A stretch of DNA of 64,000 nt, taken from the NCBI GenBank assembly GCA_050250895.1, contig JBFWNU010000005.1:224001-288000 (forward strand). The letters are read 5' to 3'. Numbering within the stretch: the stretch's first letter is position 1; each line of letters starts with the position of its first letter. This document shows positions 1-64,000 of the stretch, piece after piece. This DNA comes from Vulcanimicrobiota bacterium. GTDB lineage: Bacteria > Vulcanimicrobiota > Xenobia > Xenobiales > JADMJV01. The notes below the pieces were generated by a model. The model made no database searches. It was not told the origin of the DNA and saw only the letters and a list, made by a program, of their open reading frames with translations. A program made the translations under genes and the position numbers.

Positions 1-2
1 GG

Positions 3-575
3 GCGCGCTTTCCCGAGGTCTTCGTGGCTTGGCGCGATCAGCCCGTGGCTCCTCGCCTGGCCCGGGTCGAGTCGCTGGTGCTGATTCCCCGAACCTTGTT
101 TGGAAAGGGGACGGTCCTGCTGGTGTCCCATGGCATCCTACTCGAACCCCGTCACTGCGAGCTTGGCTGCCCGGGCGCCCTGGCTGCCCTCTGCGTCGAT
201 GATGTAGCTACCGACCTTTCGGGGCTGCAGCTGAGCGAGCCCATAGAGGACCGGCTCGAAGCGCTCCGGCAGATCGGCCTACATCTGGTGGAACTGATTC
301 ACCAGGAGCTGCCCAATCTAAATCTAGCCGTGACCGAAGGGCACTATATCTTGCCTCGGTCGCTGGTAGGAGGGTTGTTGAGCCTGGGCTTGAGCTGGTT
401 TGGCGGACCGCTGGCCCCGTTAATCGGCAGCTGGGCCCTGGTCAAAGGCGTGGTGGCTGGCACGCTCGGCTCGTGGGCTTACAACCGAGGCACCGGTGCC
501 AACCAGAAACTGACTCGCCTGATCCGCCAGGAGATCGAAGACCATCTTCCCCGGCCTACAGAGCCAGAGTCTTGA
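3..575 (+). CDS. hypothetical membrane-associated protein, probably 5'-partial
   Basis: The frame of ORF 24..575 is open to the window edge. It has a C-terminal Gly-rich hydrophobic hairpin (LVGGLLSLGLSWFGGPLAPLIGSWALVKGVVAG). Confidence 0.55.
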   Translation, partial: ARFPEVFVAWRDQPVAPRLARVESLVLIPRTLFGKGTVLLVSHGILLEPRHCELGCPGALAALCVDDVATDLSGLQLSEPIEDRLEALRQIGLHLVELIHQELPNLNLAVTEGHYILPRSLVGGLLSLGLSWFGGPLAPLIGSWALVKGVVAGTLGSWAYNRGTGANQKLTRLIRQEIEDHLPRPTEPES

Positions 576-915
576 GGTCACCCAGCCGGATGTGTTCTAA
601 GGCCGAGATGTGGGTGGCCTCGAGGCGCACGGGCGGTGCCACTCCGGCATCGAAGGCCTCTTGCCAACGCATGGCGCACAGGCACCAACAATCGCCGGGT
701 CTAAGTCCCGCAAAGCCGAATTCGGGCCGGGGGGTCGACAAGTCGTTGCCCCGACTCTGGGAGAAGACCAGAAACTCTTCGGTCATGCGAGCGCAGACCA
801 GATGCAGGCCAAAGTCCTGGGGACCGGTGCGGCAGCAGCCGTCGCGATAGAAGCCGGTCAACGGATCCAGCGAGCAGTCTTCGAGGTCGGTGCCGAGCAC
901 GTTCTTGGGTCTCAT
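556..915 (-). CDS. DUF2237 family protein
   Basis: Characteristic NVLG..L..CS.DPLTGFYRDGCC and LRPGDCWCLCA.RW motifs; ATGA overlap with the upstream desulfurase. Confidence 0.9.
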   Translation of the reverse strand: MRPKNVLGTDLEDCSLDPLTGFYRDGCCRTGPQDFGLHLVCARMTEEFLVFSQSRGNDLSTPRPEFGFAGLRPGDCWCLCAMRWQEAFDAGVAPPVRLEATHISALEHIRLGDLKTLAL

Positions 916-2036
916 CTTGAAGCCGCCCCCGCCAGTTGCTGGTAGGCCCGGCTCAGGTTGGCGACGGCCGTGGCTACCTCGGCTTCGGTGGTGAACCGAC
1001 CCAGCGATAGACGCACGGCTCCGCGGGCTCGTTCGGCCGAGATGCCCATGGCCTTGAGCACGGGCGAGACCTCGCCGGAGTGACAGGCGGCCCCCGTCGA
1101 AGCGGCGATGCCGGCCTCTTCGAGCAGGCGGGTGCCCTGCATCCCTGCGAAGCTGACATTGAGCGTGTTGGGTAGTCGATGCTCAGGGTGGCCATTAAGT
1201 TGGACCCGCCCCCCCAGGGCCTCTCGAAGCCCATCCCAGAGGATGTCGCGAAGTCGGGACGAGGTGGGCAGGCCGTGCTCGGACGCCAATCGAGCCGCCT
1301 CGCCCAGAGCGATGATGCCGTGGCTGTTGAGAGTGCCACCGCGCAGGCCGCGTTCGTGGCCGGCTCCGTGCAAAAGCGGTGAGATCTCGACGCCGTCGCG
1401 CAGATAAAGGGCCCCGCAGCCTTTGGGAGCGTAAAACTTATGACCGGCCACGGTGAGCAGGTCGACCCCCAGCTCGTCGACTCGAGTGGTGACTTTGCCC
1501 ACTGCCTGGGAGGCATCGCAATGGAAGAGCGCCCCCCGGGAGTGTGCCAGGGAGGCCAGTTCGGCGATCGGTTGCAGGGTGCCCACCTCGTTTTGCGCCT
1601 GCATGATACTGACCAGGATGGTATCGTCACGAAGGGCCGCCGCCAGGTCTGACGGCGAGACGCGTCCGAACTCGTCCACCGGCAGATAAGTAACCTCGAA
1701 TCCGAAGCGAGCCAGGAACTCCATCGGCAGGCGGACGGCGGCGTGGTCGACCACACTGGTGATGAGGTGGCGGCCTTTGTCCTGATGGGCCCAGGCGATG
1801 CCTTTGACGGCCAGGTTGTTGGACTCGGTGCCGCCACCGGTGAAGAGGATTTCGTTGGGACTGGCGGCTAGAAGTTCGGCCAGCTGGGTCCGGGCCGTCT
1901 CGACCCGCTCTCGCACCGCCAGGCCCGGGGCGTGCGAACTGGTTGGATTGGCCGACGATTCTCGCATGACCTGACCGACCAGCTCGATGATGGTCGGGTC
2001 GACCGGGGTGGTGGCGTTGTAGTCGAGGTAAATCAT
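912..2036 (-). CDS. iscS: cysteine desulfurase (IscS/NifS family, class V PLP aminotransferase)
   Basis: IYLDYNATTP, FTGGGTESNN, HCDASQ, GHKFYAPKG (PLP lysine) and STGAACHS (catalytic Cys). Confidence 0.93.
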   Translation of the reverse strand: MIYLDYNATTPVDPTIIELVGQVMRESSANPTSSHAPGLAVRERVETARTQLAELLAASPNEILFTGGGTESNNLAVKGIAWAHQDKGRHLITSVVDHAAVRLPMEFLARFGFEVTYLPVDEFGRVSPSDLAAALRDDTILVSIMQAQNEVGTLQPIAELASLAHSRGALFHCDASQAVGKVTTRVDELGVDLLTVAGHKFYAPKGCGALYLRDGVEISPLLHGAGHERGLRGGTLNSHGIIALGEAARLASEHGLPTSSRLRDILWDGLREALGGRVQLNGHPEHRLPNTLNVSFAGMQGTRLLEEAGIAASTGAACHSGEVSPVLKAMGISAERARGAVRLSLGRFTTEAEVATAVANLSRAYQQLAGAASR

Positions 2037-2097
2037 TGGCCAGCGCTTCTACGACTGGAGCCGGAGGCCTGCCCGTTCGGGTCTCGAAGGCTGCTCG

Positions 2098-3453
2098 ATG
2101 AAGTCCTCACGCCACTCTCAACTCGAAGACTTTCTGGCCAGCCAGCGCCCGGGGGAGACCGAATCTCAGGGCGTGTTCACCCTGGCTCGCGACGAGGCCC
2201 TGCGCAAGTTGGCCTCGTTCCGCCTACCCTTTGATGGCGCCTGGGCTCTCAAGCTAGTCCAGGCGGCTGTGGCCGGCGGCGCCGGCTCGATCGAGGTTCG
2301 TCAAAGTTCACGAGAGACGACCTTTCGTTTCGGGGGCGATCTCTGCCTGGAACGATTCGAGGCAGCCTTCTTCAATCCCGAACCCAGTGGCATTCAGGCT
2401 CTCGACCACCTGCTGGCGGGCTTGTGGACGGTGGCCCTGGGAGAGCAACGTCCGTTCGAACTGCTTTGGCCTGGTCAGGACGAATCGCTCGTCTGGGCAG
2501 GCGGCGAATTCCTGCATCGTCGCTCAGGCCAGCGCGAGAAGAAGGTGAGATTGACGATAAGCCACCGTCAGGCCAACATTCCCGGGCTGGGCCAACTGCA
2601 GGCGGCTCAACGCAATGGCGAGGTGCTCAAGGCTCTCACCGAAAGGGCCTACGTTTGTCCGGTGCCGCTGACGGTGGACAATCGCCGCCTGGACAGCCTG
2701 TGGTTGTGCCCCGACCACGGATTGTCTAGCCGAAGCCACTGCCTGGGTCTGGGCTGGGCCAAGGCCGACAGTCCGGCCTTTGAATTGCCGCTGGGCACCT
2801 TCGAGGGCCTTGTTCCCGACGAACAAGCGCGCAAGAAGGCTGGCGAGCAAGCGGCCGCGCGGGCCCTCGAGCAGGTCGAATACACCACCAGTCCGGGAGC
2901 CATCTCGGTTGCCTGGTTGGCCAGCGTGCACTTCCATCTAGCCCGCAAAGGGAGGCATAAGATCTGGACCCAGGCCTATCAGAACAGCCAGGTCCACTGG
3001 ATCCTCGACGGGGTGGTCATCGCCACCCAGGATCTGGCCATGGGAGAGCGCTCCTTTTCGTTGGGCGTCTTCGCTTCGGCCGCCGGTTTGGGACTGGACA
3101 TTACCGGCTTTGGATTGATCGCTTCCGAGGCGCGCGACCAGCGATTGGCCAGCGCCTGCTCGGCCATTGGGGAGGGGGTGGAGTCGGTTCCCGAGGTGGA
3201 TCTGACCGCCTTGATCGCGTCGGCCCAGCGCTCCGGCCTTTGGTTGGGTAGCGCCATGGTGGTCGGCGGGGTGTTGGTGCTGGCCATGAGCCCGCTGCAT
3301 TCGTTCTTTCTCGGGGTGGTCGGCTCGGCTCTGATTAAAAAATCCGGCACCGCCATCAAAGATGTCGAGGCGGGGCTCAAGAGAGCCCGGAGTGACTTCT
3401 TGACCAGTTGGAAGCGAGATTACTCAGAGGCCAGATCGCGCCAAGAATTTTGA
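2098..3453 (+). CDS. hypothetical protein with degenerate GHKL/HATPase-like N-terminus and C-terminal hydrophobic hairpin
   Basis: 451-aa ORF. FTL...ALRKLASF...WALKLVQAAVAGGAGSIEV resembles the GHKL N-box region (ELVQNA.DAGA..I.V). Two hydrophobic segments lie near the C-terminus. Confidence 0.6.
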   Translation: MKSSRHSQLEDFLASQRPGETESQGVFTLARDEALRKLASFRLPFDGAWALKLVQAAVAGGAGSIEVRQSSRETTFRFGGDLCLERFEAAFFNPEPSGIQALDHLLAGLWTVALGEQRPFELLWPGQDESLVWAGGEFLHRRSGQREKKVRLTISHRQANIPGLGQLQAAQRNGEVLKALTERAYVCPVPLTVDNRRLDSLWLCPDHGLSSRSHCLGLGWAKADSPAFELPLGTFEGLVPDEQARKKAGEQAAARALEQVEYTTSPGAISVAWLASVHFHLARKGRHKIWTQAYQNSQVHWILDGVVIATQDLAMGERSFSLGVFASAAGLGLDITGFGLIASEARDQRLASACSAIGEGVESVPEVDLTALIASAQRSGLWLGSAMVVGGVLVLAMSPLHSFFLGVVGSALIKKSGTAIKDVEAGLKRARSDFLTSWKRDYSEARSRQEF

Positions 3454-3466
3454 CGGGCCTGAGCCT

Positions 3467-4423
3467 TCAGACGGCGGGTAGCAAATCGGCGATGGCGGCG
3501 GTCACCTCAGCCGCGCTCTGATAACGTTGCTCGGGATCTTTGGCCAGCAGTTTCATGACGATGGCCTCGAGCCTGGGGTCGACCGCCATGTCGTGGGACA
3601 GGCTCACCGGCGCCGCCTTGCGATGCATCATCAGCACGGCCTTGGGACTCTCGCCGGCAAAAGGGGGAGCCCCCGATAACATCTCGTAGAACACACAGCC
3701 CAGTGAATAGAGGTCAGAGCGAGGGTCGTTCTCGGAGCCGGAGGTGCGCTCGGGGGCCAGATACTCGGGTGTGCCCAGGCGCATGGCCTTGTTGAGGAAG
3801 CGGCGATCGCTGCGGCAGAAGACGGTGGACACGCCAAAATCCATGACCTTCACGCGGCGATTGTTGGTGACGAAGATGTTGCGGGGCGAGACATCGCGGT
3901 GGATGACCCCGCGATGGTGGGCCCACCCCAGCGCGTCGGCCGCCGAGCGGGCAATTTGTGCCGCTTCGATGGCCGGCAGGCTCCCCTTTTGCTTGAGCAG
4001 GGTGCGCAGGTCCTGGCCCTCGAGAAATTCCATGGCGAAGAACGGGATTCTGGGAAACTTCTCGGCCTGATACTCGCCCACCGACAGCACCTTGACGATC
4101 GAGGGGTGGCGCAGGGTCATTCCGATCTCGGCCTCGCGCGAGAACGAGGCGATGAACTCCTTATCCTTGAGTTGCTCGCGGTGGGGGATCTTGACGGCCA
4201 CCAGTTCGCCAGCGCCGTCGAGGGCCTGGTAGACGGTGGCGGTGCCTCCGTCAGCCAGGGCTTCTCCGAGCAACAAACCGTCGACCCGGCGGTCGGGCGG
4301 CAAGGGGGCGCGGGGATTGGAGAACTCGCGCGGAGTGTGGCGGGCGAAGGTGCGAATGAACAACACCAGCCCCCCCAGAAATACCAGTAGTTTACTAAGG
4401 ACCTCGGGTTGGAATTCGTTCAC
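3467..4423 (-). CDS. membrane-anchored Hanks-type Ser/Thr protein kinase
   Basis: N-terminal TM; VAVK, HRDVSPRN, DFG, GTPEYLAPE and SDLYSLG motifs. Confidence 0.93.
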   Translation of the reverse strand: MNEFQPEVLSKLLVFLGGLVLFIRTFARHTPREFSNPRAPLPPDRRVDGLLLGEALADGGTATVYQALDGAGELVAVKIPHREQLKDKEFIASFSREAEIGMTLRHPSIVKVLSVGEYQAEKFPRIPFFAMEFLEGQDLRTLLKQKGSLPAIEAAQIARSAADALGWAHHRGVIHRDVSPRNIFVTNNRRVKVMDFGVSTVFCRSDRRFLNKAMRLGTPEYLAPERTSGSENDPRSDLYSLGCVFYEMLSGAPPFAGESPKAVLMMHRKAAPVSLSHDMAVDPRLEAIVMKLLAKDPEQRYQSAAEVTAAIADLLPAV

Positions 4424-5862
4424 CGAGGACCAACCTCGACCAGCGTCGCCTCGATGCCGGGAGCCAGGTTGAGCCTGTCGCCCACCTCGACCTTGATATC
4501 CTGGCCTCGTAGCGCCGACTGGCCGTTGACCGAAGCGCGAATGGCCAGGTGTTTGTGGCGATAAAAGACACCCTCTTCGCGCACTTCGAGCTGGCCGTGA
4601 ATGGGCCCCAGGCGACGGTCCTGAATGCGAACCTCACAGTGGGCGCTGTAGCCGACCAGGTTGACAGCACGACTCAAGGGCATGATCTGGTCGTCATAGG
4701 CAAGTCCATAATGCTGCACCGACTCTTGGACACCCAGTTGTTCGTAGCTGAAGATGCTCTGACCGAGACGGAAGTTGTCCCCCGACATCAGCAAGGCTTC
4801 TTCGAAGGGCTCGACCTCACGCCAATTGTGTCCCACGGGCTGGTCCGAGAGGTTCTTGAGGGTGACCCGTCCACTGGCAAAGCTGATCTCGACCTGACCA
4901 GCCTCGGGGTCGGTCAGTTCGAGCGAGGCCATGGGGTGGGATTGGGCTCGGGCAATCACCAGCGGACCGGCCAGGGTCACCGGGTCGATAAACAGACAAG
5001 ACCCCTTGGCCGAACCCTCGGTGCCCCGGATGCAGTGCTGCTCGCCCAGGCTCCACAGGTCTTCGGTGTCCAGGCGCAGACCGGACTGCAGAGGGTGGCA
5101 CTCGCGCCCGCTCTTGACGGCTGCGGCCATACCCCCGGCCCGCTCGCTGGTGCAGGGGGCCAGGGCCACCCCGCCCAGCACCAGCAGATTATCCGATGAC
5201 AACCGGACCGGAGTATCCGCGGTCAAACGTTGAACCCGAACCAGGCCGGGCGAAGCCTTGAGCACCGCCGGGCTTTCTCCACCCGCCGGGCTGGCCCAGA
5301 AGGCGCCGTGAAGATAGCCGAGCAGGGCAATGCTCTCGCTGGGCTGCTCGAGGGGGATGCGCAACAGCGGAGAGGGTCCCGAGCCATCACCCCCGACCAA
5401 AAACCGATCATAGTTGAGGGGATGCAAGTCACCAGCCTGGGGTCCGTTGAGCACCAGCAGATGCAATCCAGTGTGGACGGGTCTAGAGATCTCGGGACCC
5501 TTCGGTCGATTAGCCGGGTCACCCACTTTGAGTTCAAAGACTAGATGGCCAAGCTTGACCCGGTCACCAACCTTTAGATAGACGGGGTCGACCACCTGGC
5601 TGCCATTATGGATGGTCGGGTTGGTCCGCGAACGATGCGCCAGTCGGTATTTGCGCTCGTTCTGTTCCCACTCGAGCACGGCGTGAACCCGCGAGACGGT
5701 AGGCTCGGGAAAGGTCACCACCCCGGCCGTGGGCTCGTCGCTGGGGTCATGGCGGCCCAGGGTGACCCGAGAATGGCTCAGGTAGTGGCGGGAGCCTGAG
5801 CCGCCGCCCTCGAGCACCACCAATTCGAGTCCAGAGTCGAAGGGCTCACCGGTAAAGGCCAT
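4420..5862 (-). CDS. multi-FHA domain protein
   Basis: First FHA has TLGR...VSRVHA...SRTNPT..NG, followed by about three further degenerate FHA-like beta domains. Start set at ATG 5862; 4-bp overlap with the kinase. Confidence 0.8.
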   Translation of the reverse strand: MAFTGEPFDSGLELVVLEGGGSGSRHYLSHSRVTLGRHDPSDEPTAGVVTFPEPTVSRVHAVLEWEQNERKYRLAHRSRTNPTIHNGSQVVDPVYLKVGDRVKLGHLVFELKVGDPANRPKGPEISRPVHTGLHLLVLNGPQAGDLHPLNYDRFLVGGDGSGPSPLLRIPLEQPSESIALLGYLHGAFWASPAGGESPAVLKASPGLVRVQRLTADTPVRLSSDNLLVLGGVALAPCTSERAGGMAAAVKSGRECHPLQSGLRLDTEDLWSLGEQHCIRGTEGSAKGSCLFIDPVTLAGPLVIARAQSHPMASLELTDPEAGQVEISFASGRVTLKNLSDQPVGHNWREVEPFEEALLMSGDNFRLGQSIFSYEQLGVQESVQHYGLAYDDQIMPLSRAVNLVGYSAHCEVRIQDRRLGPIHGQLEVREEGVFYRHKHLAIRASVNGQSALRGQDIKVEVGDRLNLAPGIEATLVEVGPR

Positions 5863-7210
5863 GCTTAACGCTTTTACCTCTCCCCTCAAGCCATTCCTGC
5901 GAAAGGCGGGAGGCCTGGCGACCCAAAAGATAGACGGGATCCCAGAGGGGGGCCAGGGGTGGCGTGTAGACGAGGTCGAGCCGTTCGAGGGCCGACCAGT
6001 CGAGTTCCGCCTCGATGGCGGTTGCCAGCAGGTCGATGCGTCCAGCCACCCCTTCGTCGCCCACTCCCTGAGCGCCGAGAATGCGCCCGCCCGCATCGAA
6101 TACCAGGCTGAAGGCGGCTCTCTGGTCGCCCAGATAGCTGGCCCGCGTTGGCGATTCGAGTTCGACCCGCTCGGCCCGGTAACCGAGTTGGGTGGCCGCT
6201 TCGAGGGTCAGTCCGACGCTGGCCACTTCCAAACCGAACACCTTTACGGCCACGTTTCCGAGGCTGCCTCCAAACCGCTGGTGGTGGCCCAGGGCGTTCT
6301 GGGCGGCCAGGCGACCCAGGCGGGCCGCGGTGGTCGCCAGGGGCAGATAGCTGGCTTTGCCGGTGACGCGATGCTCGACCTCTACTCCGTCTCCGGCGGC
6401 CCACACCCGATCCAGGCTGGTCTGGGCTCGCTGGTCGACGCGCACGGCGCCACTTTCGCCGGGCCGGGCCCCGGCCGCGGTCAGGAGTTCTGCATTCGGT
6501 TCGACCCCGGTTGCCAGCATGAAGAGGTCACCGGGCAGGTGACCTCCTTCCAGTTCGACCTCGTCGCGGGCGATACCGCGGCAGCCAGTGCCCAGCCGCA
6601 GGCTGATGCCCGCGCGTTGCATCCGTTGAGCGAGGATGGCGTGCAAGGAGCGGGGCAGGTCGAAAAAGCTCTCTTTTTGCTCCACCAGCGTGATCGGGAG
6701 GCCTCTTCGATGGAAGGCTTCGGCCATGGATAGACCCAGGTATCCCCCGCCCACGATCACGGCCTGGGTCGGCCTCTGGGATAGTCGAATCAACAGGCGA
6801 CGGGCGTCTTCGAGGGTGTTGAGCGAAAAGGCCAGCCGGGCCCCGGGCAGGTCGCGGCGGGGGCGGCCGCCCACGGCCACGATCAAGCCGTCGTATCCGA
6901 CTTCGCGCTCGAGGCCACGAGGCAGACTGCGACAGAGCACGGTCCTGGCCCGCGGCTCGAGCAAGACGGCCTCGTGCTCGGTTAATAGTTCGAGGCCCAA
7001 CTCTTCGACCAGGTAGGTCGGGGTGGCGGCCAGCAACTGGCTTTCGTGAGCGAGTTCGCCCGAGATCAGGTAGGGTAGGCCGCAAAGGCCTACCGAAACC
7101 TCGGGAAATCGCTCGATCACGGTAATCCTTGCCTCGGGATCGAGGCGCCTGGCTCGGGTGGCGGCGGCCATCCCGGCCGCACCTCCACCGATGATGACCA
7201 GTCTCTTCAC
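5846..7210 (-). CDS. CoA-disulfide reductase / NADH oxidase family flavoprotein
   Basis: IIGGGAAG (FAD), SVGLCGLPY redox Cys, VGGGYLG (NAD), WAAGD and YTPPLAP motifs. Start set at GTG 7210. Confidence 0.88.
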   Translation of the reverse strand: MKRLVIIGGGAAGMAAATRARRLDPEARITVIERFPEVSVGLCGLPYLISGELAHESQLLAATPTYLVEELGLELLTEHEAVLLEPRARTVLCRSLPRGLEREVGYDGLIVAVGGRPRRDLPGARLAFSLNTLEDARRLLIRLSQRPTQAVIVGGGYLGLSMAEAFHRRGLPITLVEQKESFFDLPRSLHAILAQRMQRAGISLRLGTGCRGIARDEVELEGGHLPGDLFMLATGVEPNAELLTAAGARPGESGAVRVDQRAQTSLDRVWAAGDGVEVEHRVTGKASYLPLATTAARLGRLAAQNALGHHQRFGGSLGNVAVKVFGLEVASVGLTLEAATQLGYRAERVELESPTRASYLGDQRAAFSLVFDAGGRILGAQGVGDEGVAGRIDLLATAIEAELDWSALERLDLVYTPPLAPLWDPVYLLGRQASRLSQEWLEGRGKSVKHGLYR

Positions 7211-7327
7211 CCCCAGCGTTTCCCGATCGCCGGGCCGCCTCCTGGTGAAGGGATCATAAGAAAAAGCCCGGCCTTGCGACACCGGGCAGAGAACAACGAC
7301 TCGGAGGCCATCCTAACGCCGATAGTT

Positions 7328-8041
7328 CTAACTCTTGAAAAAGCTCCTGAAGAAGCCCACGATGCGTCCGAAGAAACCTGGCTCGGGCTCGGGCGGCCTG
7401 GCCGGAGGACTGGCCGCCGGCACCTCGGGCTTGGCCGGTTCGATGCGAGGGGGGAGCAGCTCGGCCGCGGGCAGCCCGGGCTGAGCCTCGACCTCGACAG
7501 CGGAGAGTTCTTCGGGCATGGGCACGATGACTGGATGTTCGCGAGATTCGTAGATGGCGGGCAGGTTGCGACCGCGGGCGATGACCTCATCGACATCGTC
7601 GACCAGTTCAGCCAATTCTCGTTTGAGGTGAGGATAGGCGATGGGGCCCACCCGCATCACCCCATCGGCGGCACCGATGGTGGCTTGCTCGGTGGCGCGG
7701 CGGTGGTTCATGCCGACTTTCTGCGCGGTCACGGCGGTGGCTTCGACCGAGGCCTTGCCGGCCTGGATGACGTTGCCCCAACGTCGGGCCACCGTGAGCA
7801 CAGCCATTTCTGAGGCGGCCCGAATCTTGAGCTCCCCATCTTTTTGATGACTCAGCCCCTCGACCACGCTGGTAATGACCCGTTTGGTGACCTCACTGAC
7901 GCTCTCGCCACGATCGAGAGAAGCGTTCAGGATGTCCTCGACGGTCAGTTCCAGTGACTCGTTGACTAGTGACGATTTGAGCAGCTCGCGAATCTCGCTT
8001 TTGCCGCCGGAGTTGTCCGATTCCATAGAAGAAATCTCCAC
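7328..8041 (-). CDS. hypothetical protein, Pro/Glu-rich linker and amphipathic C-terminal helix
   Basis: 237-aa ORF with coding-like composition, ending GFFGRIVGFFRSFFKS. Confidence 0.7.
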   Translation of the reverse strand: MEISSMESDNSGGKSEIRELLKSSLVNESLELTVEDILNASLDRGESVSEVTKRVITSVVEGLSHQKDGELKIRAASEMAVLTVARRWGNVIQAGKASVEATAVTAQKVGMNHRRATEQATIGAADGVMRVGPIAYPHLKRELAELVDDVDEVIARGRNLPAIYESREHPVIVPMPEELSAVEVEAQPGLPAAELLPPRIEPAKPEVPAASPPARPPEPEPGFFGRIVGFFRSFFKS

Positions 8042-8192
8042 CTGTTTTGAATTTTATTCTAGCTCCCGGATCGGCTTCCTCCTGGATTTCCCTCGACTGG
8101 GAAAGGGGGCAAGAAAGGGTGGTCTCGAAGGAGATGATCTCGGAAAAGCGAACGACCTCGCTCCGAGTGGCTTGTAATCGCTGATAGATGGC

Positions 8193-8873
8193 TTGCCCCA
8201 GAACACAGAAATGCTGGGTAGATGGTTAGAATCTTTTAAGGCTCTGTTTTCGCGTTCTTCTGAGAACGCCGCTCCCCTCGACTACGGTAGCGGGCGCATC
8301 GAAGAGAAAGTGACGACGCGAGAAGAACTAGATGCTCCGGGCGGACCCGTGACCGCCTGTGAGGCGTTTGGCGTTGTCGTGGAAATTGCCAGGGCCTATG
8401 ACGAGCAAGCACGTCTTACCAGGGTCTCGAGCGGTCCGGGCCTCGACGAGCAAGGCCGGACCACGCTCTGGACCTTCCAGTATCAATTCCCCAACCGCTG
8501 GGCTCAGGCCGTCCTCTCGGTCCACACCGGACCACCCGGCACCAAGCCTGGTTCACCCGATGAGTTTCTTGAAGTCAATGTGACCCCGTTCCCCGCCCCG
8601 GGCAGTGCCATGGCCAAGATGCTGGCTGAGGGCCAGAGCGGCTTTGTCGAGCAGCAGTGGAAGGTCGAACTCGAGCGTCACGCCCCTCTGGCCGAGAAAT
8701 TCCGCGACAGTAGCGAAGTCTTTCAAGCCTGGATTAGCGACGGCTTGAGTCTGGCCACACTTGGCCCCGGGGTGCGTCTAGAAGGGATGACCTTGCCCCT
8801 GGGTGGGGCCGTATGGAGGTTGAGTGATCCCTCGTCGGGGAAGAAGAACCTCCGAGAGGCTCCATTCGTCTAG
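8193..8873 (+). CDS. hypothetical protein
   Basis: 226-aa ORF and first gene of a tight 3-gene run; the start could be ATG 8211. Confidence 0.7.
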   Translation: MPQNTEMLGRWLESFKALFSRSSENAAPLDYGSGRIEEKVTTREELDAPGGPVTACEAFGVVVEIARAYDEQARLTRVSSGPGLDEQGRTTLWTFQYQFPNRWAQAVLSVHTGPPGTKPGSPDEFLEVNVTPFPAPGSAMAKMLAEGQSGFVEQQWKVELERHAPLAEKFRDSSEVFQAWISDGLSLATLGPGVRLEGMTLPLGGAVWRLSDPSSGKKNLREAPFV

Positions 8874-8876
8874 ACC

Positions 8877-9644
8877 GTGCTGCGTGACCTGTTCAAAGGA
8901 TTGATTTCGCTAGTCAAAGGTCAACCAAATGAACAGGCTCCCCCCGAGGAGCGTCGCCATCTGGTTCGCCTGAAGTGCTGCATCCCGGTGGAGTTGTTCC
9001 ATTCGGGAGAGGGCTTTGCGGCCACCGTGGTCGATATGGGCATCAAAGGCATGCAGATTCGGACCCGGGTCAACCTCGAGTCGGGGACCGAGGTCTCGGT
9101 GATGCACGGCTCTGAGTCTCCAGAGTTCAAGCTGCGGACGGTCCGCTGTAAAGTCGTGTGGTGCCGGGGAAGGCGCTTCTCCCAGGATGTGGTGCTAGGG
9201 GTTAGCTATCACGACAGCCCGCAGAACCTCGACGCGTCCTGGGTCCGCTATCTGCTCGGCTGTCTGGGGCTCGACGAAACCACCGTGCGCCAACGTCGCC
9301 AACATGTGCGAGTGGATGGCTCGATCATGACCGACATTTATCACCAGGAAGGGAACCGACTGGCCAGCGGGCAACTCGTAAATATGAGCCTGGGTGGCTG
9401 TCTGGTTCAGATTCCGCAACATGTCGAGCCATCCACTCCGGTGAGCCTCGAGATCGGACCGTTCTCGAACCTGCCGGTGCTCAAGGTGAAAGGAAAGACA
9501 ATCGACAGCCGCGAGGACGAGAGGCTGGGGGGTTATCTCTGTAGTCTCGAGTTCGATGAACTCGAGGCCCTCGAGGTGAAGAGAGTCGGGGATTACGTGA
9601 TTCGGCTGCTGCAGGAGTCGAGCGCACACTTCCAAGGGAGTTAG
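8877..9644 (+). CDS. tandem PilZ-domain (c-di-GMP-binding) protein
   Basis: Two RxxxR / (D/N)xSxxG-like pairs: ERRHLVR..DMGIKGM and RRQHVR..NMSLGG. Confidence 0.85.
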   Translation: MLRDLFKGLISLVKGQPNEQAPPEERRHLVRLKCCIPVELFHSGEGFAATVVDMGIKGMQIRTRVNLESGTEVSVMHGSESPEFKLRTVRCKVVWCRGRRFSQDVVLGVSYHDSPQNLDASWVRYLLGCLGLDETTVRQRRQHVRVDGSIMTDIYHQEGNRLASGQLVNMSLGGCLVQIPQHVEPSTPVSLEIGPFSNLPVLKVKGKTIDSREDERLGGYLCSLEFDELEALEVKRVGDYVIRLLQESSAHFQGS

Positions 9645-9649
9645 GGATT

Positions 9650-10366
9650 ATGCACAGCGCCGTCGAGGTACTCCACCAGGTGAAACCAGTGGACGTGCTG
9701 GATCAGACTATCTATCGAACGCTGCAGCGCATTCGGGGAGATGCGCCCGAGCCGTTTCTGCTGAGAGAACTCAATTGCACTCACCGCGAGATCAGCGGTC
9801 GCTATCTGATTCGAGCCGATGAGCCAGCTCGCACCGGCGGCGAGGCGGCTGCTCTGGGCGCGCTGGCGGTGACCGGCTTGCTCTTTGCTCGCGCCCTGGT
9901 GACGCGCAAGCCGTTGCACTGGGCCGGTGCCCTGTGGGCCGGCTCGATCGCCCTGATGACCGGCCAGGACCTCATCAAGCGGGCCAGTTCGGCGGTGCGC
10001 CGTTTCACTGGCGGCAATCAAGACTTCGCCACCATGACGGTCTTGCCAGAGGAATTGATTTTCCTGTACCGTGACCAGGAGATCCACGTCAATCTGCCCC
10101 CCGCGGTGAGCGTCGTGCTCAGGACCTTCCGTCATCGCTTACGCGGCCGCGACGAGCAGTTCCACCTGCTGCAACTCGACCTCCATGACGGTCGCGTCAT
10201 CACCCTGTCGGGCTATGACGATGTGGTCACGGCGCGCCGCAACGGTCACCAGGTCTGTCGTGCGATGGGTCTGGGGATGGTCTTTCAGAACATCGAAGTG
10301 ACCGAGGTCGAAAATGGGATCAGCTGGGAACTAGGTCCTCAGCTGGTCGAGCCGGCCCTCAACTGA
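9650..10366 (+). CDS. hypothetical membrane protein
   Basis: 238-aa ORF with two central TM segments. Confidence 0.7.
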   Translation: MHSAVEVLHQVKPVDVLDQTIYRTLQRIRGDAPEPFLLRELNCTHREISGRYLIRADEPARTGGEAAALGALAVTGLLFARALVTRKPLHWAGALWAGSIALMTGQDLIKRASSAVRRFTGGNQDFATMTVLPEELIFLYRDQEIHVNLPPAVSVVLRTFRHRLRGRDEQFHLLQLDLHDGRVITLSGYDDVVTARRNGHQVCRAMGLGMVFQNIEVTEVENGISWELGPQLVEPALN

Positions 10367-11096
10367 GGCGGTACGGGAACTTGGGGTCAAGCAACGGCCC
10401 CACATCCAACAGTTCGAGTCGCTCGTTGCTGCGGCGAATTACCTGCTGGCGTTCGAGGGCGTTGAGCAATGCCTCTACGGCGGGGCGTTCGGCCCCTAAC
10501 ATCTCGGCCAGCGTCTGAGCCGAAACGGGCACGTCGATCCGCACCCCGTCTTCGGTCTCTTCGCCCCGAGTCGCGGCCAGGGCGATGAGCTTCTGGGCCA
10601 ACCTCCGGTAAAGATCGAGATGCACCACCGCGGCCGTGTCGTGGTTGGTTTGTCTTAAACGATGAGCCAGTCCCACCATCAGTGCTAGAGCCAGCTCGAC
10701 GTTGGCTCGCAGGCTGGCCATGAAAGCCGGTCGCCGGATGCAGATCAGGCGGCAGTCCTCGAGGGATTCAGCTGTGGCCGAGCGAGGAAAGCACTCGATC
10801 AGCGCCATTTCACCCAGATAGTCCAGAGGGCCGAGCACGGCCAGCGTGAAGTTGTAGTCCTCTTCCACCACGGTCAGCTTGAGCGACCCGCTCATCACCA
10901 CATAGAAAGCGTCGCCGGGGTCGCCCTGGCGGAAGAGCACACCGTTCTTGGCCAGGGTCTTCTCTTCGGCCAGCTCGGAAATGCCTCGCAGGGAGCCCTC
11001 GTCGAGCTTGCGAAAGAGTGGAACCTTCGATAGGGAGTGGAATATCTCGTCCTTCGAGTGGAGCACCCTGGCGATTTCCCTCCTGCATGGCGACAT
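10359..11096 (-). CDS. Crp/Fnr family transcriptional regulator
   Basis: cNMP domain LFRQGDPGD..YVVMSG...GEMALI..PRSATA plus a C-terminal HTH region. Start is ATG 11096 or GTG 11066; the track's extension to 11558 overlaps the TPMT gene. Confidence 0.88.
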   Translation of the reverse strand: MSPCRREIARVLHSKDEIFHSLSKVPLFRKLDEGSLRGISELAEEKTLAKNGVLFRQGDPGDAFYVVMSGSLKLTVVEEDYNFTLAVLGPLDYLGEMALIECFPRSATAESLEDCRLICIRRPAFMASLRANVELALALMVGLAHRLRQTNHDTAAVVHLDLYRRLAQKLIALAATRGEETEDGVRIDVPVSAQTLAEMLGAERPAVEALLNALERQQVIRRSNERLELLDVGPLLDPKFPYRLS

Positions 11097-11117
11097 CCCT
11101 TTGAGGAGGCTCCTTTG

Positions 11118-11684
11118 ATGGCCTGGAACGAGCGATATCTGGCAGAAGACACGCCCTGGGATCGAGGCGGACCTACCCTCGCCCTGAGTCACTGGCTGGC
11201 TAGCGTGGAGCAGACCCTGAGGGTGGCCGTGCCCGGCTGCGGCCGCGGTCACGACGTGGTCGAGTTGGCCCGTCAGGGCCACCAGGTCGTCGCCCTGGAT
11301 ATCGCCCCGGTCGCCCTGGACCAGTTGCGCCAGCGCCTCGAGGCCGAGGAGCTTCAGGCCCTTGTCGAGTTGGCCGACGTGCTCGTTTGGCAACCCGAGA
11401 CTCGTCTCGACGCGGTCTACGAACAGACTTGCCTGTGCGCGCTTGGGCCCGAGCATTGGGTGACCTACGCCCACCAGCTCCATTCCTGGCTCAAGCCGGG
11501 AGGGACGCTGGCCGTGTCGTTCATGCACACCCACCGGGACGGCGGACCACCCTGGCATTGCCCCATCGACCGCATGCGAGAGCTATTCCCTGCCTCACGT
11601 TGGAGCTGGCCTCACCACGGCGGCTTACGCATCCCGCACCGCGAGGGCCTCTACGAGCTGGCCTACCAGCTGGAGCGCCTCTAG
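11118..11684 (+). CDS. thiopurine S-methyltransferase (TPMT)-like SAM-dependent methyltransferase
   Basis: WNERY..DTPWD, VPGCGRGHD, YEQTCLCAL and GGPPW motifs; GAGGAGG RBS before ATG 11118. Confidence 0.88.
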   Translation: MAWNERYLAEDTPWDRGGPTLALSHWLASVEQTLRVAVPGCGRGHDVVELARQGHQVVALDIAPVALDQLRQRLEAEELQALVELADVLVWQPETRLDAVYEQTCLCALGPEHWVTYAHQLHSWLKPGGTLAVSFMHTHRDGGPPWHCPIDRMRELFPASRWSWPHHGGLRIPHREGLYELAYQLERL

Positions 11685-11689
11685 CCAGC

Positions 11690-11780
11690 GCGCTCGCTTC
11701 GCTCGCCGGGGAGCGCTCGCTTCGCTCACGAGAAAGGAGCTCTTGCTTCGCTCGAGGGAAAGGGAGCGGCCCTTCGGCCG
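11690..11780 (+). repeat. dispersed REP-like element (copy A), with GCGCTCGCTTCGCTC direct repeat
   Basis: The 15-mer occurs at 11690 and 11713. The 11712-11780 stretch aligns with the reverse complement of 31972-32037. Confidence 0.65.
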
Positions 11781-11857
11781 CAAATCTTTGGGCGGCGAAG
11801 CCGCTCTCCGTCGGCCCCAGGCCGAATCGGCTCCTTTTCCCCGCGTAGCGGCTCCTC

Positions 11858-11940
11858 GTCGACGCGCAGCGTCGAAATCTCAGCCGCCAGGCTGCTCCCT
11901 GTCGACGTGCAGCGTCGAAGTCTCGCCACAGGCTGCTCCT
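11858..11940. repeat. tandem pair of ~42-bp palindrome-containing repeats
   Basis: gtcgacgcgcagcgtcgaaatctcagccgccaggctgctccc and gtcgacgtgcagcgtcgaagtctcgccacaggctgctcct; each has a TCGACG(C/T)-GCA-GCGTCGA hairpin. Confidence 0.75.
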
Positions 11941-13130
11941 TATCGGGCGACGACCGTCTGACCCGGTTCCTCCATATGGTGGAAGGCCTGCAGGCCGGTC
12001 AGGTGCTTGCCGATGATCAGTTGTTGGATCTGGCTGGTTCCCTCATACAGCGAGGCGACGCGGGCATCGCGCCAGAGACGTTCGGGGGCATACTCGTCAG
12101 AATAGCCGTAGCCACCGTGGATCTGGATGGCCATGTCGGCGGCCCGTTTGGCCACTTCGCTGGCGTAGTACTTGGCCATCGAGACGGGGATGGTCGAGCG
12201 TTCGCCTTTGTTCTTGGCATGACCGGCTTGATAGACCAGCAAACGAGCGGCCTGGGTTTCCACGTGCATGTCGGCCAGCAGTTGTTGCACCAGCTGGAAG
12301 CCGGCGATGGGCTGGTCGAAGGCGACCCGCTCCTTGCTGTAGGCCAGGCTGCAATCGAGGGCGTGCTGGGCGATGCCGACGCAACCGCTGGCCACACCAT
12401 AGCGGCCGTTGTCGAGGGCGGCCATGGCGATCTTGAAGCCATCGCCGATCTCGCCCATGCGTTGCGAATCGGGCACGGTCACGTTCTCGAGAAAGATTTC
12501 GCCCGTGTCGCTGGCCCGCAGGCCCAGCTTGCCCTTCATCTGGCGACCCTCGTAGCCGGGGGTGCTGGTCTCGACCAGAAAGGCGGTCATGCCGTGGTGG
12601 CGACTGCCAGGGTCGGTCTGGGCGAAGATGATGGCCACATCCGCCCAGGTCCCGTTCGAGATCCAGACCTTCTGGCCGTTGAGGACCCAGTCGCTGCCTC
12701 GGCGCACGGCCGTGGTCTTGACGTTCGAGGCGTCCGAGCCGGCATCGGGCTCGGTCAGGCCGAAGCAGCCAATCCACTCGCCGCTACAAAGCTTGGGCAG
12801 GTAGGCTTTCTTCAGCTCTTCGGGAGCGTACTTCAGAATGGTCAACTCCACCAACGACATCTGCACCGACAGAGTGGTGCGCACTGACGAGTCGGCATAG
12901 CCGACTTCTTCGAAGACGATAGCCTCGGCAATATAATCCAGGCCGGCTCCGCCATACTCTTCGGGCACCGGTACGCCCAGAAATCCGAGCTTGCCCATCG
13001 CCTTGAGCAGGTCACGGGGGAAGGCGCCGGCTCGGTCCCAGTCGCGGGCATACGGAAGAATCTTGTCTTTGGCGAAACTCCGCACCGAGTCTCGAATCAT
13101 GCGTTGTTCTGAGTTGAGGTCGAAATCCAT
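11940..13130 (-). CDS. acyl-CoA dehydrogenase
   Basis: FGLTEPDAGSD, NGQKVWISNG, KLGLRASDT, IHGGYGY and YEGTSQIQ motifs. Confidence 0.95.
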   Translation of the reverse strand: MDFDLNSEQRMIRDSVRSFAKDKILPYARDWDRAGAFPRDLLKAMGKLGFLGVPVPEEYGGAGLDYIAEAIVFEEVGYADSSVRTTLSVQMSLVELTILKYAPEELKKAYLPKLCSGEWIGCFGLTEPDAGSDASNVKTTAVRRGSDWVLNGQKVWISNGTWADVAIIFAQTDPGSRHHGMTAFLVETSTPGYEGRQMKGKLGLRASDTGEIFLENVTVPDSQRMGEIGDGFKIAMAALDNGRYGVASGCVGIAQHALDCSLAYSKERVAFDQPIAGFQLVQQLLADMHVETQAARLLVYQAGHAKNKGERSTIPVSMAKYYASEVAKRAADMAIQIHGGYGYSDEYAPERLWRDARVASLYEGTSQIQQLIIGKHLTGLQAFHHMEEPGQTVVAR

Positions 13131-13200
13131 ACCGCTGTATTACCCTGGGCACCGTGGCTCAAAACAGGCCCCTCCTGGGCCGGTCGCGAAAGGCCCGGGC

Positions 13201-13935
13201 GTGAGTAGCTGGGCTGAACTGACCTATCCTGAGGTCGAGGCTCTCGACCGCGGTCGGGCCTTGCCGATCTTACCTTTGGGGGCGGTCGAGGCCCACGGCC
13301 CTCACCTGCCGCTCGATACCGATAACATTATCTCGTTGGCGGTGGCCCGCCAGGCGGCCAGCTTGCTCGAGCCGGTCTGGCAAGGTCTGGTCTTGCCGCC
13401 GATGGCCTATGCTCCGGCCCCGTTTGCGGCCGGCTTTCGCGGCACCATCTCGGTGCGCCCCGAGACGCTGCGCGAGACGGTGGTCGACATCGGTCTCGAC
13501 CTTAAGGATCAGGGTTTTCCTGGTCTGGTGCTGGTAAACTCGCACTTCGATCCGGCCCACATCGGTGCTCTTTATGGTGCCATCGAGCGCCTCCACGAAT
13601 TCCGCGTGATCTTTCCCGACTTCACCCGTCGCCGCTTGGCCGAGCGCATGAGCGACGAGTTTCGCAGCGGAGCGTGCCACGCCGGGCAGTACGAGAGCTC
13701 GGTGGTGCTGGCGGCCCGCCCCGAGTTGGTGCGCGAGGCGGCCCGTCAGGCTTTAGAAGACAACCCGGCCTCGCTTTCCGAGGCCATTCGGTCAGGCAAG
13801 GCCAGCTTCGTCGAGGCCGGCGGACCGCAGGCCTATTTCGGCTACCCCCGCCGGGCTAGCGCCGAAGAAGGTCGCCAGACCATAGAACTGATGGCCTCGC
13901 TGGTGGTCGAGGCAGTCAAGGAGGCATTCGCGTGA
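13201..13935 (+). CDS. creatininase / creatinine amidohydrolase family protein
   Basis: LPLGAVEAHGPHLPLDTD, VNSH and HAGQYESS metal-binding motifs; start GTG 13201. Confidence 0.9.
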   Translation: MSSWAELTYPEVEALDRGRALPILPLGAVEAHGPHLPLDTDNIISLAVARQAASLLEPVWQGLVLPPMAYAPAPFAAGFRGTISVRPETLRETVVDIGLDLKDQGFPGLVLVNSHFDPAHIGALYGAIERLHEFRVIFPDFTRRRLAERMSDEFRSGACHAGQYESSVVLAARPELVREAARQALEDNPASLSEAIRSGKASFVEAGGPQAYFGYPRRASAEEGRQTIELMASLVVEAVKEAFA

Positions 13936-14705
13936 GACTCAAAGGTAAGAAGGCCGTCGTCACCGGCGGTGGGCGCGGCATCGGCGCCGCGGTGGCCGAA
14001 GAACTGGCGCGCCAGGGTTGCGAGGTGGTGGTGGCCGCCCGTACTCTTTGTCAGCTCGAATCGGTGGTCGAAGCGATCAAAGGCCCCGGTGGGGTGGCTC
14101 ACGCCGTCGAGTGTGACGTGACCGACCCCGATTCGGTGGCCGCCATGGCCATGCAGGCCAAGGAGTTGATGGGCTCGGTGCACATCCTGGTCAACAATGC
14201 CGGCATTGCCTCCAGTGCCCCCCTCAAGAGCCTGACCCTGCAAGAGTGGAATCGCATCCTCTCGGTCAACACCACCGGCACCTATCTCTGCACGCAGGCC
14301 TTTCTGCCGGCCATGTCCGACCAGAAGTGGGGGCGGGTCATCAATGTGGCCTCGGTGGCCGGCCAGGCCGGCGCCAAGTACATTTCGGCCTATAGCTCGT
14401 CCAAGCACGCCGTCATCGGCTTTACCCGCTGTATCGCCCTCGAGGTGGCGCCCAAGGGAGTCACCGTCAACGCGGTCTGCCCGGGGTATGTCGACACCGA
14501 CCTGACCGGCGAGACGGTCGACCGGATCATCGAGAAGACCGGCATGACCGAACAGGACGCCATCGAAAGCCTGGCTCGCACCAACCCCCAGCATCGTCTG
14601 ATCCAGCCCGATGAAGTCGCCTATCTGGTGCTGTGCTTGTGCGACGAGCGGGCCCGGGGTATCAACGGCCAGGCCATCAACATCGATGGGGGAGGGCTGG
14701 CTTGA
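13932..14705 (+). CDS. short-chain dehydrogenase/reductase
   Basis: TGGGRGIG, NNAG, YSSSK and PGYVDT motifs. Confidence 0.95.
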   Translation: MRLKGKKAVVTGGGRGIGAAVAEELARQGCEVVVAARTLCQLESVVEAIKGPGGVAHAVECDVTDPDSVAAMAMQAKELMGSVHILVNNAGIASSAPLKSLTLQEWNRILSVNTTGTYLCTQAFLPAMSDQKWGRVINVASVAGQAGAKYISAYSSSKHAVIGFTRCIALEVAPKGVTVNAVCPGYVDTDLTGETVDRIIEKTGMTEQDAIESLARTNPQHRLIQPDEVAYLVLCLCDERARGINGQAINIDGGGLA

Positions 14706-15100
14706 AACTCGAGCCCATCAACCCCGAGAGCCTGGGCGCGCCCAAAGGCTACTCCAACGGCATCCTCTGCCCGGCCGGCGGGCGCCTGCTGTTCGTGGCC
14801 GGCCAGATCGCCTGGGATCAGCAGCAGAAGTTCGTGGCCGCCACCTTTGGGGCCCAGTTCCGCCGGGCCCTGGCCAACGTTGTCGCGGTGGTCGCCGAGG
14901 CCGGCGGTCAGGCCGACCAGATCGCCAGTATGCGCATCTATGTCACCGACAAGAGGCTCTATCTGGCCGAACTCAAAGAGGTCGGCGCGGCCTATCGCGA
15001 GTTCATGGGCAAGCACTTCCCCGCCATGGCCCTGGTGGAGGTGCGGGGACTGCTCGAGGATCAGGCCTTAGTCGAGATCGAAGCCACGGCCGTGATCTAG
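14702..15100 (+). CDS. RidA/YjgF/UK114 family protein
   Basis: PKGYSNG, LFVAGQI, FPAMALV and VEIEATA motifs; the TTG start overlaps the SDR stop. Confidence 0.9.
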   Translation: MKLEPINPESLGAPKGYSNGILCPAGGRLLFVAGQIAWDQQQKFVAATFGAQFRRALANVVAVVAEAGGQADQIASMRIYVTDKRLYLAELKEVGAAYREFMGKHFPAMALVEVRGLLEDQALVEIEATAVI

Positions 15101-15438
15101 CCTAGTTGGAAGCGGTAGCTGCGTCCGTCTGGGCTAGACCAGATGCCCTCGTAGCCGCTGGTCGTGAGCAAACCGTCAAAGGTGCCGGAGTGCTTGCCCT
15201 GATAGAACTCCTGAAGGGTGCAGTTCTGTTCCAGCAGTGTGCCAGACAGCGTCAAAGTGTTGCCCGTCTTCAGATAGGTGTATTGGCCGCTCACAGAGCC
15301 GCCATCGATCGACAGGGTCATCGCGATTTCGCTGCCCGCCAATGAGCCTCGCAGACCCCCGCTGGGAGCGTGGGCCAGGGCGGGTAGACTGGCCAGCGCG
15401 GCGACCGGCACTAACGAGAGAAATCGTCGTCTGTTCAT
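15097..15438 (-). CDS. small Tat-exported beta-rich protein
   Basis: MNRRRFLSL...ALAHA twin-arginine signal from ATG 15438; 113 aa. Confidence 0.7.
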   Translation of the reverse strand: MNRRRFLSLVPVAALASLPALAHAPSGGLRGSLAGSEIAMTLSIDGGSVSGQYTYLKTGNTLTLSGTLLEQNCTLQEFYQGKHSGTFDGLLTTSGYEGIWSSPDGRSYRFQLG

Positions 15439-15449
15439 CCCTGGACCTT

Positions 15450-15545
15450 CGCCGTGACCCGGGCGCCCGCCTGTTCTAGGCGGGCCACCACGTAGCCACC
15501 GAGAAAGCCCGTGCCTCCGGTCACCAGCACCGCTTTGCCTCTCCA
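15450..15545 (-). pseudogene. 5' remnant of GDP-L-fucose synthase (duplicate of the start of the gene at 25926..26855)
   Basis: Translates [32 protein letters not shown], 29/32 identical to fcl codons 4-35. It has no start codon and stops 4 codons later. Confidence 0.85.
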
Positions 15546-15625
15546 ACCCCGATACCTGCGGCGGTCCGCGCCGCTGGGTTAGGGCCTGAATTCAGGGGAT
15601 TACGCCCGGCTGTGGAGAAGACATC

Positions 15626-16498
15626 TTGATGCACCCGTTGACTCTTCTTACTGGTTTGGCGGGATTGGCCTGGTTGGGCGCCAAGCGGTCGTATCGCCCG
15701 CTTTTGCCCACCTACGCTGGCCCTAGCGAGCGCCTCGCCGGCACCAGCATCTTGTCTTCCCTGGAGGCTGAGCTGCCTGAGCACCAGAACGCCGTCTGGT
15801 GTGCAACCAGCGATTGGTGCCGGCCTCAGGCCGGGGGCGCACTGCCTGGCTATCTGACCATCAGCCGTCCGGATCCGGCACGGTTCGGGTTGCCGTCCGA
15901 TGGAGAGATCACCGTCTGCAGTCTGGAAGCTCACCTCAGGTTTGCAGTTCCGTTTCGGTCGGCTAACCAACCGCTGATATTTCGGGCTAGCGGCGGAGCT
16001 ACCCGGGCCGTGAACTGGTTTGGCCTGCGGGCCGAGGACCGGAGCAAATACAGGTCAATACGCAGGCAGGTACAGATACTGTGGGAAGATGACGAGGGCT
16101 TCGCGCTCGACATTTGCCGGTTCTCTCGACCCTTTCGGGTGATCGTGGCTCAGATCCCCAGGCCTTCCAGTCTCGGGGCGGGCGTCGAGGCTGTCCGCCA
16201 ACGATGCGAGCAACCTCCGCGTCCTCTCGACCTTTGCGCGTCGCTGGCCATCCCGGCCCAGAGCTGGGAACTCTCTCAGCTCTTCGCGATAGACGCGTCC
16301 ACATTCCGGGCAGAGTCAATCCAGTTTCGTCTCGACCGAGACGGGTGCCAGCTCGCCTCGGTCTCGCTAATTTGTTACCTTGGCCGGCAGGAGTATCACT
16401 TCGATCAGCCCTTCCTGCTCTATCTCGAGACCAGACCTGACGAGCAACCCGTGATGGTGATGTGGGTAGACAATGCTGAACTGCTGGCGCCCTGGTAG
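15626..16498 (+). CDS. membrane-anchored hypothetical protein with serpin-like C-terminal motif
   Basis: N-terminal hydrophobic anchor; C-terminal FDQPFLLYL...PVMVMWVDN resembles the serpin F.ADRPF.F.I...ILF.G.V.NP signature. Confidence 0.5.
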   Translation: MMHPLTLLTGLAGLAWLGAKRSYRPLLPTYAGPSERLAGTSILSSLEAELPEHQNAVWCATSDWCRPQAGGALPGYLTISRPDPARFGLPSDGEITVCSLEAHLRFAVPFRSANQPLIFRASGGATRAVNWFGLRAEDRSKYRSIRRQVQILWEDDEGFALDICRFSRPFRVIVAQIPRPSSLGAGVEAVRQRCEQPPRPLDLCASLAIPAQSWELSQLFAIDASTFRAESIQFRLDRDGCQLASVSLICYLGRQEYHFDQPFLLYLETRPDEQPVMVMWVDNAELLAPW

Positions 16499-17085
16499 CG
16501 CGCCTCATCACGGGTGACACTCCGGGGGCTGCGGTCGGATTTCTTCGCCGGTAGCCAGGATGTAATTGTGTTGTTGGTATCGCCAGGGATTAGCTCTTGC
16601 AGGTGCAGCAAGAGGTGCGTGTCCTTAGGCCGGCCCTTGAGGAGAACAGTTAGTGAGAGGGGGCGCTCCACGAGCTGCGGAAAGCACCGAGTGCCTGGTC
16701 GGACCAGCTTCACAAATACCTTTTCGACCCCCTCCAGGTCGGCCAACGTAGATTCGAAACTGTCTTGGGCCTCGCTTTCCAGCAGCGCCCGGGCGATTTT
16801 GGCCTCCCTCCCGTTGAGGGCAGGCATTGGCGGGTGGCCGGGCCGGGGCAGATGGCGCCGGGCCAATTCCAATCGCGCCTGGTGGACCTCGAGTTCGCTG
16901 ACGTAGACATAACTTTCGTCTGCGGCCGCGGCGTAGCCGGCTTGGGCCAGTGTGTCGGCCAACTCGCGGCATTCGCTGCCGGGAAAGGGGCGGAGGTTGA
17001 CAGGTGTGTCAGGGACTACCCGTGCCGGACGAAAGAGCGCCGTCAGGGCGAGCACGATGAGAAGGGGCAACCACTGTCGGACCAT
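16420..17085 (-). CDS. FliF/SctJ(YscJ)-like ring-building-motif membrane protein, stand-alone
   Basis: TM from ATG 17085; V..LEVHQARLELARRHLP and ALLESE...TLADLEGVEKVFVKL resemble FliF/YscJ RBM1-RBM2. Confidence 0.55.
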   Translation of the reverse strand: MVRQWLPLLIVLALTALFRPARVVPDTPVNLRPFPGSECRELADTLAQAGYAAAADESYVYVSELEVHQARLELARRHLPRPGHPPMPALNGREAKIARALLESEAQDSFESTLADLEGVEKVFVKLVRPGTRCFPQLVERPLSLTVLLKGRPKDTHLLLHLQELIPGDTNNTITSWLPAKKSDRSPRSVTRDEARYQGASSSALSTHITITGCSSGLVSR

Positions 17086-17119
17086 AGTCTGAGTATAACC
17101 GCAGGCGGCGATCACGGCT

Positions 17120-17506
17120 ATGCCGAACTCCATGGATGTTCGCCTGGCCGTAGAGGCGCATCAGCTATTCACCTATCCCGACGTGCTGGTCGTGTGCGGC
17201 TCGCCCCGGCTCTTCGAGGGGCGCAACGACACCCTGGTCGACGCCACGCTGATCGTAGAGGTGCTCTCCCCCTCGACCGAGTCCTACGATCGAGACCAGA
17301 AGTTCCGTTTTTACCGCGCCCTGCCTTCGCTCGAAGAGTATGTCACCGTGGCCCAGGCTTCGGTGTTGGTCGAGCAGCACCAACGCCAGTCCGACAGCAC
17401 CTGGCTGCTCCGAGAACATCACTCGCTCAGCCAGAGGCTTGCCCTCCGGTCGCTGGGGGTCGAGATCGGCCTCGAGGGAATCTATCAGAACATCGAGGGG
17501 CTGTGA
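17120..17506 (+). pseudogene. N-terminally deleted Uma2 family endonuclease (copy A)
   Basis: Identical protein to the 27042..27614 product from DVRLAVE onward, but lacks the first ~67 residues. Confidence 0.8.
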
Positions 17507-17510
17507 CCGG
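17134..17510 (+). repeat. 377-bp direct repeat, left copy
   Basis: Matches 27242..27618; only 3 differences seen by eye, all synonymous. Confidence 0.93.
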
Positions 17511-18323
17511 GCCGCCAATCTGGCCATTCGAGGGGTGCTGGGGTTGCAGCGGCCCGTGCTGGTGGGTCGGCTGGGTGGGTTGGAAGGTGCCACCCTGGCC
17601 TACTATCTGCGGCATCGGCCGCGCCGCCCCTATCCGGAATGGTTGCGGGAGCGAATGCACTACAGCGCAGGTCTGTTCTCCAACGACGACCAGAGCATGG
17701 ATGTTTACTCCATGCTGACGGCCGCGGCCCTACGCCAGGCTGACTTGTTAGCAGTCTGGTGGGCGCCCGGCGAAGCTTCGGCCCTGCGGGGTTGCCTGGC
17801 CGATGGTGTGCCGCTGGTGAATCTGGCCAACCTGCAGCCCTTTCGTCACCCGGAGCCCTGGAGTCAGTTGCTGGCGGGTAAGAAAGTGGTGGTGGTGCAT
17901 CCGTTCGAGGCCTCCATACGGCAGAACTACGCTCGTCGCCACCTGCTTTTTGACGACCCGGCCGTCTTGCCCGGCTTCGAGCTCGAGGTGGTCAAGGCGG
18001 TGCAGGGAGTGACCGGCATCGAGACGGGCTTTGCTGATTGGTTTGCGGCCTTTGAGTGGATGAAGGCGCAGTTGAGCGGGCTCGACTACGAGGTGGCTCT
18101 GGTGGGGTGCGGAGCCTACGGCCTCCCGCTAGCGGCCTGGATTAAGGGGCAGGGCCGCCAGGCCATCCATCTGGGCGGAGTCACCCAGTTGCTTTTCGGT
18201 ATTCGAGGCAGGCGCTGGGACCGGCGGCTGCCGGCGGGACTCTGCCTGCAAAACTGGACCCGACCCCTGCCCGAAGAGACTCCTCCGGATTTTATGGGCA
18301 TGGAGGACGGTTGCTACTGGTAG
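17511..18323 (+). CDS. polysaccharide-locus protein (GT-D-fold-like), 5' end unclear or truncated
   Basis: GKKVVVVHPF, VALVGCGAYGLPLA..IK..G..AIHLGG.TQLLFGIRG.RWD and EDGCYW are typical of this glycan-cluster family. There is no proper start between the Uma2 repeat and the first conserved helix. Confidence 0.7.
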   Translation, partial: AANLAIRGVLGLQRPVLVGRLGGLEGATLAYYLRHRPRRPYPEWLRERMHYSAGLFSNDDQSMDVYSMLTAAALRQADLLAVWWAPGEASALRGCLADGVPLVNLANLQPFRHPEPWSQLLAGKKVVVVHPFEASIRQNYARRHLLFDDPAVLPGFELEVVKAVQGVTGIETGFADWFAAFEWMKAQLSGLDYEVALVGCGAYGLPLAAWIKGQGRQAIHLGGVTQLLFGIRGRRWDRRLPAGLCLQNWTRPLPEETPPDFMGMEDGCYW

Positions 18324-19038
18324 GTTTGCCGTAGTAGCGCTGGCGCACTCGAAGGTCTTCTTGCAGGCGGACGCTCTGTCGACTCAGCTCGAGCCCCTCG
18401 GGGTTTTCATAGTAGATTCCGATGGGTTCCTCGAAATGATGCAGCCGATAGCGTTCGGCGACCCGCAGCCAAAATTCCCAATCGCCCGAGACCTGAAAGC
18501 TCTCGTCGAACAGGCCCAAGCGATCGTGCAGGCTGCGCCGCCACATCGGGTTGGGGCCGCACAGGCACTGCAAGAGCAGGGCCTGGTGCTGGTAGGCCCT
18601 GCGTCGAACCCGCTGTAGGCGGCCGGCCGCCAGGGCGGTGGGCCAGTCGAGAACGTCCTCGGGGGTGACCGCCCGCCAGTTGTCGGGATAAACCAGGGCC
18701 ACCTCGGGAAGACTCTCCAAGCAGCAGACCAGGCGAGACAATCCGTCAGTCTGCATACGGTCATCGGTGTTGGCGTTGGTCAGAAACTCGCCCCGGGCGA
18801 TTTCGATGGCCCGATTCCAGGCTCCATAGACGGTCTGGTGGGGGGTTTCCAACAAGCGGATATTCGGGTGGCGACACTGGTAGTCAGCGGTGATTTCGGC
18901 CTCTCGCTGGGGCGAGCCGCTGACCACCACCACGATTTCGAGAGCCTGGCCAAGATCCTGGGCCAGGAGGTTGTCGAGCCTGGTGGCCAGCCAGGCCTCG
19001 GACCGATAGCAAGAGACCAGGGCCGAGACTTTGATCAA
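18292..19038 (-). CDS. glycosyltransferase family 2
   Basis: VSALVSCY, AWNRAI..ARGEF..NANTDD, FDESF..SGDWEFWLR motifs; TTG start coupled to the kinase stop. Confidence 0.9.
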   Translation of the reverse strand: MIKVSALVSCYRSEAWLATRLDNLLAQDLGQALEIVVVVSGSPQREAEITADYQCRHPNIRLLETPHQTVYGAWNRAIEIARGEFLTNANTDDRMQTDGLSRLVCCLESLPEVALVYPDNWRAVTPEDVLDWPTALAAGRLQRVRRRAYQHQALLLQCLCGPNPMWRRSLHDRLGLFDESFQVSGDWEFWLRVAERYRLHHFEEPIGIYYENPEGLELSRQSVRLQEDLRVRQRYYGKPTSSNRPPCP

Positions 19039-20006
19039 GCCAAACGTTCCAACAGGGTCCGGGCTTGCTCGCCCCGGTCAAGGTCGTAGCGGAGCCCCCA
19101 GCTCTGGGCCTGGGCGACCAGGTTGGTCAACAGCGAAAAGACGAAGCGGCTGGCCTGATCGAGCTCGGGTTGCGGCGGGATCTTGCGAAATAGCAGCATC
19201 GACTCGCGCAGCAACTCGTCGAGGGTCTCGCTGGTGGGGCGAGGCGCGAGCCCGGCGGGGCCGTCTTCGGGCAGCAGCCTCACCAGGTGAGCCACCTCGA
19301 CTGCCTGCCTGGGTCGGGGCAGGTCCAGCGGCAATTTTCCGTAAAAGTCGGGGCCGTCCCGAAGATGGCGGCCACACCAGGGAAGGAGCCCCAAGGCGTG
19401 CCGGGTGATCAAGGGCACCTGCAACGAGGCCACCCCCATCGGCTTGTCCCCGTCGAGAAAGAAGATAGGACTGTCGTCGGCCAGAAGCTGCCAGCCGGCT
19501 TCGACCATGCGCAAGGCCGTGGTCGTTTTTCCGATTCCCCCCGGGCCATATAACAATACCCCCCGGCCGTTCTTTGCCACCAGGGCGCCGTGGAGCGCTC
19601 GAAGTCCGGTCAGAGGAAAGACAAATCCCCGCAACACCGAGCGGAAGAAGGAGCTAAAGAAGTCCTCCGGAGAGTCGAGATAGCCTCGGCCCAGGCTGGC
19701 CCGGACGGTTGCGAGGGCGAAGTCTACCTCGATGAAGTGTTGACGGTCGCCGTCGATACGAGAGCGAAAGCGCGGGCGTTCGTAATAGCACGGTCCGCTC
19801 CCCAGGTTGTGTTCGGTCAAGAGGCCGCAGGCCTTGCCGACGCCAACAGGCCATTCGGCCAACTGCATCGTCCATTCCCGCCCGCCGCTATGGCCGTAGC
19901 CGTGAGGCAGCCGGGCCTCTAGCCACCGGAGCAGGCGGGGGCTCTGGCTGCGGATAGTCAGGCTCAGGCGAGGCAACTCGAGGCGCACCGCCTCTAGAGT
20001 CTTCAT
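19035..20006 (-). CDS. HprK-related P-loop kinase
   Basis: LHGALV..NGRGVLLYGPGGIGKTT (Walker A) and LLADD motifs of the HPr kinase/PEPCK-like fold. Confidence 0.85.
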   Translation of the reverse strand: MKTLEAVRLELPRLSLTIRSQSPRLLRWLEARLPHGYGHSGGREWTMQLAEWPVGVGKACGLLTEHNLGSGPCYYERPRFRSRIDGDRQHFIEVDFALATVRASLGRGYLDSPEDFFSSFFRSVLRGFVFPLTGLRALHGALVAKNGRGVLLYGPGGIGKTTTALRMVEAGWQLLADDSPIFFLDGDKPMGVASLQVPLITRHALGLLPWCGRHLRDGPDFYGKLPLDLPRPRQAVEVAHLVRLLPEDGPAGLAPRPTSETLDELLRESMLLFRKIPPQPELDQASRFVFSLLTNLVAQAQSWGLRYDLDRGEQARTLLERLA

Positions 20007-20043
20007 GCCAGGAGTTTAGCCTGCCGGCAAGTAACCCCCTTCC

Positions 20044-20385
20044 ATGAGTGATCGATTTCTCTGGCGGATCGTCAACGGCGAGGCTCTGGTGGTCGACCTG
20101 AGCAACGGCGACTACTATTCCCTAAATCCCACCGGGACCGAGATTCTCCGGCGCATGACCGAGGGCGAAGGGGCCGACCAAGTGGCTGCCTATCTCGAGG
20201 ACCGATTTGGCCGGGCCGTAGGCGAAGAGGTGGCTGACTTCTTTCGCCAGCTGCAGCACGAGCAGTTGGATGGGCTGGCGGGCGATTCGACCCAGGCCCT
20301 CGAGCTGGCCCAATACGCTCCCCCCGTGCTGCGCAAGTACAGCCAGCTGGACTCGTTGGCCGCTTATTCTCCAGACAAGCTCTGA
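20044..20385 (+). CDS. PqqD-family RiPP recognition element (RRE) with C-terminal lasso-leader-like tail
   Basis: RIVNGEALVVDL.NGDYYSLNPTG.EI...VA.YL...F...VADFFRQL is the canonical PqqD/RRE pattern; the tail is YAPPVLRKYSQLDSLAAYSPDKL. Confidence 0.88.
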   Translation: MSDRFLWRIVNGEALVVDLSNGDYYSLNPTGTEILRRMTEGEGADQVAAYLEDRFGRAVGEEVADFFRQLQHEQLDGLAGDSTQALELAQYAPPVLRKYSQLDSLAAYSPDKL

Positions 20386-21395
20386 AGAAACCCTTCCTTC
20401 ACCAGTTCACTCACGAAGCGCTCGAGCTCGTGTTGCAGCCGAGCCGGTTCGAGGCCCAGTCTGGCTCGCAGCTGCTCGAAAGCATCGTCGCCACTGCTGG
20501 TGAGGCAACGCCACATGAGCGCTCCCTGGCGGCCGACTTCCAACCGCCGCTGCCGGGTGGCCAGCCAGAGCGTGTCGGCCTGACTATACCAGCAGGCCAG
20601 ATCGTCGGCCGGTTTGAGGTCGGTCCGGGGTAAGGGAGGGCGCTTCAACGGCTGCCAGACCGCCACCCGGGGGCCGCTCCACCGGTCCCAAAAGGCGCCT
20701 AGCCGATAAGCGAGCGCGTAGGGGTCGAAGCCGCCACCGCCCACCCCGAAGCCGAACCTGCGGCCCACTCGGGCCGCGCCTCGTCCGTAGCGAAAGAAGC
20801 GGGCCAGCATGCCCACTCGGCCGCGCCGATCAAGATGAATGACTGGATCCTGATCGGTCAGGGCCAGAGGCCACCCGGCCAGTAAAGCCCGCCAGCACAG
20901 TTCGACATCCTCGCAGGCCGGCAAGCTTTCGTCAAAGCCCCTCAGTTCGTCGAGCACCTGCCGGCGAAAGAGGGCGTTGCCGGTCTTTAGCCAGGCAAAG
21001 GGGCTACGCAGCCAGCTGAGCTCGTCGGTCGAGGGCGGGCTCGCACCCAGGTAACGCCACTCGATGGGACCACCCACGGCTCCCGCCTGGCTCGACTCCA
21101 GACGCGCCAACAGGCCTCCCGGCCATCCGCGTGCGACTTGACAATGGGCGTCAAGAAAGGCCACCAGAGGCGAGCGGCCGGCGGCGATACCCAGGTTGCG
21201 GGCCCGTCCGACCGACCCATGGCCGGCTAGCACCTGAGCTCCATGCCGGCGGGCCAGGGCGGCCGTGGCGTCAGACGAGCCGTTGTCGACCACCACCGGA
21301 CGCAATAGCCTGGCCATGCTGGTGCCGGCCAGGCTCTCGAGGCAGGCACCGATATCGCGCTCCTCGTTGCGGGCCGGGATGATGACGTCGATCAA
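20364..21395 (-). CDS. glycosyltransferase family 2 with C-terminal PqqD/RRE-like domain
   Basis: VIIPARNE, VVDNGS.D, ARN.G, FLDAH, GFDESL..CEDVELCWR motifs. Residues ~260-338 read QGALMWRCL...LRARLG...LQHELERFVSELVKEGFL. Confidence 0.85.
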   Translation of the reverse strand: MIDVIIPARNEERDIGACLESLAGTSMARLLRPVVVDNGSSDATAALARRHGAQVLAGHGSVGRARNLGIAAGRSPLVAFLDAHCQVARGWPGGLLARLESSQAGAVGGPIEWRYLGASPPSTDELSWLRSPFAWLKTGNALFRRQVLDELRGFDESLPACEDVELCWRALLAGWPLALTDQDPVIHLDRRGRVGMLARFFRYGRGAARVGRRFGFGVGGGGFDPYALAYRLGAFWDRWSGPRVAVWQPLKRPPLPRTDLKPADDLACWYSQADTLWLATRQRRLEVGRQGALMWRCLTSSGDDAFEQLRARLGLEPARLQHELERFVSELVKEGFLQSLSGE

Positions 21396-22795
21396 GAGAT
21401 GGCCACCTGCAGTTCGTCGAACAGTTCTTCACGCCATTGGTCGAGCTGTCCTGGCCCTAGCTGCTCAGGGGGCCGGTCGGGTTGGATGGCCTTGAGGTCC
21501 AGACCCTGGGGGTAGCCGGGTCGCGGTCCGAGGTAGTGGTCGCGCGTGGCCAGCAAACACAGGTCCCACAAGCCGGCCTTGAGGCCTTCCCACTGGAGGG
21601 TGCTGACGCTTCCCCTTCGAGCGGGATAGGTGGTCATGTGCTGGCGCCGCCGCGACCAGCCACGTTCGAAGGCCTCGAAGTCGTTGTAGGGAGAGCCCGG
21701 GTAGCGCGGTCGGTGTTGATAGCAATAGGGAGAGATTCCGCTGGCCCCGCTCTTGTAAAGACCAAAGCCGGCCAGCACTCGGTGCGTCATCGCCTGCTCC
21801 GGGTAGGTTTGCCAATAGAAGTAGGTGTTTTGCGGTCGCAGCTGAGGAAAAGCCTCGAGCATCTCCATCGGAGCGGCGCCGCCATCGAGGCACAGACTGA
21901 CGATGTCGGGACCCCCGCCACTGAAGGTCTGCCAGGATACGGCCGAGGCCATGGTGGGCCAGTGCGGATAGAGCCTGCGGGCCAGGGTCAGATTGCGATG
22001 GTGGACCTCCCAGGTGTTCCCTCCGGCGTCGACTTCGTCGCTGACATAGAGAACCGGCTGCATGGCGTGAAAGTCGAGCTTGGCCAGCCAGCGGGGAAAT
22101 GGCTGCAGCAACACGGCCCGGCCGCAAAAGCCGCACTCGCTGGCCAGGTCGAGCACCTTCTGGGCCAGCCGCTGACTGCGCTCTCTGAGGCTGAAGCTCG
22201 TAAAGCCCGCCGTTCGAATGTCGCGCAGTTGCCAGCGCAACTCGGCTTCGTCGACATAGTGTTGGCTGCGACGGGGATCCAGGGTGGCCCGCAGCCAGAG
22301 CATTCGGTCTTGAGCGGGCTCGACCGGACGCACACCCAGGACCTCGACTTCGATGGGCAGGCAGAATTCGCGGCCACTCGCCCGCGCCACCAGTTGGGTT
22401 TGGTAGACCCCCGCCGGTTGGTCGGGCGGCACCCGCAGGCTCAGCCACAGTCGCTTGGGGAGCCGACCCAGCCGGGTCACGGCCGGTCCGGCCAGGCGCA
22501 GGTCGGGGGGCTGATAGTAGTAGCGCCACCCTTTGCGCAGGTAGCCATCCTCGATGGCGTCCTGGTCGCACTTGAGCAGCTTCTCGGGCACGGGCTTGAG
22601 GCGTTCCTGAAAGAAGCCGTCGCCGGGCTTGGGGGTGTCCTCGACGACGAAGGCTTCTCCGTGCAAGCCACGTTGGGGTGGGTATTCGACCACCAGCGTG
22701 CTATCGGGCTGCCCGCTCGCCCACAGTTCAAAGCCCAACTCCTGGCCCGGAAGCGCTCGCAGGCTGCGCCGGCTGGGGTCGAAGGTGAGAGTCAC
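21392..22795 (-). CDS. glycoside hydrolase family 123 / DUF4091-like protein
   Basis: LWLSLRVPPDQPAGVY...LPIEVEVL, YVSDE and C-terminal STLQWEGLKAG..DL motif; no signal peptide. Confidence 0.55.
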   Translation of the reverse strand: MTLTFDPSRRSLRALPGQELGFELWASGQPDSTLVVEYPPQRGLHGEAFVVEDTPKPGDGFFQERLKPVPEKLLKCDQDAIEDGYLRKGWRYYYQPPDLRLAGPAVTRLGRLPKRLWLSLRVPPDQPAGVYQTQLVARASGREFCLPIEVEVLGVRPVEPAQDRMLWLRATLDPRRSQHYVDEAELRWQLRDIRTAGFTSFSLRERSQRLAQKVLDLASECGFCGRAVLLQPFPRWLAKLDFHAMQPVLYVSDEVDAGGNTWEVHHRNLTLARRLYPHWPTMASAVSWQTFSGGGPDIVSLCLDGGAAPMEMLEAFPQLRPQNTYFYWQTYPEQAMTHRVLAGFGLYKSGASGISPYCYQHRPRYPGSPYNDFEAFERGWSRRRQHMTTYPARRGSVSTLQWEGLKAGLWDLCLLATRDHYLGPRPGYPQGLDLKAIQPDRPPEQLGPGQLDQWREELFDELQVAIS

Positions 22796-24039
22796 GAGAG
22801 CTTGGCCTGGAGCCTCTGACGGCTTTCGGGAAAGGTGAGCAGCACCTGGCAGAGATCGTATTGGGCCTTGAACACCGCCTGGCAGGCGCCCGGGCAGGCG
22901 GCCAGGGTGGCCGCCTCGTCGCGAAGCTGGCTCAACCGCACCGGGTCGAGGCCCACTTCAAGCTGCTGCCGCAAAGCTCGCTCGATCCGGTTGGCCGTTC
23001 GCTCCACCTGGGGCGGAGTGAAATGCCCGCCCTCAACCAGCCTGGCAGCCAGATCCTCGAGCCTGGCCTGGTCCACGGCGGGTTGAACCTCGAGTCTTTC
23101 GAGGACGGCCTGGAGGCGACCAGCCACCGTGTCCCAATCAGGCAGGCAGCCCACCGTCTCCAGTCCCCTGGCTCTCAGGCGCTGGGCCAACCGGGGTTGA
23201 GCTTGCAGGCGGCGCAGGCCTTCGGCCAATTCGGTCGGCGAGCCGGGCTCGACCAGCAGCAGGTTGTGCTCATCATGCCCGTATTCCTCGACCCCGCCGT
23301 TGCGGCTACAGAGGACCGGGACACCGCAGGCCATGGCCTCCAGCGGCGGCAGTCCCAGGCTTTCGTAGCGGCTCGACGAGCAGAGCACATCGCAGCCTGC
23401 GATGATGGAGCCCAATTGCTGGCGCGGCGGGTTGTGATGGTGCTCAACCTGAAAAGGCACTTCAGGCGGGTTCGGATTGCGCGAGACCATGACCAGCACG
23501 TAAGCGAAGTCGAGCGTTTCGAGCGCTTTGACCACCGCCGCGAAGTCTTTGACCGGCAACCTGTCGTCGCCGATCCAGAGAATTCGAAATGCCCCCTTTC
23601 GAGTTCGTCGGCGGGGTTGGAAATGCTGCCTGTCCAGGGCCAGTTGCAGATAGATCGACGGCCTGCCGAGTTGGGCCAGCAGCCGGGCCAGCGGGCGGGA
23701 AGTAGCGATGAGGGTGAAGGGCAGGTCGAGCAGTTCTTGGTAGATGGGCCGATTGGGTCCGGTCTGGAAGGGCTCGTAGGATTGGCATAAGACGGCCACC
23801 GGAGCCCTGCTTCGGGTTAGCACCCAGGGCAGCAAATTCAAGTGGGACAGCAAAATCCGCTGGCCCGAGAACTTCTGCGGAAAGTCCCTCGCCTGGGCGA
23901 AGGGAACCCCCAGGTCGAACCAATCCGGCTTGGGGCCAAAAGAGACGACGTGGGCCCCGGGCAACCGATTGGCAAGCTCGAGCAGCACCCGCGTGCCGCC
24001 TCCCACTGCGGTCGAAGCCATGAGCACTTGCGTCCTCAT
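22792..24039 (-). CDS. glycosyltransferase family 4 with C-terminal helical extension
   Basis: GGGTRV, SSRYESLGLPPLEAMACGVPV; ATG 24039 overlaps the sulfotransferase stop. Confidence 0.9.
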   Translation of the reverse strand: MRTQVLMASTAVGGGTRVLLELANRLPGAHVVSFGPKPDWFDLGVPFAQARDFPQKFSGQRILLSHLNLLPWVLTRSRAPVAVLCQSYEPFQTGPNRPIYQELLDLPFTLIATSRPLARLLAQLGRPSIYLQLALDRQHFQPRRRTRKGAFRILWIGDDRLPVKDFAAVVKALETLDFAYVLVMVSRNPNPPEVPFQVEHHHNPPRQQLGSIIAGCDVLCSSSRYESLGLPPLEAMACGVPVLCSRNGGVEEYGHDEHNLLLVEPGSPTELAEGLRRLQAQPRLAQRLRARGLETVGCLPDWDTVAGRLQAVLERLEVQPAVDQARLEDLAARLVEGGHFTPPQVERTANRIERALRQQLEVGLDPVRLSQLRDEAATLAACPGACQAVFKAQYDLCQVLLTFPESRQRLQAKLS

Positions 24040-24653
24040 CGGGTCAACATCTGCCGATAAGCCTGGTCCCAATGGATGTGCTCGGCTTGCCACCCGGGCC
24101 CGATGGAGTAGCGGTCGAGCGGACGGGGACGCTCCTGGGCGATGGCCTGGCGAACTCGGGTCTGATCGACCGACCCGGCCCCGAGCCACTCGATGACCCT
24201 GCTCAGAGTGGCCTCTGGGTCGGCGAGCATGGATTCGTAGCTGACCACGAGACCGGCGCGAGGCAACCATTTGTGGCAAAAGGCCAGATGGTAGGCCAGG
24301 CCGCGCCTGGCGAAGGTGTCCCAATCCTCGGCCTCGAGTCGGGGCAGCCGTCCCTCTTCAAAGAGCTGGTAGTAGGAACGAAGGGCCGGTAGGGGAGAGC
24401 GCACCTGAACCAGGCAGGGCAAGTCGGTGGCCAGACTCAGGTCGAGATCGTGGTGCTTCTGAAAGTTGGTCTCGGGCAGGCTGCACGGCACTTGATGGCA
24501 GTGGCCATAATAGCTACAGTAGACGAATGCACGATTGGGCTCGGGATGGGTCGAGACCGGGCCTGGTCCGTTGAAATAATCCCACAACAGGCGGACCAGC
24601 AGGTGGTGGCCACTGCGGGGAAAGCTAACGCAGATAGCCCTGGTCAGTTCCAA
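24036..24653 (-). CDS. sulfotransferase-family protein
   Basis: SFPRSGHHLL (5'-PSB loop), KHHD, VRSP..ALRSYY (3'-PB) and SYESMLADP motifs; TTG 24653 with AGGAG RBS. Confidence 0.75.
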   Translation of the reverse strand: MELTRAICVSFPRSGHHLLVRLLWDYFNGPGPVSTHPEPNRAFVYCSYYGHCHQVPCSLPETNFQKHHDLDLSLATDLPCLVQVRSPLPALRSYYQLFEEGRLPRLEAEDWDTFARRGLAYHLAFCHKWLPRAGLVVSYESMLADPEATLSRVIEWLGAGSVDQTRVRQAIAQERPRPLDRYSIGPGWQAEHIHWDQAYRQMLTR

Positions 24654-25936
24654 AGGCTCGGCTCCTGGGACCAGGTCAGCAGCACCCCGGCCAGGTCGAA
24701 ACTGGCCCGCGCCGCGCCGTAGAACTCGGCCGTGGGGCATTCGAGCAAGGCTGCCAGCCGGTGACGAACATCCTCGAGTTGGCGGCGCTCTGGCTGGCCA
24801 AGAACTCCGCCCGAGCGACACTGGGCGATCACTTCGCGTGCCTGCTCGCAAACGCGATAGGTCTCGATGGGAGTGAATACTCCCTGCTCCACCAGTTCTT
24901 TGGCTAGCCGCTCGAGTTCGGCCTGGTCCGGCTGCCAGGGCCGGGCGTCGGCCAGGACCTGCTCGAACGCCCGCAGGGTTGCCGGCCACTCGAAGCGCCC
25001 TTCGAGGTCGCGCCGTGCTTGCCGGCTCAGGCGCTCCCCGAGCCCCTCCTCGGTCAAGACCTGCTCTAGAGCACGGGCCATGGCGGCGCGATCTCCGGCT
25101 TCCACCAACAGCATGTTCTGGCCGGCGCGCCCGTAGTCGTCGACCCCCAGGTTGCGGGTCGAGACCACCGGCAGCCCGCTGGCCATGGCTTGCAGGGTCG
25201 CCAGATCGTGCCCCTCATACCACGAGCTGCAGAGATAGGCGTGGCAGCTGGCAAAGGCCTCCTCTAGCTGGTCGGGGTCGGGCTTGTAGAGGACCTGCCA
25301 GCCAAACTGATGGCCCTCGAGGTGGTCGCGTGGGGACGTCTCGGGGCTGAGCAAGACCAGTTCGAAGTCGAATCGCCTGGCCAGTTCGTCGAGGGCGGCA
25401 AAGCCGTCGCTCATGCCTTTGTAGGGAGCCAGCGGTGCCCCGCTCATCAAGATGCGCAACGGCCCTGTCGGCCGGGACCGATAGGCGAGCTTCTCGATGC
25501 CCACCGGAACGTAGTGGCTGGGTTGTCCTAGCAGCCCCTGCACCGAGCGAGAGACGGCCACCAGATTCAGCGGCAACGCCTCGATGGCCCCAAACACGGG
25601 ACAGGGCCGGCGTAGCTCCTCGAGGGTCTGGCCGTAGTAAAAGCTCTCGTAGCCCTGGCAAAAGAAGATCAGTTTGGGGCTGAATCGGCCCACGCTTGGC
25701 ACCAGGTGAGCATTGGAGACCACCACCACCTCGGGTTGGCGTGCCTGGATCAGCCCGGGCAGGTCGTCACTCTGAACAAATGGAGCCTGGAGCGAATACC
25801 AGTCAGGCCGGCTGCCCCACGAGGCCACCTCGACTCGCCGGCCGCTGGCCAGCAGCCGGTCGGCCAGACCAAATAGCAGGCGGGTGCAGTCTCCCATGAC
25901 AGTTCGGGTCAGGCAGAAGAGAATCTCAGCTTTCAC
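24644..25936 (-). CDS. glycosyltransferase family 4 with C-terminal helical extension
   Basis: FCQGYE, YKG and [21 protein letters not shown] motifs; paralogue of 22792..24039. Confidence 0.88.
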
Positions 25937-26855
25937 GTCGCATCGCTCCCTGGCGGTACCAGGCGATGGTGCGGGCCAGTCCTTCGTCGAAGCTGGTGGT
26001 GGCCCGCCAGCCGAAGGCCTCTTCGGCGAGCCGACTGTCGACCAGTCGCCTGGGCTGGCCGTCGGGCCGGCTCCTATCGAACTCGATGGGCCCCTCGAAT
26101 CCCGTCAGACGGGCGATTTTTGTAGCCAGATCGGCCACCTTGATCTCCTGGCCTGAACCCAGGTTGACCGGCTCTGACTCGGAGTAGGCCTCGGCAGCCC
26201 GCACAATCGCCTCGGCGGCGTCGTCGACGTAGAGAAACTCGCGGGTGGCCCGGCCGCTGCCCCAGACGGTCAGACCTTGTCCGCTGAGGCACTTGCCAAT
26301 CAGGGCTGGAATGACGTGGCTGGTGTCCGGGTCGATGTGATCGCCCGGCCCGTAGAGGTTGACCGGCATCAAGAAGATCGAGTTGAACCCATATTGCTGG
26401 CGATAGGCCTGACCGGCTACCAGCATCATCTTTTTGGCCAGGGCATAGGGAGCGTTGGTCTCTTCGGGATAGCCATTCCACAGGTCGTTCTCGTTGAAGG
26501 GCACGGGGGTGTGCTTGGGATAGCAGCAGACGGTCCCCACCGAGACGAACTTTTCGACCCCGGCCTGCCAGCAAGCGTGAAAAAAGGGAACTCCCATCAT
26601 CAGGTTGTCATAGAAGAACTCGGCCGGGCGGGCCTGATTGGCTCCAATACCTCCCACCCGGGCGGCCAGATGGATGACCACCTCCGGCTCGGCCTCGGCC
26701 AGGAGCCTTTGGCCGGCGCCCGCCTGGCACAGGTCGCGCTCAGACCCCACGGCCGTCACCCTGGCCCCGGCCCGCTCGAGTCGGGGCACGACGTAGCCAC
26801 CGAGAAAACCCGTGCCACCGGTAACCAGCACCGCTTTGCCTGTCCAAAACGACAT
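25926..26855 (-). CDS. fcl: GDP-L-fucose synthase
   Basis: [59 protein letters not shown] and PDGQPRR motifs. Confidence 0.95.
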
Positions 26856-27041
26856 GTGACGCTGCTTCCCGCGCCCCGCTCCTGATCCCTGGGCGCTGGC
26901 GAGGAGTTGCCGTCAATTTGGCCGGGAGGACGTGACCGTGATTGGCGGGTCTTCGGGCGGTAGGTAGCAGACATGCTCGGGTCGGGCCATAGTCTGACCA
27001 TAGCCGCAGGCGGGCATCCGCGCCATGCCGAACTCAGCTAC

Positions 27042-27614
27042 GTGCTACCGCTGCCTCATCGACGCTTTTCGGCCGAGGAATATTTGCGCCTGGAGGCCGA
27101 CTCCGCCTCCAGAAGCGAGTTCCACGAGGGCCTGATTTATGCCATGACAGGCGGGTCGCTCGACCACAATCGCATCGTATGCAATCTGGTCCATCAGCTT
27201 CGTCTGGGTCTCGACGGGTCGGACTGCGAGGTCTTCAGCTCGGATGTTCGCCTGGCGGTAGAGGCGCATCAGCTATTCACCTATCCCGACGTGCTGGTCG
27301 TGTGCGGCTCCCCCCGGCTCTTCGAGGGGCGCAACGACACCCTGGTCGACGCCACGCTGATCGTAGAGGTGCTCTCCCCCTCGACCGAGTCCTACGATCG
27401 AGACCAGAAGTTCCGTTTTTACCGCGCCCTGCCTTCGCTCGAAGAGTATGTCACCGTGGCCCAGGCTTCGGTGTTGGTCGAGCAGCACCAACGCCAGTCC
27501 GACAGCACCTGGCTGCTCCGAGAGCATCACTCGCTCAGCCAGAGGCTTGCCCTCCGGTCGCTGGGGGTCGAGATCGGCCTCGAGGGAATCTATCAGAACA
27601 TCGAGGGGCTGTGA
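27042..27614 (+). CDS. Uma2 family endonuclease (DUF820), intact copy B
   Basis: FSAEEYL..E...RSEF.EG.IYAM.GGS..H, YPDV.VVC, IVEVLSPST..YDR..KF..Y motifs; start GTG 27042. Confidence 0.92.
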   Translation: MLPLPHRRFSAEEYLRLEADSASRSEFHEGLIYAMTGGSLDHNRIVCNLVHQLRLGLDGSDCEVFSSDVRLAVEAHQLFTYPDVLVVCGSPRLFEGRNDTLVDATLIVEVLSPSTESYDRDQKFRFYRALPSLEEYVTVAQASVLVEQHQRQSDSTWLLREHHSLSQRLALRSLGVEIGLEGIYQNIEGL

Positions 27615-27618
27615 CCGG
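27242..27618 (+). repeat. 377-bp direct repeat, right copy
   Basis: Matches 17134..17510. Confidence 0.93.
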
Positions 27619-27715
27619 CCGCCTAGCAGCAGGCAGCCAACCCTGGCCGCAGGGTATCGGGCAAAACCCGCGAACGGGAACAAAAGCACCTCTTTGTGCT
27701 GTCTAACCCAAGAGC

Positions 27716-28345
27716 ATGGCATCGCTTCCTTTAACAGAGACTCTGGGAATTCGCCTCGGTTTAACCAGCGGCGAGTTTCGGGCTGTTCGGGAAGAGCCGC
27801 GCAGTTTGATTGCCCGGGCGTGTAGTGGTGAGGCCGGCGCCATCGAAGAGCTGGTGGAATACTATCAAGACACCATCTACTCGATCGCGATGACCTTCAC
27901 GCGCAACCCCCACCGGGCCGAAGACCTGGCTCAAGATGCCTGGATCCGCATCATCCGCGGCCTGTCGACCTTCAAGCAAGATTCGCGCTTCACCACCTGG
28001 GTGTATCGCATCACCATGAATACTTTCTTGAATTCGACTCGCAAGCGCGAACTCAACCTCGACGCCGATGAGCGGGTGCTTGAAGAGCCCCGTGGCGACG
28101 AGGGACGAGGGCAGGCCATGCTCGACACCAGCCTGGCCGTGCAAGAGGCCGTGCGCGAACTGCCCGACGAGTTTCGGGCTGTGGTTGCGCTGCGCTTTGC
28201 CGCCGATCTCTCTTATAAAGAGATCGCCCAGGTCCTGGACGTGCCGCTCGGAACGGTTCAGTCTCGCCTCAAACGCGGGCTGACCCGGCTAGCCGAGCGA
28301 TTGGGTAGCGACAGTGCCGAGGGGGTGCCCGTTGTCGCTGACTAG
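27716..28345 (+). CDS. ECF RNA polymerase sigma factor
   Basis: Region 2 AEDLAQDAWIR...FTTWVYRI..N and region 4 LSYKEIAQVLDVPLGTVQSRL.RG; true start may be further downstream. Confidence 0.92.
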   Translation: MASLPLTETLGIRLGLTSGEFRAVREEPRSLIARACSGEAGAIEELVEYYQDTIYSIAMTFTRNPHRAEDLAQDAWIRIIRGLSTFKQDSRFTTWVYRITMNTFLNSTRKRELNLDADERVLEEPRGDEGRGQAMLDTSLAVQEAVRELPDEFRAVVALRFAADLSYKEIAQVLDVPLGTVQSRLKRGLTRLAERLGSDSAEGVPVVAD

Positions 28346-28895
28346 CACTTATAAGGTTTTGCTGGTGGTGGGCTTCTTGATGCTCGACTTCGTGGGCTTT
28401 TACCTCACCGAGTATCGTGACAAGTGGGGCGAGTTGTCCGAGCTTGAAGAGCGGCTTGAACATCGCCATCTGGTGCTCGAGCAAAAGCGTGCCAAAGAAT
28501 ATGCCCTGGCCGACAGCGCCGACGAGATCGCCAAGCTCGAGGCCCATTTGAGCAACCTGCTGACCCAGCACCCTGAAGCCGAGGCGCTGGGTCTGTATAT
28601 CGACGGGCTTGAACAGATCGTGCTCTCTTCGTATGAGAACGAAGGCCTTCCCCTGGCTATCGAGTCGGTCACGCCGTTGCCGGCCTCACCCCCCGAAGGC
28701 TATCGCACTCAAGACTTTCAGATGAATTTCCTCGGCCGATATGACGCCATAGAGGACTTTCTCTACCAGATGAACGGTCTGCAATCCGAGCAACTAGTGG
28801 CCATCAGCAGTCTGCATCTGTCGAGCACCGACGAAGGACCGCTGCGCATCACCATGCCGATGCGGGCCTATCTGGGCGAAGAGGAGCAACCATGA
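28332..28895 (+). CDS. PilO/GspM-like membrane protein
   Basis: N-terminal TM, coiled coil and FQMNFLGRYDAIEDFL..MN.L..LVAISSL ferredoxin-like motif. Confidence 0.65.
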   Translation: MSLTSTYKVLLVVGFLMLDFVGFYLTEYRDKWGELSELEERLEHRHLVLEQKRAKEYALADSADEIAKLEAHLSNLLTQHPEAEALGLYIDGLEQIVLSSYENEGLPLAIESVTPLPASPPEGYRTQDFQMNFLGRYDAIEDFLYQMNGLQSEQLVAISSLHLSSTDEGPLRITMPMRAYLGEEEQP

Positions 28896-30517
28896 AGCTG
28901 CTCGATAGCCCGATGCTGATGCTGTTGGCCAGGCGGCGCGCTCGTCGCTGCCACACCCCGGCCGCCTATTGGGTCGGGCTGGGCCTGGTGCCGGTCGGGT
29001 TGACCGGTTGGTTGCCCATTTCGCCGCTGACCTCGCTGTTAATGATGTTGGCGGTCAACCTGATTTATCCGTTGTATCTGGCCGGACACGGGGCCATGGC
29101 TCTCGCTAGCTTGCGACGCGGGCGCTGTTTTGACGAGCTGCTGGGCAGCCGCACCACCGCGCGCGAACTGATCGACTCGGTGGCTTTGGACACGGCGATG
29201 GTCTTTGCCCGCACCGGTTTCTGGCTGCTGGGACCATGGGCTGGTTGGTTTTGGCTCCAGGGCCAATCGCCTGCCTGGGCGGTGCCGGCCTGGTTGGGGC
29301 AACTGGGGATGGCGGTGCTGCTCTCGTATCTGGCCCAGGCCGGCCAGAGCTGGTCGGACGGCGACGCCGACTTCGTCATCCGCCAGGCGGTGGTCGGCGT
29401 GGGGCTCGCCCCGGTGGTGCTCGGCGGTTCGCTCTTGCTCGGTCCCGAGCCCAACGCTCCAGGCTTGGCCGGCCTGGCCCTGGCCGTGGGGCTGGTCTGT
29501 CGGGCTCTGGCGGTGCGCGGCCTTGAAGCCTATCCTCGGCTGCGCGGCAAGATTCGCCAGGCCCGCGACCTGTTCGCTAGCCGCACCCCCGGCTGGGGCG
29601 ACATCTACGAATTGGGCATGGCCCAGAACCCCGTCGTGTTCCGTGAGCGCCGCGCCGAGGCACGCTACGCTCCGCTGGGCCGTTTCGGCCTGCTGCTGGG
29701 CCGGCACGGTTTTGCCGCTTTGCTGCTGGCCGCAGTCGCTGGCACCGCCTATCGGGCGCTCGAGGCCCACTGGGCCAATCTGCAGGGTGTCTTGTGGATG
29801 ACGGTGGTGGTCTTTTTCGTGGTGCAGACCCTGCGGGCGGCGTATCGCACCGTCGGTTCGCTAGTCGACGAGCGCGAGAGCGGCACCCTCGAGTCGCTTT
29901 TGCAGACCACCCTCTCGGGTCGTGACTGGATCGCGGGTTGGGTCATGGTGGGCTTTGCTCCGCGCGCCATCGAGAACCTGGTGGCCGGCCTTCTGTGGGT
30001 GGGCGTGGCCTGGCTGGGTGGACAGAGTCCGCTTCGCTTCGGTCTTTGCCTGATTCTGTTGATGGGCTTTACGCTGGCCGCTACTTATGCCGGCATCTGC
30101 GCCTCGGCCGTGTCGTCGAGTCGCGAGCAAGCTCTGGACCGAGTCGGTGTCGACCTGTCGGCCGGCTTGTGGTTGCTGGGCATGGTGGCCTTGTTGGTAG
30201 CTCTGTGGGCGCCGGGTCCGCTGGCTCTGGTAGGGCTGGCACTGGGCGCGGGTATTCTGGTCCGTTATCAACGAGCGGCCCTCGGACTGTTGCTCGAGAC
30301 CCCGGTGCACGACCAGGACGAGTCGTGGGTTGAAGAAGTGTTGCGCAGCGGTTTGCAGCGGTCGGTTCCTGATGGCTTTGGCAATCGGCTGCATTCCCGT
30401 CTGGGAGAAGAGCCGGCAGCCGAGGTTTTGACCCATTCGCTACGCCAGGGAGTGCCCGATGGGTTCAAGTCGCGCCTGCTCGAGCGTCTCAGCCGCGAAG
30501 GCCTGACCGAAGAATAG
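28892..30517 (+). CDS. ABC-2-type permease-like polytopic membrane protein with duplicated C-terminal VPDGF motif
   Basis: Multiple TMs; NPVVFRE and ERESGTLESLL.T.LS motifs; the tail repeats VPDGF..RL..RL. Confidence 0.7.
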   Translation: MKLLDSPMLMLLARRRARRCHTPAAYWVGLGLVPVGLTGWLPISPLTSLLMMLAVNLIYPLYLAGHGAMALASLRRGRCFDELLGSRTTARELIDSVALDTAMVFARTGFWLLGPWAGWFWLQGQSPAWAVPAWLGQLGMAVLLSYLAQAGQSWSDGDADFVIRQAVVGVGLAPVVLGGSLLLGPEPNAPGLAGLALAVGLVCRALAVRGLEAYPRLRGKIRQARDLFASRTPGWGDIYELGMAQNPVVFRERRAEARYAPLGRFGLLLGRHGFAALLLAAVAGTAYRALEAHWANLQGVLWMTVVVFFVVQTLRAAYRTVGSLVDERESGTLESLLQTTLSGRDWIAGWVMVGFAPRAIENLVAGLLWVGVAWLGGQSPLRFGLCLILLMGFTLAATYAGICASAVSSSREQALDRVGVDLSAGLWLLGMVALLVALWAPGPLALVGLALGAGILVRYQRAALGLLLETPVHDQDESWVEEVLRSGLQRSVPDGFGNRLHSRLGEEPAAEVLTHSLRQGVPDGFKSRLLERLSREGLTEE

Positions 30518-30561
30518 AAAACAAGCCCGGCAAAGGCTTGTGAAATGGTCAGGCGACTCGT

Positions 30562-30738
30562 TTACTGGTTAGGCTGTTGCTCTTGAGCAGCCAGGGCAGC
30601 CCGGATGACGCAATCGTAAACCTGCATGTAAAGCGAGACAGCCTCTTCGGGCGTCTGGATATTACGATTGCGAATCAGCGGCGGCGTCAGGTTGAGCGCG
30701 ATACTGACAAATTGAGCATGGATCTTAGCGTCGTCCAC
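30562..30738 (-). CDS. small hypothetical protein (58 aa), not in ORF track
   Basis: GTG 30738 to TAA 30562 gives MDDAKIHAQFVSIALNLTPPLIRNRNIQTPEEAVSLYMQVYDCVIRAALAAQEQQPNQ; it follows the DAGK gene on the same strand. Confidence 0.55.
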   Translation of the reverse strand: MDDAKIHAQFVSIALNLTPPLIRNRNIQTPEEAVSLYMQVYDCVIRAALAAQEQQPNQ

Positions 30739-30790
30739 GAAGGGGGCTTTCGCCTAGTTCAGGCACCCTCCTGCAGGGCCTGAGGGCAGT

Positions 30791-31687
30791 TCAGAATCGG
30801 GCTTTGATGGCTCCTGGAAGGACCTCGACCTCGACCGGGGTCTCACCCACCAGCTCTCCGTCGAGCTGAATTCGCTCGACCGGGTCGGTGGTCACACTAA
30901 AGCGAGGAACCTGATAGTATTGCACGCCCGGCAGGTCGATGTGCTTGCCGGTCACGGTGCCTAACAGCTGGCGCACCGTCTCGGGATAGGTGGTGCGCGG
31001 CAGCAGACAAAGATCGAGCAGGCCGTCGTCAGGCCGGGCTTTGGGAGCGGTGCGAAAACGGCCGCCATAGGTCTGGATGTTGCCTACCAGCAGCAGCCAG
31101 AAGTCGAGGTTTACCTCGGTATTGCCGATCTTGAGACTCATCTTTCGACTCTTGACGTGATACTCCTGAAACTTTTCGAGCGAGGTCAAGAGATAGCCCA
31201 GGGCGCCCAGGGCCGCCTTGCGTTTGGCGGGCAGATGGTAGGCCACATGGGCATCAAAGCCCACCCCCATGAAGCAGATGAAATGGCGACCGCCGGCTTT
31301 GCCCACATCCAGGGCTCGCGGTTCGGTCTCGAGCACATGCCGGCAGGCCCTCTCGACCTGGATTGGCACCCCCATCTCACGGGCCAACACGTTCTCGGTG
31401 CCGAGCGGGACAACGCCCAGCGATACCGACGTTCCGACCACGCCGTTGACCACCTCGTTGATGGTGCCGTCGCCACCCGCCGCCACCACGCAGTCAAAGC
31501 CGTTCCGCTCGGCCTCGTGAGCGACTCTGGTGGCATCACCGGGTCCGGTGGTCAGGTGAAGGTGCCAATCGATGCCCGCCGCGTCAAAGGTCTTGCGTAA
31601 CTTGTCCAGGGGTGATCCAAGCCGGATTCGGGACAACCCCGCTTTGGGGTTTGAGATGGCCAGCAGCCGCAAATTCGACCTCCCCAA
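30791..31687 (-). CDS. diacylglycerol/lipid kinase family protein (YegS/DAGK)
   Basis: NPKAG, AGGDGTINEV, PLGTENVLA, GVGFDA, DDGLLD and QLDGE motifs. Confidence 0.92.
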   Translation of the reverse strand: MGRSNLRLLAISNPKAGLSRIRLGSPLDKLRKTFDAAGIDWHLHLTTGPGDATRVAHEAERNGFDCVVAAGGDGTINEVVNGVVGTSVSLGVVPLGTENVLAREMGVPIQVERACRHVLETEPRALDVGKAGGRHFICFMGVGFDAHVAYHLPAKRKAALGALGYLLTSLEKFQEYHVKSRKMSLKIGNTEVNLDFWLLLVGNIQTYGGRFRTAPKARPDDGLLDLCLLPRTTYPETVRQLLGTVTGKHIDLPGVQYYQVPRFSVTTDPVERIQLDGELVGETPVEVEVLPGAIKARF

Positions 31688-31777
31688 AAAAGTTCCGATT
31701 TTTCTGCCACCCGGGCTAGACAGACTCCTCGCCGGTCGTGAAGAAGTCTTAACACCTTACAGGAGAGGGGCACCCAG

Positions 31778-31900
31778 GTGCAGATTTTCAATCCGTATCA
31801 GTATCAGCTTCGTGAAAAGACGGTAAGCGACACTCAGACGGAACTAGCCTGCAGTCTGTTAGCAGCCCTCTCCAAAATCACCGCCGCCATCGCTCGCTAG
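31778..31900 (+). CDS. small hypothetical protein (40 aa), not in ORF track
   Basis: AGGAGAGGGG RBS 7 nt before GTG; MQIFNPYQYQLREKTVSDTQTELACSLLAALSKITAAIAR. Confidence 0.5.
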   Translation: MQIFNPYQYQLREKTVSDTQTELACSLLAALSKITAAIAR

Positions 31901-31971
31901 GTCGGCGCAAAGTCGATTGCTCCAGGTTATTGGGGTCTCGACCTGAGCGACAGCCCATTCGCTCCTTCCCC

Positions 31972-32037
31972 CGACCGAAGACTCCTCCTCTTCCCTCCAA
32001 CGCCAGAGTTCCTTTTCTCGCCCGCGAAGCGAGCGCT
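31972..32037 (-). repeat. dispersed REP-like element (copy B)
   Basis: The reverse complement begins AGCGCTCGCTTCGC, then CGAGAAA.GGA.CTCT...GAGGGAA...CTTCGG, as at 11712-11780. Confidence 0.65.
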
Positions 32038-32039
32038 TC

Positions 32040-34370
32040 CTATCCGGCGATAGGGGCGTCGAGACACTTGTCGGGAATCCCGAAAGCCTCGACCAGAGCC
32101 AGCGCATTGGCTCGCACCTTCTTGCACAGAACCAGGTTCTCGCGACGAATGGCTTTGGATTTGGCCGCTTCCAGATAGCCGGCCTCGAGGTACCAGCCGC
32201 GGTCGGCTTCGAGGCGCGACAGGGCGAACAGGTCGCAGACATCCTTGAGGGCAGCTTTGAGCGAGTCATCTGCCAGGCCGGCGACTCGGGCGACGAACTG
32301 CTCGAGAATGATACGCTCGATGTGGGCATTGGCCAGCTTGAGCAGGTGGTCCTGGCAGTCGTTGAAAGCATGGAAAGAATCCCAGCCAGCGTCGATCTTC
32401 TTCTTGAGGCGTCGGGCCACCGACACCAGCAGCGAGTCCTCGCGATAGCGGAACGCGGCTTGCTGGAACTCGGGGTCGCGCAAGTGGGCCGGGTCCGTGT
32501 TGCGGGTGGTGATGGGATTTTGTTCGGCGATGGCGATGGCGGCTTTGCCGGTCAGGTATTTGACGATACCGAAGAACTTCATCGACGAGAACTGGTGGCG
32601 GAACTCGGTCAGCAGGCCCTTGGCCACCAACTGCATCAGTACCGGGTTGGCTCCTTCGAAGGTGGCGAAAACATCGGTGTCGGCTTTGAGGGCCCCGAAG
32701 CGGTTCTCGGAGAGATAGCCCTGGCCGCCGCAGGCCTCGCGGCAGACCTGCAGGGTCTCGATGTTGTTCCAACTGGCCCAGGCTTTGAGGCCGGCCGCCA
32801 GGCTCTCGAGGTCGCGGGTGTCGGCGTCGGGGTCTTGCTCGACCATCTTCTCGGCCAGATGAGCCGAGGCGAAGGTCAGGGCGTAGGCGTTGGCCAGCAG
32901 CGGCATCAGACTGCGCTGGTGAGCCTGATAGTCGAGTAGCACGGTCTCGGGCTCGCCGGCGGCGCCGAACTGACGCCGTTTGGCGCCGTAGCGAATGGCG
33001 ATGGTGAGGCCCAGACGCGAGACAGCCGTGGCCGCTCCGGCGATGCTGATGCGGCCCATGACCAGCGTGCCGAGCATGGTGAAGAAGCGCTTGGAAGCGC
33101 TGTTGATAGGGCTGGTGTAGTGGCCCTCGGGCGAGACCTGGGCGAATCGGTCGAGCAGGTTCTCGCGGGGAATGCGAATGTGATCAAAGCGAATGCGGCC
33201 GTTGTCGACCCCGTTGAGGCCGATCTTCTCGCCGTCGTCCTCCAGGTAAATCCCCGGCAGCGCGTTATTTTGCAGATCACGAATCGGCACCAGGAAGGCG
33301 TGCACCCCGTAACTGGTATCGTCGATGACGAGCTGGGCGAAGACGGTGGCCATGCGAGCGTGCAAAGCCGCGTTGCCGATATAGTCTTTGCGGGCCGACG
33401 GGGTGGGAGTGTGGATGATGAATTCGCCGCGGGTCTTGTCGTAAGTTGCCGTGGTCTCGATGTCGCGCACGTTCGAGCCGTGGCCGGTCTCGGTCATGGC
33501 GAAGCAGCCCGGCAACTCGAGGCTGATGACCTTAGGCAGGATCTCGCGGTGATGGCGCTCGGTGCCCAGGTTGAAGACGCTGCCGCCAAACAGGCCAACG
33601 TGCACGCCGAATTTGATCATGAGACTGACATCGAAACTGGCCAGTTCCTCGGCGATGGCTAGAAAGCCGCCCAGGTTATCCTCGCCCCCAAACTCGCGCG
33701 GATAGGCGATGCCGCTGATCCCCTCGTGGGCTAGTTCGCGACACCAGCTCAAGACGCGCTCGCGGAAGGCGGCTCGGGGCAGACCGTATTCGTGGCGAAA
33801 GCGGGGGTGGCTGAGAATCGAGCGGATGCGCTTGCGCTCGGCCCGGTATCTGCCTTCGAGCAGCGCCTGCAGGGCTTTGGGGTCAAAAGTCGGCTCGGGC
33901 TCGCGATCGGTGGGCGGAGGAGGGGATTCGATGAGCATCTCGCGCGAAGCCTCGGAACCCACCGCGCCCAGAGCTTCTTGAAGATCGATCAGAGCGCGCT
34001 TGACGCTGGGGCTGGCTGATTCGACTTGCTCGGCCATGGCGTAACCCAGATCGGCGAGGTCCAAACGGGTGGATTCGGGCAATTGAGCGGCCGACTTGCG
34101 GATGGTCGAGAGCAGGATCTGCAACTGGTGGGCCGAGGGGGGCGAGTGAGGATCGAGCCAGACGGCCAGCAGGGCTCGGGTCTCGTCGTCGAGCCCGGTG
34201 TGTTCACGAATGCTCGACTGCAGGCTTTGCAATTCTTGTGAGCCTAGCGTCCCGTTGGCCCAGGCCACGTAGATCATCGGTAGAAAGGGCAGAAGTGTCT
34301 TGCTCTCGGTGCTGCGAACCGGGGTCTGTGTGGTCACTTGATCTCCTCGCATGATCCCCCTATAGGACAT
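32040..34370 (-). CDS. acyl-CoA oxidase-like acyl-CoA dehydrogenase with N-terminal extension
   Basis: FAMTETGHGSNV, KIGLNGVDNG, RRQFG, CREACGGQG and TFEGANPV motifs; start may be 34352 or 34337. Confidence 0.92.
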   Translation of the reverse strand: MSYRGIMRGDQVTTQTPVRSTESKTLLPFLPMIYVAWANGTLGSQELQSLQSSIREHTGLDDETRALLAVWLDPHSPPSAHQLQILLSTIRKSAAQLPESTRLDLADLGYAMAEQVESASPSVKRALIDLQEALGAVGSEASREMLIESPPPPTDREPEPTFDPKALQALLEGRYRAERKRIRSILSHPRFRHEYGLPRAAFRERVLSWCRELAHEGISGIAYPREFGGEDNLGGFLAIAEELASFDVSLMIKFGVHVGLFGGSVFNLGTERHHREILPKVISLELPGCFAMTETGHGSNVRDIETTATYDKTRGEFIIHTPTPSARKDYIGNAALHARMATVFAQLVIDDTSYGVHAFLVPIRDLQNNALPGIYLEDDGEKIGLNGVDNGRIRFDHIRIPRENLLDRFAQVSPEGHYTSPINSASKRFFTMLGTLVMGRISIAGAATAVSRLGLTIAIRYGAKRRQFGAAGEPETVLLDYQAHQRSLMPLLANAYALTFASAHLAEKMVEQDPDADTRDLESLAAGLKAWASWNNIETLQVCREACGGQGYLSENRFGALKADTDVFATFEGANPVLMQLVAKGLLTEFRHQFSSMKFFGIVKYLTGKAAIAIAEQNPITTRNTDPAHLRDPEFQQAAFRYREDSLLVSVARRLKKKIDAGWDSFHAFNDCQDHLLKLANAHIERIILEQFVARVAGLADDSLKAALKDVCDLFALSRLEADRGWYLEAGYLEAAKSKAIRRENLVLCKKVRANALALVEAFGIPDKCLDAPIAG

Positions 34371-34405
34371 GATTGTCTATCCGCTCGGAGCGCCCTTCCA
34401 AAGTA

Positions 34406-34439
34406 AAAAAGAATCGGATGTCTCCATCCGATTCTTTTT
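34406..34439. terminator. intrinsic terminator (potentially bidirectional)
   Basis: Perfect 15-bp inverted repeat AAAAAGAATCGGATG-TCTC-CATCCGATTCTTTTT, downstream of 34539..34799. Confidence 0.85.
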
Positions 34440-34538
34440 CCGGATTGTGGTCTCAGTCCCGGTCCCACCACCGCCCTGCGGGAGATGGGAACCTCTTGGA
34501 CGAGGTAGGACTCGCTGAGGCCCTACCGGCTAGAAACT

Positions 34539-34799
34539 TTACTGACGGATATAGGCGTCGACCTGATTGAACATCTTGTCAGCCGTCTTGGCTTTGTTGA
34601 TGGTGACGTCCTGAGTGATTTCGAAGATCTTGGTCTGCGTGTCCTGCATGATCTTCCAGCGTTGCATCTGCTGTTTCTGAGCGTCAGCCTGGATCTGGGT
34701 CTGAATGGTCATCACCTGCTGCATCGCCTGCTGCTGCATCTGCTGCTGGGAAGCCATCTGGGTCATCATGAATTCGGGGCTAATCGCCATTGTTGTCAT
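34539..34799 (-). CDS. small Gln/Met-rich helical protein, possible secretion needle/pilin-like subunit
   Basis: 86 aa with GAGGGAG RBS, its own promoter-like region and terminator. The CDS is well supported; the function is inferred. Confidence 0.8.
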   Translation of the reverse strand: MTTMAISPEFMMTQMASQQQMQQQAMQQVMTIQTQIQADAQKQQMQRWKIMQDTQTKIFEITQDVTINKAKTADKMFNQVDAYIRQ

Positions 34800-34835
34800 C
34801 TCCCTCGAAGTGTTTAGGTTTCTTGTTCACCGTTG

Positions 34836-34862
34836 TTATCACGCGGGGTCTTCGAAAGTAAA
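34836..34862 (-). promoter_or_regulatory. sigma28 (FliA)-like promoter
   Basis: Minus strand TTTA-N15-CGTGATAA versus consensus TAAA-N15-GCCGATAA. Confidence 0.45.
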
Positions 34863-34869
34863 CCGTCGT

Positions 34870-34891
34870 GTTTGTTAACTGTTTGTTAACT
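34870..34891. promoter_or_regulatory. perfect tandem 11-bp repeat, probable transcription factor site
   Basis: GTTTGTTAACT-GTTTGTTAACT in an AT-rich divergent intergenic region. Confidence 0.65.
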
Positions 34892-34941
34892 GGTTCGGTT
34901 GAACAGGGCTTAAGACCTCTCTTGCGCCCAGAGGTTTCACC

Positions 34942-37599
34942 GTGCTAACAGTGAAGCTAAGCCCCATGCTGGATAGCTTCGACCCCAGCGGGCTTGCCTC
35001 CCCCCGAGAGTGCGTCGAGGAACTGCGCGGACTCGGCCTGGAACTGGGCTTTCGGGCGGGTGCTCGCCTGTTCTCGCTGAGCCAACGCGGAGTGCGCTTC
35101 TCGCTTGCTTTTCTCGAGGCTGCGGCCGAAGGAGGGCCAGAGCAGCGACTGCTGATGGACCCGGGCTGGAATGCCCTCGAGCAACCCCAGCAGAGCCAGG
35201 TCGAAGCGTTGGTGGGCGATTGTCAGGCGGTAGTGGTGGCCGCCGGAGGTCTACTCCATGTCTTGACCCCGGACGAGGCTCCCAGCCCGACGGCTTTGGT
35301 TCACGCCTCGTCCGAGTCGCTCTTGAGTTCGGTGGCCGGTGGGGCCGACCCCCACGCCTTTTCGGGCATTCTCTGGGACCGGCGCAAGATGGAGCAGGCC
35401 TCGCTGTGCCTACTCGACGGCGAAGATCCCGATGAGTTGGTCGAGAGTTTTCGCTACCTGTTTCGAGCCCTGGTGACCAGCGGCCAGAGTCCGATGGATT
35501 TGATGGTCACGGCCCTGAAGCGGGGGAAGCAAGAGCTGTCGCTCGAGGTGGCTCGGCAGGTGCAAGAGCATCTCAATCGGGAGCTGGGTCGGGCCCTGCG
35601 AGCGGTGGTCTCGGCCGAGCCAAAGCCAATGCAGTCGGCCCTCAACTATCTGCTGGGCGAAGACGGTCGGGCCTGGGCCGAAGTGCTGGCGGTGGTGCTG
35701 TTGCCGGCCCTGCGTGGAGTGGTTTCGCAACCCGAGGGTCGCGCGGTCGTGTTCGCGGTGCTCGAGCAGACGGTCGAGCGCATCGGTACCGACCCCCGCG
35801 AGGTCGAGTCGTTTCTCGACGCTCTGGTCGACGAGATGCCCCGCCTGAGCCTGACCCAACGACTGGGTTTCGCTCGCTTTTTGGAGAAGCTGCAGAGCGT
35901 CTATCCGGCCGTGACCACCTATCTGCTGACCCAGCTCAAAGTGGCTCGTAGCCCTCAGGATGCCGCCTTCTTTGGGCACGTGCTCTCGCGCATGCAGCTT
36001 TCGGCCGAGGAGAAGGGCGAATGTCTCGAGCGGATGGTCGAGCTGTTTTCGGGTCAGGGCCTCGAGACAGCCCTGGAAGAACGGCTCAAGAACACCTTCG
36101 TCAGCCTGGGGGCGGCCGCGCTGGAACGTCTCTCGGACCCGTTCTTGCTGCGCCGGCTGGGGCCCGCCCGCCGCATGGATGTCATCGCCCTCTGGAATCG
36201 CTTTCGGGCTGAGGGGCTCGAGATGCCGGACCAGAGTGTTTTCGTCGAGTTGGCTCTGACGGCTGTCCGCGACCGGCGCCGCGATACCGTGTTGGCGTTG
36301 GTGCGCTCGGGCCAGATGACTCACCCCGCCCTGGTCAAGGGCCTCCGGGCCGACCCCCATCCCGAGGAGCTGGTGTCGTATTTCACCGGCGAGGCTTTTC
36401 GGTTGGAAGAGCCTGATGACGAGGAAGTCTTTCGTCTGCTGGCGGTGTTTGGCGCGTTGCCCCTCGAGAAACCCTTCGCCAGGCTGCGCCAGGAGGCCGC
36501 CCTCGGCTCGGCGGCCGCGGCCCATCGGTTGCTGTTTTTTGCTCGCCTGGCCAGTCACCTCGAGCTGGACAAAAAGGGGCGAAAGCGCCTGGTGGCGATG
36601 GTGGCCGAGCTGCTCGATTTCAAGATTTACAATCCAGGCAGCCATCCCAACGTCTGGCTCGGATTGGGCTATCTCGGTGCCCTGCGGGGGCTGCCTCCCC
36701 AGCTGGTTCGGCGCAGTCTGGAGTTGGTCTCGGCTGACCTCGAGCAACATCCCGACCAGAAGGTCGAAGCGCTGCTGCGCATCTATCCCCACGCTTCTCA
36801 AGAGCAACGAGTCCACACCGAAGAAGCTCTGCGTTCGATCTTCGCCTCGGAGAGTTCGTTACGAACGGTGCTCAAGGCGTGCTTGTCAGGGCTCGAGCAA
36901 CTTCTCCACCGGGGCGAGTTTTTGGTCGAGCCCGAGAAGCTGGTGGCCGACCTGTGCCGCACGGTGCTCTTCAAAGGACGCGAACAGAACCTTCAGCAGG
37001 TGATGCGGCAGGCGCTTTCCTACGCCACCGAAGGAGACGGCGTGCGTCGACCTACCGTGTGGGACCGGGAAGACCGTGAGCAGGCGCTGCGGATTCTGGG
37101 AGCCATCGTGGTTCATCCCGCCACCGACGAGCGTCTCCACCGCATGGTGCTGGTGCGCCTGTTCTCGTTTCTCCAGGATTGGCTCGACGAGGTCGAGCGG
37201 GGTAAAGACCTTTATGCCTGCCGCGACACGGCCTTGTTCGATCTGCTCGATCCGGCCCTGCGCCAACGGCCCGGAGAGGTGGGCTTTGACTATGCCGGCG
37301 AGGTGGGCTGGAAGCTCATCGAACTGCATCGGCGCGTGCCGCATCAGCTCAACCTCGAGTGGCGCGAGTCGGCCCAACGCTTCCTGTTGACTCTGGTCGA
37401 GCTGGATGTGGGTGCCGAGTTACGCAAGAACGGGGTGCGGGTGGACCTGCCCGATGCTATCCTCAACGCTTTGATGGAACTCGAGCCGGTCGAGGAGCAG
37501 GAGGTTCCGGTCAGTCGCTACCTGCTCTCGACGCTGCATGGTCGGGCTACCCTGCGCAACCCCCTCGAAGAGCGTCTGTGTGAGTATTTGGGGCGCTAA
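34942..37599 (+). CDS. large Leu-rich alpha-helical (HEAT/ARM-like) hypothetical protein
   Basis: 885-aa ORF, L/E/R/A-rich with no catalytic motif recognised. Confidence 0.75.
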   Translation: MLTVKLSPMLDSFDPSGLASPRECVEELRGLGLELGFRAGARLFSLSQRGVRFSLAFLEAAAEGGPEQRLLMDPGWNALEQPQQSQVEALVGDCQAVVVAAGGLLHVLTPDEAPSPTALVHASSESLLSSVAGGADPHAFSGILWDRRKMEQASLCLLDGEDPDELVESFRYLFRALVTSGQSPMDLMVTALKRGKQELSLEVARQVQEHLNRELGRALRAVVSAEPKPMQSALNYLLGEDGRAWAEVLAVVLLPALRGVVSQPEGRAVVFAVLEQTVERIGTDPREVESFLDALVDEMPRLSLTQRLGFARFLEKLQSVYPAVTTYLLTQLKVARSPQDAAFFGHVLSRMQLSAEEKGECLERMVELFSGQGLETALEERLKNTFVSLGAAALERLSDPFLLRRLGPARRMDVIALWNRFRAEGLEMPDQSVFVELALTAVRDRRRDTVLALVRSGQMTHPALVKGLRADPHPEELVSYFTGEAFRLEEPDDEEVFRLLAVFGALPLEKPFARLRQEAALGSAAAAHRLLFFARLASHLELDKKGRKRLVAMVAELLDFKIYNPGSHPNVWLGLGYLGALRGLPPQLVRRSLELVSADLEQHPDQKVEALLRIYPHASQEQRVHTEEALRSIFASESSLRTVLKACLSGLEQLLHRGEFLVEPEKLVADLCRTVLFKGREQNLQQVMRQALSYATEGDGVRRPTVWDREDREQALRILGAIVVHPATDERLHRMVLVRLFSFLQDWLDEVERGKDLYACRDTALFDLLDPALRQRPGEVGFDYAGEVGWKLIELHRRVPHQLNLEWRESAQRFLLTLVELDVGAELRKNGVRVDLPDAILNALMELEPVEEQEVPVSRYLLSTLHGRATLRNPLEERLCEYLGR

Positions 37600-37652
37600 C
37601 CAACACCCTCGAGCGGGCTCGGAGGATGCTGTTGCTCGGCTGGAGCCACCGA

Positions 37653-37700
37653 ATCGCCGGGTTCAAGTTTGATGGCCTGGTCGAGGTCGGCCAGGGCCCC
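37653..37700 (-). pseudogene. TPR-repeat gene fragment
   Basis: Translates GALADLDQAIKLEPGD (TPR helix B consensus) with no start of its own. Confidence 0.35.
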
Positions 37701-37728
37701 GGCTGGCGAGATGGCGCTCGAGCCCCAT

Positions 37729-40700
37729 CTAGCCGATGGCCAGGCGTCCGTCGGGTCGCTCTCTTAGCAGCCCGTTGGGTGATTTCTGCAGCTCCATCAT
37801 GCGCTCGCCGATCTGGTCGGGCCCGACCTTTCTCACCAGCGGGCTCTCGGAGATCTTCTTCTCCTGGGCCGAGATGACGCGAACCTCCATCATCTGGTCG
37901 AAGGGCAGCTCTTCTTCCCCCGAGACCTTGCCCCACTTGTCACCATAGGCGTTGCGTTTGGTGGTGCTCAGCAAGGCGGCGAAGGCGGCCAGCTGGTCGA
38001 CCTCAGAGGTCTTGAGCAGGCTGTCGAGCTTGGCCCGGATCTGGTCAAACAGCTTCTCGCGCAAAGGGTGGGTCTGAGACAGCTTGAGGATGACCATGTA
38101 GCGGTCGCCCAGGGGATGGGGACGCATCTGGAAGCCATCCCGCTCCATCCACAGATACTCGCCGGCGCGGAACTCGAGAATATCGAACATGCAGCCCAGT
38201 ACGTAGCATTCGTGGGCCTCTTCCAGAGCTACCCGCTCTTCCTTGGTAAGGATGGCGAGATCGGGAAACTTCTTGTCCTGGCATTCGATGTGAAGACACT
38301 CGCCTTCAGTGTAAAGTTTGAGGTACGAGTCGCGCAGATCCAGTACCCGCGAGACGTAGTTGATAGGAAAGCCACCGGCCTCTTGATAAAAGATGATTTC
38401 GCTGGTGTCCGGGATGGGATAGAAGCGCACGTCGCTCTTGATCTCGCGGGTCACGTACTGGCGGAACTTGTCGACATGCGAGGTGACCTCGGAGGCGTCG
38501 GCAGGGGTCATACCCGGCCCCGGCCCCGGCACGCCCACCATCGGATGAATTTGCTCGTCGGGCAAGCGGAAGGTGCCCAACACCCCGCTGCGGGTGGCCC
38601 AGAAGGCCGACCGCGAGATCATCTGGCGCAGGTGGTTGCCGCGGGTCTGCTCGTCCATAGTGGAAAACAGCACCTTCACCACGTGGAAATCGTTGCGGAT
38701 GGGCTCGAACACCTTGCGCGACTCGCCCAGCAGGGCCCGCGTCCACTCTTCGGTGCGACCGCCGGCGATGTCGCTCGACAACCCCGACACGGTGCGCTCG
38801 AGGCGCCTCAAGACCGAGTCAGAGACCTGCTTGAGTTTGTCGCCCTTGATATAGGCCGGATAGTAGCGCTTCTCGATATCGGTGGCCTCGTACAACACCA
38901 GGCTGTGCGGAGCGGAGTCTTTCTGGCTGAAGTAAGAAAACCCGCGCTTGAGTTCTTCGGCCATGCGATCGAGATCGCGAGTGAGTTGACCCAGCTGGTC
39001 GACCAGCCCGCCGCCCCGCCGGCCGTCGGGCCGCACACTGCCCTGGATGAAATCGATCAGGCGCTGGCACAGGCCTTTTCCCTCGTTATAGGCCCGCTCT
39101 TGCAGCAGGCAACGTAAAGAACCGGGAGCCCGGTTATCGCCCACCTGAGCCGATAGATAACGGTCGGTGAGGTAGTTGAGGATGGTGCCTTTGCGTCCGT
39201 CCCAGTTGGTGCGGGCCTGGTAGCGCCCCACTTCGGAAAGGCTGCGGGTGACCTCGGCGATGCGGCGCCGATACTTCTCTTGAATGTCGGTCGACTTCTT
39301 ATCGAAACTGGCCTGGATGGTCTTGAGCTGGGCGGCCGTCTCGTTGAGTACGGCCTGGGCGTATTCGATGCTGTGGCCTTTGCCGTCGACCAGCTCGAAG
39401 GCCGAGTCGCGCAAAGCCTTGCTGGCCCGGTCAAACAGCGCGTCTTGATTGGCTCGCATGGTACGAGGATAGTGGCCCCACTGCTCGGGCTCAGGACCGA
39501 GCTTTTCAGACCACAGGCGTTTCTCTTCGTCTTCGGACTTCTCGGCCAGAAAATCACGCAGAGGCTGGCGCTTCTGGCTGTGTTCGCCGCGGTTGACGGC
39601 CTGCAAGACACCGGCCTTCCATTGGGTCAACTCGCGCAACAAGCCGGCCGCTTTACCCTTGGCGGGGTCGGCCAGACCGCCGTCGTCGAGCAGGGCAAAC
39701 AGGATATCGTGACGCTTTTCGTCTTCGCTCAGTTTAACCCGGTCGAGAAAGTCCTCGCGCACGAAACGAGGCACATCGGCGGGGTTGAAGCTGCCAGCAG
39801 TGGTGCCGCCCCAGGTCTGTAGGATCTCGGAGGCCAGCTTGTAGGAGCAAGCGGTGATGATGCGGTCGTGGGGCACCACGATGGTCGACATGCCGAGCGA
39901 GCCGTAGCGCTGGATGAAGTGCTGCTTGAAGGTCGGATGCTCGTAGTCGTAGGTCTTGTTCATGTACTGGCGCAGGTTGACCCGAGCGCTGCGCTTGTGG
40001 TCGGCAAACTCGCCGTGGGAGAAATCTTTGAAGATGGCATCAGCCAGCAGTTCGAAGACCAGTTCTTGACTGCCCGGCTGACCGCCGGTGACCTGGCCGG
40101 CCGCGTTTTGATTGTCGAACACGTAGGTGTAGTCAAAGGGCGGAATGGGGATGCGGCTGATCTTGTCACGCTCCCACTCGACCGGAAAAATGTTGGCGCC
40201 GCCATAGCTGAAATAGTTCAGTTCCTTGAGCAGGGCATAGCTGTTGGCGCGCATCTTCTCGTTGGTGACGGCTCCGAAGTGATCGGGAAAGACCAGAAAC
40301 GACGAAGTGGTCAGGTTGCCCTCTTGAAAGACATCCTTGACCAGAAAGGCCATGTCCATCAGCATGCCCGAGCCGGTGCCGCCCGCGATCGAGCAGACGA
40401 TGTAGACATTGGTGGGCTGGTTGAACTCGACCTGGGCCAGCAGACCCAGCTCTTTGAGCAGGGGCGAACTCATCATGCGCTCGGCCGAGAGCGGGTCGCG
40501 AATCTTGCGGTTGGCCTCGACCACGGCTGCTCGAATGTCGCGATAGTGATGGAAGAAAGCCAGGCGACTGTAAGCACGGATCTGGCCGGCGCCTTCGTTC
40601 ATCTGGCCCAGGGCCGATAGCCCCGGATACCACCAGCGGTCGATGTGGGCGTAGTTGGGCTCTTTGAGGTTGTTGGTGATGACGGTGGTGTCGGCCACCG

Positions 40701-40956
40701 TGACCATCAACCGCTCGGTATCGGTCATGCGCACATACTCGCGCACTTCCTTGCCCAGAATGTGCTTCTCGCTGCGGTCGGTATCGAGCCACAGATAGCC
40801 CACAATCGGAAACTCGGCCAGGCTGCCGTACTTCTCGTAAAAGCGTTTGCGCACGCGCAAGACCACATCGCCACCGGTGCCGCCCAACCCGATGATCAGG
40901 GTGGGGCGGATGCGGACAAGATCGGCTCCTGCGCCGGGGGTATTCTGTTCGGCCAT
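37729..40956 (-). CDS. tubulin-like (Tubulin_2 family) GTPase domain protein with long helical C-terminus
   Basis: PTLIIGLGGTG, GAGQIR..SRLAF, SIAGGTGSG (tubulin signature) and ANSYALLKEL motifs. Confidence 0.88.
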   Translation of the reverse strand: MAEQNTPGAGADLVRIRPTLIIGLGGTGGDVVLRVRKRFYEKYGSLAEFPIVGYLWLDTDRSEKHILGKEVREYVRMTDTERLMVTVADTTVITNNLKEPNYAHIDRWWYPGLSALGQMNEGAGQIRAYSRLAFFHHYRDIRAAVVEANRKIRDPLSAERMMSSPLLKELGLLAQVEFNQPTNVYIVCSIAGGTGSGMLMDMAFLVKDVFQEGNLTTSSFLVFPDHFGAVTNEKMRANSYALLKELNYFSYGGANIFPVEWERDKISRIPIPPFDYTYVFDNQNAAGQVTGGQPGSQELVFELLADAIFKDFSHGEFADHKRSARVNLRQYMNKTYDYEHPTFKQHFIQRYGSLGMSTIVVPHDRIITACSYKLASEILQTWGGTTAGSFNPADVPRFVREDFLDRVKLSEDEKRHDILFALLDDGGLADPAKGKAAGLLRELTQWKAGVLQAVNRGEHSQKRQPLRDFLAEKSEDEEKRLWSEKLGPEPEQWGHYPRTMRANQDALFDRASKALRDSAFELVDGKGHSIEYAQAVLNETAAQLKTIQASFDKKSTDIQEKYRRRIAEVTRSLSEVGRYQARTNWDGRKGTILNYLTDRYLSAQVGDNRAPGSLRCLLQERAYNEGKGLCQRLIDFIQGSVRPDGRRGGGLVDQLGQLTRDLDRMAEELKRGFSYFSQKDSAPHSLVLYEATDIEKRYYPAYIKGDKLKQVSDSVLRRLERTVSGLSSDIAGGRTEEWTRALLGESRKVFEPIRNDFHVVKVLFSTMDEQTRGNHLRQMISRSAFWATRSGVLGTFRLPDEQIHPMVGVPGPGPGMTPADASEVTSHVDKFRQYVTREIKSDVRFYPIPDTSEIIFYQEAGGFPINYVSRVLDLRDSYLKLYTEGECLHIECQDKKFPDLAILTKEERVALEEAHECYVLGCMFDILEFRAGEYLWMERDGFQMRPHPLGDRYMVILKLSQTHPLREKLFDQIRAKLDSLLKTSEVDQLAAFAALLSTTKRNAYGDKWGKVSGEEELPFDQMMEVRVISAQEKKISESPLVRKVGPDQIGERMMELQKSPNGLLRERPDGRLAIG

Positions 40957-40957
40957 G

Positions 40958-41737
40958 CTACCTCTTCGTCATCATCAGACCGAGGCTATAGCCGAGTCCG
41001 ACCAGTAGGATGTAACCACCCGCCACCAGCAGGTAGATGTAGTATTGCTGCTGCCACACCACATAAGGAAAGAAGTAGAGCAGCGGCACCACCACCGCCA
41101 GCGACAACCAGCCGATCAGCACCAGCATGTTCGAGGCCGCCTCGGCGCTAGAGACGGTCATCTGGCGGTTGAAAAGCATGCGACCAAAAAGAGACCGTCC
41201 GAACCACAGGTAAATCAGGATGGCGGCGCACAGGGCGAAGGCCACGATGGCCATCCACTCCCAGTTGGCGTGCGGGGCCAGGCGATCGGTCTGGAGCTCT
41301 TCGCTGGGCGTCTGGTTGCCGGCCATCCAGGCCCCCTCGAGAAAGGGCGATTCGTATTTCTTGCCTTCTTCCTCCTCTACCAGTTTCAGACTGTAGCTGA
41401 TGGGATTGCGGCCAGCGTCGCTAAAGACCACGAACTGGACCTTGGCCACCCCGTCGCTGATGGGAAAGAGCAGGGGTTCGATGGGGTCACCCTTGGTGGG
41501 GTACTCTACTCCCGACGAACTCAAGACCTCGTAAGCGTCAAGTTTGGCTTGCTGGTCATCGCCCGTCAGCAGACGGACCGCCACCCAGGCTTTGCCGTTT
41601 TCTACCAAATAGGGGCGCTCGAAGTTGTCTTTGACGCGAAATTCGGTGGTCTCGAGAGTAAATTCGGCATCTTGCGCCCAAGCCAGGCCCGGAAGCAACA
41701 GGTAGAGGACCAACAAAAGACAGAATGGCGCTCTCAC
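40958..41737 (-). CDS. membrane protein: signal peptide, extracytoplasmic beta domain, ~3 C-terminal TMs
   Basis: GTG 41737 with LLLVLYLLLPGLAWA-Q signal; the stop is 1 nt from the tubulin-like start. Confidence 0.75.
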   Translation of the reverse strand: MRAPFCLLLVLYLLLPGLAWAQDAEFTLETTEFRVKDNFERPYLVENGKAWVAVRLLTGDDQQAKLDAYEVLSSSGVEYPTKGDPIEPLLFPISDGVAKVQFVVFSDAGRNPISYSLKLVEEEEGKKYESPFLEGAWMAGNQTPSEELQTDRLAPHANWEWMAIVAFALCAAILIYLWFGRSLFGRMLFNRQMTVSSAEAASNMLVLIGWLSLAVVVPLLYFFPYVVWQQQYYIYLLVAGGYILLVGLGYSLGLMMTKR

Positions 41738-41771
41738 GGCCGAACATTCCCTCCAGAGACTAGAACTTCCT

Positions 41772-42228
41772 TCAATCCCAGACCAGCTCTCCATAGCCCT
41801 CTTCGGCCATCTTCTCTTTGGGAATAAAGCGCAACGAGGCCGAGTTGATGCAGTAGCGCAGTCCGGTCGGGGCTGGACCGTCGGGAAAAACGTGGCCCAG
41901 GTGGGCGTCCGAGGTCTTGGAGCGCACCTCGGTGCGCACCATGCCGTGGCTGCGATCCACGATTTCGACAACTTCTTCGGCTTCGGCCGGCTGGGTGAAG
42001 CTGGGCCACCCCGTGCCCGAATCGAATTTGTGGCGAGACAGAAATAAGGGCTTTCCCGAGATGACATCCACATAAAAGCCCTTCGGCTTTATGGTTCCAA
42101 TAGGCGTTGTCAAACGGCCGCTCGGTGCCGTTCTCTTTGGTGATACGATACTGCTCGGGAGTCAGCAGGCGGCGGAGTTCTTCGTCACTCTCCGGCAACC
42201 CGCATCCCCCGCTGGAAGGTGTACTCAT
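41772..42228 (-). CDS. msrB: peptide-methionine (R)-S-oxide reductase MsrB, split by a frameshift at ~42075
   Basis: [16 protein letters not shown] in one frame; [22 protein letters not shown]...[20 protein letters not shown] in another. Confidence 0.9.
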
Positions 42229-42253
42229 ATCGGGGTCGTTTCCCCCAGCCGGC

Positions 42254-43060
42254 TCAGGATCCTGTCGCCGAGTCCAGCAGAAACCTCTCCAGGGCGGCGG
42301 TCACACCATGCTCATAGAAGGACGGTGCCACCCAGTCGGCCGCCTGCTGCACGGCCGGGGTCGCCTGCCCCATGGCTACCGAGAGCCCCGCCAGGGCGAA
42401 CATCGGCAGGTCGTTGTCGTTGTCGCCGACCACCATGGTTTCGCCCGGCTCGATGGCTAGCAGCTCTAGCAGTTTGGCCAGACCGCTTCCTTTGTTGACG
42501 CCGGCGGCGGTGCCCTCGATGAGGCGGGCGTGGGTGCGCACCACCGCGATCTCAGGCTCCATCAGAAGCCTCAGCTGTGCTTCGATATCGGGCTCGTTGA
42601 CCACGATAAACTTGACCAGGGGCTCTCCTGCGAGCGCCCGGGACAGGTCGGGCCTGACCACTCTTCCCGCCCCGAACAGGTGGTCGTACACGGCGGCTGG
42701 CTCGGTCTCTTTGTTCTGCACGATCGTGTCGTGACTATAGGCGGCCACCACGTGGTGGCTTCGGTCAGCCCAGGCCAGGGCTGACCGAGCGGCCTCATCA
42801 GGGATGGTCTTTTGCCACACAACCCCTTGCGCGCCACCCACCACCGCTCCCTGACTGGTGACCAGCGGCAGGTCGATGCCCAGGGCCTGGGCGCGCGGAG
42901 CAGCGTATTCCAGCGTGCGACCGGTAGCCAGCGTGACTCCGATGCCGCGTTCGAGCACCCGAGCCACGGCCTTCACCACCGGCTCGGCGATGGGCACCTC
43001 TCGATCTGGATCGAGCACGGTACCGTCGAGATCCAGCACGCACAGGCGAATGGGTTTCAT
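42254..43060 (-). CDS. Cof-type HAD-IIB hydrolase
   Basis: DLDGT, ATGR, KGSGL and GDNDNDLPM motifs. Confidence 0.92.
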   Translation of the reverse strand: MKPIRLCVLDLDGTVLDPDREVPIAEPVVKAVARVLERGIGVTLATGRTLEYAAPRAQALGIDLPLVTSQGAVVGGAQGVVWQKTIPDEAARSALAWADRSHHVVAAYSHDTIVQNKETEPAAVYDHLFGAGRVVRPDLSRALAGEPLVKFIVVNEPDIEAQLRLLMEPEIAVVRTHARLIEGTAAGVNKGSGLAKLLELLAIEPGETMVVGDNDNDLPMFALAGLSVAMGQATPAVQQAADWVAPSFYEHGVTAALERFLLDSATGS

Positions 43061-43118
43061 GGGCCCCTCTTTTCCAGCCCCTCCAGGGGGCCGCCTGCCG
43101 GCCAGAGAATGGCCGGCC

Positions 43119-44348
43119 ATGCGAATCTTCTGGCTTTGCCTGTTACTGCTCGCTCCGGCCTGGGCTCGCCCGGTGGTGCTCGTTTCCATTGACGGCTGCC
43201 GACCCGAATTCTACCAGAGCGACCAATTCCAGACTCCGACGCTGCATCGGCTGGCCGCCGAAGGCCGCTCGGCCGACAAGATGCTGTCGGTGTTTCCTAC
43301 TTTGACCTATCCCAACCACACCAGCATGATGACCGGAGTGCCCTCGGCCGTCCACGGGATCGAGAGCAACGTGGTCAACCTCATGAAGCCGGGTCGGGTC
43401 TATAATTGGGAGGCGAGCAAGGTGAAGGTTCCCACCCTCTACCATGTGGCCTACGATGCTGGTCTGCGAACAGCCCTGCTGGCCTGGCCCGTCACCGTGG
43501 GCGCCCAGGCTACCCTGCTGGCTCCCGAGATTTTCCATGTGCCCGGTTTTGTGGAAGAGTCGACCGCCGAACTCCTGGCCAGGCACAGCACGCCTGGCCT
43601 TCTTCAGCGCTTTGCCGTCGAAATGCCCACGGACTTTCCTGGCTGGGACGAGCAACTCACTCGGGTGGTGGTCCAGTTGCTCGCCGATCACGAGGTCGAC
43701 TTTCTGGCCGTGCACATCATCCAGGTCGACGAGGCTCAGCATCGCCACGGTCCTGACTCGCCCGAGGCGGCCGAAGCGATCGCTCGAGTCGACGGTCTCA
43801 TCGCCCGCATGGTGGCGGCCGACCCTGAGGCCACCTTCGTCATCGCCGGCGACCACGGTTTTCGCTCTTATCACAGCCTGCTCTTCCCCAACCAGATGCT
43901 CAAGTTGGCGGGAATCGAGGACTCTTATGTCCACGCCAGTGGCGGCAGTGGCGCGGTCTACACGGGGCGGGCCGACCTCGAGCAGTTCTTTGCCCAGCGG
44001 GCGGCCGGTCGTTACCGGATCTTGTCGAGGGCCGAACTCGACGAGCTAGCCGCCTTTCCGGGCGCGGCCTTCGGCCTGTTGGCCAACGACGGAGTGGCCT
44101 TCTCCTCGAACTTCGAAGACGACAAGACCATCGACCCGCCCCGAGGGCAGCATGGTCATCTGCCCATCGATGTGCCGACCGGACTGATCCTGTGGGGCAA
44201 AGAGTTTTCCCCGGGCCCGCTCGGCACGGTCGAAATCCTCGACCTGGCTCCCACCCTGGCTCATCTGCTGGGCATCAAGATGCCGGGGCTACTTGGGAAA
44301 GACCTGGTGCCAGAAGTTCTCGATGGGTCCGGTCAGCGCCTCAGGTAG
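43119..44348 (+). CDS. secreted alkaline phosphatase-superfamily nucleotide pyrophosphatase/phosphodiesterase
   Basis: Sec signal; ISIDG-like VSIDG, PTLTYPNH..MMTG, DEAQH, GDHG and GQHG motifs. Confidence 0.9.
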   Translation: MRIFWLCLLLLAPAWARPVVLVSIDGCRPEFYQSDQFQTPTLHRLAAEGRSADKMLSVFPTLTYPNHTSMMTGVPSAVHGIESNVVNLMKPGRVYNWEASKVKVPTLYHVAYDAGLRTALLAWPVTVGAQATLLAPEIFHVPGFVEESTAELLARHSTPGLLQRFAVEMPTDFPGWDEQLTRVVVQLLADHEVDFLAVHIIQVDEAQHRHGPDSPEAAEAIARVDGLIARMVAADPEATFVIAGDHGFRSYHSLLFPNQMLKLAGIEDSYVHASGGSGAVYTGRADLEQFFAQRAAGRYRILSRAELDELAAFPGAAFGLLANDGVAFSSNFEDDKTIDPPRGQHGHLPIDVPTGLILWGKEFSPGPLGTVEILDLAPTLAHLLGIKMPGLLGKDLVPEVLDGSGQRLR

Positions 44349-44624
44349 ATAGGGCCAGCCCACCGCCACGCCCAGAAAGATGGCCAGCCAGACGGCCGTG
44401 CTGATCAGCTTGCGCTGAAAGCGCCAGGCGGCCATCTCCTTCTCTTCTTCGGCCATCTTCTCGACCCGCACATTGGCGGCCAGCCGCTTCTGGTGGCACT
44501 CGACGCCGCAGAAATTGCCCTCTTCGCTGGGCAAGGTGCACTCGTCGCAGAGCGGTTTTAGACAGGCCGCGCAGCGGGCGGTGGCCAGACGTTCTTGGTG
44601 TTTGAGGCAATAAGATTCAGCCAT
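44289..44624 (-). CDS. B-box-like zinc-finger membrane protein
   Basis: CLKH...CAAC.KPLCDEC...FC..EC, coiled coil and C-terminal TM. Confidence 0.75.
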   Translation of the reverse strand: MAESYCLKHQERLATARCAACLKPLCDECTLPSEEGNFCGVECHQKRLAANVRVEKMAEEEKEMAAWRFQRKLISTAVWLAIFLGVAVGWPYLPEALTGPIENFWHQVFPK

Positions 44625-44718
44625 GATGGCATGATTCTGCACCTGTGGCCGGCGCCCTGGCGGGCTTCCCTTTCTAATGCAGGAGTCATCGCCAAGATTG
44701 GCCGAACCTTTCCTGACC

Positions 44719-45024
44719 ATGCAGCTCTTCGCCGCGGCCCTGTCGGCTATGTTCGGTTCGCTCCTCGCCACCCCGCTGGCCGAGCGAATTGACCAATGCC
44801 CGCACCGGCTGGCGGTGTGGCTGGGGGGGTTGGTTCCGGCGGGCGCTTTTCTGGCCTGGGGCCTGTGGAGAGACCCCTCTCCCCTGGCTGCCGTGCCCGC
44901 TCTGTTCGTGGGCGGAGGAGGGTTTCTCGGGGCTGGCTTGCTGGCTCATCGATCACCGGCCGTGACCGCTGGGGGGGCCGCCCTCGGGGCAGCCCTGGGG
45001 GCTTTCGCCTTCGCCAGGCTGTAA
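44719..45024 (+). CDS. small polytopic membrane protein
   Basis: Strongly hydrophobic ORF directly upstream of the TPR gene; the start could be 44677. Confidence 0.55.
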   Translation: MQLFAAALSAMFGSLLATPLAERIDQCPHRLAVWLGGLVPAGAFLAWGLWRDPSPLAAVPALFVGGGGFLGAGLLAHRSPAVTAGGAALGAALGAFAFARL

Positions 45025-45032
45025 GGGGGTCC

Positions 45033-45794
45033 ATGCTCGTCGAACAGCAAGTGCAACAGGCCAACCTGCTGGCCTCGAAGGGTCAGTGGGACCAGGCGGT
45101 GGCCATCTATCAAGAGTTGCTGCGCCAGTACCCCTACAGCCTCGAGTTGCGCGAGCAGTTCATCATCGTGTCGTTTCGCAATGGCGACTACCACAGCGTC
45201 ATCCAGCAGTATCTCGATTGCGCCGAGATCTACTACACCGAGGGCGACTGGGAGAGCGCCATTCGCCGCTATGAAGAGACCCTGCGCCTGCCCGAGATCG
45301 TCGACGGCCAGCACGGGCCCGGGGCTGGCGACCCGGTGCGCGAGCTGGTCGACCAGGTTCGCCCCGACATCTACTATCAGTTCGGCGACTTTCACCTCGA
45401 TCGGGGCTATGCCGACCTGGCCCTGCAGTATCTCCAAAAAAGCGATCAGCTCTCGCCCGGCCGTTGGGAAACCCACATGGCCATGGGCCAGGCCCATCTG
45501 CTCAAAGGTCAGGACAAGGAAGCCATCCAGGCTTTTCACCAGGTGCTGCAACTGGCTCCCGAAGAGGCGGCCGTGGCCCTCGAGCTACTGGGAGAGGTCT
45601 TTTTGCGCCAACGTCGCCCCATCGATAACCTGCGCGAGTGGTTCTATCGCTCGGCCGACGCCTATTACAAGAAAGGCGCCGTCCGCGACGCCATCCGCAT
45701 TTGCAACCGTATCCTGGATTTCGACCCCGACAACAACACGGTCAAGCAGAAACTACAGCACCTGATCGCCCTGGAACGTCCCACCCGTTCATAA
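45033..45794 (+). CDS. tetratricopeptide repeat protein
   Basis: Repeated GQWDQAVAIYQELL..YP, GDWESAIRRY and AIQAFHQVLQLAP motifs. Confidence 0.88.
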   Translation: MLVEQQVQQANLLASKGQWDQAVAIYQELLRQYPYSLELREQFIIVSFRNGDYHSVIQQYLDCAEIYYTEGDWESAIRRYEETLRLPEIVDGQHGPGAGDPVRELVDQVRPDIYYQFGDFHLDRGYADLALQYLQKSDQLSPGRWETHMAMGQAHLLKGQDKEAIQAFHQVLQLAPEEAAVALELLGEVFLRQRRPIDNLREWFYRSADAYYKKGAVRDAIRICNRILDFDPDNNTVKQKLQHLIALERPTRS

Positions 45795-45892
45795 TTGCCC
45801 CGGCAAATCGTCGGTTCGGCGTCGGCGGGTCTCCTAAGCTATTAGTGAGCGCATCTCAAACGCTCGCAACCTATCTTGCGAAGGAGACCATC

Positions 45893-46270
45893 ATGCATAT
45901 CCCTGCAGGCGGGAAAAGCCTTACCATAGCCCGGCGAAACTTTGCTGCCGACCTTCCCGACGAGTTTGCCAACCTCGAAGTCGAGCCCAAGACAGCGGAA
46001 ATCAGTATCGAAGACCGGGCCAGCTTCAAAGTGCACCTTCATTACGACCAGCTGGTGGCCCGACCCCAGTTTTTTCGAGCCATGCAGGTCGAGGTTCCCG
46101 AGGTCGAGCCAGACGTCCGAGTCGAGGCCGAAATCGGACTGCCCTACAATCAGGGAACGGCCCGCCAGCCGCTCATGTCGGTTCCGGTTTTGCTCAACTG
46201 GAACGGCGGCAACTGGCATCGCGGCGAGGCCTACATTCTGCGGGCCGACGGAGCGACCGAACGGGTCTAG
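45893..46270 (+). CDS. hypothetical protein (125 aa)
   Basis: AAGGAG RBS before ATG 45893. Confidence 0.6.
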   Translation: MHIPAGGKSLTIARRNFAADLPDEFANLEVEPKTAEISIEDRASFKVHLHYDQLVARPQFFRAMQVEVPEVEPDVRVEAEIGLPYNQGTARQPLMSVPVLLNWNGGNWHRGEAYILRADGATERV

Positions 46271-48231
46271 TGGCCGCTGAGGATCTCTTCGGGCAGCTGG
46301 CTCATCCATTTTTCACGCAGGGCCAGCTGCTCGGAGGTGGGGTTGGGCACTTCTTCCACGGTCAGCTTGTTGGCCGCTCCCACCGGCACCACGATTGTCT
46401 TGGTGCGGGACGAGCCGTCAAAGACCGAGGTCTCTTCAAACCGAAAGACCATCGCCTCGACCTCCCGAATGTCTCTCGGGGCCTTGAGGTCGACCTCGCC
46501 CTGAGGACCGCGCAACAAGACCTGCTCGGGCTTCTTGCCCTCAAACCATTTTAGTCCGGCATCAAAAGCCGGGCCATCGTCGCGAACCCGGCTCAAGGTC
46601 AGATCCTGATCCAGAGTCAGGCCCAGGGCGGGGAAGGGGAGGGGAAAGGACTTCTCCTCGGCGCTAACCCTGGGGTCGGCCTCGAGATAGGGCGCTCCGT
46701 GGTTGTCGCTTCGCAGCCGGGCACCCGGCAAATTCAGCAAGCCAGGACGCCAGTCGTCACTACGCTCGACCACCTGATAGCCGGCGTGACCCAGATATTG
46801 GCTCAGGTCGATGCGCTGGCGGTCGACCAGGTGGTCGGCGAAAAAGCGGTCGACCCAGGCGCGTCCACCCTGGTGGGGCGCGGCCACATCGCCCACCAGG
46901 CGCTGCATGTCCTCGAGCGAGTGGTAGTTGCCCGAGCCGCCGAACTCTCTCTTGAGGTTGCGCAGCACGTCGAGCATCCCGACCTCGTTGTTCGACCGCT
47001 GGCGCAGCTCGAGATCGAGGGCCAGGGCCACCAGACTGCCCTTATTGTAGTATTTGATGTTGCCAAGGTGGGCTTCCAGGCTGTCGTCGCGCGGGTTGCT
47101 GGGATTTTGGGCATAGTCTTGATAGTAGGTTTCGATCGCGCCTTCCCAGCGTTTCATATATTGCTCGGGCGAGATCAAGCCGCTCTGGCGTTCGAGCAGA
47201 TAGCCCACCCAGTTGGTCACGCCCTCGGTGACCCACAGCCCGTCGGTGGGCCGGTTCTGGGACAGGTCGGCGGCGTCGATCCCCTCGTGCTGGACGTACT
47301 TGGCCAGCAGCTTGTGGGTGACCTCGTGGGCCATCGTGTAGTTTTCGTTCATGCGGGCGCTGCCGTCGAACGACCCGGCGATATAGCTCTCGTTGTCGAC
47401 ATGGCGGATCAGCTCGTGACCGCGGAAGTGCTCGAAGCCGTCGCTCTTGTCGGGCCCGCCGTGCAGGTAGTGCTTGTGGATGACGTAGTTGTCGCAGCCG
47501 CAGACCCCGGCCGGACGGGCGCCGTCGATCTCGAAGCGCTGGCTGGGAAACTCGCCGAAGTTGTGCAGAAAGGCGCGATAGATGCGGGCGAAATCGTGGG
47601 CGTTCTCAGCCGGAGTAGCCCCCGGCGACGGCAGGTTCTTGTAAGGGCCGGTGCCCTTTTGGGTGACGATGATGCTGGTGTCGCCAACCTTCTCGCGGGC
47701 CTCGTCGAAGTGGCCCAGCATCACGTTGTCGTCGGCCAGGTCGGCATAGCTGGCGGCGTAGAAGGTGTGCTCGGCCCCTTCGACCCGCGGCAGGGTCGAA
47801 CTCGACTTCCAGTCGGCGCCGGGAAGATTCTCGAAGCTGAGGGTGGCCGGAGTATCGCTCTCGTGGCCGCGCACGCACATCAGCGTGGCCGGCCCGTTGA
47901 GATAGGCGTGCTCGTCGGTGAGTTGAGCCCCCACATCCGAGAACTCCTCGGCCCGGATGGTGTAGTGAACCGTGACCGGCCCCTTCGCCTCGACCTTACA
48001 GCCTTTGCCGGTGCGCTGGTAGGGCATATTCTCGCCAGCGGCGTCGGTGAAGCGCAGGTGCAGCAGATCCGCCGGATGGCCCTGGCTAGCGACGGATGAA
48101 CCCGGAGAAAACTGGGGAAGATAGACCTCGAGGGGCCCCTGGTCGGGCAGGTCGACTTTCATCTCGACCCCCACGCGGCGGCGCCGGGTGTCGGACATGT
48201 CGCAGCGATAGGAGATGGGCGTGGGCTGCAT
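46267..48231 (-). CDS. M61 family (glycyl aminopeptidase-like) metallopeptidase with PDZ-like C-terminus
   Basis: GFEH, AHEVTH (HExxH), LWVTEGVT and YYNKG..ALALDLELR motifs. Confidence 0.88.
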   Translation of the reverse strand: MQPTPISYRCDMSDTRRRRVGVEMKVDLPDQGPLEVYLPQFSPGSSVASQGHPADLLHLRFTDAAGENMPYQRTGKGCKVEAKGPVTVHYTIRAEEFSDVGAQLTDEHAYLNGPATLMCVRGHESDTPATLSFENLPGADWKSSSTLPRVEGAEHTFYAASYADLADDNVMLGHFDEAREKVGDTSIIVTQKGTGPYKNLPSPGATPAENAHDFARIYRAFLHNFGEFPSQRFEIDGARPAGVCGCDNYVIHKHYLHGGPDKSDGFEHFRGHELIRHVDNESYIAGSFDGSARMNENYTMAHEVTHKLLAKYVQHEGIDAADLSQNRPTDGLWVTEGVTNWVGYLLERQSGLISPEQYMKRWEGAIETYYQDYAQNPSNPRDDSLEAHLGNIKYYNKGSLVALALDLELRQRSNNEVGMLDVLRNLKREFGGSGNYHSLEDMQRLVGDVAAPHQGGRAWVDRFFADHLVDRQRIDLSQYLGHAGYQVVERSDDWRPGLLNLPGARLRSDNHGAPYLEADPRVSAEEKSFPLPFPALGLTLDQDLTLSRVRDDGPAFDAGLKWFEGKKPEQVLLRGPQGEVDLKAPRDIREVEAMVFRFEETSVFDGSSRTKTIVVPVGAANKLTVEEVPNPTSEQLALREKWMSQLPEEILSGH

Positions 48232-48302
48232 GCCCTCAGTTTAGGCCCTGGTGCTGAAAAAAACCTGGAGGCAGGGCCGCCCGGTGCCGCGAAAAAGTCA
48301 GC

Positions 48303-48692
48303 GTGGACAGCGTGGTCAACATATTGCGCGAAGCAGGAGCCGCTACCGCTTATCTTTTCGGCTCGCGCGCTCGGGGCGACGAGCATCCCGGCAGCGATTA
48401 CGACATCGCCGTTCTCTTGAAAGACCCGGGTGATGCTGTGGCCACGTTTGAGCTGCAGACCGAGTTGGTGCTCAGCCTTTCGAAGCTGCTGGGGGGGTCG
48501 GTCGATGTGGTGATGTTGCACCAGGCAGGTCCGACTCTTCGCTTCGAGGCGGTCTGGCGAGGCCAATGCCTGTTCGCTCCCGACGAGCAATCCAGGATCG
48601 ACTATGAACTAAAGACCCGCCGCGAGTTCGAGGACTATGCCCAGATTCAGTCCTTCTACACCCAGGCGATGAAAGAGCGTCTGGCCCGATGA
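48303..48692 (+). CDS. mntA: MntA-type nucleotidyltransferase antitoxin (type VII TA)
   Basis: YLFGSRARG...SDYDIAV and VDVV.L motifs. Confidence 0.85.
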   Translation: MDSVVNILREAGAATAYLFGSRARGDEHPGSDYDIAVLLKDPGDAVATFELQTELVLSLSKLLGGSVDVVMLHQAGPTLRFEAVWRGQCLFAPDEQSRIDYELKTRREFEDYAQIQSFYTQAMKERLAR

Positions 48693-48802
48693 ACGGCCCA
48701 TTGAGCGAAGAACTGCTGGAGGAAATGGAGCGAAACGTCGGCCGGCTACGCGAAATGCAGGAAGTCAGCCGGGAGGAATTCGCTGGTGATCCTCACCACC
48801 GG
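48689..48802 (+). pseudogene. truncated HepT/DUF86 toxin (N-terminal ~38 codons)
   Basis: ATGA overlap with mntA; LEEMERNV.RLRE....SREEF..DPH resembles DUF86 N-termini, then the frame runs into repeats. Confidence 0.65.
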
Positions 48803-48804
48803 CC

Positions 48805-48959
48805 GTGGGCGATCGTTGGGCTTGGCCAGACCGCCGGCCGTGGCCCCAGCCGGAGTGGGCGAAATCCCCCAGCCGGGGTGGGCGATCGCTGGCCTTGGCC
48901 AGACCGCCGGCCGTGGCCCCACGGAGTGGGGTCTCGCTGGCCTCGGCCAACGAGACCCC
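48805..48959. repeat. GC-rich 44-bp direct repeats and hairpin
   Basis: gtgggcgatcg(t/c)tgg(g/c)cttggccagaccgccggccgtggcccca at 48805 and 48878; GGGGTCTCG...CGAGACCCC hairpin at 48928-48959. Confidence 0.8.
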
Positions 48960-49058
48960 GGCCCACCGGCTGTTTACATCCCGTTCAAGCCAGGGCCCTC
49001 GGCGAGGGCTACAATCTACCCGGCCGCCCTCACTCACAATCTAGCGCAGGAGCCTATT

Positions 49059-49763
49059 GTGAAGATTTCAAACCCGAGTTGCTACGCTCCCCCGGCTTAC
49101 GCCAACTACTATCCGTCCCTTTCCGGTGCCTCCGCAGCCCTGCCGAAACAGCCCGGCGCCGGCCCCACCGTAAGAGACCTCGAGGCCTCGGTGGCCACCT
49201 TCGTGAGTAAACTCGATGGCGGCCAGGACACCACCGGTCTTCATCCGTTTTGCGACAACGTCGGAGCAGCCAGCGCCAAGGTGTGTTCCGAGACGATGGC
49301 CAGGGTGAGCCACTCGCTTCAGGACTGTTTCGAAAGCCAGAATACCGTCGGCGGGCACAAGTTGTTGAGCGCTTCCGACATCGGCGATACTTTGCGCCGC
49401 CATGCCGACAATTTTGATAAAACCAGCCAGCAGGCCAGCGCCGAGTATGCTGCCTTGCGCCCTCGAGTGCGCAATTTCTGGTGGACTGTTTTCGGGGCAT
49501 CGGCGCTCGCCACGGCGGCTGGCCTGTCCATGATGGTGCCGGGACCGACCTCGGTCCAGCCGGCTGCTGCGATGTTGTTGGGTTGTGGTGGCATGATGAC
49601 CGCCATCTACACCAGCATGAAACTGATGGATTCAGAATTTCTCAACGACGATCTCAACCGCTTGAGCGACCGGGCCGACAGCTACAAGTCCGAGGCTGAG
49701 GCGGCGCGCCATTGCGCCCAGGTGGCCGACGCCTGGAGCGGGTTTTTGGCCAACAAGCCCTAA
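49059..49763 (+). CDS. hypothetical protein: disordered N-terminus, coiled coils, hydrophobic hairpin
   Basis: AGGAG RBS before GTG 49059; two adjacent hydrophobic segments flanked by helices. Confidence 0.7.
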   Translation: MKISNPSCYAPPAYANYYPSLSGASAALPKQPGAGPTVRDLEASVATFVSKLDGGQDTTGLHPFCDNVGAASAKVCSETMARVSHSLQDCFESQNTVGGHKLLSASDIGDTLRRHADNFDKTSQQASAEYAALRPRVRNFWWTVFGASALATAAGLSMMVPGPTSVQPAAAMLLGCGGMMTAIYTSMKLMDSEFLNDDLNRLSDRADSYKSEAEAARHCAQVADAWSGFLANKP

Positions 49764-50017
49764 TCGCCGGGGCGGACGACCTTGGTCCGGCAGACCGGGC
49801 AGAGTAAGTAGCGGCTGCCGGGCAAGAACAGGCAGTCCTCGGACCAATGGGGGAAGGCGCTCGGGCGCTCATAATAGTGAGCGCAAAGCTCGTTGGTGCA
49901 GAACACCACGAAGGGGTTGCCGGCCTCATTGTGGGTGCGGGTTACGAATTGGCCACGGCCGTTGACCTGATCATACTCGTAGTGGGTGATGAAGGCGTGG
50001 TGCTGCTTTTCGCTCAT
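49760..50017 (-). CDS. small Cys-rich putative zinc-ribbon protein
   Basis: CTNELC...CPVC; 85 aa. Confidence 0.65.
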   Translation of the reverse strand: MSEKQHHAFITHYEYDQVNGRGQFVTRTHNEAGNPFVVFCTNELCAHYYERPSAFPHWSEDCLFLPGSRYLLCPVCRTKVVRPGD

Positions 50018-50034
50018 AGGCGCCCATTATAACA

Positions 50035-51075
50035 CTAGGCGGCGGGGAAGAGAAAGCGCAGGGCCTGAGGCAGCCTGGTCTCCCAGGCTTTCTCGTTGTG
50101 CTCGTGGCGGTGGGCCAAAAGATAGGCGAAGTCGTCGCCGAGTTCGAATTCGTGCTTCTCGAGCAGGGCGTTGCGGAATTCTTCGGCGTGGTGGACGCCG
50201 TCGTTGTAGATTCCTGAGTCGCCGGTGTCGAGATAGAAGCGGATGGGGCGCTTGCGCTCGTTGAGGATGCGGGTGCGAAAGCGGCGCAACCACCACGAGC
50301 CCGACATGGCTCCGACCTGGCGAAAGACGTGGAAGAAGTCCCAGCCCAGATAGAGAGAGACGACGCCGCCGAGGCTGCTGCCGAGGATGCCGGTGTGCTC
50401 GGGTTGGGGCATGGTGCGAAAGCGGGCGTCGATGTAAGGCTTGAGTTCGTCGACCAGAAAGCGGGCGTAGGCGTCGGCCCGGCCGCCGTCCTCGGGAGGA
50501 ACGTAGTCGTTGAAGCGGTTGGGACCGCTATCGACGGCCACCACGATCAGTTCTTTCACCTGGCCGCGAGCGATGACGCGATCGAGAGTGCGCTGGGCGT
50601 TCCAGCTACCGAACGAGCCCTGGTCGAAAATGTTCTGACCGTCGTGCATATAGAGCACGGGGTAGCGTTTGTGGGTGTGCTGGCGGTAGCCGCGGGGGAG
50701 ATAAACGCGGAAGCGGCGGCTTTCGCCCAGGTGGCGCGAGCGCAGGCTGGGCACATCGTGCTCGGAGTAGGCCCGCGAGGGAGGGCTGACGCGACTGGCG
50801 GGTTGATAGTCGAACAGCTGCCCGTCTTGCACGAAGATGTAGTCGAGGGCCGTCTCGTAGTAACGGCGGCGGGGGTCACGGCCCTGAGCGTCAGAGAAGT
50901 AGAACTGCACGTTCATGCCGCTGTCGGCGGGCAGAATTACTTCCCAGCGGCGCTCGCCGGGGTAGCGGCCCGGACCGGCGTCGCGCATCGTTACGGCGCT
51001 AAACGCGCCGGTGGTAGGACGCCAGTAGACCTCAGGTCGGGAGAATCCTGAATGGTATTCGATCCGCTTACCCAT
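50035..51075 (-). CDS. alpha/beta hydrolase (putative esterase family)
   Basis: VYLP.GY...YPVLYMHDGQN, GSSLGG nucleophile elbow and HEHNE.AW motifs. Confidence 0.9.
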   Translation of the reverse strand: MGKRIEYHSGFSRPEVYWRPTTGAFSAVTMRDAGPGRYPGERRWEVILPADSGMNVQFYFSDAQGRDPRRRYYETALDYIFVQDGQLFDYQPASRVSPPSRAYSEHDVPSLRSRHLGESRRFRVYLPRGYRQHTHKRYPVLYMHDGQNIFDQGSFGSWNAQRTLDRVIARGQVKELIVVAVDSGPNRFNDYVPPEDGGRADAYARFLVDELKPYIDARFRTMPQPEHTGILGSSLGGVVSLYLGWDFFHVFRQVGAMSGSWWLRRFRTRILNERKRPIRFYLDTGDSGIYNDGVHHAEEFRNALLEKHEFELGDDFAYLLAHRHEHNEKAWETRLPQALRFLFPAA

Positions 51076-51135
51076 TACCTGTAGTATGCCTCAGACCGGT
51101 GAAAACTTCATGAAATAGTTTTAACCATCTGGACA

Positions 51136-51157
51136 TGGGCGGCCTTTCGGCCGCCCA
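51136..51157 (-). terminator. GC-rich hairpin after TolB-like gene
   Basis: TGGGCGGCC-TTTC-GGCCGCCCA (GAAA tetraloop on the minus strand); no clear U-tract. Confidence 0.5.
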
Positions 51158-51169
51158 GGGTATGTCGGT

Positions 51170-52141
51170 CTAGCTTTCGGCCCGCAGAGCGGTGGAGTAG
51201 ACCTCCACCTTGCGCCCTTCACTGGCGGTGTAGAGCAGGGAGTTGCCGTCGGGGGTGTAGCTGGGCGAGGAGTGGAAGCCCTCGCCAGTGGTCACCTGGT
51301 GAACGTCGCTGCCATCGGAGTTGGCTTCGAAAATCTGCATCTTGCCTTTGACATCGTCGGCCATCCAGGCCATATGGGTGCCGTCGGGCGAGAAGGTCGG
51401 AGCCAGGGCGAAGTCCGAGTCGACCATACGTTGGGCCGGCTTGTCTTTGCCGAGTTCGACCTGGTAGATGGACATCTTGTAGTCGCTGTTGATGCCGCAG
51501 AACAGGATGCGACCGTCGTCGGCTACCGAGGGCGTGCCGGCCAGGATCATGTCGGTGGCGTAGGAGTGAAAGTCGGTGCCGTCATTCTTGACCGAGCAAA
51601 GCACCGGCGAGCCGAAGGCCGGGTCGAGTCCGAAGATGATGTGCTCGCCGTCAGGGCTGAACGTCTGCATGTCGGTGTTGTAGCCCAGCCGCGTCAGCTG
51701 TTTGGTGCCGCTGCCGTCAGCGTTGATCGAGACCAGCTCGAGGTTGCCACGTTCGGTGTCGCGCGAGGTGGTCAGGATGCTCTTGCCGTCGGGAGCCCAT
51801 TGAGGATGCCAGTAGCCCTTGTTGGTGTTGGTAATGTTGTGGTTGCCGGTGCCGTCGATGTTCATCACGTGGATGTCAGAATTGCCCTGCTTTTCCACCA
51901 CATAAGCGATCTTCTGGCCATCGGGCGAGACGGCCGGTTCCCACGAAAGGTTGATTTTGCGGTCGGTGAGCTGGTGCTGCTCTTGACCGTCCATGCCCAC
52001 CACGAAGATGTCGCGAACGAGCGGTTGCGTGGTCCCGCTGGCAAAGACGACCTTGTCGCCGGCCGGCGTGGCGCTGGGGTGCATGGGCTCCCCGCTGGTT
52101 TGAGTGAGGCGGCGTGGTTGGCGATCCGTTGCAATCATCAT
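51170..52141 (-). CDS. TolB-like PD40 beta-propeller protein
   Basis: Repeated P..SPDG..I(A/V)(F/Y) and ..DG....QLT motifs. Confidence 0.9.
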   Translation of the reverse strand: MMIATDRQPRRLTQTSGEPMHPSATPAGDKVVFASGTTQPLVRDIFVVGMDGQEQHQLTDRKINLSWEPAVSPDGQKIAYVVEKQGNSDIHVMNIDGTGNHNITNTNKGYWHPQWAPDGKSILTTSRDTERGNLELVSINADGSGTKQLTRLGYNTDMQTFSPDGEHIIFGLDPAFGSPVLCSVKNDGTDFHSYATDMILAGTPSVADDGRILFCGINSDYKMSIYQVELGKDKPAQRMVDSDFALAPTFSPDGTHMAWMADDVKGKMQIFEANSDGSDVHQVTTGEGFHSSPSYTPDGNSLLYTASEGRKVEVYSTALRAES

Positions 52142-52164
52142 CGGAACACCTCGCGTACAATTTA

Positions 52165-52193
52165 CTCGGCCAGACTACGCGAGTCTGGCCGAG
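52165..52193. terminator. perfect 12-bp intergenic hairpin
   Basis: CTCGGCCAGACT-ACGCG-AGTCTGGCCGAG between the Gly-rich gene and the TolB-like gene. Confidence 0.55.
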
Positions 52194-52221
52194 AGAATGT
52201 TGCCTGAGTGTTAAGCGTCGG

Positions 52222-52740
52222 CTAGCTTTTGCCGGTGCCGCCCGAGCCGCCCGAGCCGCCCTTGCCGCCGCTATCGCCACTCTGGCCGCTCTTACCGGCG
52301 TCGCTCTTGCCTGCCGTGGCCCCACCCTTGCCGGCCGCGGCGCTCTTACCTTTGTCGCCGGTCAGACCGCCGATGGCGTCGCCGATGCTCTTGCCCAGCG
52401 AGCCGAGGCCTTTGCCAACTGCACCGGCCACATCGCTGAGACCTTTTCCAATTGACCCGATAGCGCTCTTGCCGAAATCCGAGCCGAGAAAGCCGGCTGC
52501 CGCCGAGACCATTCCCAGACCGGGCACGGCCGAAGCGGCCAGACCCAACAAAGAGCCGAAATCGGGTTTGCCAGTAGAGAAAGCGCCGGCGCCGCCCGAG
52601 ACGAGGCCGGCCACTTGACCGACAGGGCCACCAAGGCCAGAAAGTGCTCCGGCCAGATCGGTGGGTGAGACGCCTTGTTTGCTGGACAACGATTCTGCCA
52701 GGGAGACAAAGCTCCCCAGGCCGTCGATAGCCATGATCAT
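52222..52740 (-). CDS. Gly/Ser/Ala-rich low-complexity protein
   Basis: GGAGG RBS; glycine-zipper-like repeats and a GKS-rich tail. Confidence 0.75.
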   Translation of the reverse strand: MIMAIDGLGSFVSLAESLSSKQGVSPTDLAGALSGLGGPVGQVAGLVSGGAGAFSTGKPDFGSLLGLAASAVPGLGMVSAAAGFLGSDFGKSAIGSIGKGLSDVAGAVGKGLGSLGKSIGDAIGGLTGDKGKSAAAGKGGATAGKSDAGKSGQSGDSGGKGGSGGSGGTGKS

Positions 52741-52838
52741 TCCTCCGCGAGTGATGTATTGGACTCAGAGTAGCGCAACATGTTGGAGGAAAGTTTGGAA
52801 TTGGGGGGTATGCCTGTTAACAAATTACTTTTCAGGAG

Positions 52839-54065
52839 ATGCCAATGATATCCCCGGAGCTGATCCGAGCGCTGCCCAAGACCGATTTACATTTGCACCT
52901 GGACGGCTCATTACGTGAACAAACCTTGATCGAACTGGCCAGGGAGCGGGGGGTCTCTCTACCTTCAGACACGGTGGAGGGCCTGAACGAACTGGTGTTT
53001 CGCCCACACTACGCCAACCTGGCCGAATACCTCCACGGCTTTCAGTATACCTGCGCGGTGCTGCAAGACGCCGAGGCCCTCGAGCGCGCCGCCTACGAGT
53101 TGGCCTGGGACAACATCAACGAGGGAGTGCGCTACATCGAGGTCCGCTTCGCCCCCCAGCTGCACACTCACCGGGGGTTTTCGCTCAAGGAAGTGTTGCA
53201 GGCGGTCAACCGGGGGCTGGCCCGGGCCCAGTCCGAACATCAGAACTCGCCGGCCGTGAGAGAAAATGACGAGCCACCGTTCTACTACGGCATCATCGTG
53301 TGCGCCATGCGCTTTTTCACGGCCGCTTTTTCGTCCTGGTTTGCTCACCTCATCGACCTGTTCCAATACGCGAATCAAGAACAGGTGTTTGGGTTGGCCT
53401 CCTTGGAGTTGGCCCGGGCAGCCGTGCGTATTCGCGACGAAGAGGGCATTCCTATCGTCGGCTTTGACCTGGCCGGACGCGAAGACGGCTATCCCGCCAG
53501 CGATCACCAGCGGGCCTATGATTTCGCCCACCGTAGCTTCATGCAAAAGACCGTGCACGCCGGGGAAGCCTACGGTCCCGAGAGCATCTTCCAGGCGCTG
53601 ACGGATTTGCACGCCGATCGTATCGGCCATGGCTATCATCTCTTCTCGCCCGAGCTGTGCGGACCCGACATCCAGGACGGAGACGCCTACATTCGCCGGC
53701 TGGTGAGCTACATCGCGGCGCGGCGCATTACCATCGAGGTCTGCATCACCTCGAACCTGCAGACCATGCCGTTCCTCAAGAGCGCTAAAGAGCACGCCTT
53801 CGGCAAGATGCTCGAAGAAAAGCTCTCGGCCAGTCTGTGTACCGACAATCGGCTGGTGAGCCACACTACCGTCAGTCGCGAGATCGAGATTGCGGTGGAG
53901 GCGTTCGACATGAATCTGCACCAGTTGCGTCAGACTTTGATTTATGGTTTCAAGCGCAGTTTCTTCCCCGGTCCTTACGTTCAGCGGCGGGCTTACGTTC
54001 GCCAGATCATCGACTACTACGACCGGCTCATCCACGAGTGGGAAGCCAGAGAGGCGAAGGTCTGA
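52839..54065 (+). CDS. add: adenosine deaminase family protein
   Basis: LPKTDLHLHLDGS, YIEVRFAP, GFDLAG.E, TVHAGE, RIGHG, EVCITSN and TDN motifs. Confidence 0.92.
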   Translation: MPMISPELIRALPKTDLHLHLDGSLREQTLIELARERGVSLPSDTVEGLNELVFRPHYANLAEYLHGFQYTCAVLQDAEALERAAYELAWDNINEGVRYIEVRFAPQLHTHRGFSLKEVLQAVNRGLARAQSEHQNSPAVRENDEPPFYYGIIVCAMRFFTAAFSSWFAHLIDLFQYANQEQVFGLASLELARAAVRIRDEEGIPIVGFDLAGREDGYPASDHQRAYDFAHRSFMQKTVHAGEAYGPESIFQALTDLHADRIGHGYHLFSPELCGPDIQDGDAYIRRLVSYIAARRITIEVCITSNLQTMPFLKSAKEHAFGKMLEEKLSASLCTDNRLVSHTTVSREIEIAVEAFDMNLHQLRQTLIYGFKRSFFPGPYVQRRAYVRQIIDYYDRLIHEWEAREAKV

Positions 54066-54066
54066 G

Positions 54067-54354
54067 ATGGGCGGGATATTTGGTAAGAAGGTGCGCTGTT
54101 CACACATTCTGGTCGAAGACAGGGCGCAGGCCGAGAAGTTACTGGCCGAACTCCAGGCGGGCGCCGACTTTGCCGTCAAGGCCAGGGAGCATTCTAAGTG
54201 CCCGAGCGGGCGCAACGGCGGCGACCTGGGCCATTTCGGCAAAGGCGCCATGGTGCCGGAGTTCGATAAAGTCGCATTTGAACTCGAAGAAGGCGAAATG
54301 TCCGGCCTGGTCAAGACCAAATTCGGCTATCACATCCTCAAGCGCACGGCCTAG
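54067..54354 (+). CDS. ppiC: parvulin-type peptidyl-prolyl cis-trans isomerase
   Basis: SHILV, A..HSKCPSG..GGDLG.F..G.MVPEFD and TKFGYHI motifs. Confidence 0.93.
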   Translation: MGGIFGKKVRCSHILVEDRAQAEKLLAELQAGADFAVKAREHSKCPSGRNGGDLGHFGKGAMVPEFDKVAFELEEGEMSGLVKTKFGYHILKRTA

Positions 54355-54431
54355 TTCCGTCCAGCCGCGGCCGGGGGACGCTCCTTGGGCCTGAGCAAGG
54401 AGATTGGGCGACTCGCGAGGTATTAGGGGAT

Positions 54432-55487
54432 ATGCTCACACAATTCCTCGAGACCCTCGATTCCAAAGGAGGCTCGGATATTCACCTGTGCTCCGGGGCC
54501 GTCCCGCGCATTCGCCTGCACGGTCGCCTGGTGCCTCTCGAACATCCGCCGCTGTCACCCACCGAAGTGGTCGGGATGGCCCGCATCCTGGTAGACCCCG
54601 CCCGCCTGGCCAAAGAGAAGAACGTCGATTTTGGTTACCAGAACGACGAGCTGGGCATTCGCTATCGCGGCAACGCCTTCATCCAGAAAGAAGGCATCAA
54701 TGTCGTGCTGCGGGCCATTCCCAACAAAGTGCCTACTCTGGAGGAATTGGGTCTGCCCAAAGCAGTCGAGCGCTTTACCAAGCTGCGCAACGGTCTGGTG
54801 CTGGCCACCGGTCCGGCCGGCTGCGGCAAGACCTCGACCCTGGCGGCCCTGGTGCATCTCATTAACGAGACCCGCCCTGAGCATGTCATCACCGTCGAAG
54901 ATCCGGTGGAGTATATCCACAAACCGAATCGGGCGCTCATCAACCAGCGCCAGGTCGGCAAAGACGTCGTTTCGTTTCCCCACGCTTTGCGGGCCGCGTT
55001 GCGCGAGGACCCCGACGTGATTCTGGTCGGAGAGCTGCGCGATCTCGAGACCATTTCGCTGGCCATCACGGCCGCCGAGACGGGCCATCTGGTGATGGGG
55101 ACGCTCCACACCAACTCGGCCATCAACACCATCGCCCGCGTGGTCGACGCCTTTCCGGGCGAGCGCCAGAATCAGATTCGGCAGATGCTCTCCGAGTCAC
55201 TTCGCGGCGTTTTGGCTCAGCAACTAGTGCCGCGGGCCGATGGCAACGGCCGGGTGCTGGCTCTGGAGATCTTCTCGGTCACCCGAGCGATTGCGGCCCT
55301 GATTCGCACCGGCGAAAACCACAAGATCCCGACCGCCATGCAGGCCGGCGGTCGTAAAGAAGCCATGCAAACCATGGACGAGTCTTTGATCTCGTTGTGT
55401 CAGGCCGGCCTTATTACCCGCGACGAAGCAATACTTCGTTGTCACGAGCCCGAGACGTTCGACCACCGTCTCGGCGGAGCAGCTTAG
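54432..55487 (+). CDS. pilT: PilT/PilU family type IV pilus retraction ATPase
   Basis: SDIHL, GPAGCGKT, ITVEDPVE, ALREDPDVILVGELRD and TGHLVMGTLHT motifs. Confidence 0.92.
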   Translation: MLTQFLETLDSKGGSDIHLCSGAVPRIRLHGRLVPLEHPPLSPTEVVGMARILVDPARLAKEKNVDFGYQNDELGIRYRGNAFIQKEGINVVLRAIPNKVPTLEELGLPKAVERFTKLRNGLVLATGPAGCGKTSTLAALVHLINETRPEHVITVEDPVEYIHKPNRALINQRQVGKDVVSFPHALRAALREDPDVILVGELRDLETISLAITAAETGHLVMGTLHTNSAINTIARVVDAFPGERQNQIRQMLSESLRGVLAQQLVPRADGNGRVLALEIFSVTRAIAALIRTGENHKIPTAMQAGGRKEAMQTMDESLISLCQAGLITRDEAILRCHEPETFDHRLGGAA

Positions 55488-55495
55488 GAGGAACC

Positions 55496-56911
55496 ATGGC
55501 TTTTTTTGGATTTGGTAAGAAAGACGACAAGGCGGCCCCCCCGCCGCCTCCGCCCCCGCCCACCCCCACCCCGGCCGTCCCTCCTCCGCCGCCGCCGGTA
55601 GCGCCTCCACCGCCGCCCGCCAGTCCGCCGCCGACCCTGGGCCAGCACATTAACGACGTGCCGACTTCGGCGCCCAGTTCAGGGTCTTCCGACTTTTCAG
55701 GCTGGGGCGACATGTCGTTTGGCATGGGCTCCATGGGCGCCCCTGCGGCGGGTGCCGCTCCGTCGATGGGCATGGCCACCGAGACGGCCCCGCCTCCGCC
55801 TCCCAAGGTCGAGACTCCTAGCAAGCAACTCGTGATCGAGGGGCATTACCACCTCGACCAGTTACTGCGCTTTCTGGTCGATAACAAAGGCAGCGACCTG
55901 CACCTATCGGTAGGGATGCCGCCGGCTTTTCGCATCGACGGACACTTGCACTACGCCAAGGCGGCTATCCTCACCGAAGAGCACGCCCTCGAGATGTTCT
56001 TGCCGCCGCTCGATGCGCGCCAGAAGAAAGAGTTCGAAGAAACGGGCAACGCCGACCTGGCCTACGCCATCCCCGAGGTGGCCCGCTTTCGTTGCAACAT
56101 CTTGCGGCAGTTCCGCGGGGCCGGGGCCGTCTTTCGTCAGATTCCCGAGAAGATGCCAAGCCTCGAGGCGCTGGGCTTTCCGCTCCACGTCATGGAGAAG
56201 ATCTCCAAGTTGCGTTCAGGCCTGGTGGTCGTGACCGGCCCCACCGGTTCGGGTAAGTCGACCACTCTGGCGGCCATCATCAATGAACTCAACCAATCGC
56301 GCGACGCCCACATCATCACCATCGAGGACCCGCTCGAGTTCACTCACAAGAGCGCCCGCTGTCTGGTCGACCATCGCGAGGTGGGTCGTGACGCGGTTTC
56401 CTTCGCTGACGCCGCCCGCGCCTCGCTACGCGAAGACCCTGACATCTTGCTGCTGGGCGAAATGCGTGACCTCGACACCATCTACAACGCCATCAAGGCG
56501 GCTGAGACGGGCACCCTGGTGTTCGGAACCTTGCACACCAACTCGGCAGCCAAGACCGTCGACCGTATCATCGATGCTTTTCCGGCCGATCAGCAGCCCC
56601 AGATTCGCTCGATGCTGTCGCAGTCACTCAAGGTGATCGTGGCCCAGACCCTGCTCAAGCGCAAGGATGGCCCGGGCCGCGTGGCCGCCTACGAGATCAT
56701 GCTGGTGACCCGCGGCATCGCCAACCTGCTGCGAACCGGCGAGACGACGCAGCTCACCAACTTGTTGTTGACCGGCACCAGCGAGGGCATGCAGCCGCTC
56801 GATATGGCCCTGATGAAGCTGCTCGACGCTGGCGTCGTTTCAGAAGAACTGGTGGGTGACGTCTGCAACAACCCCGACTACTTCCGGCAGGCCGGCTACA
56901 AGATCAGTTGA
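55496..56911 (+). CDS. pilT: PilT/PilU family ATPase with polyproline N-terminal extension
   Basis: AGGAGG RBS; GPTGSGKS, IEDPLE, LREDPDILLLGEMRD and GTLHT motifs; ~110-aa Pro-rich leader. Confidence 0.92.
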   Translation: MAFFGFGKKDDKAAPPPPPPPPTPTPAVPPPPPPVAPPPPPASPPPTLGQHINDVPTSAPSSGSSDFSGWGDMSFGMGSMGAPAAGAAPSMGMATETAPPPPPKVETPSKQLVIEGHYHLDQLLRFLVDNKGSDLHLSVGMPPAFRIDGHLHYAKAAILTEEHALEMFLPPLDARQKKEFEETGNADLAYAIPEVARFRCNILRQFRGAGAVFRQIPEKMPSLEALGFPLHVMEKISKLRSGLVVVTGPTGSGKSTTLAAIINELNQSRDAHIITIEDPLEFTHKSARCLVDHREVGRDAVSFADAARASLREDPDILLLGEMRDLDTIYNAIKAAETGTLVFGTLHTNSAAKTVDRIIDAFPADQQPQIRSMLSQSLKVIVAQTLLKRKDGPGRVAAYEIMLVTRGIANLLRTGETTQLTNLLLTGTSEGMQPLDMALMKLLDAGVVSEELVGDVCNNPDYFRQAGYKIS

Positions 56912-57042
56912 AGCGGTTCGTCCAGTTCTGACATATTCTCGCTGTAGAGACACAGCGATTACTGTATTGGTTAATACTGTGCAACGGGCCGTCTAGATCT
57001 CGTTCTCTTGTGGTATCGCCGCCAAGTCGCTACCCTGGAAAC

Positions 57043-57180
57043 GTGAGTCTTTGGCGCGACATACGAAAGACGCTCCGCCGACGCAAGGTCCGCAAGTTTC
57101 TAGACAAGCTCTACTGGTTCGTAGTGGCCGGGGGACTGGTGTTGCTGGTGCTGGTCGTGCTGGTATCCACCCACACCTAG
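57043..57180 (+). CDS. small single-pass membrane protein (45 aa), not in ORF track
   Basis: MSLWRDIRKTLRRRKVRKFLDKLYWFVVAGGLVLLVLVVLVSTHT: basic N-terminus followed by a TM. Confidence 0.55.
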   Translation: MSLWRDIRKTLRRRKVRKFLDKLYWFVVAGGLVLLVLVVLVSTHT

Positions 57181-57191
57181 TTGATGAATTT

Positions 57192-57677
57192 TTACCAACC
57201 CCACCAGGGACGATGGTGATGGTGCTCCTGTTGCTGCTGGCAGCCGCCGGGTCCTACCCGTTCGTAGCGATGACCGCCACCGTGCCAGCCCTCGTGAGAC
57301 TCGTAGTGTTCGGTGCCGTAGGGGCCGGTGCGGTAAGTTTCGGTGTGGGTGCCGTGCGGACCGGCGTGGCTTTCCTGGGTGTAAATGGTGCCGTTGGGCG
57401 TGACACCGACCGTGCTCTGGCTGTAGCCGTAAGGGCCATAGCCGACCGTGGTGACGGCGCAACCGCTGGCGCCCAGGGCGGCTACTCCCAGGGCCACCAG
57501 GGCTCCCACGCGGGCCAGTTTGCCGGCCGAACTCTTGGGCTCGGGGGTGGGGGCGGAGTCAGACAGTTCTACCGTCTCGGTAGGGATATCGCTCGCGGCC
57601 GACCGGGTCGGGGGGGCGGCCTTGGAACCTAAGGCGCGGTGGGACGGGGTAGAAAAGGTGTTGGGCGTGATGAACAT
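57192..57677 (-). CDS. His/Gly/Tyr-rich hypothetical protein with internal lipobox-like motif
   Basis: AGGAGG RBS; disordered N-terminus, hydrophobic stretch ending LGASGC, GP(Y/H)G repeats. Confidence 0.75.
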   Translation of the reverse strand: MFITPNTFSTPSHRALGSKAAPPTRSAASDIPTETVELSDSAPTPEPKSSAGKLARVGALVALGVAALGASGCAVTTVGYGPYGYSQSTVGVTPNGTIYTQESHAGPHGTHTETYRTGPYGTEHYESHEGWHGGGHRYERVGPGGCQQQQEHHHHRPWWGW

Positions 57678-57731
57678 TGTGAACCTCCTGCCCTATGATT
57701 AAAACCGAGGCACCTGAAAGCAATCTGAAAA

Positions 57732-59045
57732 TCACCGCTCGGCCGGAGTCACTTCGTCGCCTTCGTGCATGGTCACGTCGGGAATCTTGACGATCCGCAT
57801 CTCGGGGGTGAGACCTTCCAGCACTTCGACTTCGCGCTCGCCGCGCAGACCCAGTTTGACCGGCTGCTTCTTGAGATGGCCCTCCTCGAGGCGAAAAACG
57901 TACTCTCCACCCTCGGGATCTTGCAAGACCGAAAAACGCCCGATCTTGAGGCAATCCTCCCGACGGGCCGTGATAAAGCGGGCCTGGAGTTCGTAGGCGA
58001 TGCCCAGGTCGGGAGCCTCTTGAGGCAGGCCGATGAGCACGTTCACCCGCTGCTGCTCAACGCCCAGCGACGAGAGCTTGGTGAAGCCGGCCGGCTCGAT
58101 CTCTTTGACCTTGGAAAAGAAGGTCGGTTTGCCTCCGCCGGGGTCGAGTTCGACCCGAGTGCCAACGCCGATACGCAGGGCGTCCTGGCTGAGCACTTCG
58201 CACACGACCTCCTGTTGGTTGGGGCGGCCGAGACGTAGCAAAGGAGTGCCCGCGGCCAGTTCGCGGGGGCCCTGCACCAGACGCTCGAGGACCACTCCCT
58301 CGATGGGGGAGCGGATGGGGGTCTTGGTAACCTCGTACTGGGTGCGCTCGAGGCGAGTGCGGGCTTGAGCCAGGCGCTCGGCGACCACCTGGCTCGATTG
58401 CAGCTTGCTGTCGATCTGGCTGTCGAAGGTCTTGACTCCAGCCCGAGCCTCCTGCACCCGCTGCCGGGCCGTGTTGAGCTCGCGATCGAGCCGGGTTACG
58501 GCCAACCGCGACTGATCGACCTGAAGGCGAGCCTGCTCGAGCTGCTGGGGGGGAAGAGCTCCGCCGGCGACCAGGTTGCGGGTGCGTTCGAGATCGCGCT
58601 CGGATTGACGCACGCCCAGCTGGGCATCCTGAATCTGGACCTCGATGGCGGCCAGACCCTTACGGGCGGACTCGACCGCTTCTTGAGCGCGCCGCCGCTC
58701 GGCTTGTTCGACCTCGGTATCGCGGCTGACTTCCAGCTGTTGCTCGAGTTCGCGGACGGCCTCGAAGGCGGCTTCGGCTTCGGATTCGACCGGATAGACG
58801 TCAAATTCGGTAATGAGCTGGCCCTGGCTGACCTGGTCGCCGGGTTCGAGCTCGATGCGACCGATGCGGCCAGAGACGGGAAGGTTGACGGGGTAGTCTT
58901 CTTCCAGACGGGTCTCGGCGCGCTCCTGGAAGCTCTCTTCCAGCGAACCGCGCTGGGCCTGGGCGACTTCGACTTCGGGCGGTTTGCCGCAGCCCGCGAG
59001 CACCAGCGTCATCAGCAAGACGAAGAGTCGAAACACGCAGCCCAC
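57732..59045 (-). CDS. HlyD/MacA-type periplasmic adaptor subunit (lipoprotein)
   Basis: LAGC lipobox, coiled-coil hairpin, IRSPIEGVVL and FTKLSSLGVEQQRV motifs. Confidence 0.9.
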   Translation of the reverse strand: MGCVFRLFVLLMTLVLAGCGKPPEVEVAQAQRGSLEESFQERAETRLEEDYPVNLPVSGRIGRIELEPGDQVSQGQLITEFDVYPVESEAEAAFEAVRELEQQLEVSRDTEVEQAERRRAQEAVESARKGLAAIEVQIQDAQLGVRQSERDLERTRNLVAGGALPPQQLEQARLQVDQSRLAVTRLDRELNTARQRVQEARAGVKTFDSQIDSKLQSSQVVAERLAQARTRLERTQYEVTKTPIRSPIEGVVLERLVQGPRELAAGTPLLRLGRPNQQEVVCEVLSQDALRIGVGTRVELDPGGGKPTFFSKVKEIEPAGFTKLSSLGVEQQRVNVLIGLPQEAPDLGIAYELQARFITARREDCLKIGRFSVLQDPEGGEYVFRLEEGHLKKQPVKLGLRGEREVEVLEGLTPEMRIVKIPDVTMHEGDEVTPAER

Positions 59046-59046
59046 C

Positions 59047-61425
59047 TTACTCTCGAATCTTCAGCACGTCAAGCCAGGGGATGGCTTTGAGAATGCGATA
59101 GACGAAGAATTGGGCAAGACTGACGAAAAACAGCATGACCAGAGTGGCCACGATAAAGGCCATCGGCTCGAACACCACCGGGAAGCGAAAGATCTCGGTA
59201 TCGTAGGCTCCCGTCACGTAGCGTACCAACCCGGCCCCGGCTTCCCACCCGCACACCACTCCAAAGCCATTCACCAGAAAGCTCTCCAGGGCAAAGATGG
59301 TGCTGACCTGAAACGGGGTATAGCCCAGCACTCGCAGAGTGCCCACCTCGCGTTCGCGCTCCGACAGCGAGACCAGGGCCGTGTTGAGCACGCTGCCAAA
59401 AGCCATCAAGCCGGCGAAGAGGATGGTAATGGAAAGCATGGTGCCCATGTTTTGCTCCATCAGCTCTTTCATCTTGTTGAGCGAGACCTCGCGCCAGTCG
59501 GCGCCGGTCACCATGGGCCGCTTCTCGAGTTCAGCCACCAGCGCGTCGTGGGCGGCCGGATCCACGGTCATGAGCACCGAGTTGGTGACCCAGGCCTCGC
59601 CCAGCAGATGACTGAGATAGTCGATGTCGGCATAGGCGGCCAGGCCGAGGTAGGTGGTAATCACCGAGACCACCGGGGCTTCGATGGTTTTGCGTTCGCC
59701 GATGAGGGTCCGCAGCACGACCGTGTCGCCGGGCTTGAGTTCGAGAATCTGAGCCAGCTTGCTGGTGAGCACGATGCCATGCGAGGGAACCTTGATCGGT
59801 TGCCCCGACGCATCGCGGGGAGTGGCCAGCCAGGGCCCGGTCGTGACCCCGGTCACGGCCGTGCGGCGCGACAGCGAGCCGTGGCTGAGTTCGCAGGCCA
59901 CGGCCAGTTGAGGCTCGACCGTCTCGACTCCCGGGAGCAACTGCAGCTCGCGCACGGCCTGGCGTCCCACCGGCTCACGAATGACTACCGTCACATCCTG
60001 GCGGGCCACCTTTTCGAACTCATGCTCAATCAAATGTTCCACCGCCGAGCCCAGGCACAACGACTCGACCACCAGAGCGGTCGACACCATGGCCGCTCCG
60101 GCCGTAACCGCCGTGCGATAGGGGTTGCGAAAAATTGAACGTAGCATCATCTTCCAGCGAAAAGGCAGAGGAGCCCACAGCACCGTCAGGCGTTCCAGGA
60201 AGATGGCTCCGCCTTTTTCCGGTGGCGGGGGTCGCATGGCTTCAGCCGGCTCGAGCCGCGCCGCGGCCCTCACCCCGAAGGCTGTGCCGGCCAGGGCGCA
60301 GGTCACCCCAATGGCCACCGCCGCCGCCAGAATATCGGGATAAAAACCCGGGGCACGGATGGGCAGCTGATAAATCGAGCGATAGAGATTGAGCAGACCC
60401 GATTGCATCCAGTGTCCGAAGAACACTCCGGCGGCCGACCCTCCGATACCCACCGCCAGGCCGTATCCGGCGTAGTGGACGACGATGGTAGCCGGGCTGT
60501 ACCCAAGAGCCTTGAGGGTCCCGACCACTACTCGCTGTTGGGCCACCAGACGACCCATGACGATGTTGAGCACCAGGGCCACCACTCCCAGACAGATACC
60601 CGGCATGATGGTGGCGCTGACCCGCAGGCCATCGATGTCGCCCTTAAGGAATTGCACCGAGGGCTGTTCCCAATAGGGCGTGGTCGAGGCCACCCCGTAC
60701 GGTTCGAGCAGCTCTTCCAGTTCCTTGAGGGTCTTGCGCACGGCTCCCGGGCTGGTGTCGTGCACCTGGCCGATCAGCTCGTTGAAGGCACCGTCGAGAT
60801 CGGCTGCCTGGCGCAGCGAGCGCTCGGGCAGAAAGATCACCCCCGACCGCTCGGGGTCAGGGGCCAGCGTGCCGCTGGGAGGAAGGACATAGACAAATTC
60901 GGGCGATTGAGCTCGGGCCGCCACGGTGAAGGTCTGCTCCTGGCCGAGAATGACCATGCGAAAGGTGTCTCCTGGCCGTAAGTCGTGAGCCTCAGCGAAG
61001 GCTTCATTGAGGATGGCTTCGCGTTCGGAAGCTTGCGAGAACCAGGCGCCCGAAGTCAGCAGCAGATCGTTGAGGCCGGGTCGGCGAGGATTTGGCACCG
61101 AGACCACCGTGACCGAGATGGGGTCGGCGAAGTCGGGCAGATGGATACGCCCGCCCACCCGAACGCGCCCGGCCACAGCCCGGATGTTCTCGATCCGGGC
61201 GGCCCGCTCGACCGCTTCGAGCGGAGCCCGCTTGCAGTCGAGCGAGAAATCGGCCAGGCGATAATCGCGATAGAAGGCTGCGCGCGAGTTCTCGAGGTCA
61301 TAATAGACGCTCACCATCGAGACCAGAAACGAGATACCCACGGCCGTGATCAGCACCAGCGCCCCCAGCGAGCCCTTGCGCTGCCAGACCTCGCGCAGCA
61401 TCTTGCGGATAAGAATGAGAGTCAT
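59047..61425 (-). CDS. FtsX/MacB-family ABC transporter permease
   Basis: Two halves with QRVVVGTLKALGY and EREREVGTLRVLGY motifs; PAEAMRPP linker. Confidence 0.92.
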   Translation of the reverse strand: MTLILIRKMLREVWQRKGSLGALVLITAVGISFLVSMVSVYYDLENSRAAFYRDYRLADFSLDCKRAPLEAVERAARIENIRAVAGRVRVGGRIHLPDFADPISVTVVSVPNPRRPGLNDLLLTSGAWFSQASEREAILNEAFAEAHDLRPGDTFRMVILGQEQTFTVAARAQSPEFVYVLPPSGTLAPDPERSGVIFLPERSLRQAADLDGAFNELIGQVHDTSPGAVRKTLKELEELLEPYGVASTTPYWEQPSVQFLKGDIDGLRVSATIMPGICLGVVALVLNIVMGRLVAQQRVVVGTLKALGYSPATIVVHYAGYGLAVGIGGSAAGVFFGHWMQSGLLNLYRSIYQLPIRAPGFYPDILAAAVAIGVTCALAGTAFGVRAAARLEPAEAMRPPPPEKGGAIFLERLTVLWAPLPFRWKMMLRSIFRNPYRTAVTAGAAMVSTALVVESLCLGSAVEHLIEHEFEKVARQDVTVVIREPVGRQAVRELQLLPGVETVEPQLAVACELSHGSLSRRTAVTGVTTGPWLATPRDASGQPIKVPSHGIVLTSKLAQILELKPGDTVVLRTLIGERKTIEAPVVSVITTYLGLAAYADIDYLSHLLGEAWVTNSVLMTVDPAAHDALVAELEKRPMVTGADWREVSLNKMKELMEQNMGTMLSITILFAGLMAFGSVLNTALVSLSEREREVGTLRVLGYTPFQVSTIFALESFLVNGFGVVCGWEAGAGLVRYVTGAYDTEIFRFPVVFEPMAFIVATLVMLFFVSLAQFFVYRILKAIPWLDVLKIRE

Positions 61426-62129
61426 AGCTCGAGTTCGGCCGCCTTGACCAAATTGGCGTTTTCTTCGACCTCGACGATGCGACCGTCGCGAATCTCGGCG
61501 ATGCGATTGGCCAGGCGCGCAGCGCCGGGATTGTGGGTGATCATGATGACCGTCTTGGAAAGACGCAGATTGACATCCTGGAGCAAGGCCAGAACCGAGC
61601 GGCTGGTCTCGCTGTCGAGGTTGCCGGTGGGTTCATCGCATAGCAGCAACTGAGGGTTCGAGGCCAGAGCTCGGGCCACCGCCACCCGCTGCTGCTGACC
61701 GCCCGAGAGCTGGGAAGGAAAGTGGCCGGCTCGCTCGTCGAGCCCCACGATTCTCAGGCTCTCGAGGGGATCCATCGGGTCAGGCACGATTTCGGTAGCT
61801 ACCTGCACGTTCTCGAGGGCCGTCAGGGTCGGGATCAGATTGAAGAACTGAAAGACGAAGCCGATGTTGTTACGGCGGTAGAGGGTGAGCTTGCGTTCGT
61901 TGGCCTGAGCCAGATCCACCCCGTCGACCATGATGGTGCCCGAGGTGGGCCGGTCCATGCCGCCGATCATGTTGAGGAGCGTGCTCTTGCCCGAGCCGCT
62001 CTGGCCGACGACCACTAGAAATTCGCCTCTGATGACATCCAGATCGACATCCCGCAAGGCATGCACTTTCACCTCGCCCATGTCATAGACTTTGGACACC
62101 CCGCGCATTTCCAGTTGTGGCTCGGCCAT
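61422..62129 (-). CDS. ABC transporter ATP-binding protein (LolD/MacB type)
   Basis: GQSGSGKST, LSGGQQQRV, CDEPTGNLD and ITH motifs; start ATG 62129. Confidence 0.95.
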   Translation of the reverse strand: MAEPQLEMRGVSKVYDMGEVKVHALRDVDLDVIRGEFLVVVGQSGSGKSTLLNMIGGMDRPTSGTIMVDGVDLAQANERKLTLYRRNNIGFVFQFFNLIPTLTALENVQVATEIVPDPMDPLESLRIVGLDERAGHFPSQLSGGQQQRVAVARALASNPQLLLCDEPTGNLDSETSRSVLALLQDVNLRLSKTVIMITHNPGAARLANRIAEIRDGRIVEVEENANLVKAAELEL

Positions 62130-62338
62130 GGCCGAGGCTTCGCCTGGGGCCTGGGGCGGCCTGCTCGCGCCTGATGCTTTTGCAAGATCAGTTCGGTCCA
62201 CTTCGGCCGCCGCGTCATAGAGTGTCGAGCCGGCCGCCAGAGCAGCCTGCCCGCCGCGTTCTCTTGGGCAGAGGTGTCGGCTTAAGCGGTCTCTTCCTGG
62301 CCGGGAGGTGGCCGTAACCTTGGCCCGAACTCGCGAGC

Positions 62339-64000
62339 ATGGCCAGCCAACGCTTGATTCTCGTCGACGGAAGCTCGATGGTCTTCCGCGCTTACTTCGC
62401 TATTCCGGGCAATCTCTCCACTCGCTCGGGCCTGCCCACCAATGCCATTTTCGGATTCACCAACATGTTCCGCAAGCTCCTGACCGGCAAGGTGCCCGAC
62501 CTGGCCGCGGTGGTCTTCGATCCTCCAGGACCGAGTTTTCGCTCCGAGCGCTTTCCCGACTATAAGGCCCAGCGCCCCAGGATGGCTGACGATCTGGCCG
62601 TGCAGTTGCCCTGGATCGACAAGGTGGTCGAGGCCCATCGCTTTCCCATCCTGCGGGTGCCCGGGTTCGAGGCCGACGATGTCATCGGGACCCTCACGCG
62701 CCAGGCCGTCGAGCGCGGGATGGAAGTGCACATCATCAGCGCCGACAAGGATTTTGCTCAGTTGATTTCGGACCAGGTCCGAATGATCGATGCCATGCGC
62801 GACATCAACTATGATCCCGAGTTGGTGCGCAAGAAGTGGGGAGTCCCGCCCCACCAGTTCATCGATTATCTGGCCCTCATCGGCGACAAGGTCGACAACA
62901 TCCCCGGGGTCCCCGGGGTGGGGGCCAAGACTGCTTCCAAGCTGCTCGACGACTTCGGCAATCTCGAGGCTATCCTGGCCTCGACCGACAAGCTTAAAGG
63001 CAAGGTCAAGAACAACCTCGAGGAGTTCGCCGAGCAGGCCCGTTTGTCGCGCGAGCTGGCCACGATCGATTGTCAGGTCGAGCTGCCCCTGACTCTCGAT
63101 TCGCTGGCCTATCAGCCCCCCTCCCAGGACGATCTCAACGAACTGTACCGCGAACTCGAGTTCTTCTCGTTGTTGGGAGTCGAGGCCAAGGACGAACAGG
63201 CGCGCGAAGAGGCCGGCGACACCGACTATCGAGTCATCGATTCGGTCGAGGCGCTGGCCAAAGCACTGAACGCCCTGCGCTGCCCAGCCCTATGGCCTGT
63301 CCTCGACTCGCCTTCGCCGGTGCGCGGCCCCTGGCTTGGCGTGGCCTTCTCGGACCGCCCGGGCAGCGGGTTCTATGTGCCCATCACCGACTGGTCGCGC
63401 CAACCTTTGTTTGACTATCTGGCGGGCTCAGCTCCCAAGCTGGCCCACGATGCCAAGGTCCTGATGGTGCTGGCCAAAGGCCAGGGTTTCGAACTGGGAC
63501 CGGTGGTCGGCGACACTCGCCTGGCCTCGTTTCTCATCGACCCCACCGGCTGCATCCCGCATGACCTCGAGCGGGTCTGCAAGGAATACCTGCATCGGGT
63601 GCTGCGGCCCATCAAGTCGCTGGTGGGTAGTGGCAAGTCGCAGAAACTGCTGGCCGAGCTCGAACTCGCCGAACTCGGAGACTACGCCTGCCACTTGGCT
63701 GATGCCGTGGGCCAGTTGTGGCCCATTCTCAAGGCGAAGGCCAATCCCGAGCATCTGGCTCAAGAACTCGAACTCTCGACGGTGCTGGCGGCTATGGAAT
63801 TCAAAGGCGTGCTGGTCGACCAGCCCGACCTGGCCGCTCTCGGCCGCGAGTTTCATCAGAAGTTGGCGGACCTCGAAAAGACCATCCATGACCTGGCCGG
63901 GCGCAGCTTCAACATCGGCAGTCCCAAGCAGCTTTCTGACGTGCTCTTTGACGAGTTGAAGTTGCCCGTCATCAAGCGCACCAAGACCGGCTATTCGACG
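62339..64000 (+). CDS. polA: DNA polymerase I, 3'-partial (runs off window)
   Basis: MASQRLILVDGSSMVFRAYFA...PTNAIFGF, YKAQR, EADDVIG, DKD..QL, GDKVDNIPGVPGVG.KTA and FNIGSPKQL motifs. Confidence 0.96.
   Translation, partial: MASQRLILVDGSSMVFRAYFAIPGNLSTRSGLPTNAIFGFTNMFRKLLTGKVPDLAAVVFDPPGPSFRSERFPDYKAQRPRMADDLAVQLPWIDKVVEAHRFPILRVPGFEADDVIGTLTRQAVERGMEVHIISADKDFAQLISDQVRMIDAMRDINYDPELVRKKWGVPPHQFIDYLALIGDKVDNIPGVPGVGAKTASKLLDDFGNLEAILASTDKLKGKVKNNLEEFAEQARLSRELATIDCQVELPLTLDSLAYQPPSQDDLNELYRELEFFSLLGVEAKDEQAREEAGDTDYRVIDSVEALAKALNALRCPALWPVLDSPSPVRGPWLGVAFSDRPGSGFYVPITDWSRQPLFDYLAGSAPKLAHDAKVLMVLAKGQGFELGPVVGDTRLASFLIDPTGCIPHDLERVCKEYLHRVLRPIKSLVGSGKSQKLLAELELAELGDYACHLADAVGQLWPILKAKANPEHLAQELELSTVLAAMEFKGVLVDQPDLAALGREFHQKLADLEKTIHDLAGRSFNIGSPKQLSDVLFDELKLPVIKRTKTGYST

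Follow-up and report, generated by a model that had tools for sequence, protein, structure and literature searches.

The window, a 64,000-nucleotide stretch of the genome of a Vulcanimicrobiota bacterium, carries a gene cluster at positions 17340-26855, in which gene identities were assigned by Pfam and NCBIfam profile scoring. All the genes named in an earlier sequence-only reading of this DNA, from the GT-D-like gene at one end to the Fcl-like gene at the other, were found, each with a family-level match that for the GT-D-like gene is weak. A minus-strand run starts with an Fcl-like SDR epimerase/reductase (25926..26855, 309 aa; PF01370, 199 bits) and continues through the GT4 glycosyltransferase GT4b (24644..25936, 430 aa; PF13692, 61.6 bits), a sulfotransferase (24036..24653, about 205 aa from TTG 24653), a further GT4, GT4a (22792..24039, 415 aa from ATG 24039; PF00534, 74.6 bits), a GH123-like protein (21392..22795, 467 aa) and a GT2 glycosyltransferase with a C-terminal RRE (20364..21395, 343 aa; PF00535, 67.5 bits). 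The translational coupling proposed for this run fits the 4-11 nt overlaps between genes, some of which hinge on the start codon chosen (TTG 24653 for the sulfotransferase, ATG 24039 for GT4a). Convergent with the GT2-RRE gene, and overlapping it by 22 nt, lies a plus-strand gene for an RRE-peptide fusion (20044..20385, 113 aa; PqqD, 39 bits). It is followed at lower coordinates by an HprK-like P-loop kinase (19035..20006, minus strand, 323 aa), the stop of which overlaps the start of a second GT2, GT2b (18292..19038, minus strand; PF00535, 57.1 bits), by 4 nt. GT2b is in turn convergent, with a 32-nt overlap, with the gene for a GT-D-fold-like protein (17340..18323, plus strand, 327 aa from ATG 17340).

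The window lacks a lasso cyclase and a B2 protease, as had been noted from the letters: in six-frame searches of the genome none of 12 Asn_synthase and none of 4 Transglut_core3 matches falls there. Radical SAM and YcaO families were likewise not found among the window ORFs scanned against profiles, which outside the cluster comprised 40 (34 plus 6) of the 49 ORFs of at least 100 aa.

A core cassette consisting of a GT4, the HprK-like kinase, the GT2-RRE, the PqqD/RRE protein and the GH123-like protein recurs at 12 genome loci, which carry labels from about seven phyla and come from soil and water bacteria. The expected co-occurrence of RRE and kinase genes with these glycosyltransferases is thereby borne out in other phyla. 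A profile of the GH123-like protein (A1) retrieved 17 genome loci, ten with the full set and an eleventh, L032, with a divergent one; the other six comprise five contigs, 5.0-6.9 kb long, that break off close to the gene, and L035, a weak match of 51 residues. Two cyanobacterial loci found via the peptide (L036 and L037) hold the same set plus a second GT2. An NTP_transf_5 gene is present in five of the six related loci annotated with Pfam and, unlike in most relatives, absent from the window. The set conserved in these six loci has neither a protease nor a regular exporter; only one of them carries an MsbA-like ABC transporter.

Membership of one system could not be upheld for the sulfotransferase, the Fcl-like protein, GT2b and the GT-D-like protein, all of which fall outside the conserved core. 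Neither the sulfotransferase (Sulfotransfer_3, PF13469; 30.8 bits, cut-off 27) nor the GT-D-like gene has a tblastn match in 21 genome loci, the latter matching in one metagenome locus (L111). The GT-D Pfam match of the GT-D-like protein is only 17.9 bits (cut-off 27); its family yields 2877 matches at E<=1e-3 in a word-indexed search, about 310-325 aa long and many of them cyanobacterial, with PF22882 in many of the best 120 of the 2877. The Fcl-like protein scores 279.5 bits against the GDP-L-fucose synthase model NF047922, under its cut-off of 500. GT2b is 40-41% identical to the GT2 likewise placed after the kinase in L036 and L037, with a weaker counterpart in the divergent L032 (24% identity).

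The fusion ORF consists of a lasso-B1-like RRE (aa 1-74, 20044..20265), a linker and a conserved peptide module (aa 91-113, 20314..20382) with the motifs YxxPxL, RKY-x-Q-L and AAYSPDKL, the YxxPxL tail having been verified. In its AF2 model (pLDDT 84.3, built on 4 sequences) DSSP assigns the RRE three strands (5-10, 13-18, 24-27) and three helices (29-39, 44-55, 60-72). Residues 91-100 are modelled at pLDDT 93 and include a strand (96-99), the RRE sheet being the sole sheet, and the last 13 residues (101-113) are of low confidence, about 50. The best fold matches of the model, TbiB1 and TfuB1, are both lasso B1 RREs, and a profile made by aligning the domain with the discrete RREs of other loci (A2) finds lasso B1 structures as well (TbiB1 2.3e-17, TfuB1 1.8e-11, 9x90 1.2e-9). 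Together with the 12 of 12 GT2-RRE family members that match PqqD, the 39-bit PqqD match of the fusion supports the RRE identity that had been proposed for both domains.

In other loci the peptide is a gene of its own, 42-66 aa long, after the RRE gene. Such an ORF lies directly 3' of PqqD at 13 genome loci (11 retrieved with A1, plus L036 and L037), and in the metagenome set of 74 loci it follows 17 of 17 main-family PqqD genes. The stand-alone peptides end in YxKPxLR(K/R)YDQIxQV(K/R)PYGPSE or ...QIDYVTAYGVD. Across phyla their C-terminal 22-25 residues are conserved, with YxxPxL, then (R/K)(K/R)Y-x-Q-(I/L) and a terminal Y-(G/S)-(P/V)-(S/D), and conservation runs 15-17 residues past the RRE-binding motif to the C-terminus; in an alignment of 11 sequences including the window tail, the residues Y, P, R, Y, Q, Y and P do not vary. 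A search of 1.84 billion representatives with the peptide profile gave 35 matches at E<=1e-3, most of which are 42-73 aa peptides. By sequence comparison, then, the leader-like tail in the window is the stand-alone peptide of other loci joined in frame to the RRE, and the description of the gene as an RRE-precursor fusion was right, because the tail corresponds to a conserved module that is encoded separately elsewhere. We regard the module as the putative substrate part and YxxPxL as a putative recognition-type motif. Four more fused forms were found (P0002, P0041, P0049 and P0052), of which P0002, also 113 aa, is 82% identical to the window fusion and keeps the tail better than the linker. 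The putative acceptor residue varies: the position of Ser differs between the window (YSPD) and type 1 peptides (YGPSE), and several type-2 peptides (...QIDHVAIYGVD) lack both Ser and Thr beyond the YxxP motif.

Complex prediction for the RRE of L034 with its own peptide gave a score of 0.49, the best of three controls reaching 0.10; the runs share at least 92% of contacts and partner pLDDT is at least 50. Among solved complexes 116 of 157 attain the mark applied, as do 2 of 215 mismatched pairs; at scores of 0.60 or below those passing were only 18 of the 157 together with both mismatches. The prediction lends weak support to RRE-peptide binding; as lasso B1-leader complexes have already been solved, a passing score may come from likeness and not from binding.

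Only the P-loop part of the kinase matches PF07475 (37.1 bits, cut-off 33.3); the match to the HprK/P structures 1jb1 and 1ko7 (E 1.4e-7) takes in the P-loop and the LLADD stretch. Seven kinase orthologues keep the G-K-T residues of Walker A and the DD pair without exception; the D158A/D159A double mutant of PsmK is reported as inactive (PMC6993621). The HPr-rel-A system, too, places a PqqD-family protein beside an HprK-related kinase, as in the window, but both window proteins fall far short of the equivalog cut-offs (kinase, 32 vs 200 bits for TIGR04352; PqqD/RRE protein, 22.5 vs 35 for TIGR04353), and membership of the pair was rejected. Paralogous kinases of the source genome and those of L030 and L036 stay under the TIGR04352 cut-off as well, at no more than 49.7 bits.

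The RRE of the GT2-RRE protein (about aa 262-343; 20367..20612, minus strand) gives a PqqD match of 21.2 bits, under the 23.4 cut-off, the best family member reaching E 1.3e-11. Eleven orthologues align with the protein over its full length, and against the MftF model TIGR03965 it scores 108.6 bits (cut-off 280). Orthologues of GT4a are found in cassette loci, and almost the whole of GT4b aligns, at 30-35% identity, with the GT4 encoded ahead of the kinase there. The GH123-like protein has no Pfam or NCBIfam match of its own and was assigned by its family profile and the fold of its AF2 model (pLDDT 87, pTM 0.90), an N-terminal beta-sandwich followed by a (beta/alpha) barrel. Profile A1 finds GH123 enzymes in the PDB (8k2j at E 1.1e-8; also 8k2f, 5l7v, 5l7r and 5fqe), and in Foldseek ranks 1-21 among the matches listed are all GH123 (best E 2e-20). 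Beta-N-acetylgalactosaminidases of GH123 such as 8p4l, 8k2j and 5fqe share the two-domain fold over the full length (TM 0.69), and there is an invariant Asp-Glu pair after a barrel strand; yet identity is only 11-15%, and the window homologue, with a putative GH123-type activity, sits in a probable peptide-modification cassette.

In phosphorylated and glycosylated lasso systems a B1-type RRE binds a YxxPxL or WxxP leader, and in paeninodin and pseudomycoidin an HprK-family kinase modifies a Ser at or near the C-terminus. The window differs from the latter two in lacking the cyclase and the B2 protease, in a peptide without a core long enough for a lasso, and in its sugar enzymes, which are classical GT2 and GT4 proteins, one with its own RRE. 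In these lasso systems sugar addition to the phosphate requires an NTP transferase, PsmN being needed to place the hexose (PMC6993621), and a parallel step may exist in the cassette. The closest characterised system is the linear polyphosphorylated peptide (LPP) family of Bacillota (Popov et al., Nat Commun 2026, PMC13381572), in which LppK polyphosphorylates Ser3 of a linear peptide with a YxxP leader and rejects Thr or Tyr in place of Ser. As described there, LPP clusters and the cassette share a discrete lasso-type RRE, an HprK-like kinase, a linear YxxP peptide and the lack of a lasso cyclase; LppN has a counterpart in the NTP_transf_5 gene of most cassette relatives, and the motifs look related, the LPP consensus agreeing with alignment A3, counted from Pro, in a hydrophobic residue at +2, His/Tyr at +5 and Ile at +8. 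Unlike the LPP clusters so described, the cassette has neither an SpI/SipW-type leader peptidase nor a regular MsbA-like exporter, carries in addition a conserved GT2-RRE, two GT4s and the GH123-like enzyme, and places the motif C-terminally behind a variable N-terminus, the reverse of LppA. Its RRE profile matches the LppB structure (9x8z) at E 4e-4, compared with 2e-17 for TbiB1, and it occurs outside Bacillota, to which the same paper calls LPPs restricted. Fusions of an RRE to a PF00535 glycosyltransferase, like the window GT2-RRE, have been noted as a candidate new RiPP enzyme type in RRE-Finder (PMC7470986) and by Bregman et al. 2025 (PMC12710340), where the passages on them list the fusions without a peptide, kinase, cassette or function. 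Of the claim that the system is new, it stands that the cassette is uncharacterised; a lasso-independent family combining RRE, HprK-like kinase and YxxP leader was, as cited, published in 2026.

Based on these data we propose that the cluster is probably a RiPP-type biosynthetic cluster of an uncharacterised yet widespread family, with a small ribosomal peptide as substrate. The lasso-B1-like RRE would take up the YxxPxL stretch as an extra beta-strand and present the flexible C-terminal end, a recognition that in the source genome would be intramolecular because the peptide is joined in frame to the RRE. The HprK-like kinase would phosphorylate a hydroxyl residue near the peptide C-terminus, the GT2-RRE and GT4s would put sugars on the peptide or on its phosphate, joined at this stage by the NTP_transf_5 enzyme in most relatives, and the GH123-like enzyme may trim or remodel a HexNAc-type sugar. 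The sulfotransferase, Fcl-like reductase, second GT2 and GT-D-like protein, all lineage-specific, may contribute extra decoration. The chemistry would accordingly comprise phosphorylation and glycosylation, with sulfation and a deoxyhexose in the source genome. For an antibiotic-type RiPP it would be unusual that the entire 'core' is so strongly conserved between phyla, a point against the proposal.

The motif-bearing tail or peptide might instead be a pseudo-leader, autoinhibitory or an adaptor, that fills the RRE groove or recruits enzymes while the real substrate lies elsewhere. RRE and tail are normally fused in sister families, as seen at 44 of 74 metagenome loci and at another two loci in the source genome, which is compatible with the tail being a built-in chaperone part and not a substrate; in the window model the motif docks onto the RRE of its own chain, neither a protease nor a regular exporter is conserved, and the type-2 peptides without Ser or Thr in the conserved end point the same way. 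We nevertheless consider this unlikely: in the main family the module is mostly a separate gene right after the RRE gene (the 13 genome and 17 metagenome loci above), the classic precursor position, its conservation extends well past the RRE-binding motif, and the cassette has no other conserved candidate substrate gene.

An ordinary surface polysaccharide cluster (EPS, capsule or LPS) with incidental PqqD and HprK-like genes would account for the many glycosyltransferases, the sugar-nucleotide enzyme and the sulfotransferase, and LPP and paeninodin clusters are described as often lying inside capsular polysaccharide loci (PMC13381572). It is a very improbable reading, as the cluster ORFs and scanned flanks gave no match of Wzx/Wzy, Wza/Wzc or priming-transferase type, the peptide, two RREs and kinase travel with the glycosyltransferases across phylum-level labels, and one glycosyltransferase bears an RRE in 12 of 12 members. 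Least credible of all is a tailoring island acting in trans on lasso peptides from other clusters of the source genome, even though lasso-type clusters (Asn_synthase adjoining PqqD) lie on contigs 9 and 1 and the window RRE is closest to lasso B1 proteins. Both annotated lasso clusters come with an RRE, an HprK-like kinase and a sulfotransferase of their own, and the cassette peptide is conserved, too short after the motif for a lasso, and recurs jointly with the cassette in other genomes. The genome's lasso clusters outside the window all possess RREs, and those on contigs 9 and 1 kinases too, and are therefore not the missing partners. On the reading that we prefer, a RiPP-type cluster acting on its own peptide, the cassette adds a GT2-RRE, GT4s and a GH123-like enzyme to the known RRE- and HprK-dependent modification of peptides.

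The last 23 residues of the 113-aa PqqD-family protein (20044-20385, plus strand) start with a YxxPxL motif and align with a stand-alone peptide module of other loci, so that the window protein is an in-frame fusion of an RRE with a peptide that is separately encoded elsewhere. The PqqD protein of those loci is 82-92 aa long and ends directly past the third helix, and a small ORF of 42-66 aa lies directly downstream of it in a different frame. The small peptide has a variable N-terminus and a near-invariant end, P-(V/I)-Y-x-K-P-x-(L/I)-R-(R/K)-Y-D-Q-I-(D/E)-Q-V-(K/R)-P-Y-G-P-(S/T)-E, with 1-4 residues beyond it; Y, P, R, Y, Q, Y and P do not vary among 11 aligned sequences. Searching 1.84 billion representative proteins with the peptide profile yielded 35 matches at E<=1e-3, eight of them at E<=1e-10, and 33 of the 35 were retrieved for inspection. 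The matches are mostly 42-73 aa long and fall into two subtypes, ending in ...PYGPSE... or ...QID(Y/H)V(T/A)(A/I)YG(V/I)D; two of them (P0044 and P0046) are doubtful and one, of 4299 aa and without an aligned stretch, looks spurious. NCBIfam holds no family for any of the eight peptides or tail pieces compared with it.

The possibility that the fusion is a frameshift or assembly artefact is countered by four independent fused relatives. One of them (P0002), from a different assembly, is likewise 113 aa long and 82% identical to the window protein, the tail being more conserved between the two than the linker; the others (P0041, P0049 and P0052) are 117-124 aa long. Searching metagenomes with the fused proteins gave 74 loci, among which 17 carry a PqqD gene of the main family, that is, of the loci with the gene cassette described below, and a separate peptide ORF follows it in all 17. 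A sister type of RRE-tail fusion, 135-150 aa long, was found in 44 of the 74 (L050, L055 and L070 are examples), its tail ending in ...DM..LL.LDPIH.VDE.GWP or ...YRDM.DLLALDPP. Fusion to a tail is the exception in the main family and common in the wider group.

The fused gene sits in a gap of a minus-strand gene run that reads, in the direction of transcription, an Fcl-like SDR (25926-26855), a GT4 (24644-25936), a Sulfotransfer_3 protein (24036-24653), a further GT4 (22792-24039), a 467-aa protein with no Pfam or NCBIfam match of its own that is GH123-like by its family profile (21392-22795), a GT2 with a C-terminal PqqD-like domain (20364-21395), an HprK-like kinase (19035-20006; PF07475, 37.1 bits) and, after the kinase, a second GT2 (18292-19038). 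A GT-D-fold-like gene on the plus strand (17340-18323) converges on the second GT2. Neighbours on the minus strand share overlaps of 4-11 nt, some of which hinge on the start codon chosen, and the 3' ends of the convergent pairs overlap by 22 nt (PqqD and the GT2-RRE, 20364-20385) and 32 nt (GT-D-like gene and second GT2, 18292-18323). In the sequence 37 bases separate the kinase start from that of the PqqD gene, and the latter would face antisense transcription from the long minus-strand run. Scanning for promoters and terminators gave nothing useful above shuffled expectation.

The Fcl-like protein clearly belongs, by its PF01370 match of 199 bits, to the SDR epimerase family, and its score of 279.5 bits against the GDP-L-fucose synthase model NF047922 does not reach the equivalog cut-off of 500. 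The GT-D-like ORF is a real gene, and its family has 2877 matches at E<=1e-3, many of the matches listed being cyanobacterial. In both GT4s about 100 aa extend C-terminally past the Pfam GT4 domains; this extension has no family match and is kept in orthologues (tblastn alignments run to residues 421-430). A Uma2-family endonuclease gene, an ECF sigma factor and a PilO-like protein mark the border of the cluster at 26973-28895 (plus strand). Farther along, at 37729-40956 on the minus strand, lies a gene for a 1075-aa protein with an N-terminal Tubulin_2 domain (PF13809, 220 bits), followed by a 371-aa ORF without a family.

Relatives of the 467-aa protein served to trace the cassette. About 15 of them, at 36-42% identity, were found in a large protein collection, and the alignment of the family led to 17 loci in a collection of species-representative genomes, which were probed by tblastn with ten window proteins as queries. 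In 10 of these loci (L020, L024, L025, L026, L028, L029, L030, L031, L033 and L034) the core genes, encoding a GT4, the HprK-like kinase, the GT2-RRE, the discrete PqqD protein and the 467-aa protein, stand side by side, and L032 is a divergent eleventh cassette locus. Five more (L019, L021, L022, L023 and L027), on contigs 5.0-6.9 kb long, are cut off close to the gene for the 467-aa protein. Two loci proved to be false leads, L035 with a weak partial match of 51 residues only and L039 with an unrelated oxidoreductase. The second peptide subtype, used as the profile of a narrower peptide alignment, retrieved two cyanobacterial loci (L036 and L037) with the order PqqD, peptide, kinase, GT2, GT4, NTP_transf_5, GH123-like, GT2-RRE and GT4, in which the GT2 behind the kinase is 40-41% identical to the second GT2 of the window. 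The loci retrieved through the 467-aa family are labelled Acidobacteriota (including Pyrinomonadaceae and Terriglobales), Gemmatimonadales, Abditibacteriota, Chthonomonadales, Acidimicrobiia, 'delta proteobacterium' and Obscuribacterales. Closer to home the picture is different: among 60 genomes related to that of the window none yielded the 467-aa protein, and a word-indexed search with the fusion protein found one relative only, so that in this lineage the cluster is an accessory island of sporadic occurrence. A locus search with the kinase as the sole query found no relative.

The sequence-only reading had treated the entire gene list as one system. Each gene that it named was confirmed in the window, and the co-occurrence of RRE and kinase genes with these glycosyltransferases, which it had named as a check, was found in the ten full loci, in the divergent locus and in the two cyanobacterial ones. 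The core is conserved, but part of the list is lineage-specific: tblastn detected the sulfotransferase and the GT-D-like gene in none of 21 genome loci, and Fcl-like matches, at about 26% identity, in three of the 21. Its structural reading holds for the fusion, in which it had seen an RRE joined to a precursor, and for the association with glycosyltransferases; the full list is not the conserved core.

The discrete RRE is of the lasso-B1 type, judging by its PqqD match of 39 bits and by the profile of its family, which matches the solved lasso B1 proteins TbiB1 (E 2.3e-17), TfuB1 (1.8e-11) and 9x90 (1.2e-9), with weak matches to the LppB structure 9x8z and to PqqD itself; the best NCBIfam matches are lasso PqqD models, below cut-off. 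An AF2 model of the fusion, built from a four-sequence alignment (pLDDT 84.3, pTM 0.79), comprises a three-strand, three-helix RRE and a linker of lower confidence, and its top fold matches are TbiB1 and TfuB1, each in complex with a leader peptide. Residues 91-100 of the model have a pLDDT of 93 and include a strand at 96-99, the sole sheet being that of the RRE, and the last 13 residues have a pLDDT of about 50. For the RRE of the full locus L034 and its own peptide, complex prediction gave a score of 0.49 (best of three controls 0.10; contact agreement of at least 92% between runs, partner pLDDT of at least 50), which measures likeness more than binding because lasso B1-leader complexes are already solved. 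Of 157 solved complexes 116 reach the mark used, as do 2 of 215 mismatched pairs, and scores of 0.60 or lower belong to just 18 of the 157 solved complexes and to both passing mismatches; the prediction may be taken as weak support for the pairing. The sequence-only reading had also placed an RRE at the C-terminus of the GT2, and the PF05402 match and the RRE sequence pattern there agree with it: all 12 aligned family members match PqqD (best E 1.3e-11), and the window copy, at 21.2 bits, falls just below the cut-off of 23.4. The best NCBIfam match of the whole GT2-RRE is the mycofactocin glycosyltransferase MftF (TIGR03965), which we reject as its identity at 108.6 bits against a cut-off of 280.

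The 467-aa protein is predicted to have a GH123 fold, with an N-terminal beta-sandwich and a catalytic barrel. Its family profile matches GH123 beta-N-acetylgalactosaminidase structures at E 1.1e-8, and with its AF2 model (pLDDT 87, pTM 0.90) as Foldseek query GH123 enzymes alone occupy ranks 1-21 among the matches listed (E to 2e-20, TM 0.69). GH123 enzymes act through a catalytic Asp-Glu pair by a substrate-assisted mechanism. The pair D253-E254 of the window protein is invariant in 15 sequences and in the model stands directly behind barrel strand 246-252, presumably the position at which GH123 and GH20 enzymes carry their catalytic pair. No NCBIfam family was found for either of two GH123-like homologues. 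The kinase matches HprK/P structures at E 1.4e-7 across the P-loop and the LLADD stretch behind it, and in seven orthologues neither the Walker A residues nor the DD pair vary; in the available text on the pseudomycoidin kinase PsmK a D158A/D159A double mutant is inactive (PMC6993621).

The closest characterised system to the cassette is that of the linear polyphosphorylated peptides (LPP) of Bacillota, with which the window cluster shares a lasso-B1-type discrete RRE and an HprK-like kinase. It differs in that no signal-peptidase family, and hence no SpI/SipW-type leader peptidase such as LppS, was found in the ORFs of the window cluster or in six related loci. Neither the LppN-type NTP transferase (PF14907, NTP_transf_5; none of its seven genome matches lies in the window) nor an MsbA-like ABC exporter is present in the window cluster, whereas five and one, respectively, of the six Pfam-annotated related loci have them. 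The peptides also differ in layout: the LPP precursor has an N-terminal leader, YxxPxVLxHQxIxFETxxS in the available text (PMC13381572), and a long variable C-terminal core, whereas in the cassette peptide the N-terminus is variable and the conserved motif is C-terminal, with only 1-4 residues past its conserved end. We therefore reject strict LPP membership. According to the same text LppK transfers several phosphates onto core Ser3, and its authors regard LPPs as confined to Bacillota, with a final product and role that are not known (PMC13381572).

Membership in a lasso cluster fares no better. None of the 12 matches to Asn_synthase (PF00733) in a six-frame search of the 9.5-Mb genome lies in the window or on its contig, and none of the four to Transglut_core3 (PF13471), the B2 protease, lies in the window. 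Lasso precursors follow a spacing rule: the leader carries YxxPxL, position -2 is a Thr, and the core has the length that ring and tail require; the window protein has the YxxPxL, only 17 residues past the motif and no Thr at the expected place. The idea of lasso-type recognition without lasso enzymes is supported by the lasso-B1-like RRE and the YxxPxL motif, together with the lack of cyclase and B2 protease in the window. HPr-rel-A is rejected as well, as both window proteins score below the equivalog cut-offs (kinase 32 bits against 200, TIGR04352; PqqD 22.5 against 35, TIGR04353), and none of the HprK-like kinases of this genome reaches that of the kinase. Nothing was found in the literature on HPr-rel-A, TIGR04352/TIGR04353 or HprK-related kinases, and neither papers on HprK-like kinases, judged by title and abstract, nor the available texts on PqqD/RRE-glycosyltransferase RiPPs describe this cassette; their supplementary data may list related clusters. 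Judged by sequence, the system falls outside the definitions of LPP, lasso cluster and HPr-rel-A and is a putative RRE- and HprK-dependent peptide modification with a conserved peptide and natural RRE-peptide fusions.

The genome has five HprK-like kinases, with a PqqD gene near each. Two belong to lasso-type clusters on contigs 9 (L014) and 1 (L016), each with an Asn_synthase cyclase, a PqqD RRE and an HprK-like kinase of its own and a Sulfotransfer_1 gene, so that lasso machinery exists elsewhere in the genome with no need of the window cluster; the cluster on contig 1 adjoins a YcaO and a ThcOx-like oxidase gene. The remaining two kinases, one on contig 4 and one on contig 2, share their clusters with GT2, GT4, NTP_transf_5 and ABC genes, and the PqqD proteins there (L015, 7863-8273, and L017, 13007-13438, both plus strand) carry a C-terminal (F/Y)xxPxL tail. 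By their sequences such proteins form a large sister family of RRE-tail fusions, the tail having no NCBIfam family. A 3525-base metagenome contig (L105) holds a single long frame with an RRE, a YxxPxL tail and then an HprK-like P-loop segment, apparently an RRE-tail-kinase fusion. In a Gemmatimonadales MAG (L038, 9950-10360) a PqqD protein adjoined by GT4-like genes has a different tail, Y-E-P-P-x-I...F-G-E-L, which suggests that more RRE-tail families exist.

Based on these data we propose a mechanism that, taken as a whole, we consider rather probable, and each step of which we infer. The RRE would bind the peptide at the YxxPxL stretch, which would join it as an added strand and leave the conserved C-terminal end free; as the peptide is fused to the RRE in this genome, recognition here would be intramolecular. 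The kinase would phosphorylate a hydroxyl residue in the free end, the GT2-RRE and GT4s would add sugars, joined in most relatives by the NTP_transf_5 enzyme, and the GH123-like enzyme would trim a HexNAc-type sugar. Lineage-specific decoration by the sulfotransferase, the Fcl-like enzyme, the second GT2 and the GT-D-like protein is possible; any phosphate, sugar or sulfate on the peptide is conjectural chemistry. A precedent for sugar on phosphate is pseudomycoidin, where, in the available text, PsmK phosphorylates the C-terminal Ser and a hexose on the phosphate requires PsmN (PMC6993621). Against the mechanism, the acceptor residue is not fixed, and LppK itself is described in the available text as refusing Thr or Tyr (PMC13381572); the position of Ser differs between the window and subtype 1, and in some subtype-2 peptides the motif is followed by neither Ser nor Thr. 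Neither a protease nor a regular exporter is conserved in the cassette.

The same tail could instead belong to the chaperone as a built-in adaptor or pseudo-leader and not be a substrate, a reading that we hold to be unlikely; the fusion of tail to RRE is shared by the sister family, and the module is a separate gene in the 17 main-family metagenome loci. That the run, with its several glycosyltransferases, is an ordinary polysaccharide cluster is very improbable, and no capsule or EPS export machinery was seen in the flanks scanned. Least credible of all is that it tailors the lasso peptides of the genome in trans: such peptides would be at hand from contigs 9 and 1, but both clusters have an RRE, kinase and sulfotransferase of their own. 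A further point set against the proposed mechanism is that the whole peptide end is conserved across phyla, for which a conserved cellular role (as carrier, primer, cofactor or signal) is a better fit than that of an antibiotic. It is conceivable, if on the doubtful side, that the peptide is a conserved primer or carrier, on whose C-terminal end a Tyr- or Ser-phosphate-linked glycan is begun and then extended by the GT2s and GT4s, and not the precursor of a secreted antibiotic. If this were true, the system would be glycogenin-like, or a peptide-anchored counterpart to lipid-linked glycan assembly; its product, a glyco-phospho-peptide, would have a role of the housekeeping type, for example as part of the envelope, as a storage compound, as a signal or as a cofactor, and the RRE-peptide fusions would be self-recognising primer proteins, a natural fusion of substrate and chaperone. 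Taken with the large sister RRE-tail families, it would mean that a widespread class of peptide glycosylation systems guided by RREs has so far gone unseen in Gram-negative and cyanobacterial lineages.

GT2-RRE fusions, so far named only as mining hits in the available texts (PMC7470986, PMC12710340), would gain a context and a candidate substrate, and a GH123-like enzyme in a peptide pathway would be a new enzyme context. The natural RRE-peptide fusions offer a ready model of leader recognition in cis, which has so far mostly been engineered, and a defined conserved peptide with a minimal gene set makes the family readily testable. RRE-guided, HprK-kinase-dependent modification would reach past lasso peptides and the LPP of Bacillota to Acidobacteriota, Gemmatimonadota, Abditibacteriota, Armatimonadota, Actinomycetota, Cyanobacteriota and others, and the strong conservation of the peptide end across phyla points to a conserved cellular role and not to an arms-race antibiotic.

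What the first reader, a model, noticed from the sequence alone, without database searches (positions are those of the whole stretch)
20044..20385. RRE protein carrying its own lasso-type leader and a 6-residue core (YSPDKL)
Seen: residues ~1-76 match PqqD/RRE, then a linker, then Y91-A-P-P94-V-L96. Established: lasso leaders bind RREs through YxxPxL at about -17/-14/-12, with G-8 and T-2. Applying that register gives S at -8, A at -2 and a core YSPDKL. That core is too short for a lasso ring (7-9 residues) and lacks the Thr needed for cleavage, but it presents Ser109 (and Tyr108) as acceptors. Inference: either a self-tethered, probably uncleaved precursor/carrier, or an autoinhibited RRE whose tail can swap onto the GT2-fused RRE.
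Basis: partly seen in the sequence, partly recalled or inferred. Interest (0 to 1): 0.85.

Follow-up and report, generated by a model that had tools for sequence, protein, structure and literature searches.

The report
Peptide-binding protein carrying its own leader
This small gene fuses a peptide-docking domain, of the kind that normally guides enzymes to a separate peptide, to the very peptide motif it recognises, so the protein probably presents its own tail to the neighbouring kinase and sugar transferases.

Summary
ORF 20044-20385 (+) encodes a 113-aa protein with a PqqD/RRE domain (Pfam 39 bits, residues 13-74), a variable linker, and a tail with Y91-x-x-P94-x-L96.

The tail is not a chance motif. 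It is among the most conserved stretches in 80 aligned homologues (P94 77/80, L96 72/80). AlphaFold2 gives residues 91-100 pLDDT 97 and a beta-strand at 96-99; residues 101-113 are flexible. In one metagenomic relative the same tail is a separate 55-aa ORF 5 nt after an untailed RRE gene.

This is the rare "type D" form of a large tailed-RRE family. At least 554 type-A loci occur across many phyla. They sit with an HprK-like kinase (70/78), GT2 (69/78) and PF14907 nucleotidyltransferase (57/78).

The lasso register and the "core YSPDKL" are not supported as such:
- YSP aligns with LDP of the main type.
- Ser109 is kept in 7/9 type-D sequences, Tyr108 in 9/9.
- No cyclase or leader protease was found in the ORFs scanned.

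Best reading: a self-presenting substrate or scaffold in a variant of the paeninodin/LPP tailoring logic. I found no paper describing it. Earlier notes of this scan reached the same idea on other genomes.

The parts
20044..20385 (+). Gene for the 113-aa tailed RRE protein (P0001)
20044..20271 (+). [quoted passage not shown]
   Evidence: Pfam PqqD 13-74. AF2 DSSP: E5-10, E13-18, E24-27, H29-39, H44-55, H60-72. Best fold match TbiB1 5v1u, TM 0.76 by target length.
20272..20313 (+). Residues 77-90: variable linker
   Evidence: Lowest column information in the 80-sequence alignment, 0.75-1.3 bits, and variable length
20314..20343 (+). Residues 91-100 (YAPPVLRKYS): leader-type recognition segment, predicted to fold back with high confidence
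   Evidence: pLDDT 97, strand 96-99. P94 77/80, L96 72/80, Y/F91 72/80, Y/F99 73/80.
20344..20382 (+). Residues 101-113 (QLDSLAAYSPDKL): conserved but flexible distal tail with candidate acceptors Tyr108 and Ser109
   Evidence: pLDDT 58/52. Type-D alignment: Q101 and Y108 9/9, S109 7/9, D/E111 9/9.
20364..20385 (.). 22-nt antisense overlap: the last six codons and stop of P0001 (YSPDKL*) and of the GT2-RRE gene (QSLSGE*)
   Evidence: read directly
19035..20006 (-). HprK-like kinase, 323 aa, divergent from P0001 with 37 nt between the start codons; Walker A GPGGIGKTT and an LADD motif are present
20364..21395 (-). GT2 glycosyltransferase with C-terminal PqqD-like (RRE) domain, 343 aa
21392..22795 (-). 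GH123-like protein, 467 aa, no Pfam or NCBIfam hit
   Evidence: Atlas feature score 0.96; structure TM 0.78-0.85 to GH123 clusters.
22792..24324 (-). GT4 glycosyltransferase
24644..25936 (-). GT4 glycosyltransferase
25926..26855 (-). NAD-dependent epimerase, GDP-fucose-synthase-like (below the curated cut-off)
18292..19038 (-). GT2 glycosyltransferase downstream of the kinase

Best explanation
P0001 is a natural fusion of a lasso-B1-type RiPP recognition element (RRE) with the leader-type peptide that such RREs bind. The first ten tail residues (Y91-S100) fold back onto the protein's own RRE (inferred: as an added beta-strand). This leaves the conserved but flexible last 13 residues (ending A-Y-S-P-D-K-L) exposed. 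The divergently encoded HprK-like kinase and the convergent GT2-RRE then use this self-loaded protein as their substrate or scaffold. The likely chemistry is phosphorylation and/or glycosylation at Ser109 or Tyr108, with no leader cleavage.

Shown here: the fusion architecture, conservation of the tail, confident prediction of the Y91-S100 segment as a strand, existence of a split RRE-plus-peptide form, and family-wide linkage to kinase, GT2 and nucleotidyltransferase genes.

Inferred: which strand the tail pairs with, that the kinase and GT act on the tail, the acceptor residue, and the absence of cleavage.
For: 1. Conservation. The tail is among the most conserved parts in 80 homologues and the linker the least conserved.

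2. Structure. AF2 with that alignment gives mean pLDDT 89.7 and pTM 0.81. Residues 91-100 score 97 with a strand at 96-99; residues 101-113 score 58/52. A type-A paralogue type gives the same picture: strand 113-116 at pLDDT 90-94, distal tail 65/66.

3. Fold. The closest solved folds are lasso RREs crystallised with their leaders, TbiB1 5v1u/5v1v and TfuB1 6jx3.

4. Split form. In L041 an untailed RRE ORF (135-419) is followed 5 nt later by a 55-aa ORF (424-591). That ORF ends in a type-D tail, 23 residues from Tyr to the C-terminus as in P0001. P0027, an independent 87-aa representative, ends at the same place as that RRE.

5. Homology to lasso leaders. Untailed relatives sit beside canonical lasso precursors whose leaders share Y1, P4, L6, Y9, G10 and L15 with the tail.

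6. Linkage. Of the best 80 type-A loci, 78 had a tail hit, all fused to the RRE. An HprK-like kinase lay within 5 kb in 70/78 and was the next gene downstream in 48/78. GT2 was present in 69/78 and PF14907-like genes in 57/78 (Pfam check on 18 loci). In the home phylum, 20 of 40 kinase matches lie within 5 kb of an RRE match (hand count).

7. No rival precursor. No other leader-like small ORF was found in 12-30 kb.

8. Published precedent. HprK-like kinases phosphorylate Ser on RRE-recognised precursors in polysaccharide loci (PMC13381572, sections 4, 6, 7 read). PsmK and PsmN add phosphate and then hexose to a C-terminal Ser (PMC6993621, passages read).

9. Fixed C-terminal lengths. Type B is always 20 residues from Tyr to the end (13/14). 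Type D is 21 or 23 (8/9).
Against: - No coordinates were available, so the strand that residues 96-99 pair with was not seen.
- AF2 may lean on RRE-leader complexes it has learnt.
- Ser109 is not invariant: 7/9, and Gly in the split peptide.
- In the dominant type A the equivalent residues are Leu-Asp, not acceptors.
- The distal tail is nearly invariant within each type, unlike most RiPP cores. That would also fit a docking motif.
- This locus lacks the PF14907 nucleotidyltransferase and the ABC exporter typical of the family; neither was found in the ORFs scanned from 7.3-41 kb.
- The GT2's RRE domain is below Pfam's cut-off in this protein.
- No expression or biochemical data exist.
Confidence: 0.55

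Rival explanations
1. Constitutively loaded adaptor. The fused leader only keeps the RRE in its 'occupied' conformation, the form that partner enzymes recognise. The protein therefore switches on or recruits the kinase and glycosyltransferases to act on something else (a glycan, a lipid-linked sugar or a leaderless protein). The tail itself is not modified.
For: The distal tail is nearly invariant within each type, like a docking motif rather than a variable core. Type A has Leu-Asp where type D has Tyr-Ser. The locus is otherwise purely glycan-oriented: two GT4, two GT2, a GH123-like protein and a GDP-fucose-synthase-like gene. In LPP the peptidase recognises the RRE-leader complex (PMC13381572, passages from section 11 seen).
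Against: The exact C-terminal lengths of types B and D, and near-terminal Ser in 13/14 type-B and 7/9 type-D sequences, recall the C-terminal Ser acceptors of paeninodin and pseudomycoidin. The existence of a split peptide gene is what a substrate would look like.
Confidence: 0.2
2. Trans handshake or autoinhibition. The tail sits on its own RRE only at rest. In function it binds the RRE domain fused to the GT2, tethering P0001 to the glycosyltransferase.
For: The GT2-RRE has no tail motif of its own. No other leader-like ORF is nearby. Type-D RRE and GT2-RRE homologues appear to co-occur on two other contigs, judged by matching source and contig length (7317 nt and 2548 nt; not verified).
Against: In most of the family the adjacent GT2 has no RRE domain, so the tail does not generally need a second RRE. 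The linker of about 15 residues, and the high confidence of the monomer model (linker block 81-90 at pLDDT 85), favour cis docking.
Confidence: 0.12
3. Ordinary discrete RRE with an incidental C-terminal extension. The true precursor peptide is encoded elsewhere.
For: The genome holds six other, untailed RRE ORFs and canonical lasso-type clusters (earlier notes of this scan).
Against: The tail is more conserved than most of the RRE domain across 80 homologues. At least 554 confirmed type-A loci exist.
Confidence: 0.04

Closest known systems
Linear polyphosphorylated peptide (LPP) clusters of Bacillota, LppA/K/B/S/D/N (Popov et al. 2026, PMC13381572; sections 4, 6, 7 read, plus 'fused/fusion' passages)
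   Same: An RRE of the lasso-B1 kind paired with an HprK-like kinase. A recognition motif beginning YxxPx[VL]. Location inside a polysaccharide-type locus. No lasso cyclase.
   Different: In LPP the precursor is a separate 35-200-aa peptide with the motif at its N-terminus and a long variable core; an SpI-type peptidase removes the leader. Here the motif is fused C-terminally to the RRE, and only 13 residues follow the recognition segment. No peptidase, PF14907 nucleotidyltransferase or MsbA-like exporter was found in the ORFs scanned at this locus. The paper's only uses of 'fused/fusion' are laboratory constructs.
Kinase-bearing lasso clusters: paeninodin and pseudomycoidin (PMC6993621, passages read)
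   Same: The RRE fold and the leader motif. An HprK-like kinase acting on a Ser at or near the C-terminus. Hexose addition after phosphorylation.
   Different: There is no cyclase or B2 protease among the ORFs scanned. The G-8 and T-2 places are not kept (S100, A106). The tail is too short for a lasso ring. The leader is in cis.
Type A/B/C tailed RREs
   Same: An RRE, a variable linker and the shared motif [YF]xxPxLx[KR][YF]. The neighbouring HprK-like kinase and GT2.
   Different: Type D ends in A-Y-S-P-D(-x-L) exactly 21 or 23 residues after the Tyr, instead of LLLLDPIH[ED]VDxxGWP. It is rare: 9 of the 151 proteins held (P0001 and its 150 best-listed hits), mostly singletons from metagenomes. 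It pairs with a GT2 that carries its own RRE.
Engineered leader-fused RiPP enzymes, such as leader-LctM and leader-fused cyanobactin heterocyclase (recalled from memory; no paper was read)
   Same: A leader tethered in cis to the protein that recognises it.
   Different: Those are laboratory constructs made to render an enzyme leader-independent. Here the fusion is natural and joins the leader to a stand-alone RRE.

Membership tests
PqqD / RRE (PF05402) | Profile match above the curated cut-off | tested here: met
   39 bits vs 23.4, residues 13-74
PqqD / RRE (PF05402) | [quoted passage not shown] | tested here: met
   AF2 DSSP: E5-10, E13-18, E24-27, H29-39, H44-55, H60-72. TbiB1 is the top fold hit.
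Lasso peptide system | Leader YxxPxL | tested here: met
   Y91, P94, L96
   S100 and A106. Type B keeps the Gly, but no type keeps the Thr.
Lasso peptide system | Core long enough for a 7-9-residue ring with an Asp/Glu acceptor | tested here: not met
   Only 6 residues follow the register's cut site
Lasso peptide system | Lasso cyclase and B2 leader protease in the cluster | tested here: not met
   None among the 32 ORFs of 7.3-41 kb scanned with Pfam
Curated lasso B1 chaperone models (NF033530, NF033536) | Score at or above the curated cut-off | tested here: not met
   35.5 vs 70 and 23.3 vs 80
HPr-rel-A system PqqD chaperone (TIGR04353) with HprK-related kinase A (TIGR04352) | Scores at or above the curated cut-offs | tested here: not met
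   22.5 vs 35 for P0001; 32 vs 200 for the kinase
LPP clusters (Popov et al. 2026) | RRE plus adjacent HprK-like kinase | tested here: met
   37 nt between the divergent start codons
LPP clusters (Popov et al. 2026) | Separate precursor with the N-terminal motif YxxPxVLxHQxIxFETxxS | tested here: not met
   The motif is C-terminal and fused. No separate candidate in 12-30 kb.
LPP clusters (Popov et al. 2026) | SpI-type leader peptidase, PF14907 NTP-transferase and MsbA-like exporter | tested here: not met
   Not among the ORFs scanned at this locus. PF14907 and ABC exporters are present at the two paralogous loci of the same genome.
LPP clusters (Popov et al. 2026) | Kinase polyphosphorylates a Ser of the peptide | not testable with these tools
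   Needs biochemistry
Tailed-RRE family (defined here) | RRE, then linker, then [YF]xxPxLx[KR][YF] tail in one ORF | tested here: met
   Tail HMM E 9e-9 (the query is a member of the model); alignment columns

The most novel reading that the evidence does not exclude
The tailed RRE is a protein primer or carrier. The kinase phosphorylates Ser109 or Tyr108 of the self-docked tail. The GT2-RRE, the GT4s and the other sugar enzymes of the locus then build a phospho-linked glycan on it. The small protein would be either the scaffold on which a glycoconjugate or small molecule is assembled, or the mature phosphoglycoprotein itself. Across its four tail types the family would then be a widespread, unrecognised way of making leader-in-cis modified proteins in many bacterial phyla.
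Probability: 0.22. Interest if true: 0.85.

Novelty: new variant of a known kind. Interest (0 to 1): 0.66.

Why it matters
RiPP biology assumes a separate precursor peptide that an RRE hands to enzymes. A natural, widespread family in which the RRE carries its own recognition peptide would have three consequences:
- It would explain many 'orphan' PqqD-kinase-glycosyltransferase operons that seem to lack a precursor.
- It would account for part of the PF05402 proteins that are too long to be discrete RREs and carry no second domain. PMC12710340 reports that 21% of PF05402 proteins fall in this class (passage read).
- It would give a compact, directly testable two- or three-protein system for studying how HprK-like kinases and RRE-fused glycosyltransferases pick their acceptor.

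The type-D form studied here has only 13 residues after the docking segment. It is therefore the minimal member and an attractive one for in vitro work.

Tried and rejected
**Searches that returned little**
- The word-indexed protein search with P0001 found only one relative, P0002 at 82% identity.
- The genome-contig scan with P0001 found none.
The smaller alignments A3 and A6 worked.

**Type-B context**
- I looked for type-B genomic context in 3 genomes and in 301 genomes sampled from the phylum of one of them.
- None of the 27 loci fetched had a type-B tail; 5 had type-A tails. Type-B context therefore remains unseen.

**Kinase relatives**
- The kinase has only one close relative on record, a 190-aa fragment.
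- The 42-sequence kinase alignment A4 is accordingly very divergent, with 21% mean column identity.

- Complex prediction (kinase plus P0001) was unavailable and nothing was folded, so no statement about binding is made from it.
- Structure prediction was not ready and was used later, as that message allowed.
- Model coordinates are not exposed, so tail-RRE contacts could not be listed.

**Readings rejected**
- An assembly frameshift creating the fusion: homologues share the architecture.
- A hidden separate precursor nearby.
- Membership of curated NCBIfam families: every score is below its cut-off.

**Not attempted**
- RNA evidence (look-up of sequencing runs, read laying).

**Literature**
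- Six full-text searches listed no title or abstract about a natural RRE-leader fusion.
- Supplements of PMC13381572 and PMC12710340 were not opened and could list such proteins.

Full report
**1. The observation**

The ORF 20044-20385 (+) starts with ATG and encodes 113 residues. Its codon-position GC of 0.70/0.40/0.75 is the coding pattern of the neighbouring genes.

Pfam places a PqqD domain at residues 13-74: E 1e-9, 39 bits against a cut-off of 23.4. In the lasso register S100 falls at the G-8 place, A106 at the T-2 place, and Y108-S-P-D-K-L113 remain.

The neighbours are:
- A divergent HprK-like kinase at 19035-20006 (-). Pfam Hpr_kinase_C scores 37.1 bits against 33.3. Its sequence shows a Walker A GPGGIGKTT and an LADD motif.
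- A convergent GT2 with a C-terminal PqqD-like domain at 20364-21395 (-). That domain scores 21.2 bits, under the 23.4 cut-off. Of the 15 closest other proteins listed (P0155-P0169), 12 carry precomputed PF05402.

No curated NCBIfam model reaches its cut-off for any of the three proteins.

**2. Is the tail more than chance?**

A bare [YWF]xxPx[LIVFAM] is common; one search lists dozens in 12-30 kb. The extended motif is not. It occurs 19 times in six frames of the 9.5-Mb genome, and three of those hits are the tails of RRE proteins.

HMMER against 1.84 billion representatives found 181 proteins at E <= 1e-3. About 80 of the 151 proteins then held (P0001 and its 150 best-listed hits) carry a tail after the RRE. 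In the 80-row alignment A2 the linker (positions 77-90) has the lowest information, 0.75-1.3 bits. The tail is among the best-conserved stretches:

| Position | Residue(s) | Count |
|---|---|---|
| 94 | P | 77/80 |
| 96 | L | 72/80 |
| 91 | Y or F | 72/80 |
| 98 | K or R | 65/80 |
| 99 | Y or F | 73/80 |
| 105 | L | 64/80 |

**3. Tail types**

Four C-terminal types share the proximal motif:

| Type | Ending | Count |
|---|---|---|
| A | ...KY[TS]DMxDLLLLDPIH[ED]VDxxGWP | 48 |
| B | ...[FYH]GxLExLILSGE, always at the very C-terminus | 14 |
| C | ...LLALDPPxP | 8 |
| D (this protein) | ...RKYDQxxxVxAYSPD(xL) | 9 |

- In type B the distance from Tyr to the C-terminus is 20 residues in 13/14 sequences. 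The terminal S, G and E are kept in 13/14, 13/14 and 14/14.
- In type D the distance is 21 or 23 residues in 8/9 sequences.
- In the type-D alignment Y91, P94, Q101 and Y108 are invariant (9/9). S109 is kept in 7/9, P110 in 6/9 and D/E111 in 9/9.
Tyr108 is at least as good an acceptor candidate as Ser109.

**4. Structure**

AlphaFold2 with A2 gives mean pLDDT 89.7 and pTM 0.81. [quoted passage not shown] Block pLDDT is 85 for 81-90 and 97 for 91-100. DSSP assigns a strand at 96-99. Residues 101-113 score 58/52.

The best solved folds are lasso RREs crystallised with their leaders: TbiB1 (5v1u/5v1v, E 3.7e-4, TM 0.76 by target length) and TfuB1 (6jx3). By sequence TbiB1 is also the best true PDB hit, at E 0.013.

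A type-A member (P0014, alignment A5) behaves the same way. It has a strand at 113-116 with pLDDT 90-94, then a short helix. The invariant DPIH...GWP part scores only 65/66.

So the proximal tail is predicted to fold back on the protein, while the distal, highly conserved part is not self-packed. That is what one expects of a segment meant for a partner.

Two caveats apply. AF2 may also have learnt RRE-leader complexes.

**5. A split form**

Metagenomic locus L041 holds an untailed RRE ORF at 135-419 (94 aa). Five nucleotides later, in another frame, a 55-aa ORF at 424-591 ends in YEKPRLRRYDQIDQVKPYGPREL. This is a type-D tail with the same 23-residue spacing to the C-terminus.

An independent 87-aa representative (P0027) ends where that RRE ends, so the split is unlikely to be a sequencing error.

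With a tail HMM, 22 ORF hits in the loci then held reduce to 14 distinct loci by my de-duplication: 13 fused and 1 split.

Untailed relatives (L060, L063, L068, L053) lie next to canonical lasso-type precursors. Their leaders share Y1, P4, L6, Y9, G10 and L15 with the tail.

The tail is therefore homologous to a leader peptide and has been joined to its RRE.

**6. Genomic company**

The own genome has nine RRE ORFs, three of them tailed:
- This one, on C5 (type D).
- A type-A copy on C2, with HprK-like genes, two PF14907 nucleotidyltransferases, two GT2 and an ABC exporter.
- A type-C copy on C4, with an ABC exporter, a sulfotransferase, two GT4, a GT2, an HprK-like kinase and PF14907.

The phyla include Acidobacteriota, Verrucomicrobiota, Chloroflexota, Cyanobacteria, Gemmatimonadota, Actinomycetota, Bacillota, Bacteroidota, Myxococcota, Nitrospirota and Proteobacteria.

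Of the best 80 loci, 78 had a tail hit, and in all 78 the tail was fused to the RRE (local HMMs, E <= 1e-4):

| Neighbour within 5 kb | Loci |
|---|---|
| HprK-like kinase | 70/78 |
| HprK-like kinase as the next gene downstream | 48/78 |
| GT2 | 69/78 |
| PF14907-like | 57/78 |

A Pfam check on 138 ORFs from 18 of these loci gave, by my tally, PF14907 in 13/18, GT2 in 14/18 and an ABC exporter in 6/18.

In the home phylum, 20 of 40 listed kinase matches lie within 5 kb of an RRE match. This is a hand count, and one pair is in the unpublished genome G344.

**7. This locus**

Type D is rare. Its relatives are mostly singletons from metagenomes labelled 'hypothetical protein'. In the home-phylum search the best match outside the own genome reached only E 7e-16, and it proved to be a type-A protein.

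On the minus strand the locus carries a GDP-fucose-synthase-like epimerase, two GT4, a GH123-like protein and the GT2-RRE. The GH123-like protein is recognised only by the Atlas, at 0.96 by features and TM 0.78-0.85 by structure. Then comes P0001 on the plus strand, then the kinase and a GT2 on the minus strand.

No cyclase, B2 protease, SpI peptidase, PF14907 or MsbA-type exporter was found among the 32 ORFs scanned between 7.3 and 41 kb.

P0002 and the GT2-RRE homologue P0155 both come from a 7317-nt contig. P0004 and P0156 both come from a 2548-nt contig. This suggests, but does not prove, that the type-D RRE / GT2-RRE pair is conserved.

**8. Mechanism**

Published HprK-like kinases of this kind phosphorylate a Ser of an RRE-recognised precursor:
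- LppK acts on Ser3 of the LPP core, in clusters embedded in capsule loci (PMC13381572, sections 6-7).
- PsmK and PadeK act on the C-terminal Ser, after which PsmN-dependent hexoses are added to the phosphate (PMC6993621, passages).

By analogy, the most economical reading is that P0001 loads its own RRE and offers its flexible end to the kinase and the GT2-RRE. I put the fusion-and-cis-docking part at about 0.85. I put the substrate/scaffold part at about 0.5.

The rivals are a constitutively loaded adaptor that is not itself modified (0.2), a trans handshake with the GT2's RRE (0.12), and an incidental extension (0.04).

**9. Comparison and novelty**

The system works like the LPP and paeninodin tailoring modules, but it fails their membership tests:
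- There is no separate precursor.
- The lasso Gly and Thr places are not kept.
- No cyclase or peptidase was found.
- All curated-model scores are below their cut-offs.

Six full-text searches listed no title or abstract about a natural RRE-leader fusion. In PMC13381572 the words 'fused' and 'fusion' refer only to laboratory constructs. PMC12710340 notes that 21% of PF05402 proteins are longer than discrete RREs without a second domain and calls them unexplored. Supplements of these papers were not opened.

Earlier agents of this scan reached the same 'self-leadered RRE' reading on other genomes. Those are unchecked AI notes and not independent evidence.

- The type-D minimal form.
- The four tail types with fixed C-termini.
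- The split RRE-plus-peptide relative.
- The pairing with an RRE-fused GT2.

**10. Open points**

The last six codons and stop of P0001 and of the GT2-RRE gene are the same 22 nt read in opposite directions. They give S-P-D on one strand and S-G-E on the other. GT2-RRE relatives P0155 and P0157 also end in S-G-E, as do the type-B tails in 12 of 14 sequences. Whether S-[GP]-[DE] near the C-terminus is a shared acceptor motif or a by-product of the overlap is unresolved.

Type-B context was never seen.

Noticed in passing
window 17134-17433 and 27242-27541: A 300-nt direct repeat at 99% identity, 10,108 nt apart, brackets the whole kinase/RRE/glycosyltransferase cluster. The right copy lies inside a full Uma2-family gene (26973-27614); the left copy is a fragment of the same gene (ORF 17120-17506). 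A second repeat of 96 nt at 85% identity (15451-15546 / 26752-26847) joins the N-termini of two epimerase-like ORFs. The roughly 10-kb cluster may have arrived, or been rearranged, by recombination.
   Followed up: partly
window 20364-20385: The 3' ends of P0001 and the GT2-RRE gene overlap antisense by 22 nt. YSPDKL* and QSLSGE* are encoded by the same bases. The K-to-S change in P0002 and the S-to-R change in P0155 would fit the same overlap in the relative (inference; its DNA was not seen).
   Followed up: partly
window 21392-22795 (-): A 467-aa ORF without any Pfam or NCBIfam hit looks like a GH123-type glycoside hydrolase by Atlas features (0.96) and structure (TM 0.78-0.85).
   Followed up: partly
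G000:C2:594689-595435 (L039) and G000:C4:127212-128270 (L040): Two further tailed RRE genes occur in the same genome, type A and type C. Each sits with HprK-like kinase(s), PF14907 nucleotidyltransferase, GTs and an ABC exporter; the C4 locus also has a sulfotransferase.
   Followed up: partly
L039:17333-19195 (G000 contig C2): A 620-aa ORF combines an MreB/Mbl domain with a C-terminal MreC domain, next to a separate MreB gene.
   Followed up: no
window 37729-40956 (-): A 1075-aa protein carries an N-terminal Tubulin_2 (PF13809) domain, E 4e-65.
   Followed up: no
window 20007-20043: Only 37 nt separate the divergent start codons of the kinase and P0001. No Shine-Dalgarno-like stretch lies within 10 nt of either start (read).
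   Followed up: no
L127:7869-10706: In one type-A locus, from a Gemmatimonadota MAG, the PF14907 nucleotidyltransferase is fused to the ABC exporter in one 945-aa ORF.
   Followed up: no
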